Below, piece after piece: positions 1-64,000 of a DNA stretch of 64,000 bases (the first letter of the stretch is position 1; each line of letters starts with the position of its first letter). Under the pieces are notes generated by a model. That model saw only the letters and a list, made by a program, of their open reading frames with translations, made no database searches and was not told the DNA's origin. The stretch is taken from assembly GCF_035084215.1 (NCBI RefSeq), contig NC_090345.1, forward strand, positions 23,560,001 to 23,624,000, read 5' to 3'. The position numbers and the translations under genes were made by a program. This DNA is from Heptranchias perlo (lineage: Eukaryota).

Positions 1-389
1 GACGTGTTTCAGCCAGCAGCCAGTTGGACATTTAAATCCCGGTTTGACAGATGGGGATAAAAGGTGAGTTATTGTAGCAGGGCACTCAGTTCTCTCAGGC
101 AAACTTTTAGCTGGGAGATCTTTGTGTTTAGACTGAAAATTCTTGGTTTACACTCAGAATTGTTCTGTTTACACATATTTACCAACTTTTCGGACCTCCT
201 CAAACTGACACCATCAGGATGGGGGGGTCGCGATGGCTGTATTCACCAGTACATCCGAGGACGAGCAACATCACCAGCCTCACCAGGCACCGCGTGCACT
301 TCCGCCAATGGTAGCTCCACAACACAGTGCTGCACCACAGGCACCTGCACAAGAGCACAGAGGGCAATAACAGAGGGAGCAACGTCACA

Positions 390-1438
390 GGAGGCACTAC
401 CCTCGTCAGAGGGTCTACAGACCGAGACTCAACTTCCTGGACCTCTCTGAGGAGCAGCGCATATGGCAGCTGAGAGTGAGTCGCCAGGTGGTCGCAGACA
501 TCTGCAGCCTCCTTCATGCCGAGCTGCTCCCGGCTGGGCCGAGTGGCATCTCATTACCTGTCGCAGTTAAAGTGACCACTGCCCTCAACTTCTTCGCCTC
601 CGGATCATTCCAGGGTGACCCCGGCGACATCGCCGGGGTCTCTCTGTAGTCTGCACACAAGTGCATAAGCCAGGTCACCGAAGGCTTGTTTTGCAGAGCC
701 TCGCAATAAGTCAACTTCATCATGGATGACCTCAGCCAGACGGAGAAGGCAGTGGGATTCCACTCTTTGGCTGGCTTCCCATGTGTACAGGGTGCAATCG
801 ATTGCACGCATGTAGCAATCTGAGCACCTCCACACGAGCCAGGACTGATCATCAACAGAAAGGGGTATCACTCCATCAACACTCAGCTCGTTTGTGACCA
901 CCATAAAAGATGTCTTCACGTGTGTGCCAGATTCCCTGGCAGCTGCCATGATGCCTTCATTCTGTGGGAATCCAACATCCCGGGCCTCTTCCATGCACCG
1001 AACACCCTTAAGGGCTGGCTTCTCGGGGACAAGGGATACCCCCTGCACACGTGGCTCATGACACCTCTGAGGAACCGCATCAGCGAGCAATAGCGTCGAT
1101 ACAACGACAGCCACATCGCCACCAGGTCTATAATTGAACATGCCATAGGGCTGCTGAAGGTGCAATTTCGGTGCCTCGATCATTCTGGGGGGAGTGCTTC
1201 AATACGCACCAGCGAGAGTGGGTCACATTATAGTAGTTTGTTGTGTCCTGCACAACATGGCGCAACAGAGAGAGGTCCGGTTGAGGAGGCCCATCCCCTC
1301 ATCCACCATTCACATCTGCCATCCACATTGAGGAGGAGCAGGAGGAGGAGGAGGAGGACGAACCCATGGGCAGAGCAGCAGCTCACCTGGTTGCTCGTGA
1401 GGCCAGGGAGTCACTCATATGGGAACGGTTCTCGTAAA
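390..1438 (+). pseudogene. HARBI1-like DDE transposase with in-frame stops and a frameshift
   Basis: Manual translation gives [65 protein letters not shown] and TRSIIEHAIGLLKVQFRCLD, followed by a Glu-rich tail. Several stop codons interrupt the frame. Confidence 0.9.
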
Positions 1439-1754
1439 ATCAGAAAGTGAGAAGAGTCCAGACCTCACACCACCTGGAAAGACCAGCACCAACACCATCA
1501 CCAACCCCCACTCCCTGCACAAAACACTCCTGCAACTACACATACATCCACTGTAAAGTGACACACTGGGTGGCATCAAGTGTCGCCATTCATGATGAAG
1601 CACGTGAAAGGCGCTATCATAAAAGCCACTCATGAATAGGCAAGATGTGGCAGTAGTGGTGAGAATGATAACAATTAATGTGACTTTAACAGAAACCAAA
1701 TATAAATGAAAAACATGACAGTCGATCAGACACCCTTGTGCATACCCTTCGTAA

Positions 1755-3751
1755 TCACAAATCCTTAGCCTTTCTCTTCCTACCACTTCTACGTGGTACA
1801 TCCCCTATGGCTGCAGCAGAGGTAGTGGCAGGTTGCTCATGTTCATGCCCTGACTCCTTGGACGCTTTGGTCCTACGCCCTCCAAAGGCGGCTCCAACTG
1901 TACCTGTGCAGGGGCTGACTCGGCCACCTGGAGAGGAGGCTACATTGTGGGTACTGGTTGAGGGGGGGGCATGGGTGAGACGTGGATGCGCTTTGAGTGG
2001 CGTCCCCATTTGCTATCATCCCTCTCCTGAACCAGGCACACATTACTCCTACAACCCTGCTGGACAACAATTTGGAGGACATGTATGATGCCTTGGAAGC
2101 CCAGTTGTAAAGTTTCTGTCTGCCTGTTTAAGGTGGCAGAATGTTGTTCACCCTGAGTCTGAACGGCCGTTGTCAGGGCCTGAATGGACTCATTTGTGAG
2201 CTGTGCTTGAAGCTCAATGGAGGCTAGCCTTCTCTCCATCGCAGTCATTCCCGCACTTACCTCCGACACTATCTCAGAGATGCCCTCACGTCCCTGCGAC
2301 ACTATCTCAGAGATGCCCTCACGTCCCTGCGACACTATCTCAGAGATGCCCTCACGTCCCTGCGACACTATCTCAGAGATGCCCTCACGTCCCTGCGACA
2401 CTATCTCAGAGATGCCCTCACGTCCCTGCGACACTATCTCAGAGATGCCCTCACGTCCCTGCGACACTATCTCAGAGATTCCCTCACGTACCTGTGCCAC
2501 CATTCCACGAATGCAGGAGTTGGACTCCTCCATCCTCTGCGCTGTGGAGAGTGTGTGTGGCACCTGTTCCAGTACATTGCACATGTGCTGCTGTCCATCG
2601 ATCATTCTCCTTTTAAAGGATGACCCCCAGGGTTCAATATCTGCGTCCAGCTGAGCAGAGCCTGGAGAGGAGTGTTCCCACTGACGCAGACTCTCCGCAG
2701 CTGCCCCTGCCACCAGTGTCTGCACCTGCTCACTTGTATGTGGTAACTCATCCGTGCCAACCCAATTAACTGACTACTAAGACCCACTGAGGTGTGAGTA
2801 TCTGCGCTGGTGGATGGTTCGCTAAGATGTGACGGTACGTCCTCCGAGGCCGGCAGGTCCTCTGAGGAATCGCCCTCTCCCATCAATCCGGTCGTTGAAG
2901 GGCCAGTAAGAGAACAGAAGGCAATATTAAGCATCATCACAGGTGTGTTACGTTGCGATGAGCATACTGAGGTGTTCAACATCAATTCATCAATTCTTGT
3001 GTGTGATGAATGTTAAAGTTGTGTCATCAGATGTTTGTGGGGTGCCAGTCTCGGCGTTCCCAATGGACAGGCACTCAAGGGTGCAGCTGATCTGCAGGGC
3101 CTCCTCCTCCGCGTCTGTGAGGACCACTATTTGTGGAGGCCCCCTCCAGTCCTCTCCCTCTTGCATTCATTTTGCGCTCTCTTCTAGAAGGGGAAAAAGT
3201 ACAGACGTGTGAGTGAGTGATGGTGAAGTGGTCAGCCGATGAATGCATTGATTTGGGTGAGGCTGACCATGAAAGAGGTGCATCAGAGGGTGAGTATGAG
3301 ACAGAGACATCACATTGGATCAGGATTGTGGTGAGTGGTAGTGGTGGGGTGACAAATGGGGAGGTGAGGAAGTGCAGATAAGTTGAGGATGAGCCTTAAG
3401 TGGGTGTGAGGAGTGATGTGATGGAGTAGTCTTGGCAGTGCAGAATGAGTTGGGGGGTTGGGGGGCGATGATGTGGAACACAGATGTAGGAGAATCAGTA
3501 AGTGTACTCACTTTTGCTGACCTAGTTAGGTCATTGAAACGCTTACTGCACTGGATCCAGGTGCAGGAGATGTTGCTGCTGCTGGTGACCTCCTCTGCAA
3601 CCTCAAGCCAGGCCTTCTTGAGGGCAGAGGCAGAGCACTTCCTCCTATCGGCTGGGTAAAACAGTTCCCTCCTCCTCCTCACCCCGGCCAGCTGCAGCTG
3701 AAGTGAGGAGTCACGGAACCTTGGAGCAGCCTTGCCCCTGTGCTGCTCCAT
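1755..3751 (-). pseudogene. Spliced Myb/SANT-like DNA-binding protein gene of the Harbinger element
   Basis: Exon 1 (3751-3512) reads MEQHRGKAAPRF...KKAWLEVAEEV...TWIQCSKRFNDLTRSAK and is followed by a GTGAGT donor. Downstream segments are coiled-coil-like (ORF 1940-2725), with a basic C-terminus PRRSGRKRKAKDL. Internal exon limits are approximate. Confidence 0.8.
2264..2494. repeat. 33-bp tandem repeat, 7 copies, inside the Myb-gene coding region
   Basis: Unit CGACACTATCTCAGAGATGCCCTCACGTCCCTG, repeated without spacers; encodes QGREGISEIVS on the - strand. Confidence 0.97.
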
Positions 3752-4010
3752 TGTGTGGTTTTGGTCTTTGCTCCAGCAAAAGCCATTGGAGCAATGGCCC
3801 TTTAAATAGAGATTCTCCAGCTGACAGCCTGTCATGCGGGTGCGCAGTCCATCCTCTGTGCAGCTTTCGGACAGCAAACCCGGAAGTCATGTTAAGGGCC
3901 ATCAATTAACTCGTGATCACGTGGGGAACGGTAAGATTTTAGTATCCGGGTTTGCCGCGTGCCCATTGACCCCCTCCGCTGCCATCCCGCCGCCATTTCA
4001 AAATTGAGCT

Positions 4011-4890
4011 CAAAGAGTCTGCAAAGGGATATAGATAGATTAAGTGAGAGGGCAAGAAGGTAGCAGATGGATTATAATGTGAGGAAATGTGAGGTTATTC
4101 ATTTTGGTAGGCAGAATAGAAAAACAGAATTTTTTAAATGATGAGAAACTATTAAATGTTGGTGTTCAGAGGGATTTGGGTATCCTTGTACATGAAACAC
4201 AGAAAGTTAACATGCATGTACAGCAAACAAATAGGAAGGCAAATGGTATATAGGCCTTTATTGCAGGGGGATTAGAGTACAAGAGTAAGGAAGTCTTGTT
4301 GCAATTGTACAGGGCTTTGGTGAGACCACACCTGGAGTACTGTGTACAGTTTTGGTCTCCTTACCTAAGGAAGGATCTACTTGCCTTAGAGGTGGTGCAA
4401 CAAAGGTTCACTAGATTGATTCCTGGGATGAGAGGGTTGCCCTATGAGAGATTGAGTAGAATGGGCCTATACTCTCTAGAGTTTAGAAGAATGAGAGATG
4501 ATCTCATTGAAACATATAAGATTCTGAGAGAGCTTGACAGGGTAGATGCTGAGAGGTTGTTTCCTCTGGCTGGACAGTTTAGAACTAGGGGGCACAGTCT
4601 CAGGATAAGGGGTCGGCCATTTAGGACTGAGATGAGGAGGAATTTCTTCACTCAGAGGGTTGTGATTCTTTGGAACTCTCTACCCCAGCGGGCTGTGGAT
4701 GCTCAGTCATTGAATATATTCAAGGCTGAGATTGATAAATTTTTGGATTCTAAGGAAATCAAGGAATATGGGGATCAGGCGGGAAAGTGGAGATAAGGTT
4801 GAAGATCAGCCATGGTCTTATTGAATGGTGGAGCTGGCTCGAGGGGCCGTATGGTCTACTCCTGCTCTTATTTCTTATGTTCTTATGTTC
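4011..4890 (+). mobile_element. CR1-clade LINE, 5'-truncated
   Basis: ORF2 C-terminus LYRALVRPHLEYCVQFWSP...RRNFFTQRVV; 3' tail of TTCTTATG repeats. Confidence 0.93.
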
Positions 4891-7800
4891 GTATCTTAAT
4901 CTGGACCGTGCACACCAGAGCAAAGGCAGTTAGCACTGGATGCTGGGTGAATCCCAGTGCTTGCAATCTATGGTTTAGATTAGGATGTTAAAGACATGTC
5001 CTGTGGGCCAGATCCAGACCACAAGCTCCCAATTTCCAGTCAACAAAGCCCTGGGTCAGTTTTTTTCTATTTGCACATTTGCATTTAGACCAAAGAGGAA
5101 GCAAACTTTTTCCACCAATGAGGCAGCAGTCTTTACCAATCCTGCAGGTTACAAAGCTCAAAACACTGCAAACCACAAAAGGAAACCTACTTAAGAAGAA
5201 AAGGACGAGGACCTCCTGTTTGACTAATGTTGCTGAATGGCTTTGGTTGCCTGCTATTCATTGAAGTAGCAAGTATTTTGAACATGTGATGTATTTGTAT
5301 ATTTGTTATATTTAATGTTTGACCTGCCAGAGATCAGGTGGTGGTGAGGATTGCACAAGAGGAGTGTTTGGAGGTAGAACAGATCAAGCATGGCAGCAAC
5401 AGACAGCAACAGAACGAGTAGACCAGGTGATGAAAAGACAGTGGTCAGTGATGGAACAGACAGACCTGACCAGACCAGGGAGAGGACAGAACCATATGAA
5501 CCAGGGCTACAGAGAGTGAGGAACATCAGCCAGCAGAAAAAGTAAGCAAGGAACAGGCTGTCAAACAATTTTACTAAATGGGACTCTGACTTTTATAACA
5601 TATGGGCATCCTAATTTTTTTGATGAGCGTCAATGGAAAATAGTGCACATGGTGTTGTCGACAGTCACATAACCTGTGATATTTAGAATGCTTTAGTTTC
5701 TAATAATGATTCTGGCTGACCACAAGTTGTTAAATCACCCTCTAGTTATGACACATGGATCCAGAACCCCGCTCCATTCGGTTGGACACCCCTAGCTTAG
5801 ATCTCATAACAGCTGAACCAGGTACTTTCCAGGGAAGGTACACTGACAATTGCTAACTACCATTAGATGGGCTTTGATGCTGTTAGCAATGAAGGACACT
5901 TTTTGGTGGACATCCAGCAAAAGGTGGAGCACGGCTATTGGTAATTATCAACTAACAATGCATATGCTAACGTGGTCAATAAAGGCCCCTGAAAGGAAAA
6001 GGAACCAGGTGCCAGCTTAGGGTGTGCACCAAAGTTGCTTGCAAAATTAAACATGACCAAGTTAGCAATGAGCCATCTCCACTGTTTACCCACATCTGAA
6101 ACCATGGGAAACTTCTGCAACAGGTGTAATTCAATGCCACTTAGTTGACTAGGCATGCTAAGTTTGATACAAAGTGTACTTCAATACTAACAACCAATGC
6201 TTTCTCTGTACAGAATGATGGGCTCTGATGGTGATGACAAAGTTAATTCAGATTGGTAACAACTTTGATGTCACCACCAAGCTACAGACTAAGATTGGTT
6301 CTGGGTAAGTTCCATTGCTTATCATCTAGCCGAATTTCAGGGAGTGGGGCTGTTAGAAGTGACAGGGTTTGGATGACAAAAACTGGTATTTTGTGGGTGG
6401 ATGTTGATGCTGATATGATTATTAATCATGGACAAAATGTGCCTAAGTACAATAAGGCCGGGTTCAGGTAACCTCCCACGTGTTTGTTGGGGCACAGAGC
6501 GTGTCAACAGAGGAAACCAATAGCCCGTATCAAAATCAATCATGAAAAGTATTAGAGCTTGTAGCAGGCCTTAGTGTTGTAACTCAGAAGTCTTCATGAT
6601 ATCAATAGGCAAGAATGGGATATTTTCACTTTGAGGGTTCTTAATCCCTAGGTAGGAGAGAAACTAGGATTATATTAGTGCACCAAGGTGAGACAATCAG
6701 ACCTCATGGGTTGGGGTTACATTCCAGTCAATCAGCTGAACAGCTGAATTTCAGAAGTGGGGGGTGGGGAGGAATCTAGGTAGACAGCCAGAAGGAAGAA
6801 AATATAAATTCCCAGACTGAATAGATGGGGATGAAACTTATAGATGTGAACTCTGTTTGAGTAATGTAAAGGATGTAGTTTGAGGAGTTCTGGAGGAACT
6901 GGGTTTCCTTCAAATCAGTTTTTGGAGCTGAGGCAGGGGCAAAAAGGGAGACCAGGATGGAGAACATTCAACGCAAGAGCACAAATCTGGGCATCAACCC
7001 CTCTAGCCCCTTTGTGCTCTTAGAAACTTAATTCCATAAAAGTTTGGAGAATAAAGAGCGGAAAGGATAAATCTTAACATAGAAGAGTGTATCTGAGGGC
7101 AGAGAAAAACCAGAAAGAGCAAAATGGCCTAACAGAGAGCAATTAAGGTCAAATAAGGATTAGAAAGGCTCAGTAAAGCCTATCTGAATGAAAGACTTGA
7201 AAGTGACAACCTAACACCTAGAAAAATAATAGATCTTGTATTCTAGTATTACATTTAAGAACAGGCATTGCTATACCAAGTATTTCTGATTTCCAAACTA
7301 AAGATTAGGAAACCTAATTATAGAAGTCTCTAATAAGCAATCTTGTGTATAATATTAGATTTAAGTAATGGATATATAAACACAGGCCAATATTTCGGGC
7401 TAGCGATTTTTAGTTTATAGCAGATTAATATTTGTCCAGCCCTACAAATTATCCTACAGTTAAGTTTATTGGCACAGTGGATCCAGACGTACAGCACCAA
7501 GAAAATTAAAAACTAGCAACTCAGGAGTGATTCATTGATCTTAAGAATATCCAGGTGTTGCACATAGTAAGAACTTGCATTTAAATAGAACCTTTTGTGT
7601 CTTTTAGAAATTCCAAAGGACTTGATAGCCAATTAATTACTTGTGATTTGCAGTCACTTGTTATGTAAGCAAGCTGTGGATAATGTGAGTATCAAGAGTA
7701 AAGAAGTAGTGTCAGACAACAATTCTTTGGTGTCTGGGAAGTAAGGCCCCATATGTGCACAGAAGGTACGGTAAAATGCTGGATCGCAAACCCAACCTCG

Positions 7801-8599
7801 AAATACAGGGGATAAAAGTAGACAGAATTACCCTTATGGTAGATGTACCTCTTAAAGCTGTTACAGTGCTTGACAGAGCCTTTACCCCACTACTACTAGA
7901 TAGAGGACCCATTTAAAGAGAGAGGGAAACTAGATCTCACAAATAGTTAAAAGAAACAGTTAATTGAATTAAATGCTATATGTACAGTCCATCTCTATCC
8001 ATAGTGTCACAGAATGAGTTTTCCTTTGACCTATTCCTACACTGAAATGAACCAATTCGGCTACCAGACTGTAAAAGTGACTTATTTTGATTCCTACTTA
8101 GTATAATATCTTTGAGAATAGATCTCTGTTTTACTGCTCACAGGTTATTTATTTTTGTCTTGCACTTTCTTGCCAAAATTATTGTTGAGTATGACTCCCC
8201 ACTCTCCATTCATTTAAAAAATGTGTTGCCTTTGTGACTGAAACTATTCCAAAAGCAGGAGGCTGTGTTTACATCAAGAAACAAATCAATTGCAGGGCTT
8301 CACAAACCAATAACAAATGAGAGCACCATTGTTGATTACAATTCCGATATTATTATAGGTAAACTTATGAGCTTACAATAGCATGGCTGTTTTTACAGTG
8401 GTTTACTAAGCCATCATGTTTATTGGATATGTTTATTTCATAAAACAGTAAATGTATATCATAAATAGAATGCTGACTTCATTAATGAAAAACCTGAATA
8501 ACTAACGAGAACCAGATAAATGGTTATTTACTTGTGAAATTGAGATTCCAATCCAGATTGTGAATGATTCTGTTCAGGTAGCCAATGGGAACAGAGGAA

Positions 8600-9605
8600 A
8601 ATAATAATACCTGGAAAAGGTCATTGGATCAACAAGTTAATCTTAACCCCATTTTGCTGCCTTCTCAACATCTATCTCAATTTTTTCTTTCTCCAGAAAT
8701 ATATCTTGTTTTTTGAAACCATGTATAATAATCGCTTCAATGGTTTTTCCTGGTAACATATTCCATATGTGTATTACCCTTAGTATGAAATAATTCTGTC
8801 TGAAATCCCCATTTACTCCTAATTTCCTCATTTTAAAATTCTGATCCCCACTTTCTGAACCTTTCATCAGTGTGAACAATTTATCTGGATCAACTTTACT
8901 AAACCCCTTCATAATTTTGAAAACTTCTATAAGGTCACCGTGAAATCTCTTTTCCAGCTTCCTTAACCTTACCTTGTTACTTAGTGAATCATTTCTCCTG
9001 TCTGTAATTTTGTGAAAAAAGTAGCATGAGTACAAAACCCATGCTGACTTTTTAAAATTATTGAAGTGAGGACTTTTACCCCCCTCCCACCTGGTATAAT
9101 TTTTGTTGCCCTACACCTGAGGACAGTAATAGCCTACGATATAGTGAACAATACTGCACACAGTACACCAGATGAGATTTAACCAGCACCTTTGATAATA
9201 ACATCACCTCACAGATAATACCCTAGTTTCTCTGCAACTGCAATCTGGTACCTTGTTTGCTTTTATTCCATAACATCTATACACTAGGTTGATAATTCAG
9301 TGATTTTTGTTTCCACAATAATATTCCAATCCCTTTCTTGATCGATAAGCTGCATGACTGTTCATGAAGTACATTGATCAGAAAAGGGATTGGAGAACTA
9401 TTGTGGAGGAAAAAATCATTGAATTGTCAGATCTGAGTCAGGATGTTGTGGGTGAAAAGCAAGCAAGGTACAGGGTTGCACTAGGGGAATAGAGTATAAA
9501 ACAAGAGGTGATGTTACTATTGAAGGTGCTGGTTAGACCTCATCTGGGGTACTGGGTGCAGTATTGCTCATTATATCATAGGGATGATATTATTGTCTTC
9601 AGGCA
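8600..9605. mobile_element. Old CR1 fragment (-) with a fold-back inverted copy of its 5' part
   Basis: ORF 8643-9035 (-) has GDLIEVFKIMKG...RQNYFILRVIHIWNMLP. Segments 9115-9355 and 9363-9605 are diverged inverted copies of the RGIEYK...VLVRPHL region. Confidence 0.75.
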
Positions 9606-10460
9606 TACTTTGTACCTTGGTTTATTGCTTTAAAATGAATTATTTTACATTGTCTATATTGAACTTGGACTTTTATCCCATAGAATATGTTTTTTATTCT
9701 ATGCCAGGTGGAAAATGGCATCACAATTTGGTCAAACAATAAATATTCTTTTCTTTCTGTATAGTTGAAATGGTTAATTTTAAAAATATATTTATATTGG
9801 TTGCTGTCCAAAAACTACACATTTTTGCCAGTTGCCTAACTTAATAATGAAAGAAGTCCATGCTTGTTTGGGACCAAAACAATCCTTGAAATTTAATACT
9901 TAATCTTCATTTAGGAGTTTTTCAAATTAGCAGACAGATGTGTACACAGTGAGGTGACAGCTCAATTTGATAAATGAGAAGTCTCTTTTATCCATACGAG
10001 TATTGTAAATGCACAATACTCAGTAATATTGGAAATGCTAATTTAATCTACTCAGAATAAAAACTTTCATTACATGTTTGTGGTTTTGTCACGTGAGTTA
10101 TCAAGTCTCTCTCCCTTGTGAAATAAATTGGATATTCCATTGTTCTCTATTATAAATCCTTTATTTACACACACTGCATTACTTTATGGTAAAATATGAT
10201 ATTTTCTATAATCATTTTATTTAATATTCCACATAGACAATAGTTCTAATAGCAATTCAGGAAAAAACGTTCAGTTGATGTACTTAATCTTTGCTCATCA
10301 TAGCATCTGAAGCCTGAACTTTAGTGTCAATGATGGCCTTGCAGAGTAAGTACAGAAGTGTCAGACTTTCCACTGATGCTACTGAGACAATGGCAGTGAC
10401 TACAAATCATCCAGAAAAAGTCACATCATTGGTGATTAATACTTTAAGAGAATGAACCAT

Positions 10461-11064
10461 GGCCTAGAAATTATTTCATGTCCGACTTGGGGCATCAACC
10501 CAATGGTGGCTTTGAACCGCCGCGCCGAAACTGAAGTGCAAGAGGACCGTGCAAAATTGACCCTCTTGCCAGTCGCGCCCCAAGAGGCAGTGCACCAGTT
10601 TTGAAAAGGACGAAAGTTGACTGGCGAAGATGCCAGCACTGGGCCCACGTTAAGTCCGGGAGGGTGGGAGAGATCTCTGGGGAGGTGAACAGTATTAATA
10701 TGGAGCCTTGTGGGACATTCCTGCTCCTCCTGGCTCCACATTCAGGCAGCCTCCAGCAGTCACTTTAAAGACAGCTGGTTTGGGTGCATTTCGCCTGATA
10801 AAACTGACTGCAGCTTGCATGGTGCATGCTGCGGTCAGTCGGGAACCAATTCATAAAGGGGCCTGAAATGGAAATTAGGTCCCTGATTTGGATGTGCAAT
10901 GGACCTAAGGCCAGTTTCAGGTGGGCGCCCTGAATGACTAGAGGGTACTATAACCAATATGGCGTGCAGTGCATAGCTGGCATGGAATGAGTGCGGCATA
11001 CTGAATACCATATTGGACCCTTCAACACCCATTTTTTTGCTGCACAATCCAAATTTCAAGGTCC
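10461..11064. mobile_element. Non-autonomous TIR element (MITE-like, probably Harbinger-related)
   Basis: Ends GGCCTAGAAATT and AATTTCAAGGTCC form imperfect inverted repeats; GC-richer body in AT-rich flanks; no recognisable protein. Confidence 0.55.
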
Positions 11065-14000
11065 ATAAACTAGATTTTCCACACAATATGAGGTTTTCAC
11101 AGAATTTGTCTTAGCAATAGTTAAAAGATAAACAAATTGTGTCTTTTAGTCTTGATCTTAGAAATCTACCGAAAAATAGTGGGTTTAATGCCAGGAGAAT
11201 CCCAAATACCCAAAATGAACTTGCTAACAGCCCACAAGAATGCACAATCATTCCTTTAATAGAAATCACTGACCAAATCCTTTCTCATATACTATTTGTC
11301 ATTTTCAGCATAAGATGATCAATATCTTGGCTTTGAAATATATAATATATTATAACTGTCACAATAAGTTACATCATCTAGAAGTGATCATTTTTGAAGC
11401 GTAAAGCACAATGTTGGCTAATATTAGATATAAAAGTTCAGTAGATTTTATTTTTTTTAAAAAGAAAAGTGGGGAGAGCAGCTGTTGAAACAATGCTGTA
11501 TTATTATTCCCCTCACAACTGCCTTGAGAACTTTTCATAATCCGAAGCTATTGTTGTGCCACCAATTTAGTGCCAAATTTGTGCTGGTAGTTGAATAAAT
11601 TTGGTACGCTCGGAAAGGTGTGGTCCACAGCACCTTGCATGGCAGTCTTACTACAAAATGGCAATGTGCCTGCTAGAGCCGATACAGTGTCGTAAGAATT
11701 TGTTCTACTTAAAGGAGTATCCCAGACCAGACTCATGACAGTAATTAGATTTCGCTGTGTGCTGAGAGGTAAATAGGCCAGGCACATTTAATACCCTTGT
11801 TTCCTCCAAATCCTGAAGCAACAGTATGTACGCACAGGCACAATACGAGCTTGTACATGGGAAGTGGCATTCAGAGGAAACAGGAGCATGACTGACTATG
11901 GATAAGTGCAACCTTGTGGGTGCAAATGATACGGATCATGGAATGCCCTCTGACTCACATGGTGTGGTATCCATTATGCTATTGTTACGACTGGAATAGC
12001 AGCCTGGAACTTCACTAAAATGTGCTACCATGTACATTTTAAAGCAACATTTGTTAACAGGCAACTTGAATAGATTATGTTTTGTACAGAAGAAAATCTG
12101 CAATAGCTATGAGAACATTGGTAGCTGAAAAACAATAACATTTACAGCAATGTTTTTTCTGTCTGTACTCAGGGAAGGGAGAAAGGAGGGACGGATGTGT
12201 TTGAAGCCTGTAAGGATCCCAACTTATAACTTGGATTTTTATAGGGTTTTTGTTTGCCAGTGGTTTCTATCTGCTGCTAATATGCTCCTGCAAAAATTGG
12301 TGTTGATTTTTTTTCTCACAGAGTCTTACAAAAATGTAATGAGGTACAAAACTGATTAACCAGATAATTTTGATGAGATGAGGGGTTATGCACTGGCTAT
12401 CAAATTGTAATATTATTTATTAAAAAATTATATATACAGAATAGTTTCATTTCTGAGAAAAAAACATTTTAGTACAAACACATCCACCACATGACATCAT
12501 ATACTTTCAGGCCCTCCTTCATTATTACCAATTGCCCTTTTAACTATGTGACACTACTGTACCAATTTTAATGGGTCTACATAAAATAAAAAAAAGTCAA
12601 AAACAAATTTGTTCTTTAGCAACATCAATCTATACAAAGAAGAATATGAAATTGTTGTTGATTAATTTAAGACTCCTTGGGTCCTGATTTGGGCCACTTC
12701 TGCACTGCCACCCAGGTTCACAGTTGCCTTTGCTCCACTCTCTGGACTAACCTCATACCGTACTCTGCTCTGCTTCCAACAGCCAATGCCAGAGGACATC
12801 TACTAGTGTGTATAAAATAAACAAAGAATATGCAGTTGTGATGTTGAGTTTAACGGTCTGTTAGTTTTTGTTATTAGAAGCCTAGGTTTATAAGATCTAT
12901 AGGCCATATTTTTCTCTCCAGTTTTTTTTAATGAAAAGTATCTGTGTTTAAATAGGTGTGCCGTATCAGTAAATGCCACTAACAAGCTATTCATCTGTGT
13001 TTGTCACCACTCTGAAGATTGTTCCTATCCAAAATTTGAAAAGTAGCAAAATGAAGAAAAGCTTTTTGCTTGTTCAGCTTGTTAAAAGCAATTGGACAAA
13101 TTGAGCAGAATTATGTAGGGGAGGAGGTGATAAATGAAAGTAAATATTGAGCTCCAAGTCAAACTTACCATTTGTGAGCTTAACCTATGGGAATATTTCA
13201 AAATATCAACACAGCTGCAGTTATAGTGGAAAGATAAGCAAGAGATCACTTGCATAATGAGAGACAAAGAACAACAAATCTGATCATCAGTTGCAAACAT
13301 ATAAAATGGCTTTTGAAATTTGTAATTACGGTGCTGTTTATGCTTCCACTGTTTGTGTTGATCCTGTACAAAGCATGTCCCGTGGAAAGTGAAGGAGACT
13401 CAGACCTGTGTCCCCTCCAATTCATTGTAACTCTGAGTTCCCATAATCTACTTTTCCAAGTTTGCTTTGCTGTTTTTTTCCCACCATCCCTTCATAATAC
13501 AATATTTGCCAGCCTCACTTCAAAGACCCTGAAGATCTGGTATGTCACCACTTTAAACCCTATTCACATGTTTTTCTTTTTGAATATCTCAGCAGTCACA
13601 TGGTAACTTATTTTTTACAATATCAGGCTATATTTTTTTTAATAGATTAATGACCTGATTTTGTTATTTTACAGTAAAAACATATGAGGTAACCATGTGC
13701 AGCATATGGTTAAATTTCCAACATGTGCAGAACCTTGCCCATCAGAAGCACTTATTGTAAATTCAGGTGTGCTGCTCAACCATTTCACAAAAAGGATTGT
13801 GCATTGCATATTGCCATGTCACAGACTTTTCTCTATTTATATTAGTTAGGTGACTCATTATCTGTTTGAGAAATGTTAAAGTATTATTAATATCAGGTGT
13901 GTTGTGATTAGCTGAGTTCCTACTAATACAATTGCATTATATGGAATTGCCTATTTAAAAATTGTGCACACCTTCCATTTTGTTAGCAGTTGAAATAATT

Positions 14001-14593
14001 ACTGAAAAAAAGTTATTAACCCATTTTCAAACAAAGCAGAAAATTTAGCTCCATATTATCTGCTACCTGTATCGTACTGGCCATGAGTTGCCTGCACCAC
14101 ATTTCTCTCTTCCATGCAATTGTAGATGCTGTTTGCATTGCCATTTTCCGCTTTTATAGTATTTTTTCCATCAAATACATATGGTGTCTTCACTGAGATT
14201 TCTGAACACTATCTTGTAAGGTAGCTATTGTATTAATTAATATTGTATTTGTTACTGCCCATTGGCAAGGCATGTAATTGGCAAATGAGTTTCAATATAC
14301 ATGTGTGAGGTGGTGCATTTTTGGTAGGAAGAATAAGAAGGCCACATATTGCTTGGATAATAAGTCTAAATGGGGTAGAGGAGCAAATGGATCTAGGGGT
14401 ACAGATACACAAATCACTAAACGTAGCGATGCAGGTTAATAAGGCCATAAAAAAGGCGAAACAAGCACTGGGATTCATTTCTAAAGGGATAGAATCGAAA
14501 AGCAGAGACATTATGTTAAACTTGTGTATAACCTTGGTTAGATGTAAGGAATCTTACAACACCAGGTTATAGTCCAACAAATTTATTTTAAAA

Positions 14594-14630
14594 TCACAAG
14601 CTTTTGGAGATTATCCCCTTCGTCAGGTGA
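14594..14630 (-). ncRNA. Hammerhead ribozyme motif with mutated core (GAAA to AAAA)
   Basis: Reverse complement reads TCAC CTGACGA A GGGGA TAA TCTCC AAAA GCTT GTGA. Confidence 0.7.
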
Positions 14631-15447
14631 ATGAGTGAAAGGTTCTCAAATCGCATATCTTATATTAGGCTGGGACACCATCACACCAATCAAAAGGTGT
14701 CGTTGGTGTTCAGACAGATTAGCCACGGAGAACAGTACGTCCCAGTACACTGAATATACATTGTGTTAAATTACACAGACAGAGAGAAAGAGACCCAAAT
14801 GGCAGAGAGAGAGAGAGAATATTAAAAACAGATAACTTTTTTTTCCCCTTGCTGGTGGGGTTACGTGTAGCGTGACATGAACCCAAGATCCCGGTTGAGG
14901 CCGTCCTCATGGGTGCGGAACTTGGCTATCAATTTCTGCTCGACGATTTTGCGTTGTCGTGTGTCTCGAAGGCCGCCTTGGAGAACACTTACCCGAAGAT
15001 TGGTGGCTGAATGTCCTTGACTGCTAAAGTGTTCCCCGACTGGGAGGGAACCCTCCTGTCTGGCGATTGTTGCGCAGTGTCCGTTCATCCGTTGTCGCAG
15101 TGTCTGCATGGTCTCGCCAATGTACCATGCTCCGGGGCATCCTTTCCTGCAACGTATGAGGTAGACAACGTTGGCCAAGTCACAGGAGTATGAATCATGT
15201 ACCTGGTGGGTGGTGTCCTCTCGTGTGATGGTGGTATCCGTGTCGATGATCTGGCATGTCTTGCAGAGGTTGCCGTGGCAGGGTTGTGTGGTGTCGTGGA
15301 CGCTGTTCTCCTGAAAGCTGGGTAATTTGCTGCGAACGATGGTCTGTTTGAGATTGGGTGGCTGATTAAAGGCGAGTAGTGGAGGCGTGGGGATGGCCTT
15401 AGCGAGGTGTTCGTCGTCATCGATGACATGTTGAAGGCTGCGGAGAA

Positions 15448-16267
15448 CAGGCCCAACGAATACACAGGATCTGCTCAGACGAGGAGGAACGCATGGACAC
15501 CTACAGATGCTGAAAGACGCCCTCGTAAGAACGGGATATGACGCTCGACTTGTCGATCGACAGTTCCGACAGGCCACAGCGAAGAATCGCATAGACCTCC
15601 TCAGAAAACAAACACGGGACGCAACCAACAGAGTACCCTTCGTCGTCCAGTACTTCTCCGGAGCGGAGAAACTACACCATGTTCTCCGCAGCCTTCAACA
15701 TTCATCGATGACGACGAACACCTCGCTAAGGCCATCCCCACACCTCCACTACTCGCCTTCAAACAGCCACCTAACCTCAAACAGACCATCGTTCGCAGCA
15801 AATTACCCAGCTTTCAGGAGAACAGCGTCCACGACACCACACAACCCTGCCACGGCAACCTCTGCAAGACATGCCAGATCATCGACACGGATACCACCAT
15901 CACACGAGAGGACACCACCCACCAGGTGCATGATTCATACTCCTGTGACTCGGCCAACGTTGTCTACCTCATACATTGCAGAAAAGGATGCCCCGGAGCA
16001 TGGTACATTGGCGAGACCATGCAGACACTGCGACAACGGATGAACGGACACCGCGCAACAATCGCCAGACAGGAGGGTTCCCTCCCAGTCGGGGAACACT
16101 TTAGCAGTCAAGGACATGCAGCCACCGATCTTCGGGTAAGCGTTCTCCAAGGCGGCCTTCGAGACACACGACAACGCAAAATCATCGAGCAGAAATTGAT
16201 AGCCAAGTTCCGCACCCATGAGGACGGCCTCAACCGGGATCTTGGGTTCATGTCACGCTACACGTAA
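15448..16267 (+). pseudogene. C-terminal part of the PLE ORF (RT thumb/linker plus GIY-YIG endonuclease), frameshifted
   Basis: ORFs 15507-16043 and 15926-16267. The Cys-rich linker TQPCHGNLCKTC precedes the VY-YIG motif. Confidence 0.88.
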
Positions 16268-16493
16268 CCCCACCAGCAAGGGGAAAAAAAAGTTATCTGT
16301 TTTTAATATTCTCTCTCTCTGCCATTTGGGTCTCTTTCTCTCTGTCTGTGTAATTTAACACAATGTATATTCAGTGTACTGGGACGTACTGTTCTCCGTG
16401 GCTAATCTGTCTGAACACCAACGACACCTTTTGATTGGTGTGATGGTGTCCCAGCCTAATATAAGATATGCGATTTGAGAACCTTTCACTCAT

Positions 16494-16530
16494 TCACCTG
16501 ACGAAGGGGATAATCTCCGAAAGCTTGTGA
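16494..16530 (+). ncRNA. Minimal type I hammerhead ribozyme motif in the PLE terminal repeat
   Basis: TCAC-CTGACGA-A-GGGGA/TAA/TCTCC-GAAA-GCTT-GTGA: conserved CUGANGA and GAAA cores, stem I TCAC/GTGA, stem II, and palindromic AAGCTT at stem III. Confidence 0.85.
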
Positions 16531-19214
16531 TTTTAAAATAAATTTGTTCGACTATAACCTGGTGTTGTAAGATTCCTTATATTTGTCCACCCCAGACCAT
16601 CACCGGCATCTCCACATCATAACCTTGGTTGGACCACACTTGGAGCATTGTGCACAGTTCTGGTCTCCATATTATGAAAAGGATATAGAGGCATTGGAAA
16701 AGGTGCAAAAAAGATTCACAAGGATTCACAACTGAGAGGATATACTTATCAAGAAAGGCTGAACAGGCCGGGGCTCTTTTCTCTAGAAAAGAGAAGGCTG
16801 AGGGGTGACCTGATAGAGGTCTTTAAGATAATAAAAAGGTTTGATAGGGTAGACGTAGAGAAAATGTTTCCACTTGTGGGGGAATCCAAAACTAGAGGTC
16901 ATAAATATAAGATAGTCACTAATAAATCCAATAGGGAATTCAGGAGAAACTTCTTTACCTAAAGAGTTATGAATGTGGAACGCAACCACAAGGAATAGTT
17001 GAGACGACTAGCCTAGATGCATTTAAGGGGAAGCTAGATAAGCACATGAGGAATAGAAGGATATGCTGATAGGATTAGATGAAGAAGGGTGGGGGAAGAC
17101 TTGTGTAGAGCATAAACGCTGGCATAGACCAGCTGGGCCAAATGGCCTGTTTCTGTGCTGTAGACTAGATGTATCACCTCCCAGGCATGGCTTCTGTTTA
17201 AACCTCAACTATTCATTCATACTTTATCTCTTACACATTGCAAGATGATTTCTTTATAGCTGCAGGTTTATGAACATAAATTAAACCATTATTTAAGGCC
17301 GTAAAAAATTTTAGGAACTGGAAAGGACCATCAAGCTCAAACAAGCCTGTCCCTTTTTCATAGATTAACCCACCTCTCACCATATCCCACAAATCTTTCT
17401 TGCTCCAGAACTTCTTCCAATTGTCTCTTGAATCCATAATACTTCATTAATAGACTATTCAACGTGTGCATTTGGGTTCACATTTCACAACAGTTTTATT
17501 CATATTACCACTGAAGGTAGAAATCTTAGTCCTGAGAAAATAAGTGATTTTTGAGGTATTTTCATTTGCTTTGAAAGGCTTACATTGCTTCTAAATGATG
17601 AATCTTTCACATGTGAATGAACCTCAACAATCATTCTCAGTGTGTTATCCAGTATATTAATTTAATTATTCTTCTCTCAACTATTTTTCTACTTCCATAA
17701 ATGTACTCTGGGCCCCAGGCTTCTCCAAGGTATTATTAATACTGGTTTGTACTGGAAGAGATGAAGCGATTCTGTTTCTCTCACCCCAAATGAAGCACTC
17801 TGCTCACACAGGAGATACTCAGAATATATTTTATTCACGACATAGTAATTTAATTTTTAAGTAATGATCTGTTTATTTCTGCTTTACAAGACACACAACC
17901 ACAGCTCTATGTCTGAGAATTGATTCAATCCAATTGTGTACCTGAATAATATATGTGGTAACTTCTTGAACTCCAGCAGTTACAAAGAGCATAACTCCGT
18001 GTATTATGTAAATATCATTACAATACCATCTAACAGTCCAGTCGAGAGCTGTCTAAACATGTCTGTTGGGGAGAATGGAGCTCAAATGTGAGTTGAAATT
18101 GGATATGGGAGTTCACTTCACTTTGTTAAAAGTTGCATCATTCAATGAAAGTGTTACTTTTTTTATTTTGTGCTTTTGGCAATATTTCTTCATTAATTCT
18201 TATAAAGTGAATATTCCTGAACAGTGGATGATTAGAAATCAATATAGAATTAAGGAGCAAACTACATTGTGTGATACAGTGATACAGGACCTTATTGTAC
18301 TATTGCACCGTGTTATGAGGTGGTTGGACACCAATTCATCCCTACGTTGCTTCATGTAGATTTCCTGATCTTGGCTGAATCATTAGGTATATATGTCAAG
18401 CTCAGGCTCGCAAGGAAGGCTCTTTTTCATAATACCCTGCGGAGACCAAAAGAAAACTTGTGGAGTCATCTTGGCTAAAAATCCTGGTGGAGAATAACAG
18501 AACACCATTAGCAGAGGCCTAGGTGTAGGTCAACAACTTGAGATCTGTTGGCTAGAGAGTGGTATCTGTCATAGAGGGGAACCTAAAAAGGGGGTAAGTA
18601 GCTTTAAAAATTAAAAAGAAATATGAATTAATAGAAACAAACTACAAAACTGAGAAGAATAAAAATGAACTCTGACTTGTTTGCAAATTGAAAACAAATG
18701 AATGACCTCATTGGGGGAAATGATGTGTTGGTGTGAGCAAATGATCTGAATCCAAAATTTGAAAATTTTAACCTTTCCATCCAAAATACAGCAGAATTTA
18801 GCAAACTTCCGGTTTTGTGAAGAAAATAATGAATGTCTGGGAGTAAACTACAAGGCTATAATCTAAACAAAGAGCTCAAATAATGTCACAAGCCTTGAAA
18901 GTGAAGCCCAGGTAGTTTCTAAATGTCGGTGGTCCACTGGATAATACTTCAGCCTTCAGTACGCTCATTGGTAGCTGTGAGTATATATATTTATTTAAAA
19001 GTAACAGGTCTCCCATGGTGCAGATACAACTGGCACTTGGAGCTTACTGTATGGAGATCAGGAGTGCTAGCCCCAGTCTTGTGACACAGCACTCTGGCCT
19101 ATCAACATACTGCACCACTAAGCCATCCTTTGAAACTCAATTTTGCAGGAGAGCTATCAATTTTCAATATTTCACACATTGTAAAATAGATAACCCAGTA
19201 GCAGGAGCCATCGT

Positions 19215-22200
19215 GGGCTAAATTGGGCCCCGAAAATGGCATCTGAAGATGCATAGGCACACTTCCGGCGTGACGTGTGCAGGATGCCATCTTGGTAAAG
19301 GTGGCTGCGTGTGTGCACACCTAACGAACAGTGGCAGCATGTAAAGTAGAGAGATTATGATATTGATCAGTGTGCAACGCTAATTTGAAGCAGCCGATGC
19401 CATTTTCGAACTCCCCGCTCCAGCAAACGCACTGTCATAACCTCCCACAGCTGAACAGGAGTTAAAGGGCATGAAGGACTCCCCCCACCAGCATTATTTA
19501 AAGGGGGAGTTGCAGGAGTTACAAGTTAGTTGCTGGATCAGTTATTCTGGCTGCTGGTACAATTGTAGATGTTTGTGGAAATTTCCTATACTTGGAGAAA
19601 GCTGCAATATCCTATACATAGTGATCTGGGTGGTCTTGCAGTTCTGTTAGTGGCATTTAAAATAGAGTGCTAAACAACATTGCTTGCAGACATGGATGGC
19701 CTGCTAGGGCTTCCCCTGGGAATTGAACATGACTGGGAGCATTAAAAGAAGCCACGCAGAGCAGGACAAGCTGCCAGAAGAGGGAGGAGGAGGAGGAGGA
19801 GGAAGTGCAGCAAGAAGTGAAGAAAGTGGAAGAAGAGACATGGAGGCAACAAGGTAGACAGGCCCTGTCTGCCAGGGTTCTGCGTGATCAGATTAAAAAT
19901 AAAAGATACCAGTAACCTCAAGAACACCTCCCCATTCACCAACAGTCCCACACTCCTTACCTTTCCTCTCCCACATGGCCATCAAATCATCCTCCTTGTG
20001 ATTACCCATTGCTTCCTCCCTCAGCTCATCGCAGAAATGAAAGCCAACTCCAAATGCAAATCCAAATCCAAATTTATCAATTAACGTATGTAATAAAGCA
20101 AACAAAATGATACTATTCATCCTTGTGCATTCCCTTAGTGCCTGTCACTCATGTGCCTTTACCTTTCCTAGCACTCCTACAAGGTGCATTGCCAGTAACA
20201 GGAGCATGAGTGGTGGAAGGCTGTTGACCTTCAATTGAGGAGAGTGCAGATGACCTTGGAGGACGACCTTGAGCAGCTCTGGGCCAGGAGGGCCCGGCTT
20301 CAGACTGCACCACCTCAGCATAGGCTGCAGCTGTCTGGCCAGGCTGGCTGACAGGCAACAGCATGGACACTGGCGGAGTGTCAGGGGTGGGAGCAGGAAT
20401 ATTGTCATCCTGAGAGAGGACAACAGGTTCGTCTTCAATGGCGCCACTGCCATTTTCACAGGGCAGTGCCTCAGCAATCCTGGTGATCAGCTGGAGAACG
20501 GTTTGCTGGATTGCTGTGATGCCCTGGAAGCCCCGTTCCACAGTGGTGCCCAGAGCCATGATAGCAGCAGTCTGAGCCTGTAACACAGCGGTCTGAGCTC
20601 CAAATGAAGCATACAGATGTTGGATGGCAGATGTTTGTGCTGCAATGGAAGTTGTGACATTGGGCATCAGACGCTGCATCATGGTGGGTTCTACAGGTGT
20701 GCTGATGGAGGTTACCACCCATTCCATGTGGGAAAGGATGGGCTCCAAGCTCTGCGCAAAGCCCTGTGTCAATTTGGAGCTGGACTCCTCCATGAACCTT
20801 GACATTGTATGCAGGCTTTCTGGCAGGCTTCCCAGTGCACCAAGCACTCGGTTGTGTAAGCCCATCAGCCTTCTTCTGTAGCCTGGCCCATCGAAGTCAT
20901 TATCTAACTCCTCTGCAGCAGAACTAGTGTGTGACCACACCCTCCAGCGAGCTGGCACGTGTGGTATCCCTTCCCCCCACCCTGGCTCCTGGCATTTGTG
21001 CCCAGTGTCTCACCACATGCAGATCCCTCCTTTAACCTAGCCTCTAAAGTATGCGCAGTATCAGTATCTGTGCTGGCAGCTGCGAGTGTAAAATCGAGTG
21101 ACGGTGTGTCTGTATCATCACTGTCATCTTCCTCTGCCTCCTCTGACTGTGCCGGTTCCAGTTCTTGGGTGTCTCAAATGACAAAGGGAGACGGGTTGAG
21201 TTGTGGTGCGGGGAGAGGAGAGGAGAAAGTAAGACATGCGTGCTGACACCATTTGCAGCATTTTAGTCAGAAAAGATTGTGGGCTGAGGGAGAAGTGGGA
21301 AGCGAGGAGGATTCCGTATGCAGAGACCCTCGTCATCGCTACCTCCAGCACCACCAGTGGCCACGGCCACAGCGAAGGACTGCCAATGATCGCCAGTACG
21401 GCGTCCTCTATGGGGGTGAGGACATGTAGGCACGCCTGTTCTCCCCCAGGTCTTTCCTGCTGCATGTTGTTATGCGCCACCTTCACCTACAAGAAAGAGG
21501 GAAGTGTGTCAGAGAGTGTCCTGCAAGATGTTTGGGTGATGTAGCTGTCATGATTGAACAGCTGCCGGTGTGTGTGACCTGTGAGTTTTGGGTGTGTGGC
21601 TTGCAAGAGTGGTAATGTTTGAGGGTGAGATGCAGCCTCTGATTTGCAAGGTTGCATACTGATTGAAAGAGTTTGTTGGTAGGTGGGTGATGGGGGATTT
21701 TGTGCGTTGAACAGTGGATGATGCTAGTGGTGCAGTTGGTAGGATATGCCACTTGACAGTTGAACGCATTCACCTCGACCACTCGTGACAAATCATTGAA
21801 CTTCTTTCTGCACTGCATCCATGTGCATGGAGTGATACTCCTGGCATTGACCTTGTCCACCACAGCCTCCCACTGCCTCTTCAGCATATGTCTGGAGGGC
21901 CTCCTGCCCCACTGTGGATATAGGATGGCCCGCCGTCTGTCCACCTCTTCCACCAAGGCCTCCAGTGCACCATCCGGGAACCTTGGTGCACGCTCTCTCG
22001 CAGGCGCAGCCACTCCTCAATATCTTCCAGCCCAGGAATCACTTCACACCACTTCCTGCAGCCACAGAGCACCTCCCCTTTAAGAGGTGCAGGCTACCTT
22101 TAAATAGTGCTAGCCACTCCCAATAGCGGGGCCCCCGGCTGGTGCGTTGCGCCACTCAGCGCACATAGCGCTGGCTGCACGCAGCAATCATGTAGATTAG

Positions 22201-22303
22201 CAGGCAGCATGAATGTTACGTGCTGCCTGCATCTCAACGACCGGGCATGGGTTAATCATGCACCTAGAGCCCAGAGCCTATTTTCAGGGGTTAACCAATT
22301 TAA
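19215..22303. mobile_element. Harbinger/PIF deletion derivative: transposase mostly deleted, Myb gene retained
   Basis: Imperfect inverted termini GGGCTAAATTGG and CCAATTTAA. Only N- and C-terminal transposase remnants remain, at ~19693-19890. Confidence 0.7.
20149..22013 (-). pseudogene. Spliced Myb/SANT-like gene of the second Harbinger element
   Basis: Exon 22013-21774 reads RERAPRFPDGALEALVEEV...QWEAVVDKVNA...TWMQCRKKFNDL. A second exon starts at 21486 after TTGTAG. The last long ORF (20149-20958) ends in basic RSARKGKGT. The start codon reads GTG. Confidence 0.8.
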
Positions 22304-24440
22304 TGTTTGATTTTTTTAAAATTAGTATTTCTTTTAACTTCATAACCTTTTTTACACAAGTCTGTTGATGTAGTAAAACTATCTGCTCAGAATTTTAATT
22401 TAAAAAACAAGAAATACTTTCTTCTGTTTCAGTTTCAGATATGTGGCATAGCATCTCACCAGCAGGGTGCACTGTGCAACACCACATCATCATAGCCACT
22501 GCTATTGTTTCTGCAGTATATAATTGTAAAGCATATGTTTAAACAGGAATCAACTTCAACATTTTCACATTAGCACATGCAGCTTTTGTTTCTAATCCTC
22601 AGCAGTACATCCCCAAGAAAATGTGTGATCTGTCTTTCTAGCAATATATCATTTTAATCATAAGATAAGGGCCACAGACATGACGTTAACCCCTGTTCCT
22701 GCCTGGCGGGGATGGGTTAAAGTCACATCTGTGGCCACCGCCCCCAACTCCACCACCCCCCAGTCATTTTAACTGACCCGTTTGTGGCTGTGTCAGGGGC
22801 CTGCCCCAGAAAAGTGGGGTCCTAATTAAAAGGCTAAAGTTGCGCTCTGATGGGGTCGTAGCCGCTTCCATCGTATTTTAACTCCAAATTGTGGATGCTC
22901 CGCCCATTCTCGAACCCGCCAGCAAAACCTAGTGGGATTGGTGTCTGAGAGCTCCTGAAGTTGCAGCTCACTGGATAACAGGATCTTTTGTTGTCTGGAT
23001 TGCCAGGAGTGTTTCCAGCTTCCAGACTTCTGCAACCGCCTGCAACATGACCTGCTGCCTGCCAGGCCAGGGGGGCAAGCCTTGCCAGTGGCCCTCAAAG
23101 TCACCACTGCCCTGAATTTTAACATCACTGGCTCCTTTCAGTCTACAACAGGGAACATCAGATGCATCTGCCAGACTGCAGTTCACAGCTGCATTAAGCT
23201 GGGGACCGACTCCCTACTTGCCAGGGCTGAGCAGTGTATCACCTTCCCCACTGACCTCAGCAGTCAACAGGAGAGAGCTTGTGCCTTTGCTGCAGTTTCT
23301 GGCTTCCCTCGCGTGCAGGCAGCGATTGACTGTATACGTGTGGCCAGTAGGGCACAGGAACTCGAGTCTGAAACATTCATCAACACTTTGTCAATGTACA
23401 GCTAGTGGCCGATCACAGGAACAATATCACGCAGGTCTGTGCAAGGTACCCAGGGAGCGGCAAAGATGCTTTTATTCTCAGACACTCTACCATCTCCTGC
23501 TTTTCAACCCTGGGAGGAGTGTGACAGGATGGCTGCTAGAGGACAAGGGATAATCCCTGAAGAACTGACTGATGACACCTTTGTGCAATCCCACCACGCC
23601 AGAGCAGCACACGACAGCAGTGCTCAAGCAAAGGTTTAGGTTTCTGGACCTCCCGGGGGGCTCCCTGCAATATGCCCCAGATAGAGTATCATGCACTGTC
23701 ATGGTCTTCTGCATATTACACATTGCATTGCAGAAAGGCCTGAATTTGGAGGAGGAAGAGCAGCAGCAGCAGCAGTCGTCATCAGATGAGGAAGACCTGG
23801 AGGAAGGAGAGGAAGCAATAGAGGAAGGAGGGCCACATTACCATCTTGCAGCCAGAGATCAGCTCATAGGTCAGCGATTCATAAGAACAAAAGAAATAGG
23901 AGCAGGATTTGGCCATACAGCCCCTCGAGCCTGCTTCGCTTTGACTTCAACTCCACTTTCACCGCCCTATCCCCATAGCCCTTGATTCCCTTAGTGTCCA
24001 AATATCCATCGATCCCAGTCTTGAATATACTCTGAGCAGCCACAGCCCTCTGGGATAGAGAATTCCAAAGATTCACAACCCTCTGAGTGAGGACATTTTT
24101 CCTCATCTCGGTCCTAAATGGCTGACTCCTTATCTTGAGACTATGACCCCTAGTTCCAGACTCTCTGGCCAGATGAAACAGCCTCTCAGCATCTACCCTG
24201 TCAAGCCCTCTAAGAATTTTATACGTTTCAATGAGATCAACTCTCATTCTTCTAAACTCCAGAGAATATAGGCCCATTCTACTCAATCTCTCCTCATAGG
24301 ACAACCCCCTAATCTCAGGAATCAATCTAGTGAACCTTTGTTGCACCCCTTCTAAGGCAAATATATCCTTCCTTAGGTAAGGTGACCAAAACTGTGCACA
24401 ATACTCGAGGTGTGGTCTCACCAGAGCCCTATATAATTGC

Positions 24441-24644
24441 CATGATGTGGAGATGCCGGTGATGGACTGGGGTGGACAAATGTAAGGAATATTACAACAC
24501 CAGGTTATAGTCCAACAAATTTATTTTAAAATCACAAGCTTTCGGAGATTATCCCCTTCGTCAGGTGAAGGGGATAATCTCCAAAAGCTTGTGATTTTAA
24601 AATAAATTTGTTGGACTATAACCTGGTGTTGTAAGATTCCTTAC
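24441..24644. mobile_element. 204-bp palindromic PLE terminal-repeat insertion, same family as 14543-16620
   Basis: Sequence nearly identical to 16490-16620 on -, plus an inverted partial copy. TSD TATATAATTGC at 24430-24440 and 24645-24655. Confidence 0.92.
24532..24568 (-). ncRNA. Minimal hammerhead ribozyme motif, intact core
   Basis: Reverse complement is identical to 16494-16530. Confidence 0.85.
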
Positions 24645-26994
24645 TATATAATTGCAGCAAGACATCCTTACTCCTATACTCCAACTCCCTTTCAATAAAC
24701 CATTTGCCTTCCTAATTGCTTGCTGAACCTGCATGTTAACTTTCTGTGATTCATGTACAAAGACACCCAAATCCCTCTCTATACCAACATTTCTTAGTCT
24801 CTCATCTTTTAAAAAATATTCTGCTTTTCTATTCTTCCTACCAAAATGGATAATTTCACATTTCCCCACATTATACTCCATCTGCCACCTTCTCGCCCAC
24901 TCACTTAACCTGTCTATATCCTTTTGCAGACTCTTTGCATCCTCCTCACAGCTTACTTTCCCACCTAGCTTTGTATCGTCAGCAAACTTGGATACATTAC
25001 ACTCGGTCCCCTCATCTAATTAATTGATATAGATTGTAAATCCTTGCAGCACTCCACTAGTTACAGCCTGCCAACCCGAAAATGACCCATTTATTCCTAC
25101 TCTCTGTTTTCTGTCCATTAACCAATCCTCAATCCATGCTAATATATTACTCCCAATCCCATGAGCTCTAATCTTGTGTAACAACCTCTTGTGTGGCACC
25201 TTATCGAATGCCAGTTGAAAATCCAAATAAGCTTCTTCCACTGGTTTCCACTTTATCTACCCTGCTAGCTACACCCTCAAAAAACTCTAATAGATTTGTC
25301 AAACATGATTTCCATTTCATAAAACCGTGTTGACTCTGCCTAATCATATTATGATTTTCTAAGTGTCCTGTTACTACATCCTTAATAATAGATTCTAGCA
25401 TTTTCCCTACTCTTGATATCAGGCTGACTGGCCTATAGTTCCCTGTTTTCTCTCTTCCCTCCTTTCTTAAATAGTGGGGTTACCTTCCAATCCACGATCA
25501 AAACCAATGCATCCACTATCTCTGCAGCCACCTCTTTTAAAACCCTAGGATGTAGGCAATCAGGTCCAGGGGATTTGTCGGCTTTTAGTCCCATTAATTT
25601 CTCCAGTACTTTTTCTTTACTAATCTTAATTGCTTTAAGTTCCTCCGTCTCATTTGACCCTTGGTTCCTTACTATTTCTAGTTTGTTTTTTGTGTCTTCT
25701 ACTGTGAAGACAGATAAAAAATATTTGTTTAACGTCTCTGCCATTTCCTTATTCCCCATTATAATTTCTCCTGTCTCTTTTTCTAAGGGACCTACGTTTA
25801 CTTTTGCTAATCTCTTCCTTTTTACTTACTTGTAGAAGCTCTTACAATCTGTTTTTATATTTCTCACTAGTTTATTCTCATATTTTATTTTCTCCCTTTA
25901 TCAATTTCTTGGTCATCCTTTGCTGATTTCTAAAACCCTCCCAATCCTCAGGTTTACTACTTTTTTTGGCAATATTGTAAGCCTCTTCTTTTAATCTAAT
26001 ACTATTCTTAACTTCTCTCGTTAGCCACGATTGGATCATTTTTCCCGTGGAGTTTTTATTCCTCAAGGGAATGTATATTCATTGAGAATTATGAAGTATT
26101 TCTTTAAATGTTCGGCATTGCTTATCTACCGTCATATCTTTTAATCTAATTTCCAATCTACTTTAGCCAACCCACCGCTCATACCTATGTGATTAGCTTT
26201 GTTTAAATTATGGACCCTAGTTTCGGACTTAACTACATCACTCTCAAACTCAATATGAAATTCTGTCATATTGTGATCATCCCCAGAGAATCCTTAACTA
26301 TAAGATTACTAATTAACCCGGTCTCATTACACAATACTAGATCTAAAATAGCCTGTTCCCTAGTTGGTTCCTCGATTCCACTGAGCTTCTCACACCTGAG
26401 AACTTACAAAGAACCTCATGAATAACAGTCCTTTCATCCTGCACTGAAGAATGTTGAAACCTTTCAGACACCTTCCATGTTAATGACATGCTGACCACGC
26501 AGACTCAAAAGTTGCTTTAAACCACACTGCAGACCAAAGTTTTAAATACGATAAAGGTGATTAATTTAATGGCAAACATAAAAATGCCTTCCATTCATTT
26601 CTCACCAAGGTGATCAACCCAAAGTGTTTTACTTTAAGAAGATTTTCTAACTCTACTACTCCCATGAGTTGCTCCCCTAGTGGCCTGAGCAGAGCTGGTG
26701 GAAGGCTGCTGTTCCTCATGTGCGGACGCTCGACATACTCATGGCCAGTGAGTTCTGGGTGCTCGGGCCTGTGAGGTCCTGGCCAAGGCTGTTGCAATTC
26801 GGCTATTGCCAGAGTAGACGGGCTCTGCTGACTTGCTAGCACTATGGCGGGTATTGGTTCAGGGGGTGGGTGGCCAGTGGGCAGATGTGCTGACACCCTG
26901 ATAGAGGCCAGCACATACTATTCCCACTGCACCAGTGCCACTCCCCAAGGGAGTGGCACTGGTGCAGTGGGAGTAGTACGTCCTGGCAGGACAG

Positions 26995-27661
26995 GTTAAG
27001 AAAGCAGTTAAAAAAGCATACAGGATCCTGGGCTTTATAAATAGAGGCATAGAATACAAAAGCAAGTAAGTTATGTTGAACCTTTATAAAACACTGGTTT
27101 GGCCACAACTGGAGTATTGTGTCCAATTCTGGGCACTGTACTTTAGGAAGGATGTGAAGGCCTTAGTGAGGGTGCAGAAAAGATTTACTAGAATGGTTCC
27201 AGGAATGAGGGACTTCAGTTATCTGGATAGACTGGAGAAGCTGGGGTTGTTCTCCTTGGAACAGAGAAGGCTGAGAGGCGATTTGATAGAAGTGCCCAAA
27301 ATCATGAAAGGTTTAGATAAAGTAAACAAAGAGAAACTGTTCCCATTGGCAGAAGTGTCAAGAACCAGAGGACACAGATTTAAGGCGATTGGCAAAAGAA
27401 CCGAAGGCGACATGATGAAAAGCTTTTTTACGCAATGAGTAGTTATGATCTGGAGCTTGCTGTTTGAAAGAGTGGTGAAAGCAGATTCAATTGTGGCTTT
27501 CAAAAAGGAATTGGATAAATACTTGAAGGGAAAAAATTTGCAGGGCCACAGGGAAAGAGCGGGGGAATGGGACTAACTGGATTGCTCTTACAAAGAGCTG
27601 GCACAGGCTCGATGGGCTGAATGGCCTCCTTCTGCGCTGTAACAATTCTATGATTCTATGA
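26995..27661 (+). mobile_element. CR1-clade LINE 3' fragment, different subfamily
   Basis: LYKTLVWPQLEYCVQFW...RRLRGDLIEV; tail TTCTATGATTCTATGA; GACAG flanks both ends. Confidence 0.9.
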
Positions 27662-28339
27662 CAGCCTCTGTGTTGAAATGGTGAGTGGTCATATGTGGGG
27701 CTTGTGCATAAAGTGGATCTGTTGGGAGGTGTAGAAGAAGCAAGATGGAATGAGGATGGGGAGGTGTTTAATGTAAAGGGAAGTATGTGTGATTTGAAGT
27801 GAAGAAGGAGTGGTGGGAGTAGCTGATGGTTGTGCAAGTGAAGTGATGGTATGTGAGAAGAGAATGGTGTTACTCTGTGGTGTGAAAAGAGGAAAGGAGG
27901 GGGTGACTCTGTTTGGAATGAGCAAGAAAGGTATCTTATGGTGCCCTTGTGATTGTATAGGGAAGAATATGACGGAGGGGAGTTAACAGTTGAGAGTGAT
28001 GGGGAGGGGGTGAGAGATGTGTTGTCAGGTGGTGTTGAGAGAGGTGAAGAGATGTACTCACCTTTGCTGCTCTTGTGAGGTCATTGAACCTCTTCCTACA
28101 CTGCACTCTGGCCCTGGGAGTGATGTTGCTGGCATTGATCCTCTCAGCCACCTCTGTCCATGCCTGCTTGACAGTGGCCTTGGGGATGCTCCTGAAGGTG
28201 CTGGGGAAGAGTACCTCCCGTCTAGCCCTCACTTCCCCACTAGGGCCTACAGGGATACATCAGGAAAGTGGGGATAGCCCTTCGACTCATCTCTGCAGCC
28301 AACAAGGCTTTCAGAGTTGTGAAAAAAATGCAAGCAGAA

Positions 28340-28990
28340 GATGCAACATCGCATATCTTCACAAAAAATAGTCCTGTCTCACGAACCAAATTGAATTTTT
28401 CGAGGATGTTATGAAGTTGATGGTTGACGGAAGACGGTTGATATTGTGTACCTAGATTTTCAAAAAGCATTTGATAAAGTGATGCACAAAAGGCTGCTAA
28501 ATAAGGTTGCATTTTGTGGGATTGGCAGGCGGATCTTTTGTTGGATAAAGGACTGGTTGCATTCAAGTAGACAGAGCGCAGTTATTAATGTTAGCAGCTC
28601 TGTGTGGGGGCCAATCATTAGTAGAGTCTTGTAGGGATCAGTGTTAGGACTGTTGCTCTTCACCATCTTTATTAATGATCTGTATGAAGGCATCAGGGGA
28701 ATGATCTGTAATTTTGCAGATGACATGAAGATATGGGTGGGAGTTTAACCTTAGGTAAAAAAGATAGTTTGCAGGAGGATCTAGAGGCAACAGGGGAATG
28801 GCCCATTTCTGGCAGGAGTCTTTCAATATAGACAAGCATGATGCATTTGGGCAGGGGCAATTCAAGCAGGTATACACCAGGCAAAGTTACATGCTCAAGG
28901 TTATTGAAAAGATGAAGGACCTGGTGATTGTAGTTCAATAACTATTGAAGATCCAATACCAGTGTCACAAGGCTATTGTAAATGTTCGGA
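28340..28990 (+). mobile_element. Old CR1-like RT fragment
   Basis: YLDFQKAFDKVMHKRLL, GSVLGLLLFTIFINDL and NFADD motifs. Confidence 0.8.
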
Positions 28991-29082
28991 CGTATAGTTA
29001 GGATGTAACATTTCAGGATGGAACAGGCTTTATGTTCATATTTTTCTTCCTTTGTGCAGCACTTTACACTTGTAGGTATAAT

Positions 29083-30998
29083 GGGCTGCATTTTGCTGTG
29101 AAAACAACGGTGAGGCTAACAGCGCTCACTGTTATTTCTGTACAAATCGGACAGTAACTTCCGACGACCGCACATGCGCAGTTAAACGCGGAAATCTGGA
29201 AGTTGCTGAACGAGATACACTGCTCCTCCGTAAGCTCTCACCGGCTGGCTCCCCTTTCAAATGAATGGAATAGCGTGAAGCTCCTGCACTGACATCGTAG
29301 ATATGGGCTAATCTCGCCAGAAAACATTAGGGCTTGTCCATTCCATTGTAAATACCCTGTTAATGGCATGGTAAGTCTTAATATATTAGTATGGATATAT
29401 ATATATATAATCTCATTTATTAGCATAGATCGAGGATAGGTTACAGACAGAAAACACAGAGTAGGAATAAGCGGGTCATTTTCAGGTTGGCAGGCTGTAA
29501 CTAGTGGAGTGCCGCAAGGATCAGTGCTTGGGCCTCAGCTGTTTACAATCTATATTAATGACTTAGATGAAGGGACCGAGTCTAATGTATCCAAGTTTGC
29601 TGACGATGCAAAGCTAGGTGGGAAAGTAAGCTGTGAGGAGGATGCAAAGAGTCTGCAAAGGGATATAGACAGGTTAAGTGAGTGGGCAAGAAGGTGGCAG
29701 ATGGATTATAATGTGGAGAAATGTGAGGTTATTCACTTTGATAGGAAGAATAGAAAAACAGAATATTTTTTAAATGGTGAGAAACTATTAAATGTTGGTG
29801 TTCAGCAGGATTTGGGTGTCCTTGAACATGAATCACAGAAAGTTAACATGCAGGTACAGCAAGCAATTAGGAAGGCAAATGGTATTTTGGCCTTCATTGC
29901 AAGGGGGTTGGAGTACAAGAGTAAGAAAGTCTTGCTGCAATTGTACAGGGCTTTGGTGAGACCACACCTGGAGTACTGTGTACAGTTTTGGTCTCCTTAC
30001 CTAAGGAAGGATATACTTGCCTTAGAGGGGGTGCAACGAAGGTTCACTAGATTGATTCCTGGGATAAGAGGGTTGTCCTGTGAGGAGAGATTGAGTAGAA
30101 TGAGCCTATATTCTCTGGAGTTTAGAAGAATGAGAGGTGATCTCATTGAAACAAATAAGATTCTGAGAGGGCTTGACAAGGTAGATGTGAGAGGCTGCTT
30201 CCCCTGGCTGGAGAATCTAGAACTAGGGGGCATACTCTCAGGATAAGGGGGTCAGACATTTAGGACTGAGATGAGGAGGAATTTCTTCATTCAGAGGGTT
30301 GTGAATCTTTGCAATTCTCTCTAGAGGGCTGTGGATGCTCAGTCGTTAAGTATATTCAAGACTGAGATCGATTGATTTTTGGAATCTAAGGGAATCAAGG
30401 GATATGGGGATCAGGCGGGAAAGTGGAAATGAGGTCGAAGATCAGCCATGATCTTATTGAATGGCGGAGCAGGCTCGAGGGACCATATGGCCTACTCCTG
30501 CTCCTACTTCTTATGTTCTTAATGACTGCCAAACAACCTCTTTGGCATTGAAAATTAACTTTAACAAGTGTGGAGTCTCATTCCTTCAGATTTTAATTGT
30601 TGTTGGACATTTTTTTTAAAAACATTTTAATAAATTTTTATTTTTTTACTTTTTCTTTCTGTCTCTTTTATCTCTGTCTCTTAATCCAATTATTTCTTAC
30701 CCTCTCTTTATTTTGCTTTCTGTACCTGATTTGACATTGAATTCACTATTCTAACTTACACTTCTTGGTTCTGACTCTGTGCAGCTTATTAACATGCTTT
30801 AATCTGATGGGTTAAGGGGATAGACAGTTGTTTGCCCTGTTCACACAGGTCCCAGATGCCCTGTAGAGGGCACCATTCTTTTTAGCTCTATAATTTGGAG
30901 GAATTTGCTGTGCAAAAGCTCATAGAAAGTCTCTGGGCAAGTGCAAGTCTAACGAACGGCGGGCATGTTCGTTTGCCGCTCACAGCAAAATCCAGCCC
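29083..30998. mobile_element. Non-autonomous DNA transposon with 19-bp TIRs, containing a CR1 insertion
   Basis: GGGCTGCATTTTGCTGTGA at 29083 and TCACAGCAAAATCCAGCCC ending at 30998 (1 mismatch). Confidence 0.8.
29430..30521 (+). mobile_element. CR1-clade LINE, 5'-truncated, same subfamily as 4011-4890
   Basis: 245-aa ORF with PQGSVLGP, KFADD and LVRPHLEYCVQFW; tail TTCTTATGTTCTTA. Confidence 0.95.
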
Positions 30999-31019
30999 AT
31001 TAAGTTTCCATAATTCCAT

Positions 31020-31372
31020 CCATTTACATATGTCTAGCTCAGTTTGTAGTTCCTAAGTTGCCTTTTCAGTTTTAATGACCCCTCCTAGATCGGTATCTTC
31101 TGCAAATTTGACCAGTTGGCATTGAGCTTCTGAATCCAAATCATTAATGTAAGTTGGAAACAGTACACTCTTCTCTGGGTCACTCAACTTTAGCATTTCC
31201 CTTGTCCAACATAACTCCTCTAACAAGTACTTGCTGCTTCATATCCATCTGGCCAATTTCTTATCCATTCTCATATATTTACCCTGAATCCCCACCGCTT
31301 AAAATTTAAATAGTTGCCTTATGTGCAAATCTTTAACAAATGCTTTTTGAAAGTCAAGGTAGAATATGTCGT
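31020..31372 (-). mobile_element. Old CR1-like RT fragment
   Basis: Reverse strand reads DIFYLDFQKAFVK and KFAED. Confidence 0.7.
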
Positions 31373-31729
31373 AGGTACAGAAAGGAGTAAACCGGAACCA
31401 CACTGACTCATATTTGTAGGAATGATGCACCTTCTTTTACACTTTAAAAAAAATCCTTATCTACTCTTCTCCTAAAGGCGATAATTCGTATTGTAGTCTA
31501 CTTCCATGGTAGGCTGCCTTCCAATACCTTTCACAAGTCTCCATTATTCATGTGCGAGTTTAGATAATGAGTGCAGTATTTGATTATGGAGCCAAAGCTG
31601 ATTCTGTCCTTAATTTATGCCTGCACACACAATTTCCAGCAGGATTCACTGCATAATGAACAGGAGTAGGAGGCTTGACTTTTTTTTTGCTTTCCACAAC
31701 AGGGACACTGAGGATGGTAAGAAAGACTT

Positions 31730-32414
31730 AAGCCTTTCATGACCTCAGGACATCCCAAAAAGCTTTATAGCCAATTAAGTACTTTTGAAATGTTTTCACT
31801 GTTGTAATATAGGAAACGTGGCAGCCAATTTACACATAGCAAGGTCCCACAAGCATAGTTACATAGTATTTACAGCACAGAACTAGGCCATTCAGCCCAC
31901 CTGGTCTATGTCGGTGTTTATGCTCCACACAAGCCTCCTCCCAACTTACTTCATCTCACTCTATCAACATATCCTTCTATTCCTTTCTCCCTCATGTACT
32001 TATCTAGTTTCCCCTTAAATGCATCGAAGCTATTCATGTCATCCATTCCATGTGGTAGTGAGTTCCACATTCTCACCACTTTCTGGGTAAAGAAGTAAAG
32101 AAACAGCAATGTGATAATGACCAGATAATCTATTTTAGTGATGTTAGTTGAGGGATAAATATTGGCCAGAACACCGAGAAGAACTCCCCTACTCTTCTTC
32201 GACATAGCGCAATGGGATCATTTACATTCACCTGAGAGAGCAGACAGGGCCTTGTTTTAATGTCTCATCCGAAAGAAAACACCTCCAACAGTGCCATACC
32301 TGCTCAGTACTGCACTGGTGTATCAGCCTGGATTTTGTGCTCAAGTGTCTGGAGTGGGACTTGAACCCACAAACTTCTGACTCAGAGGTGAGAGTGTGAC
32401 CACTGAGCCATGGC
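31730..32414 (-). mobile_element. tRNA-derived SINE with Deu-type central domain (DeuSINE/SacSINE1-like)
   Basis: A box TGGCTCAGTGG (32400-32410) and B box GGTTCAAGTCC (32357-32367). Central GGATGAGACATTAAAACAAGGCCC...GAAGAAGAGTAGGGGAGTTC...TGGCCAA. L2-like tail. Family assignment is from recall. Confidence 0.8.
31853..32097 (-). mobile_element. CR1 3' end fragment inserted in the SINE
   Basis: FFTQKVVRMWNSLP...FKGKLDKYM; tail TATGTAACTATG. Confidence 0.85.
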
Positions 32415-32443
32415 TAGTGGTCTAGGTAGGCTCCCACTACCAT

Positions 32444-33419
32444 TTATTTTTAGTGAATTTCTTCACACAGTTAGATGCAGGAAATTCCTCAATTTCCTAA
32501 TGATAGACTGTGAGAAGTGAACTGGAAATGAAATCCACACTGAGCCTTTTAGTTATTGTGACTTGTTCTATTTCTCATCCATATGCAGTTACTATTAATG
32601 TCAATGTACTAACTCATCACTGATGAGGGGTCCTGCTTGGAACTTCCTTGGACCTGTATGGATTAGTTTTATGTCATGTGTTTACCTACTGAGCAATCAA
32701 GAGGTTTTAAAATTTTTCATCCAATTTCCACATACTCTTAATTCCGCGTGAAACTGCAGTTTTATGAAATATTTATTATTTAATTTACTTCCTAGGTTTG
32801 GAATTTGGGATTCAATCCTTATCTTGTTAATCCTTACGGTTATAGTGAGCCTGTTCTACCTTTCATTATCTCAGGTGCCATTTAGAACACTCAGTCAAAC
32901 TGCTGATCCAGATTGGAGACTTTTTAAAAATTATCAATATAGTTGCATTTAGCATATTGTTCACAGTATAATCAAGATATTAACAATTCTATGATCAATA
33001 ACAGCAAATTAAATACTAAAGCTCCTGTAAACTCAGTCCAGAGCAGAACAACTTAACTGATCACACCTGTCTGATATCTGTTAAAATTAAGGCTTATAGA
33101 ATTTCATGATTCCATCGCTGCAGAATTTACCACAAATATAACACAGTCTATAGAATTTTCTCTCCTCTGCAGACTGTCTGGAAAAAAAACAATGGAAATC
33201 TTGATTTCAGCTTCATTGTTGACAGTGACGTGATTGTTCTGCTGTTTTGAGTTATTTTTAGTGAATTTCTTTGCACAGTTAGATGCAGGAAATTCCTCAA
33301 TCTCCTAATGATAGACTGTGCAAAGTGAACTGGAAATGGACTCCACACTGAGCCTTTTAGTTATTGTGACTTATTGGATTTCTCATCCATATGCAGTTAC
33401 TATTAATGTCAATGTACTA
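32444..33419 (+). repeat. Two direct copies of a ~168-bp segment (32444-32611 and 33252-33419)
   Basis: TTATTTTTAGTGAATTTCTT...CAGTTAGATGCAGGAAATTCCTCAAT...GCAGTTACTATTAATGTCAATGTACTA occurs twice, with scattered substitutions. Confidence 0.92.
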
Positions 33420-33863
33420 TAGTATGGTTTTATTTATAAATGATGAACCAGGATACTGTATATTAATTCTACAGCTTTCTTAGGCCAACAGGCTTTAATT
33501 TGCATATATTTTGGCAATATGAATTACTTTTTAGGACAGCCAAGTGGCATAGTGCCAACGGAGAATCCAAGGACATGGGTTTGTACCTATGATTCCCTAT
33601 GTGATGAGTTTCCAATCTGAATAAGCTCTCAGGAGAAGGCACCTAGCAAAGATGAGGTGTTTTCTCTAAAGGGAAGGAGGGAAATGGACAGTAAGCAAAC
33701 CCGTGCTGCTTTCATGAACCCACTATTGACTGATTACAGTCGAGCCATTGGCAAAAGTTTGAAAGCAGATCACCTGCTTATTGTCCTTTTGAGAATGGTG
33801 TCTAGGAATTGGGGTGTGTATCCAGCCCAAACTGCTATAATGAAAGCCTTCTGTCTGTAAGGT

Positions 33864-33967
33864 TCTGTCCGCATCGTTCACCTGAGGAAGGAGGTAGCCT
33901 CCGAAAGCTTGTGAATTTAAAATAAAATTGCTGGACTATAACTTGGTGTTGTAAAATTGTTTACAAT
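33864..33967 (+). mobile_element. 104-bp solo PLE terminal-repeat insertion (diverged subfamily)
   Basis: Similar to 16490-16580; perfect 12-bp TSD TGTCTGTAAGGT at 33852-33863 and 33968-33979. Confidence 0.88.
33877..33915 (+). ncRNA. Minimal hammerhead ribozyme motif
   Basis: TTCAC-CTGAGGA-A-GGAGG/TAG/CCTCC-GAAA-GCTT-GTGAA. Confidence 0.85.
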
Positions 33968-36900
33968 TGTCTGTAAGGTGTAAGCTTCTCACATGAAAGG
34001 AGTTTGACTTTTCTCAATCAAGTTCCTAGTGGGTGTGAGCCTACAACACAAATTGCCCATAATTGTGCATTAAATGGCAATACTTTAACACTCCCATCTA
34101 GAGATGCTGTAGGATGACTGGGGTGGGAAGAGGAAAAACTCATGCAGGTGCAATAAGGGCGTTCTTCTGAAGTTCTGCTCTTCTAAGGCAAAATTGTAGC
34201 AGCTGGTTGCGCTATACCTGATCTGGGAGTGTTTGATGCTAACACTGGATGACAACAGTATTCCACTCCCAGCACAGCACTGAAATCCTTCACTTCAATG
34301 AGCACAAAACTTAACTCATGTAAAAGGGAGAAATAATGGCATCTGCCATAGGTTTACTGAAAGAGGGGGAGAAATATATATTTTTTAAACAAAAAATATT
34401 TTTCTAATTGTCACAGAATTAAGACGTTTGTGTTACTGAATTAGAAAACACACCTGCAGAATTCTGCCTTTCTTTGCCAAGAAGCCCTGGCCAGGGCTCA
34501 CTGCCTAAATACATTCTGACACTATCAGGTAAAGTTAGGCACCCATGGATCTATAAGAAAACAAACCACCTGCGATTGTCTAGATTCAGCTACACAGGGA
34601 GTCCAAGGTCATAGGTTTCTGCCCACCATTCCTAATTTAATTATTTGCCAATCTGACGCAAGCTATTGGAGGAAGGCACTGAACATAGATGGTTTCACAG
34701 CACTACCCAAGGTACTTAATACTGACACAATGTTATCCATATATTTAGGCAATAGGAAACTTAAAGACATAAGTCTATGAGGATTCTTTATCATGCTGGT
34801 GCTTACTATGGTACAAATACATTGTTGCCATTAAATCCTGTTAAACTGTTGCCAGTTTTCCTGTTTAAACTTGTAATCTATTTGTATTGTCCAGTATCTT
34901 GAAATAAAATGTAGATAAGAAATAAAATGGATTTATTTAAATTTGGATTCATCCAATGCATTTAATATTAGAAGCAGATATTCTTACAATGCACTGCAGC
35001 TTTAAAAGCCATTTGAATCTGCAGCAATCATTAGTTACATCAGCACAATTAAAAATTCTATAGTAATCCCAGCCAGTAACAGCTGGTAGGAGTGTTTAAA
35101 ATGTTCTATTATCCAATTATGTTGTTGGTATTAATCTCTAATATCAGATCTAATGTGGTACTTACTGATGTTACCAGATAGAATATTTTCTATAATTGTA
35201 TCACTTATTACAATCAATTATCAGCCAGAAGCCCAGAAAGGAAGGGTATCCAGGCAGTATATGATTAGCTTATCATAATTGAAATTCAGTCATCTCATTT
35301 TTTAGTATAAACAATTCCTTACACATCTGGAATAGCACTCCTACATCTGGAATTGGGCTTCTTCCTCATTGGGTTATCTTGGATGCTGTTCAATGGAAGC
35401 ACTAAGCTTCTTTCATAAGCTCCAAAGATGAACACCAAATAATATATCGTTTCTTGCTTATCAGGGCGTAGCCCAACTTACGTAATATTTTCACTATTTC
35501 AATGTTAGATGTTCCAAAGTTCTTTCCAAAATAATTCCTCCCTTGGCTGCTTTCCTGGAATCAATTCTGGGGCTGTCTCAGGATGCACTGCTGCACAGTT
35601 TCTCAGTGTTAGGAATTAGCACCTTCCCAGTCTCCCGCCAACAGAATTGTGTAATTCCTTTTTTTCATTCACTTTTCTCAATATGTTCTAATTGCCAGTA
35701 TTTTAAAGGAAATAATTTATGTTTCTTTAAATTAGTCCACAGATGCATTCTACTCTAACACATATTACTCTGATTCTGTTTCAATAGGCCTTAGGCAGTT
35801 GTTATAATGAAAGTTTAGTTTAAAAAGACACAGTTGATTCGAAGAGTATGCTACTATCCTTACCCAATTACAATAATGTCTCTTTTAAAACACAGCAATG
35901 AATTTCATTTCAAAATTAAATATTAATTCAAAACTAGTACATCAGCAGAGTATATCTTAGTATATATTTAAAAACATTCTAATCTCTATAAAGGTCTGAA
36001 CATTCAGGACAAAGACGTTTAATAGTTTACCTTTCCTGTGAAAAAAATGGAAATGATTTCTAAATTCAAAAATTAAAATTTATAGTAGGCTTGTACTAAG
36101 AGACTGAAAGATAATACATGGTGAGTTTTCTTACAAATGTTTCAAACTTCATTTTGCACTATTAAGAATATAGCACGTCCTTTTTTCTCCCCTTGCTTTG
36201 GATACTTAAACAGACTGCAGGGCATCACAGTATAGAGAATTATTGTCTTTGCTCGGTTCACACTGATCAAAAACAGGATCTGGCTCCACTGGGATATCCC
36301 CACTGTAAAACAACCATTCACTTTCCAGACTCGTACGTAAAGAATGGCCACTGGCTATTTGAGTGAGGTACTGAAGGGTCAGTGTCGCTCATAGATCCGT
36401 GGCACATTGGTCACTGCCTTTTGGGAGAGAAGTAGGGATAGAAAACTACATCAAAAGAAAACAATAAAAGGTTATCAAAAGTTACACCAATCTCCTTTGT
36501 TTCATTTTTGGTTGCTGATGATGATTGCTGATGAAATTATTTGGCAAACCTCTGGAAGGTGTTACTGAGTGGACAGTGTGAAGGAGTTGATTTAATGTCA
36601 CTCGATAATCATTAACCCACCAGGGCCTCAGCTTCCACTATTCGTATTCACTTATCTCCCTCATTTTTTTGTCTCGGAACGGTTCCCCGTCACCAGCGTT
36701 GACCAAAATAAAAGCAGTATGAAAACAAGAATAAACCAACAGGAAGTTACAGATAATGACAATTTTCGGTAACCGTTTGACTTTTACAAGGAGTTAATGA
36801 CGGTGACACCTTACAAGACGTTATTTTTAAGTTTCAGTTTAAATACAAAGCAGCAGGTGCAGTCAAGAGGAATGTGATATATTAGACTAGATACCAAACA

Positions 36901-39900
36901 ACCAATGGGAATGATAGTCCTATGAATGACGTTTCCCAAATCAATTTACGTTTCGTTTTTAATTTTTCGTGCGGAAGATAAAATAATGCAAATAAGGTTC
37001 AACCTGGTGCAGAGAATTGTAGCGCCATCATCTGCTGCCACTGCGCCATTTATGTATTTAAAAAACGTTTTGATTTTCAAAAGTACTGAGGGATACAATG
37101 CGTTTCTTATAGTTTCACAATGGATTCTGAAAAAAACAGCACTCACTTTCCTTGTTTGTAAGCCAGTTTGGTGATTTGAGGAATTTATGTTCACAGAAAT
37201 TGACAAAATGTAGAGATGATCGTGGAAATTTGCTGTTGTGAAAAACATTGATTAAAACGCAGGCAAGTTAAATTGAAGAAAACATGTTATTCTAATATAG
37301 TAGTGTTGTTGTACCCTTCGCTTCTTTCTTGACGCTCTATCCCTTGTAATTTTCATGGCACATTATATTGCAAGTATATCAGTTTGCACAATAGTCAGAA
37401 TGATGTCACAGACTCTATTCAGGTTGTAAGAACATTGCTTATCATTCTGATCACTGCGGATAATTGCTCAGATTGGGGCGACGAATTCTGAGGAGGCCGC
37501 AAGATCACAGGCTACGCGTGAAATGTTTGATAGGATCATCGCACTGCTTAATAAACTGATGTAGTATTAAAGAGTAGAGAAATCAGGGACGCACACGCAA
37601 ACCTGTTATGAGCAATCTTTTCCTAAACACTTAATGTGGTAGAATGTCAAAGAACAAATATTTACTATTGCATTTCTGCAAAAATCAATACTAAACAGGT
37701 TAGTTTCCGAAATTAATAACCCCATGTCTGTGCTCAGCATTCAAATGTCGCGGTTCTATAATTAAACTGAGTAAATGTTCCATTTAACTTTAGTTAAATA
37801 TTTTATACTTTTTAAATTACGTGCTTCATGCATTAAATCATATGCAACTGAGTTGTATTAATTTACTTACCTAACCTAATATAAAATGGTACAAATCTGG
37901 ACTAAAGCAACGTTTAGTATGTGTTGCATAGTGTTGGTTCTAACGTCTCCGTCTATTATATTGAATGAAAATCAGCACTTAATAGTGATTAGTGAAATTC
38001 TATTAACGTCTTGCGTTAGAGACGAAGGTTTTTCATTGCACCCCAATCACAATAATGATTTCAGCCCCAAACACTTACTCAGCCAGCTTTACACTACACC
38101 TTTTTGGACAGCTGGATTTACGCTATAGTGTCAGGATAATGACCCGGTTTATACACCGCCAGCTTTAAAAGAATCTGAAATTCACTGCTTTCCAAATGGC
38201 ATTTTTTTCTAAATCCTTTTAAAGATTCATCAATAAGTGTCCCTGGTATCAGGTCATTGGGTACGGGACTAACCTATCGATATACAGAATTGAGGCCAGA
38301 GCAGGGTCTGGTTTGATTTCTCATTAAGAGAAAGCTCGCGAGTAAGATATTAATGACATGTATTAAGTGTTTGGCAAATGTCTGGGTATCTGTTTCCTTT
38401 ACTTCTGATCAATAGATTAGACAGTCCGAGCGATGGATGCATGTGCCGAGGTAAAGAGAAGCAATGTACTCGAATATGTGTTTGTACCTATGGCTGAAGA
38501 CAAGCCTTTTTCTTACTTGTGGTCTTTTTGCCGACTAATTCTGAATGAGACTTTAAAAATATTTTTGAGGTAACTTTAAGGGCAGTGATAAAGTCAAACG
38601 AGCCAAGCTGACCCGTACAAGTGCAACCAAAGAGGGACAAAAAAGCAAACATCGTTCCTTCACAAAATATTGGTACCATGTTGTGGGTGATACCACTGCA
38701 AGTCGAGCCAGAAATTAAACGCAACATTTGTGTGCCGCAAAAACGTAGCAATCATTGTCACAAGCTATGTATTTATTTACTGTAGCGTTTATGGGAGAGG
38801 CCTCTTGGGCTACCAACACTAAATGAATAAATCTCATATCAGTAACATTTCAGAGAGGGAACATTTTACTACTATCACTGTGACAAAGTCAGTATTGTTA
38901 CTTTATGGTGCAAACTACCCTGTAAGAATGAACAAAGAACCCATCTACCGTCAAATATTAGATGCCAATGTGCTACCGAACGTTTGGACTTGGACAAATT
39001 CCCTAGAATGATATCGAGGTTAACATTTTCTCCATTACACATTCTTCCACTATATAATGATTCAAAGCTATCATTTTGGGCATTCATCATGACCGAGCAT
39101 GATAATGCAATAATATTTAATAATTCACACGGTCTGAAAATTGTTTTGGTCGGATATTGCCTTTTTGCGGATAAAGGAATTATGACATTGTTATCGACGG
39201 CATTCCTGAACCCCTCATAATTATGATGATGAATATTATAGCTTGGAATCATTCATATTTAACTGTGCAAATGCTGACACGCTATTATTGACAAAATATG
39301 TCATAACAATTCTGCCTTGTCTTCCAAAATTCGTATCTACAATATTAGCCATATTGCGCTATTTTTTTCCGCGAATGTTTAAAATAAGCGGAGCATTCAG
39401 GAGAAATAAAGGTTTGTGTTGCTGTTGTTTTACCGAGATTGCTCACGCCTGCTTGAAGGGTTTAATATTAACAGAACAGAATCACATCCCCGTTGAAAGT
39501 GTTAAATAGATAATCTCAAATCCATTTGGCAAAGTACTAAAAAGTCACTGTTACATTAATCGGAAATGAGGGCTGGTTTGGAAAGACATCATTAAGTTAC
39601 TAATACGTCACTGGTCCGCAAAATCAAATACCATTTGACAATGTTCACATCTGGAACTTAAATCATAATAACTACTGCATTTAAAATAAAATGTATAGAC
39701 AGTAAACTCACATGTGAGTGCAATGTAGACACCACTGCTGATACATCCAGTGGTTAAGATAGGTACAGCATGACATCAATTGTAATAAAATCAGAAAATG
39801 CTATAAATGCTGTCTGCATCCCAGACAGGCTTGCTGAGAATTTCAAGCATTTCCTGTTTTTGTTTCAGATTTGCAGTTTTTTTTTCTTTCCATTTCTAAC

Positions 39901-42900
39901 AACATTTGATTACCAACGACCCCATAAAGTCGTCAGAAGGGCACAAGTCAGTAGACGTTTTTTTTTCTAGCGGGTTCTTAATGACAGACTTGTGTAAACA
40001 AACACATCTGTGTAATTTATCAGGTTTACCGATAGGTTTGCTTAGAAAAATTGGACCTCCAAAAATGTTCAGAACAGACAGGTCTTTGATTTTATCCCTT
40101 TTTCACTCCACCCAAACTAGGTTGCTTTTAATGCATCTATCAGGTTGTCATTTATCCATTCACTATTTAAAGTTTTTTTAAATGTACATTGCATCTAGTT
40201 TTCATTCCTAAAGTGATTACGCTGAAAGAAGACAGGTTGTATGTAGGTTCTTGGCGTTAAAATCTGATGTGCTGTTTTTGTTCCAATTAATTTCCCGACA
40301 CCTGCTGAAAAACAGTCTAGCAGTAGGTAGCATACATTAGAAGAATCCTGAACACAGAGTGATTATTGTCTCGTTTTGGAATTTTGGAATTAACTCTAAG
40401 GTAACTTAAAGATCTAGACTTATAAAATTAATAAATCCCAAACAGGCATATACAGTAGCATCGTCTTATAAAAACAGCCACTAAAGAAATACACAAACTT
40501 TTTTGTGGCTCCAGTACGATTTGTTGTATGATTCTGAAAGTTTTCTTTCGGTTAATACTGGATATGCCTTTCTGCCATGTTGTTCGCAACAAAACAAAAT
40601 GAATTTACGCCAGATTTTGCTGTTGCAAGAAAATTACAGAAATACGTGCTGTTGACCTGTAAATTGCTTGAAGAAATAGTGATAAAGAAAATATATATCG
40701 ACAGGGGGTGCTGTACAGGAAGCGTTCGGCACACAACCCTGAGTTAATTATGAATCATTCAATCACTTCCATCTGCAGTATTTCTTCGGTCAGAAGCGAT
40801 CGAACAGCTTGAATCCTGAACACAGCCTTTATGAATGGCTTCATCAACCAGATGACAAAAGCTAAGGGTTTACCATTCAAAACATGACTTTAACTCTGAG
40901 AACTAATGATGTACTTTTCCCCAAACCGCTGTTCTGCCAACCAAACAAAATAAGTTATCCCGAATCATGACAGAACGAATATGCCAAAGGAATAGAGACA
41001 ACTCTCTGCTCATAGAACACAAAAGAAAAATAGGAATAGTGTGTCATTCCGAGGTGTGGCTTTAAACTCTCACTGCAGCAGGCAAAAGGTTAATTGCCCT
41101 TGGCTTAGTTCTGTTTCTGTCTAGTGACGTGATTGTCATCTCTTTAAAAAGAAACTGGAAAAAACAGCGGGGGGAAAGAATCATTCCCTAAAACGATATA
41201 AGTCTTAAACATTCAGGGACAACACCTAAAGTATCAAGCAGCTCGTTTATCTCTTGTTTCAAGACTTCATATTACAAAGGAGCTCCCTGATGATAAGTAT
41301 CTTCTGTCAAAAGAGATTGACTGCCCTGATGGACATGTTCGCGGTTTCTGATGTCTTCTCCTCAGGGGTTGTTTTAAGACTTCGAAAGGTGTTCCTCTCT
41401 GATCTGTCTTCCCATAACCTGAAGGGAAATAATTAGCAAAAAAAAATCAGTTTGTAACACGGGAGAGGGACGAACGTGATCTCCAAGCAACATCAGAGAG
41501 AACAATGCATTCCTTTAGTGAAAGTCATGTAATGAATAAGAAGGTGGCTGCTTTTAAAACAAAATTGTCCAATTTGGATGTGTAACAGTTTGTTTTTAAC
41601 CGCTAATTGCCACATTCAAAGAAGGAACCGAATCAAAGTCTGTTAATGATGCTTTTAAGCATAGTTGTTTCATTTATTGTTTGAGTGCTGCCGCAGTAAT
41701 TGTGCAGCATTTAAAAATAAATGTCCAGTTCATCAAGATTTTTAATCCGAGCATCAGGTTAATGTTTTGCCAAGTTCTCGGAAAATTCACAATAACTTAT
41801 GTTTAACTTATTTACAGTATACTGGCGATTGCATAATTCTGATATATACTTTAATCTATCGTGGTTTCGTCGGCAGGACGAAATGACTCGAGTGATTTGA
41901 GAACTTTGCATCGCTTTTTAAGTGTAAATACTGCCTTACTAAATCAATCAGGGGATAAATTCCTTAAAACAACATATAATGGAAGAATAGCTCAGTCATA
42001 CACTAAGATGAACCATGAAAATGAATCCACGAGTCGCGGTGATTCAAATCAGAAACTTCAAGGTATCATAAATAAACATTTACCTGTTCTTTGATAGGAG
42101 CCTTTTAACTCAATCATCAATCTATAATAACGCATACATAAATTTTCAACAGTATGAACAGGGTATGTATTATTTACATCTGTGCTAACTTCTGTTATAC
42201 CTAAACCATACTGATAAAGAGAAGCGCTCTGTTGTAGTCATTGTCCTTTGTAAGTACCAAACAACTACTACACACTGTACATACGCTATCTGATAACTGT
42301 CGCGCTATGAATGTTTCAAAAATAACTAGTGAGGTAGTTTCTTAATAAGTCACATTAATATTAGAGAAAGTTTGAACAATGGACATGTGTCATCTCAAAG
42401 AGTGAAGCTATCGTAAAGAATATGAATATGACCAGAATAAGATTTTAAAATAACCCATAGCATCTGGACGCAGTAAAGTTTTTAGATCTACTTGAATCAA
42501 AAGTCCACTGTAGGCCTGTCTGTTGATCTGCAAAAAAATGACATTTCTTAAAGAAAAGAATCTTAAATTATAACATTCGCCACACATAAGAACACTCTCA
42601 TTTTCGCCTAATTATTCTTGGGTATTCCACATAATTGAAACAATTGTCTATTTCAATCCCAACCAGCGCACATATATTAATGTTAATATAATTGATATTG
42701 TTACTTTCTATCATAATGATAATCTAATTCAATCAGAATATAAATAGACTATGGTATTATGGGAAAAGTTTCCAAAGGGTAATAAAGGCAAAATCAGTTA
42801 AGGTGCGACTTCTAATGAATCCATCCCCAAGCCATTCACATGTGCCTACAGAAACTGAGATTCATGGTTTGATGTCAGACGTTTTCGTTAATTGTATCAC

Positions 42901-45279
42901 TAACCGGTTTTTGAATGACGAACTCGCAGCGTTCAAAAGTTCTAACCGGCTCGCAACTCTCGAGAGGCAACAATCAGAAGAAATGCAAACTCCTAACTTA
43001 TCTGCACTTCATTAAAAAAAAGTAATATTCTCAAACCTAAAACTATTTGGATCATTCTTCTTTCACTTTATTCATTGCGCTTCCCTTTAGGTTTGTTTGA
43101 AACTGTTGAAAAGAACTGTAGCTCCCTTTTCCGTGTGACCATCTATGCATATCACAAATATCTATGCATTCATTCAGCAGGTGCCTTTAAATAACTGACT
43201 GAAGCCTGATATTTTTCCTGTATATAATCTCGCAAACAATCGCACTCAGTCTCCTTGACTATAGTGCAGTTCAGCAGGCAAATACGTGAAACTGTAGAAC
43301 AAAAGAGCTTAGGAGTAATGGGGATCGAACTTTAGAAACAGGTCCAGTCCCCTTTATAATGATTATAAACATCCCATAGTCCTTTTATGCGTGCAGGTGA
43401 TTTTCTTTTTGAAAGACAAATTAATTACAGATGCAAATCATGAATTAATCTGCAGCCTGTAGGGGAGTGCATTGTAGTTGTAATTATCATTGCAGTAGCT
43501 ACCTTTTACTGCCCTGTGTAATCGTTAACATGTATTTTTATATATAAAGTTATGGACCCATGACTCATTTTTCCCCATAGATTTGAATAAATGTTTTTTC
43601 TGGATGTCACGGCGCGTAGCATTGCTTAATTTGCGTCCATTAGAATGGACAATAATGCAATTGTAATATGTGCTGAAAGATAATACATAGCCTGTTATCG
43701 AGATGTGGACACTAGTAATCATCTTGTTAAAAGGGTCAACGGCGGATACCTGGTCTATTAGCCTGGTCATTTACACTAAGATAGAGCCTAGTATCCCCAT
43801 GGAATGACACTAAGGTGTAAATGTTTTCATTCAACTGAATGAAACGAAAGATAACATTGGGTAAACAGCAAAAGTCATAGGTAACAAATAATGTATAGGG
43901 AATGAAGATGGGTGTTTCAATTTTCACGCACACTCATCCAAATGTGTTGACACGTTCCTTAGTGGCATAAATTATCTGCATTATAGATAAGAGCTGGACT
44001 GTTGCAATCATTGCCTATTATGTACTGTAGGACCAAACAGCAAATCTTCTATCTGATTACAGTTCTGGAACATTATGTAAATATATAAACAATATACACA
44101 ATGTGCTGTGTTCAGCTGCAGAGTAAAGGAAACGCATTAGTAAAATGAAAATAAAGATAAACTAAATGGAATCCTTTATTAAACCGTCTAAAACAAATTT
44201 GATCAAATTCCCGTGCATCACTCTGGTAAGCCTTTTGCTAAACTGACCTGGCGAGGTGTGTGGAATAATGCTCTGTCCTGAGATTGCCGCAGTATAAATT
44301 GGAATAATAATCATCAAAAAAATCAGCACTCAGTTGACATTTACCAAAACTATGTGAATATATTCAAGTGGTAGCTTAACATGAAATTGTTCTGGTTTAC
44401 AGACTAATTACCTCCTCTTCCTCAATTCTCGTTCTTCTAAATTAGTGCTGTAGCATTTTGCAAGTGTTTAAATTGGATTATTTGTATTATAATAGGCAGT
44501 ACATAAAATAATATTTAAAAATATTAGATATATTTATGTTTTCTCTTTTCTAAAGTATAAATGCTCAAGCGGTTCGCGACTTTTTTTTGTTGGGGGGGGG
44601 GGGTAAATCCGTCAGGCAAACAGTGAAAATGGTTCTTCTCTATTAAATGAACTCATGAGAAATACAGTACAACATTAAAATGACATATGCGAAATCCTGT
44701 TCGAATCTGAGGTCACAGCATATCCGTTCTACTTATAAATCTTCATATACAAATTGGGCTTGCTTCCATAATAAAATTATTGCTATTTCGTGCAGTGCTA
44801 CACTTCATAAAATCGCGTTTTAATGTGCAATATATCCCTGGCATATAATACTTTATCATGAAAACCTCACAAATTGAACGTCTCTGTTTAAAACCGCATG
44901 GAACATTACAGACATCTCTTTTTGATTCTGGCTGCTTCATACGCGGAGACGCTTTATTTTCGGTATTGCACCATCCAGTCAAGATAGAAACTGGACTTTA
45001 AAAAGGCAAAGCCTGGAAAATAACCAATTTATAGAAAGAAGATTGGGGTTTTTTTTCTCTTTGTAAAATGTGTTGCCTCAATGAGCAACCAGAGTGTTGA
45101 GGCGCTCAAAATGACAGAGGAGCAAAAGCCTGGACGCTTTAAACAAATTTCCCCTACAGATGGAAATGAAGCAGCGTTTTGTGCCAATGGACAGGGGTAA
45201 GTCATTTGCCTACTGCTCGTCTAGTGGTGGTTTACAGGACGAGTTTCTTTTGTGGTATTAGTTTCGTCCTCATTTGCTG

Positions 45280-45310
45280 CCTAATTGGACTATATAAAGC
45301 CAATAACAGG
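45280..45310 (+). promoter_or_regulatory. Candidate HMX3 core promoter
   Basis: TATATAAA at 45291-45298, flanked by ATTGG and CCAAT, ~360 bp upstream of the ATG. Confidence 0.45.
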
Positions 45311-45570
45311 CGAGCTCTTATAGCCTTAAGGGAAGCGCAAAGTATAGGGAGGTGGACTCATTACATGCCATTCTTTTTTTTTCCTTCGATAATCCCATTT
45401 GCCATTGTGCGTGCCCAATCGCCGTATACTTTCTGCATTTAACTTGTATGACATTTTTATTTCATCATTATCATCTGGCGCCAGATTGACGCTGAATGCC
45501 TCCTACTCTGTTCCAAATTGCTGTGGATTGCCACTGTACCCACATGCAAAAGTTTGGTGCGTTTTTCTGA

Positions 45571-46650
<1,080 letters not shown>

Positions 46651-47171
46651 TTTTATTTTAATATTTAACTTGCATTACTTTTTTTGTATTAGACCTTGTA
46701 GTTTTGAAGCAACGAGCCACAAGAAGACCAGCTGTAAATTTCTACATTGCTCCCATCCTCTAGCCACATCTATACCCCCTTTAAGACCAGTCTGGGTTTA
46801 CCATTTTATTCTCATTTTATTTGACCATTTTTGTTTTTGTAAGCTCAAGCCATGTAGTTTTGAGGAATGATACCTACAGGAGGATCCGCTGTAAATGTCT
46901 TTCTTTTTTGTAAGTACTAAAAGGAGTGGTGAAAATGTTGTTCTTTATTATGGTTTCACGTATCTGTGCAATATTGTACTAAAGAAGTTAAAGCACTGTG
47001 TTGGAGTATAGAGGAAAATCATTGCAAGTTGAAATCCAACTTATATTGGTCTAACTGGAATAACGTGTGACGAGTAGCACTGGCGATTACGAACATTATC
47101 AAGGTTCTAATGTCAAGGCGCTTTAACTGAAGGACAATCAGAAAAATATTTAAGGTTTTGTTTATTTATTT

Positions 47172-47525
47172 AATAAATGTACTGTTTACGTGGTGACGTA
47201 TTTTAATTTACCTGGATTGTAAATTTATTGACAGAAGTAATAAGATAAAGATTCTAATTTTTTCAGACAATACTTTGTGTTTATTATTTCTGATGTTTTC
47301 ACCGGATGTATCATAGTTATTTACTGCGAAAATAATGGGTGTTCTGTATGTTTTAACAAAAAAAATGAAATAAAATATTGGCGTTTTTGATATTGTAATG
47401 CCGAATTTTGTTGAACAGACTTGTTGTGAACTAAAATAAAATGTAAGCATTCCTTGTTACTCAAATGTGTAATTTCGTACAAAGACTAGCTGAAGAAACA
47501 GTAAAGTTGCTGTTTTGTGAATAAA
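47172..47525 (+). terminator. Candidate HMX3 polyadenylation signals
   Basis: Several AATAAA hexamers (e.g. 47172, 47520) in an AU-rich 3' region. The site actually used is unknown. Confidence 0.35.
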
Positions 47526-50500
47526 GTATATAAATACTATTTGTGGCTAAAAACGACACGATATTTGCAGAAACCCAATCACGATCAGTTGATAGGCCTA
47601 AAATTTCATGGCGTCAATGCTTAAGGACATAATCATTTAAAAGGAAACTAGCTGGATTGGTATTTTACACAATGCAATAGTGTATCTAATCTGGAGGAAT
47701 ACTTTATTTTATCTAGCAAAGGAAACGCCACCTCAGCTTTTATATGATTATTCTGCAACATTCTTAGTCAGTTGTTATCTGATACATGGTGTACAATATT
47801 TCATATTCAGTGTAGTGAGGTTCGTGTCTGTTTTGTGAGTCACATTTTACAATTCAATCACATCTGACTTTTCCCTTCACAGTGTTAGCATTGAAACCTC
47901 AGACCGTGGTTAATTAAACTAACTGTAATACAAGTTAGGAAACTGCAATTAAACCGATGGTTGATCTGAATAAGGTTTTTTTCAAGCAAAACTTTTTTTT
48001 AAAAAGTTCTTTCAATTTGTAGTGAAGAATACTGATTGATTTGCCAAGGGTTTGCGGAACTGAAACTATTTGAAGTTATTAGAAGAATAACCTGTAGAAG
48101 TATTTCGCAATAGCTGGAGGGGTCACTAACAGTGCACTTCACGTGCCAAGTTTCTGTACACACACAGGATACGAATATATTTAATTATGGATTAAACAAT
48201 TACCTTTATGTTAAGCGACACTCTCTTTTATTTAAAACCTAGCTCCTACAAATGAGAGGACAGTTTCTATGCTGAAATTGGTGTGATAGGTAAATGGTAG
48301 GCCGCAAACAAAGTGAAACAAACCAGTCAGATGGCGTTGTTGGATCAAGTACAGACCAACCGAGTTTAGTAATCCCTTGACTGCACAGATATGTACCGGT
48401 GCTTGTATACTGAAAATATATTTTAACCATTCCTATTTTTGCAGAAGGTCACGGTTAAAGTCCTTTACAGACGAACAACTCTAGTTTATACCATTTGTAT
48501 TTTTATGGTTGACGTCCAAGAAACTGGCAGCGTCGTGTTCTGATTTTCAGATAGCATTGCTGTTAGTTTATCGCGTGAAACCTGTCGACAGTTGTGTCAG
48601 GTGATTCACAAATGACAAGGCGCTAAATAGGTGTCTCCGTGCCTTTGATTTTGTTTTAAATTGTTATGCGTCGTGGCTGAAAATAAACACAACACAAAAG
48701 CCAAAATATGTTGCCCCTTGTGTAAAATAACAACAAAACCGTGCCTTGTATTGTTGGCGGTACTGAGCTTATGACAACAGTGTCAATATGAACTTTTAAG
48801 GCGTTTATATAGCAAACACTCACCAGTTTAATCAACAGAAAACAGCGACTATAAATATGAAAAAGTACTTTTATTTTGTATTGAGTGTCCTAAAAGTACC
48901 TTGGGCTGACCTAATCTATACTCTATCAAGAATTGACCAGTCCAATAAAAACAAGGTTAAACTTAATATTTTTCACTCTGAGTAGTATTTTAAAATATAT
49001 CAAGTTGCAAAACGTTTGCTAACTAAAAGACACTCTTGCACAAAAAGGCGTGGTGCCCTCCTACAGATACAGCTTTACTGTATCTGATTCATTGTCAACC
49101 CATGGAAATCTACCTCACCTCAATAATCAATTTAACTTTACATAAAAGTAAATAGAAATACTGATTACTGCCAGTTTTTGGATCTTTTGGCAGTGTGAGA
49201 TTCTCTCCCCCTCTTCTCCTTCATTATAATATTGTGTTCTATATTTTTAAATCAAATGTGTAGTCATTACAATAATAAGATATGAAACTACAATTACTTT
49301 TGTTAATTTAGATAATATGGGATTGTAATGAAATATAATCACACTTTTGAACATGGGAGCCATTTCAAATATAATTTAAACAATTTAAACATCATTCCAT
49401 TTTAAAGATTGTAGTAATCCTCCCTCTCCAAAAGTATTTATTTTTAGTCATTTTGCTTGCTTCCCTATTAGTTCTTTCTATACGAGTGCATTTCAGTTTT
49501 CCAGGGTTTATTCACAACAGCAGACTGGCGGATCTTCAAATTTTCTACACAATTTAGGTAAAAGCAGCTTGTTCACACCTGTGTTTTTATGCTAATAACC
49601 CTAAATGTATTCTCTTATATTATTATAATGGTTACTGACCAAATTAAAATATTTGAGAAAAAATGTAGGCTGATTTCTAGAATGGCTTTCTATCATTCAT
49701 CCTTTGGCTTTATGTTATTTTTCCTCCTCAACATAGCTATCTCAGCCACCAATTTTACTTGTCACCCATTCCCCCACATAAATGATTTTCTCGCTCGGTA
49801 TCTGAATTAATGGTCAGACAGAACTGTTGAGGGAAAATTGCATTGTAATATAGTTTCTAAAAGTCACTGCCACAATCCTGCACATATGAAATGATTCCTA
49901 CTTAGAACATTCAGCTTAGGAGCCTTTAGATCTTTACCACAACATTCACCTAAGAAAAGAACCCTTTTATATATGCAGTTTATCTTTCACGTTATTCTGC
50001 AAAACTTTTTTTTTAGAAACAAAATATAAGGATGCATGTTGTCTTGCTTCAGTGTTTTCCATTAAGCATGTGAACAATTATCATGTTCTTAATTACACAA
50101 TCGTCATTATAATGGAAAAATATACTCAATTTTTTGTTTTTATAAAAGGGAAACAACATTTTGGTTTAAAAGCCGTGCTTGCAAAGCACTGGTTTGCACA
50201 TAAGACAAAGAAAGGATTGTTTATGTTAGATAGAGTGGCATCTCAGAAATGAGAGGCGCTATTAGCACAAAGACTAATCATAAATATGAACTGTTCCTGC
50301 TTAGCACTTAAACCCTCCGGTTTCCAAATCTCTGCTTTTGTTTGATACATCGTGATCCCTTCTCATTTCTGTAAATATGGCTGCATATATCCCGCTGTCA
50401 TGTTTGTACCTTAAACAGACATGTATTTCTTTTATTTGGTGCAAAACACGGGGAACTTTTGTATAGCAAACACTACAACCATTCCAAACAGATATAACCT

Positions 50501-51424
50501 TTCCATCACTGTCCATAACAGTCTTCAGAAGCACCGTGCAGATCATTTGTGGGTGAGCTCAGTTCAGCTTCAGCGGCCTGCGGGTATTTTACAGTTTAAC
50601 AACTGCACTAATTTGCGTCGAACTCTCCAAAATCTCAGTCTAACTGTAGCACAAATCTGTGCCTATCTCTCATATGCTTAGCGACTTTCCGGAGGGAAAC
50701 GGTGGCATTTAATAGGTCAGTATGTTTTGTTTACAAACTTTCTTTTTGCTTAAAATGTGTCTGTTTCATTAAAAGGGGCGAGATAATCACGTTCCTGTAT
50801 CGACGTTCGCGATGCAAACTCAACAAGGGGCCATTAAAGAGCATTAATAGATTGGCATAGCATTACGCTTTAGTTCGTATTGATCGCAAAATGTCTGCAA
50901 AATATTATTTCAATGAGGTGCATTGTTCATCGTAAGCTCCTGGAATGTTGTGACCTTGATTTGTTAGCATAAAGGGGGGAAAAGGAGGCAAAATTAGCGC
51001 GCGATATCCAGTCTATCTTCAAACTTCATCCCAAAACTCAGTATTTTAAATATACTGTGATACTCATAAGTGAAAAAGCAAAGTCCGAGTGCAGCTTAGC
51101 TGCGATTGCTAAATATCTTCATTCGCTGTATGCATTTCGAAACCCTGCTTCTTGTAAAGGCATCCCTCAAATAGGTTTTAACTCGGTAATTAACCGTGAT
51201 TCGCGCTTCGTAACGGTGCCAGAATCTTTATTCAGTAGTACAACTTCATCGGATATACAAAATAAATACCTGATTTGAAGTACACACTGCTCAGTTGGGA
51301 ACTAGTACTTTGCTCTACCTGGTGTAACTGTGAGCCCTGCCGTATATCACCCGGGTCTATTTTTTTTAGAAACGCAGTTTAAAGAATCCTTTGCACCTCT
51401 GAGTCCCATTCGCCTCAATGATGG

Positions 51425-51555
51425 NNNNNNNNNNNNNNNNNNNNNNNNNNNNNNNNNNNNNNNNNNNNNNNNNNNNNNNNNNNNNNNNNNNNNNNNNNNN
51501 NNNNNNNNNNNNNNNNNNNNNNNNNNNNNNNNNNNNNNNNNNNNNNNNNNNNNNN
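51425..51555. other. Assembly gap (131 N)
   Basis: Run of N characters. Confidence 1.
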
Positions 51556-54500
51556 CACGCTACGGGGCGGTCGATTTTCTTAATTCATCCCCGAGGAATT
51601 GATGAGTCTATCAGTCCAGTAGATTGGAAACCCATTAACGCTCTATGGTTTACGCGTCTTAGGTTGTTAATTGGAACTTGATGGATTGTGGCCCTTTGAT
51701 AGGCTATGCTGATCTAATCTCGATGACTTCTGTTTTCCAATAAATTACACAATTCATTTTCCAGCCCCGATTACATAAATTGTACACCTCCAGGCTCCCG
51801 TGGAATAGGCAGCCTTTTTGCAGCCCGTTGTGAGATGTCATTTGTACCAGGAACAGCAAGCTTTTGAATGAAAATCGAAACATAATCAACGTTTATACTT
51901 AGAAAATTTATTGATATCATTTTCTTCGGTAATTTCCTTATTTTAAAGTTCGACGCGCCATACATCATAATACACACGTGTAAAGGACTGTGTTTAATAT
52001 TTATCGAAGCTTGATTCGCAGATCAAACTTGTTTATGACTTCATCTGTCACTGCAGGTGGAACCTTTGCAATATTATAGGCGGTCAGGAGGCTATTTTCT
52101 AGCAGCATAAACCTACTAAAGATCAATTTTCATTAGGGACAATGCGCGTCTGACATCCTCTATACTTTTTTGGGGATGGGGGAGGGAGGAGTGAGGATTC
52201 CATTTTCTGTGCTCTTGCAATCTGTGCTTAAAGCATTAACAGACGTGGTACAGTAGCAGTTATTACAGATCAGATTTATTTTAGGTACGTTTCCTCTGGC
52301 CAGATTACAAAAGAAAACACAGGGCGGGAGGGGGGAGCTCAAAAGCTACAGACACAAGCTATGTGATTGAGAATAGCAGAGGTGTTTTAGGGCGAACCCG
52401 TTTTATAATATGTGATGTTAAGCGCTCTCTTTAAGCAGGTGCGCGCATTTAACAGGCTTTTAAATAGTTAAGGTTCACAAAATGTGCCTATTTAATATGT
52501 CAATGCAGATTTCACGCCTTGTCTTTATTACCTCCAAACTCCATTCAAACACAGTGCCCTGCTTAGCTGTCGGCAATATATCACATAGTAAAATGTTTGC
52601 TCCTCTGCACATATGCCTAACGAATCTGGATTTTAGTTGAGTAACTTAAAGAGAAACTTAATTATCAGGAATTATACATGGTGTGAGTACGTCTTTAATA
52701 TAATTTAATACAATACTTTCGCAACTCAATATGAGTAATGCTAATTTTACTTCTAGCACAACATTTTCAGTAAATACATAGAAGGCTTGTTATGATCTGG
52801 AAAAATGGAAATGTGTTTTTTGGTGGTGTATTTTGTTTTAAAAATCACACTATTCGAAAACTCTAAATGGATGAAATTCAACTGCAGTAGAGTGTGATCT
52901 CCCAACGAGTTGTATCATATCTTTGTTTAGTGTCTACATTGGAGACACGTTGGATAATTACGCCCAGTTTGTAACTTTCTGAAGCTGCTACAGTTTCTAT
53001 TTGTAGTTTAAATACTGGCTGCAGCCCCAGAGCCTGACTGTGAGCGGAATGAAGACTGATCATCCAGCGCTGTTTGCAGGGGCGCGCCACGTTAACGAGC
53101 TGACACTATGATTAAAGCTGACCATTTGTAATGTGTCGCGACCCCGTGAAAGCATGAAAAGGTTAATGTGGTAGAACGGAGCAGGACTCTCACACCTGCC
53201 TCCCAGAGCAGGACAAGAGCGCAGCCCCTGTCAATCAATCAATTAACCAGGCCCTTTCCTCAGTCAGCTTTCAGCAGCCAGCACAATAATCAAGTAAACA
53301 AAGTCGAACTCCAATAAGATCGATTCAGCTTTGCCACAGAAAGCTTCAATTTTAGAAGCAGAGTATTAGCAGGGGTGACATTTAATTGGCTAGCACTCGA
53401 TATATGAAGAAGCGATCTTATTAGAGTGGCCTAAAAGAATACAACTGTATTTGAAGGAATGCAAAAAAAAACACTTGCTTTTGGAACAAGGCCCTATATA
53501 TGTCAATCGATCTATTTGTGAATCGAGATGCTTTTTGGAACTGTTAAGATACAGGACAATAAATTCAAGTACAGTCGCTGAAGTCTATAGTTTATCAGTG
53601 AAGCGAATGTCGATGGGATGAATGCGTTGGTGACAAAGTCCTGCCTATCATGAAAATCATATCAGTGAAATTTTAAGTATTTAATAATTACGATACTCCC
53701 AAAAGTTAGTCTCAAGTAATCTTATGTTTACAGGGCACCATTATGTAACCAGGAAATCAATAGGAGGAATACTGTTAATCTTTCGACAACCTACCAACTT
53801 TATGGGGAATCTTGAACTGTCAGTTAAATCAGTAGTGCGATACTTTGGGGAGTTAATGTACCTAGAAAGCTATTTAAAAAACTAATCAGCAAATTTCTAG
53901 CTTTGTGTTTATTAACCAGCTATTACCATCATTTATCAAAATCATGTCGTCCTACAAACTCTGCGCGGTTAATGCGATATTTTAATGGTTCCCTTATCTG
54001 CACATCATGAAATACTCAGACTATGGGATAGGTGAAGCTTTCTTCGATCAACCTAGGATTCAATTAGACAGTCATAAATTAATCCATTTCTTAATGATAC
54101 ATCTACCTCAACTAATCTAGCAGCGGTGTTGGAGATTTTGTCATCGATCAAGGAACTGATTAATTTATTCACTAATCAACTGATGGTCCAATGAGCACTA
54201 AATACATTGTGCGTTACTCACGCTTGTATATATGTTGACAGTAGTTAGAAAACAAATTGTAGACGTTTTCAATGTCTCGGACAACAACTGCGCATATTGC
54301 GCGACTTCGCTGTTTATCAGATCCATTGCAAAGCATCACCAGTAGCATTTATAGTGCAGTGAGAATAAACATAAATTGTGCTTAAGACTGTTCTCACATC
54401 TGGAAGATTAACAAAATTGTATTTGCTGTGCTTAAATACAAATGGTCCTGTATCGTTCTACACTGTATTCATTGATCCATTGTTAATACAATATGCACAC

Positions 54501-56499
54501 ATTGGATGCAACTCTAGAAATATCCAACTTCACTTGATTCTACGTCTGGAACTTTATTTCCACAACCAGACATATCTCCAAAATACTTTAATGGAACCCA
54601 ACTTCCGGAAACCTAATTCCAATTAGTTTGTCTCTATCCCTGATCTCAAGAATATAAAAATGGCTAAAACACTATAACTTCCATGGCGAATTAACGATCG
54701 ATCCAAGCATAAAAGAGGGTTCCTTTAACATAAATTATTCAATTTCGTCTATTCCAATAGGAAAGTCAAGTAACTGTATCTAGGCACTGGTAATCACAGT
54801 CCGATTGAATACTAATGACGAGTTTTAAAATACTGACATCAATTCCGTTTGCTAAGTTGTTTATCTTGTTTCTCCTCCTGTCATATCAATAATTTGTTGA
54901 ATGTCTGCTGCGATCTCGTATTGCATCTTTCCCGGCGTCGCCATGATGCCTGACGCCAAGAAATGTGCACCCAATACTGTACCTGGTGCATGACCCATCT
55001 AACTGCACTTAGCCTTAGTTTTTAATCAGTTTAAAACTACAAAATCAACTGTTAATATGTTCAGTCACATGTTGACATTATACTAGAGCCAAGCCCGCCA
55101 CAAAAGGAATAACTCAAATCTCAGCCTCCAGCATCAGGTACGTCTTGTTTCCAACTGCATTCATAGCACAGATTGGCAACCAAGTTTATCATCACCCCTA
55201 GTCAACATTCAGGCTTTAGTAAAGTTTAGATAACTCAACCAAACTCGACCACCATGGTCGGTTACCAACCAAAAGTAGCACCCTATAACTTTTTTTTTAA
55301 CAATTTACTATATTAAACTTGGTCGTAGTTAAGTAACCAAACGTATTCAGCCTTCGGTTAAAAGAAATATCATCTAGGTGCAAATAGTTCACAGTCGCCC
55401 TTAGCAGCCAAATGTACCTACAGCAACCAGCAACCATCACCATCCAAAATTAATCAAGGTTTGTTACTAGTTTAAGCCTAGCAGTAACCCAAACAAAACT
55501 GCTCACTTTTCGACAGACCAGTAACTAGAGTTAATCCAAAGTACCACTCAGCGTCGATGTCTATATGCAGCCACGGTATATTGATGACCTCAGACACAAT
55601 AACCGAACTCATTCAAAATATTGAATGCCCGCACTTAGCTTTTGTTACTTGCTGAATCTGTTACCAACTTTCACTGCTTGGCTCCAGGTGAGATCATGGT
55701 AACCTCCTCTACAATGATTACAACAAGAAAACTCAACTGCAGTCGAATTTGCATTTTGCAGAAATGAAGGTTCCACAAATTAGTTCCACTATTGAAACAT
55801 AACCCAACATTTCGCTGATATGACTATATCGCCAGACTGCTCCAGTCACAGCCGCCAATCCACACAACTACATTGTAAAAAAAGAGAAAAAGGCCTACAC
55901 CAAACCGGGTCAGATCTGTCACAATTGAATAAAGCATTATTCACAATTTTCATATTTTCTAGATCTCTCAAAAAGACAAAAAATATATAATTTTGCAATG
56001 TAACTTCCATTTGGATAGTGTTCTTTACTCTTAAATTCTACCATAACATTTTATAATTGTGAAAATTCTGAATTATGGCTATCCCCCCATCCCCATATCC
56101 AGGCCGAGAACAGCAACATCACCGCAGAAGAACTGAGGTACATCACCGTTATCAACTTAATCTCTTTTTATAAGTCTGTAACTATTAGCGGCCCCATTCC
56201 TGATTTTCACTAAGCAATGACCAGCATCCACTGAGTCTAGAATCTAGTCAGACGGTCGCACTGTCAAGTGACCTGTACCGCAGCCTATCGTTCATTAAAA
56301 CTTAAAACAACCAAACAAATCAGTGTTCACCACGTGCGTGTACTGGGGCCGCATCTATTGTCACACTGTATTACATCATCTCCCTCCAAAGCAAGAATAT
56401 TTTTTAACATCACAAACATCAACAATCAATCAAATACTTGGGTTAACCTAATCATCCCTCAGCTTGTGTAAAGTTCAAAATTTCCGGGACTGACTGCTG

Positions 56500-56545
56500 T
56501 TTTTGATTGGCTGCAGCAACTCAAACCTACATGCAAATCAGCCAA
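56500..56545 (+). promoter_or_regulatory. Candidate HMX2 proximal promoter elements
   Basis: Inverted CCAAT (GATTGG) and octamer ATGCAAAT (56531-56538), ~190 bp upstream of the ATG. Confidence 0.4.
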
Positions 56546-56723
56546 CGCCACTGACTAGGCAGCAGATCAATACAGGTTTACGGGACGCAGAGAATGCATT
56601 CAGCCCGTGCATGCTCAGGGAAAACGACTGCAGAACAAAGCCACAACAATATACGCCGTCTAACACTTCTGCAAGCGATTGTAAGTAAGTAAGTTTATTT
56701 TCTTTTTTTTTTATGAACACAGA

Positions 56724-58657
56724 ATGAGCAACAAAGACGACATCACAAAGTGTTCTCCAGCCCCGATCTCAAGCTTTACGATACAGTCCATACTTGGGAC
56801 CTCGTCGGAGGAAGAACGCACAGGTTGCAAAGACAATGCAAAAGTAAATGCCAGGAAGCGCTGTTTATCCGACTCCTCGGACGAAGAGTTAACCGAGGAA
56901 GGATACAAAGACCTAGCCTGCTTCTGTACTGACTCTGGCCCCACAGAGCCCTGCCGCAGACACCAGACTATCAGCTACACTTGTGTGAGTAAGTAAAGCA
57001 AAATTCTTTATATTTTATCGTGCACCATTATCCTCAACTCCTTTTTGTGTATAGTTTTCAAAATTATTTTTTATTTGAGCGACACAATGCCCTTGCCCTC
57101 AATATCATGTTTAAATTTAAACACGAGTTCTACTTGTTTTTATTTATATTTATAGTTATATAAATAAATTGTGCCGTAATAGAATATATAAATGTCTCTT
57201 ACACGATTGTCGCTAACGCCCAAGCATATACCAACATTTTCGACCCCTTACAAGTCAACTATGACTCTAATATAAAAACAGAAATTGCTGGAAACACTCA
57301 GCAAGTCAGACAGCATCTGTGGACTATATACTTTGGATGGATTTACGTAGTCGGTTAAGCTGCGTTGTACAAACATAAGGGACACTTCATATTTTAACGC
57401 GGAGAGAAAACACTCGCACGATTGACGTTTGAAACCAGCAATTTAGCATATAAAATAAAACAACCATTTGCTAAATAGAATTCAAGGATTATGACTAAAA
57501 CCCCAGGTACGAGACTACTACAGCACTCCTGTTCCTGCCATCATTTACACCACATTGGTTCTGCGCTATAATGTACTTAGATGATTATTTATTTTAATCA
57601 AATTTAATAACGTAAATTACAATACAAATTAGGGAATATGCTTCCTCTTCATCTTTCACTGAGAGTTTACAAAGCCTGAACAATGGAGTCAAGCAGCGGC
57701 AAGTAGTAAAATTATGACAGTAAATATAGTAAATACAGGTGAGGCGTATTAAGGGTTGTATATTAATGCAGGCTATTTTACAATATTTTAGCGTATGTTG
57801 CTACAGAGTTGGAAAATAGGTTTCCCTGCCACCCAATATTATAAACTTCATCCTTCTTGCTCTCCGTTGACATCTTATAATAGTTTTAATTATATTAAAA
57901 GGGAGTTTCTCATATCAAGTTTTCAAGCAGTGATGCATGTCATGTGTCCCGGCACTCCAGACCAGAAAAAAACATTATCAAAATGAATGTAAACTCTATG
58001 TGTCGTTCCGTTATTCTTGGCGTATAGACACCGCAAGTGAGTCTTCTAATATATAAAGGGAGAGGTGTAGTGGAACGATGAATATATCTGAGAAATGCCT
58101 TATTTTTTTGCTTTTTAGGTAATTCTAAAGGAGTTGGCACAGCTGGGCAGGAAAGCACGGAGAGAAGGCAGCAGTACCTGTCACAAGATGGTCAGGTTTA
58201 CAAGGAAGAAAAAGAGAAAAATTGCATGCAGACATCAACAGACAGACAGAGGGAGGGAGACAGGCAAGGGAATCCGGCCAAGAAGAAGACTCGTACGGTT
58301 TTCTCTCGGAGCCAAGTCTACCAACTAGAATCCACCTTCGACATGAAACGTTACCTGAGCAGTTCGGAAAGAGCTTGCCTCGCAACTAGCCTCCAGCTCA
58401 CAGAGACCCAGGTCAAAACCTGGTTCCAGAACCGCAGGAACAAGTGGAAGCGGCAGCTCTCAGCAGAACTCGAGGCGGCCAACATGGCCCACGCGTCAGC
58501 CCAGACTCTAGTGGGAATGCCTCTAGTTTTCAGAGACAATTCCCTTTTGAGGGTTCCAGTCCCCAGATCAATTGCGTTCCCAGCTCCTTTGTACTACCCA
58601 GGCAGCAACCTTACAGCTCTTCCCCTCTACAATCTCTACAACAAAATCGAATACTGA
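56724..58657 (+). CDS. HMX2: H6 family homeobox 2 (Nkx5-2). Exons 56724-56988 and 58119-58657, 267 aa
   Basis: eh1-like [11 protein letters not shown]; phase-1 intron GTAAGT...CTTTTTAG joins the two ORFs in frame; homeodomain [59 protein letters not shown]; C-terminus [26 protein letters not shown]. Confidence 0.97.
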
Positions 58658-61600
58658 CATTTTCTGCTCCAAGTCTCTTTATAATTGTTTAACAATTAAA
58701 TTGTATATTTATATAATATCCGTATCTGTTTAAAATATATCTTTCTTATATGCAATCACTTGCATAATTATAAAGACAATGTGCTTCTCTATAAATTGTA
58801 TTAAATATACAGTGTATATATGGATTATTTTGCAGTTTCTTATTTGATAAGTCTTACTTATTTCCTACAATTTCAGATGGGTACATTATGCTAAAAATTG
58901 TTCGAATCAAAATAGATATTTCAGCATATAAAAAACACACATGAAGGAAATGAAGTACTGTACTGATTACGATAATGTTTCTTAATGGATTACAGGAAAG
59001 CCACAAAGTATACATCTGATCTGAGCATATTGCTCGACCTTGGTGATAGGAATTCATTTTTGACAGAATTGCAAATAATTTTTGACAAGGGAAATTAATA
59101 GACATCAATGATACGGAAGAAACAATATATATGCTTACTATGCACAATGTTTGATTTTTTTTTACATTGAGGGCTATTTCACTCACGGCACCGAAAGCAA
59201 CACTGACATTCTATGTTTAATAGTGGCGCGTGTTGTAGTTTTTGCAACAAGAAAAGCAGACAGGTGTGTTTGACATGTCTAACGTTATCTAAGTATATTT
59301 TGTTCATAGAGTAAATTAATAAATTGAAAACCTGAAACAGAAAAAAATATAAGCAGAGCGTTGTGTGTAATGTTGCCGGGACGTTATCATACTTCCAAAG
59401 CAATCTGAATGTGTTGCTTTTACCTAAACGTGAAACTCTCTGTGTAAAAGATTATAGTTCGCATGTTCATAAATAGTACTTCTAAATCTTACGATTTGTT
59501 ACATAAGACCCCCAAATAATTAACACACAAACCTTATGGAAAATATTATAATGCAATCAAAACGTACAATAATGGACTTGTCTCAAATATTTTGCTTATT
59601 CTTAAATTTAGTGCCTTTGATATGAGGAATAAATTTAGGTTGGCATTTTTAGAGTAATGCATTGGACAAAGGTAAGATTAATTCTTAGTACTTAATTAAA
59701 ATCTTGGGAACAGTATTTTTTAATTTAAATAATCTCTAAAGGCACCTTTTCGCGTTATTCATCTCAGTTACAAAAATGTTAAAACATTTTTCATTATTCA
59801 CTCCAACAGATTGACAATCTTAAATAATAGAAAAGGGCAAAGTCTGCATTTTTGAACCAACTGTGTAGACTGAGCCCATGGCCAAAATTTACATTTATCA
59901 GAGGTAAGATAGCGTAGTACGCCTCTTAAAATTTAACTTCAAGAGGATATTTTATAACAGTTCACAAAAGGCGCATTTATATATTTTTGATGCGGCAAAT
60001 AAATAAGAATGCGAAAAGCTGGAAGAGTAACATATGTTTTCGTATGTTACTACGGTCATGTGCCACCTACCACTTTACAAAGCGTACATTGACATTTCTA
60101 CTTAGTCTACTAATGTCTACTCCACAGCCATTTTATTTTACTTAAACGTTTCTACAATGAACGATCAATGCTTTCAACTAGTGTTGAAATTAACTGACGA
60201 TTAACATGCCTGATCCTTTAATAATGTGATATTTAGCCCTTATTCTCAGTTTGAAATTCCACATTTTCTGCACGCCCTTCAGTTCAATATCTACCAGCAT
60301 AAACCAAACTGCCACAAATAGTCTATAAAATATTTATTGTCTAAATTAAATGTAACATCTTTTGATCATCTCAGAAGATCAAACTGCAACACAGTAGCTT
60401 TTGACATGAATATCTATTTTTCTAAAACCTTTTGCGAAACTAGAGGGAACTAACAGTTTCTCCTCCTAAATGTTTACCTTCATTATGAAATACCGTATCT
60501 ATTACATAATTCTACTACATTGTACATTAACTGATATAACAACAGAAAATGTTCTAATGTATTTGAAGGGTGCATAGCGATTTTTATAATGTTAATGCTA
60601 TAAATATGTAGTGTGAACTTCCACCCACATGTTGCGTAACGGTGCAGTTCAAGACACCAAGAGCTAATTTGCTTCAATTTGCACCTGAACTTTTAGGTAG
60701 AATATTGGTCCGTATTTGCAAACTTTACTTACGATCTCCGAAAACATTGGGTAATATGGTATGTATCAGGTCTGTTAGAAACAGGTTCAAGGGAGCAGTA
60801 CATGAAGACTTCTATTTTTATTAAATAAATTACGCTTAAATCTAAGTAACATCTACTCATTGGGATAGTTGACAGAGGGAAGTTTATGATATTTTTCCTT
60901 TCCGTTATAAAGTATTACTCACATATAACGTACGTTGTACCTGCATATTTGTGGATTACTAAAAGCTTAAAGTGGGCTCCGCACTTCAATTAGAGAGCGA
61001 ATCTCTAATTAAACGCAATGTATCAATAAATCTTTATAGAACACTTTTAGCATTTGAACCAAAGCGTTTAACTCGCATTGATATTACCCTGGAACGTTGC
61101 ATTTGTGAATAATGCTTTGCGAATATGGTACTGGTGTACTGGGACAAGAAAATCATAATAAACTGAGAACAATTCGAAAATTTTTTCGAAAATCAGTTTG
61201 GAGAAAATCGCATTTTTTTACAGAAATAACAGAAGGCCCTACAAGTACATTTTTTTAAAATATAAAAAAAATCACAAATTGAATTACAGAATAAATGACG
61301 GAGACTAAATCAAAGGATAGCTATTAAATGTTAACAATAGTTATGCAAACACATATGTCTATTTATGAACAGCGTCAATAGGTTAATAGTAACAGTTTGA
61401 ATAACATACATGGATAATAAATGCACATTAACTCATGGTATTGAATGTCCGGAAAGCACTAAGGTAACATTCATTTATTATGTATGTATGTTATATTTTA
61501 ATTACTTTAATACTACCGATACCCTCTATAGATTCTCTATGTATACACGTTACTTAATTGCATTGTCATTAAAATTGTAAGAGTTACTTCCTCCGTGGTC

Positions 61601-61869
61601 GAAAACTGAAACCATAGTAGTTAAATTTAATCTAATGCTTTACAATATTTTAACATTTACGTCAGTATATGTCTACCAATGTTACGCTTTCAAAGTAATC
61701 GAATTGTTCGTGCTCTCTAAAGTTGCAAAACATTACGAAGTTGCATTCTATAAGAAAACCTGTAACAAAATTATTGTTAATTGATCTTCCTTTTACAGGG
61801 CTTTTCTTTTTTTAAAAAAATAACTTGTGTCTGGATGCAACCAATCTCCTTATTTGCAATTTCCCTCTT

Positions 61870-62720
61870 AAATCGGCCACGCTCGTTGAAGTTGGGATCT
61901 TGTAGCTTTAAGGAATCAACCGGTAGAGACGGGCGCGTCACGTGACCAACCCTGGCCCGCTTGGTGGCCCCGGGGGAAGGTAGTCAATGGGGGCTGACGT
62001 GACGTGACGTCACATCCTCGACCCAAACAGACGTGGTGGCGCGCCAAAGCGGTTCTCTTTTGAACAGACCAATCAGAAGAAAGGATTGTGACCGGCGACC
62101 GAAGCGGCAGCGCGCTCTGGAACACTCGGAGCGGAATAGCGTTCGTTTCGATTCAGTTATTATTTCAAAAGAAGGATAAAACAGAAAGGAGGAGGTAGGT
62201 AATGGATAGGAGCGGCGAGGCAAGGCCCGGCCCGCCGGGCGGCGTGTACGTCGGGAAGTTCACTCAGTGAGGAGGGAGGGGGTTTGGATAGCTGGAGGTT
62301 TTCCTTGCTGGTTAACACCGATATGATATCCTTCAGCTCATTCGGTGTCTGCTGTAAGCCGTTAATGTCGCTTTAGTCAGCGGTTATCCGTGGCTCGGGC
62401 GGCCCCCGGTGGGGTGGGGTGGGGTAGGTTGTGTGTAGGCCACAGGCCTGCACAATACGGTAGGATGTGGGGACCAGTTTCAGTGCGAGTCCGGCCGGGC
62501 CGTTTAGACTTACGGGGCGAGTATGCGGAGTTTTATTGAAACTTGAAACAGCCGGGGAGATACGATCCCATGTTACACTTCCGTCAAATAAATGCCTTTT
62601 AATGGAGAAAGAAGTGAACGGGATTGGGTTTAGCTTTGTGATTCAGTCCGAAATTGAACTCCAGCACGCGTATCAATTCGGCATGGCGGCCATTTTATTT
62701 GTGTCGACAACTGTTTAAAT
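61870..62720 (+). promoter_or_regulatory. CpG-island promoter and probable non-coding first exon of the next gene (BUB3 expected by synteny; no coding exon seen)
   Basis: Dense CpG, GTCACGTGAC E-box, TGACGTCA CRE, CCAAT, GGAAGT and YY1-like ATGGCGGCCATTTT motifs; possible donor GTAGGT near 62195. The HMX3-HMX2-BUB3 order is known from other vertebrates. Confidence 0.7.
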
Positions 62721-63012
62721 TCAGTCTCAGTTATTGATTCATTTCTTCAAGCAATAATCTATTCAATAGTTTTATATTGTAATGTTTAAAGTTTCTATGT
62801 GAATCACGTTGCTTTTGCTGGTGATCATACGGCTGATTCTGCTAACAATGATTTGCTAAAGTAGTTTTTTTTCATATATCTAATAAAAGGGAAGCATATA
62901 ACTTGTAAGTGCATTAATATGTCTCTTCTGCCACTGACACCATTTTGTTTGTGGGCAGACAGCATTCTTGCCTGTTTCCCAGGGAATCTGGGACATGCGA
63001 TACCCACGCTAA

Positions 63013-63238
63013 GTCAAAAGTAAAATACTGTGAATGCTGGAAATCTGAAATAAAAAAACAAAAGGCTGGAAATACTCAGCAAGTCAGGCACTATCTGGAG
63101 AAGGAAACAGCGTTAATGTTTCAGGTCGATGATCTTTCATCAGAGAACTACGAAAGGTCATCGACCTGAAATGTTAACTTTCTTTCTCCGCAGATGCTAC
63201 CTGACTTGCTGAGTATTTCCAGCATTTTCTGTTTTTAT
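63013..63238. mobile_element. Palindromic insertion of a second PLE-like terminal repeat with a degenerate hammerhead motif
   Basis: Inverted arms centred on ~63147. The - strand reads CTGATGA A AGATC ATC GACCT GAAA CATT. TSD CCCAC(G/A)CTAA at 63003-63012 and 63239-63248. Confidence 0.75.
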
Positions 63239-63309
63239 CCCACACTAATAATGTCCACTGTGCCATTTTGACCTGGAGACAGGTGGGACCAGATAATGAA
63301 GCAAATTGA

Positions 63310-64000
63310 TTTGACAATAACTTGCATTTCTATAATGTAGAAAAATGTCCCAAAGTGCTTCAGAGGTGCAAAGCAAAAAATGGATACCAAGCTAAAGGAG
63401 GAGCTATTAGAAGAGGTGACCAAAAGATTAGTCAAAGTGGTGGGCTTTAAGGAGGAGAGGAAGTTGGCCTAGGTAGCTAAAGGCATAGCAGTCAATGTGG
63501 GGAGGGAGAAATGCACAAGACACTGCAGTGGGAGAAATGGGGACTTTGGAGGCGTTGTAAGGTTGGAGAAAGTTCCAGAGATGATGAGAGGTGAGGCCAT
63601 GGAGGGATCTAAACACAGGGATGAGGATTTTAAATTTGAGGTGTTGGAGGGAGAGGAGGCTTGAAGACAATGTAGGTCAGCAAGGATAGGCAAGTGGGAC
63701 ATGAAATAGGCATCAAAGTTTTGGATGAGCTGAAGTCTACGGAAGGGGGAAGCAGGCCAGTCAGACCATTGGAACAGGTGATAAAGGGATGAATGATGGT
63801 TTCAACAGCAGATTGGCTGATGTAGGGATGGGTGATTCAAAGGTGGAAGTAGGTGGTCTTTATGATAGAGGATAAGGGCAGGATATTCAGTTCAGTGTTG
63901 AATAAGATAGTGAGGTTTTGAACAAACTGATCCAGCCTGAGACATTGGCTGGGGCGGGGGATGGAATCAGTGGTGAGGGTTTGGAGGGGCTGAAAATGAT
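63310..64000 (-). mobile_element. L2-clade LINE 3' fragment, continues beyond the window
   Basis: PILADLH...LKFKILIPVFRSLHGL...LWNFLQPY, typical of the L2 ORF2 C-terminus; 3' end near AGAAATGCAAGTTATTGT. Confidence 0.75.

Follow-up and report, generated by a model that had tools for sequence, protein, structure and literature searches.

How Penelope-like elements choose their targets and cut them, and how inverted insertions with a one-sided tail originate, is still an open question, and one Penelope-like protein has so far been assayed in vitro (PMC11167929). The locus analysed here, a window of 64,000 nt of Heptranchias perlo DNA, raises the question in concrete form: do two such insertions, found in the same ORF2 motif of two CR1 LINEs and in the same orientation, reflect chance, a preference of the element's endonuclease or a targeting of CR1? 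The answer we consider probable is that two insertions arose independently at neighbouring positions within a single ORF2 motif of CR1 through a loose, probably symmetric endonuclease preference that is offered twice there, in a family not specialised on CR1. If chance alone were at work, these would be ordinary nested insertions.

Structure of the inserted elements

Insertion 1 (+ strand) lies between a left copy at 14528..14542 and a right copy at 16619..16633, which agree in 14 of 15 letters (12 exact, then A/G); the true length is 12-15, as the first two letters (AT) may equally be the end of the element's tail. Insertion 2 (- strand) lies between a tail-adjoining copy at 24429..24440 and a second copy at 24644..24655, identical at 12/12 letters. 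The duplications given in the original prediction are exact for insertion 2 and carry one mismatch for insertion 1. The sequence between the duplications measures 2,076 nt (insertion 1) and 203 nt (insertion 2), and both inserts combine an inverted 5'-truncated copy, a one-sided tail of 38-42 nt and the target duplication.

The tail-less, 5'-truncated inverted arm of insertion 1 (14543..15449, - strand), recognised by its match to the direct arm and by Pfam GIY-YIG, comprises the GIY-YIG part and the 3' UTR/pLTR. It is followed by the direct arm, also 5'-truncated and delimited by arm comparison (15450..16620, + strand), with 885 matches and 17 mismatches between the arms over 907 columns. The tail of about 38 nt (16583..16620, + strand) closes the direct arm and is missing from the inverted arm, which stops at the equivalent of 16582. 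The tailed arm of insertion 2 (24441..24569, - strand; tail 24441-24481) matches the end of insertion 1 in 124 of 128 columns, and its tail-less inverted arm (24567..24643, + strand), found by inter-arm match, agrees with it in 76 of 78 columns, 3 nt at the centre being common to both arms.

The C-terminal endonuclease part of the direct arm of insertion 1 (15845..16267, + strand) would encode, as translated, a C-x4-C-x2-C linker finger (15845-15874) and a GIY-YIG core in which GIY- and YIG-like motifs, together with R, H, E and N residues, precede the stop codon; the two internal cysteines (C-R-K-G-C, lying between GIY and YIG) and two later histidines form a CCHH motif. The Pfam GIY-YIG match was confined to the inverted arm of insertion 1, at E 0.0005 and 20.8 bits, below the curated cut-off of 22.6. 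By sequence, the element thus has the predicted GIY-YIG domain, CCHH motif, linker finger and layout of EN+ Penelope-like elements of the Neptune/Nematis type. Both insertions are young and are assigned to this type from linker, endonuclease and layout; each copy is truncated within or after the reverse transcriptase.

A scan with a hammerhead core pattern returned a minimal hammerhead-like core in the pLTR of insertion 1 (16498..16522, + strand), and further cores at 24564 (- strand) and 33882; core letters and stem II are present, and 11 of the 15 matches in total lie outside Penelope-like copies. None of the 8 matches in an Rfam search of the window belonged to a hammerhead family, and the predicted fold of the hammerhead-like monomer was no better than that of shuffles. 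The Rfam microRNA matches were set aside as generic hairpins with scores under their own cut-offs. Pattern scans returned 7 loci in metagenomes, matching the window over only 22-25 nt and including no animal DNA, no matches in viral contigs, and 1 locus, from a flavobacterial MAG, in prokaryote genomes. Penelope is unmentioned in PMC13343379.

Host CR1 copies and target sites

Host CR1 copies were delimited by tblastn with the CR1 ORF2 peptide of the window and by translation of the rebuilt empty sites. Host copy 1 (subfamily B, a label of the present analysis; + strand) comprises an ORF2 part upstream of insertion 1 (14270..14542) and a 3' part up to its end (16634..17173, loose contig ends lying behind 17162 and 17173). 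Host copy 2 (subfamily A; - strand) comprises a 3' part (23880..24428, by sequence comparison and tblastn) and ORF2 upstream of insertion 2 (24656..26600, by three-frame translation and tblastn, with the far end set approximately by eye). Translation of the empty sites gives NLCITLVRPHLEHC for host 1 (+ strand) and LLQLYRALVRPHLEYC for host 2 (- strand). Because the two hosts are only 67% alike over 284 nt, two separate insertion events occurred; a single event that was later duplicated was ruled out by this figure and by the differing element structures. Five CR1 copies in the window span the motif, and three are empty: 4011..4887, 26992..27641 (a third subfamily) and 29415..30521 (all + strand, by tblastn; the last with Pfam RVT_1 at E 9e-13). 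The same CR1 motif makes up an old fold-back repeat (9133-9600).

Insertions 1 and 2 occupy neighbouring sites, not a single shared site. When the motifs are aligned, the two duplications either share 2 nt or lie end to end, and the joints are 10-12 nt apart on the tail side and 13 nt apart on the other, with unlike flanks; in both insertions the tail is oriented to the CR1 3' end. The original prediction was borne out as to two events in differing hosts on opposite strands, adjoining target sites and tailed ends facing the CR1 3' end. Its claim that the same CR1 motif was hit twice in one orientation holds for the motif and the orientation, but the joints lie 10-13 nt apart, and the ORF2 motif it quoted fits host 2 only, the empty site of host 1 reading differently.

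A third copy served as a control. An older relative of the same Penelope end (33852..33979, + strand, by sequence comparison; body 33864-33967) lies between 12-bp duplications (33852-33863 and 33968-33979), is 84% alike and has neither tail nor inversion. The DNA around it did not match the CR1 copies of the window, in keeping with the earlier remark that further insertions of this kind lie outside CR1; two of the three family-related copies in the window are thus in CR1.

All three family sites, the non-CR1 site included, can be aligned to a pattern CT-N10-AG with 11 of 12 letters, the third only after a 3-nt shift from the centre of its duplication. Scored on the same three sites from which it was derived, the pattern did not reach significance when compared with random triples (P 0.068-0.24, or 0.20-0.54 when only the two CR1 sites are used). 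The Y-R-x-x-x-R stretch of CR1 holds two arginine codons starting with AG exactly 12 nt apart and therefore offers two candidate sites, a and b, one duplication-length apart, at which duplications would abut. In host 1, site b matches 3/4 and site a 2/4, and the insertion is at b; in host 2, site a matches 4/4 and site b 2/4, and the insertion is at a, a comparison that is partly circular. The site in host 1 comes close to a palindrome (8 of 13 mirror pairs, a score attained by 0.8% of background 26-mers), whereas that of host 2 is without symmetry over 26 nt (3 of 13 pairs; background mean 3.3). Because 203 perfect CT-N10-AG sites occur in the window, along with 3,050 positions at 3/4 like that of host 1, the short pattern alone does not single out the CR1 stretch, and the CR1 copy at 29415-30521 is uninterrupted though its site a fits at 4/4.

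Chance, preference and other explanations

If insertion were uniform, the probability of such a pair would be 1.5e-4, or 7.6e-5 if the same orientation is required, shared orientation being a 1-in-2 event; a P of about 1e-4 describes two events, before allowing for their selection by the scan. Some insertion preference for the CR1 stretch is likely, because the pair is so rare under uniform insertion. The proposal of preferential CR1 targeting stands to that extent; dedicated targeting of CR1 is unsupported, given the differing sites, the relative outside CR1 and the three empty motif copies.

Coincidence is an unlikely account, yet one to be taken seriously: an abundant Penelope family would insert nearly randomly into DNA of which CR1 makes up 12% (about 7.5 of 61.6 kb) and in which CR1 3' ends are over-represented, and the scan would have picked out the coincidence. 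The five copies spanning the motif, the difference between the two sites and the non-significant pattern test agree with this, as does the depth summed over the Penelope end (5.5-6.7 million in run X1, which is not a copy number), of the same order as that of the CR1 3' part. Against it, only 0.014-0.086 such pairs would be expected over the 188 windows of this genome that carry notes, at 188-564 assumed pairs, and a general preference for AT adds nothing to it: AT content is 57-60% at the three sites and 59.4% in the window, on which ground local AT richness was rejected as a cause.

That the family evolved to recognise conserved CR1 ORF2, with CR1 as its safe haven in the way that Tx1D serves Tx1L, seems quite improbable. 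Both young copies in the window occupy the motif and share one orientation, and spike-moss Penelope-like elements in 28S rDNA are a precedent for a precise multicopy target (PMC8557442); however, the cuts lie 10-13 nt apart between unlike flanks instead of at one fixed position, the older relative sits outside CR1, and the motif is empty in three of five copies. Contigs of 4 of 21 listed runs, aligned to the insertion 1 tail and host and dominated by CR1, argue weakly in the same direction: the best 15 of 1,005 joints include none from tail to CR1 (a joint at the same site would escape notice), the 12 indels listed of 88 include no gap at the junction, and counts in run X1 were capped. Of the 3,656 loose ends, the 24 listed include none at the tail end, an outcome that favours neither side.

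Two further explanations are very improbable. Landing guided by pairing of the RNA tail with a similar CR1 stretch just downstream would fit the 9-10 letters, with one gap, that the insertion 1 tail shares with the sequence directly downstream of both sites, but tail homology was rejected as a guide, since 12-85% of 60-nt windows score equally, the other tail copy fits worse, and copying of the Anolis element begins at RNA non-homologous to the cut DNA (PMC11167929). Equally improbable is a break-prone or hairpin-forming CR1 stretch that gathers many kinds of event: 12 of the 15 best-supported joints (of 1,005) start at 16662-16674 and 11 return to 16622-16637, in all four organisms, and the fold-back repeat consists of the same motif, but hairpin folding was rejected (as single strands, 34% and 55% of background 60-mers do equally well), the duplications of 12-15 bp are clean and consistent with cutting by an endonuclease, and the go-back joints may be due to a single old subfamily or to the limit of the aligned stretch.

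Proposed mechanism and known systems

For two independent insertions guided by a loose endonuclease preference, we propose that a dimeric enzyme would nick both strands about 12 nt apart and leave 3' overhangs, each of which would serve as a primer for copying the element RNA, the one from the tail end and the other from about 40 nt further in, and that the two truncated copies would then be joined head to head. The preferred site might resemble CT-N10-AG, and its multiplication by a very abundant LINE would create a hotspot that receives only a minor fraction of insertions. Observed directly were both insertions and their duplications, the inverted arm and one-sided tail, and the 10-13-nt offset. 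We think it improbable that the fuller scheme holds throughout, with a symmetric target of two half-sites, a dimeric GIY-YIG enzyme, a fixed stagger of about 12 nt, priming from both ends and a CR1 ORF2 motif taking a large, oriented share of insertions, which would make CR1 a working safe haven and the Penelope-like element a parasite of a LINE. If true, a symmetric site with this stagger would tie together predicted dimer, two priming events and duplication length, and would provide a concrete substrate for a nicking assay.

Neptune/Nematis EN+ elements share with the present element the C-terminal GIY-YIG domain with CCHH and the C-x2-5-CxxC linker, as well as the inverted 5'-truncated copy, the one-sided tail of about 40 nt and the short duplication (PMC8557442; for the layout also PMC3846280), and one rotifer copy lies in a non-LTR element (PMC8557442). 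Naiad and Chlamys are biased to microsatellites, as hypothesised for Neptune, and the spike-moss families to 28S rDNA; unlike the proposal made here, the biases given for these relatives in the relevant passages of PMC8557442 involve neither a spaced symmetric site nor a LINE hotspot. The C-x2-5-CxxC linker finger is described there as absent in Penelope/Poseidon, and PAc (Poseidon, Anolis carolinensis) is without it, whereas the present element has one. The PAc protein cuts and extends both strands, two reverse-transcription starts bound the tail, and a dimer is predicted (PMC11167929), which would explain the layout of the present insertions. The DNA favoured by PAc is AT-rich (ATT; PMC11167929), whereas AT content at the three sites studied here does not exceed that of the window.

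Positional, oriented hotspots of one element within another are common in human DNA (PMC2836564), and nested plant LTR elements show a weak palindrome preference (PMC6911290). The likeness to the present case is that one element recurs at particular positions and in particular orientations, since a favoured sequence is multiplied along with the host repeat; the elements in those studies are Alu, L1, LTR and hAT, with thousands of events, whereas the present case concerns a Penelope-like element in CR1 and two events. Tx1L of Xenopus laevis, whose insertion target is the transposon Tx1D, is likewise a retroelement lodged within another mobile element, but its AP-type endonuclease nicks almost one site only (PMC1950540), whereas the element described here has a GIY-YIG enzyme, two differing sites and a relative elsewhere.

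Structure and class of the two insertions

The window is vertebrate, CR1-rich DNA. Insertion 1 (~2.1 kb), carried by a CR1 copy on the + strand (host 1, 14270-17173), consists of an inverted arm (14543-15449, - strand) and a longer direct arm (15450-16620, + strand) with 17 differences between them over ~900 positions, and its duplication is identical at 14 of 15 letters, the initial two of which may be the element's own tail end. Insertion 2, carried by a CR1 copy on the - strand (host 2, 23880 to about 26600), is a hairpin of 203 nt made from the element end seen in insertion 1 (124 of 128 columns match between the two) and bounded by exact 12-bp duplications. Both show the inverted copy and one-sided tail that are the standard layout of Penelope-like elements; both are real, and their structure is ordinary. 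At its end the ORF remnant of insertion 1 carries a GIY-YIG domain (Pfam E 0.0005, which does not reach the cut-off), with CCHH residues and a C-x4-C-x2-C linker, a type of linker described as a hallmark of Neptune and Nematis that is missing in Penelope/Poseidon (PMC8557442).

Minimal hammerheads are reported in the pLTR of Penelope-like elements (PMC4209133). Penelope-type ends of a second family, which have a hammerhead-like core, were present at 63018-63238, 57266-57323 and 39830-39876; the ~63018-63238 copy is a hairpin with a ~10-bp imperfect duplication and TA on either side, and is not in CR1. Further features of the window include a near-perfect 73-nt hairpin (26911-26983) immediately ahead of the truncated 5' end of a CR1 copy at 26992, a tandem array of seven 33-bp units (2205-2534), and a tandem pair of homeobox exons (45571-46650 and 58082-58657; Pfam Homeodomain) that presumably correspond to HMX3 and HMX2. 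Decayed transposon pieces at 20150-23985 and 600-1200, which we take to be Harbinger-like, include a Myb/SANT domain (21486-22016, Pfam) and a weak DDE_Tnp_4 match (23569-23982, Pfam), within which host 2 ends.

Geometry and chance expectation of the neighbouring CR1 sites

Both hosts are CR1 ORF2 copies; they lie on opposite strands and match at 67% over 284 nt, so the two insertions are independent events, as the original prediction held. Their shared orientation was likewise borne out, the tail pointing toward the CR1 3' end both times, an agreement with a chance of 1 in 2. The empty sites read NLCITLVRPHLEHC and LLQLYRALVRPHLEYC. In the host alignment the last letters of the insertion 2 duplication are the AG of an arginine codon, and the insertion 1 duplication starts at that codon; the sites are therefore neighbours; the joints lie 10-12 nt apart on the tail side and 13 nt apart on the other, and the flanks are dissimilar. 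The claim that one motif was hit twice thus holds for the CR1 stretch, within which the sites are distinct.

Two other observations concern this motif. Contigs of four sequencing runs from four organisms were compared with the insertion 1 tail and host 1, and 11 of the 15 best-supported of 1,005 joints ran from 16662-16674 back to 16622-16637, an apparent ~51-bp tandem repeat equal to 17 codons in frame; these joints occurred in all four organisms (29, 21, 26 and 22 contigs for the top joint) and may stem from a minor CR1 subfamily or a satellite, or arise at the edge of the stretch compared. Each arm of an old 450-bp fold-back repeat (9133-9600) contains this CR1/L2-type LVRPHLEY motif in decayed form.

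Of the 61,563 bases counted as background, 7,535 belong to CR1, some of whose boundaries were placed by eye; the motif is spanned by five ordinary CR1 copies, two occupied and three empty. If two insertions fell uniformly, they would hit different CR1 copies, at homologous positions no more than 13 nt apart, with a probability of 1.5e-4; requiring the same orientation as well lowers this to 7.6e-5. AT richness was rejected as the cause of co-location (sites 57-60% AT vs 59.4% in the window). The co-location probably marks a soft hotspot produced by a loose target preference. Coincidence is the less likely account: assuming 1-3 pairs per window, 0.014-0.086 such pairs are expected over 188 windows of this genome, but this figure omits further windows and other coincidences that a reader would flag, so chance is possible, not favoured.

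Candidate target pattern and CR1 targeting

As a test of a loose, symmetric target, the two CR1 sites and the 12-bp-duplication site of an older relative (33864-33967) were compared; they fit CT-N10-AG in 11 of 12 letters, with AT instead of CT in host 1 and a 3-nt shift at the third site. When centres may move, random triples equal this fit with P 0.079 if only columns close to the edge of the duplication are used and 0.24 if all columns are. Limiting shifts to 1 nt gives a score of 10 of 12 (P 0.068), and the two CR1 sites by themselves give P 0.20-0.54. CT-N10-AG is accordingly offered as a hypothesis, not a result, given P values of 0.068-0.54 and the shifted third site. The Y-R-x-x-x-R stretch places two AG-starting arginine codons 12 nt apart, one duplication length, which would explain the abutting duplications if the pattern is true. 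Each insertion occupies the better-matching of two adjacent sites in its own host, in a comparison that is partly circular. Counting against the pattern are 203 perfect sites in the window and a perfect, empty site in the CR1 copy at 29415-30521. Also against it, the host 2 site has no symmetry over a longer stretch (3 of 13 mirror pairs), although the host 1 site does (8 of 13, a value reached by 0.8% of the background). For the CR1 stretch to be special, the pattern would have to be longer and degenerate.

Upstream of the site, the majority sequence of run X16, from another organism, differs from host 1 at two letters, and both differences raise the mirror symmetry (from 6 to 8 of 13, hand count). 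Host 1 differs from the run X1 majority at 25 of the 33 CR1 positions listed, by hand count at least 4.5% over 560 nt, against a divergence of ~1% per arm for insertion 1, so most host 1 changes are likely, judging from this one site, to be older than the insertion.

Preferential targeting of CR1 by this family, as originally proposed, is retained only as the loose preference; dedicated targeting is very unlikely, since the two insertion sites differ and the older relative (84% alike, with its own 12-bp duplication) lies in a stretch that shows no resemblance to the CR1 copies of the window. In run X1 the element end is very abundant (summed depth 5.5-6.7 million at 16508-16615, which is not a copy number), and a joint from 16619 to 16550 (depth 1,600) runs from the tail end into the element's own pLTR, as a tandem or self-insertion would. 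In the four-run contigs, no tail-to-CR1 joint occurred among the 15 listed of 1,005 joints, a weak negative given that X1 counts had an upper limit and that a same-site joint would leave no entry; no gap at the junction occurred among the 12 listed of 88 indels, also weak; and 0 loose ends at the tail among the 24 listed of 3,656 permit no interpretation.

Proposed formation and comparison with known elements

The Anolis Poseidon protein is reported to cut and extend both strands and to begin copying at two RNA positions bounding the tail; it is predicted to form a dimer (PMC11167929). By analogy, two nicks ~12 nt apart would leave 3' overhangs, one priming at the tail end and the other ~40 nt further inside, followed by head-to-head joining of the two truncated copies. 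Two separate copies are consistent with arms that stop at different points in insertion 1 (907 vs ~1,170 nt) and have 3 nt in common at the centre in insertion 2. A symmetric target, if true, predicts hotspot insertions in both orientations.

No target of spaced, symmetric form and no hotspot in CR1 was reported in the titles and abstract openings listed from the open-licence literature, a scope that leaves outside subscription papers, Repbase reports and the genomic homing sites in Fig. S1B of PMC11167929. The sites are of value because they suggest how a poorly understood enzyme may cut, a geometry that can be tested but that two events cannot establish. Targets given for Penelope-like elements are AT-rich DNA, microsatellites and 28S rDNA (PMC11167929, PMC8557442). 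Positional, oriented hotspots of one element inside another are described as general in human DNA (PMC2836564), and nested plant LTR elements as having a weak palindrome preference (PMC6911290). Tx1L, described as a specific element, nicks one site in Tx1D (PMC1950540), whereas the insertions here occupy two different sites.
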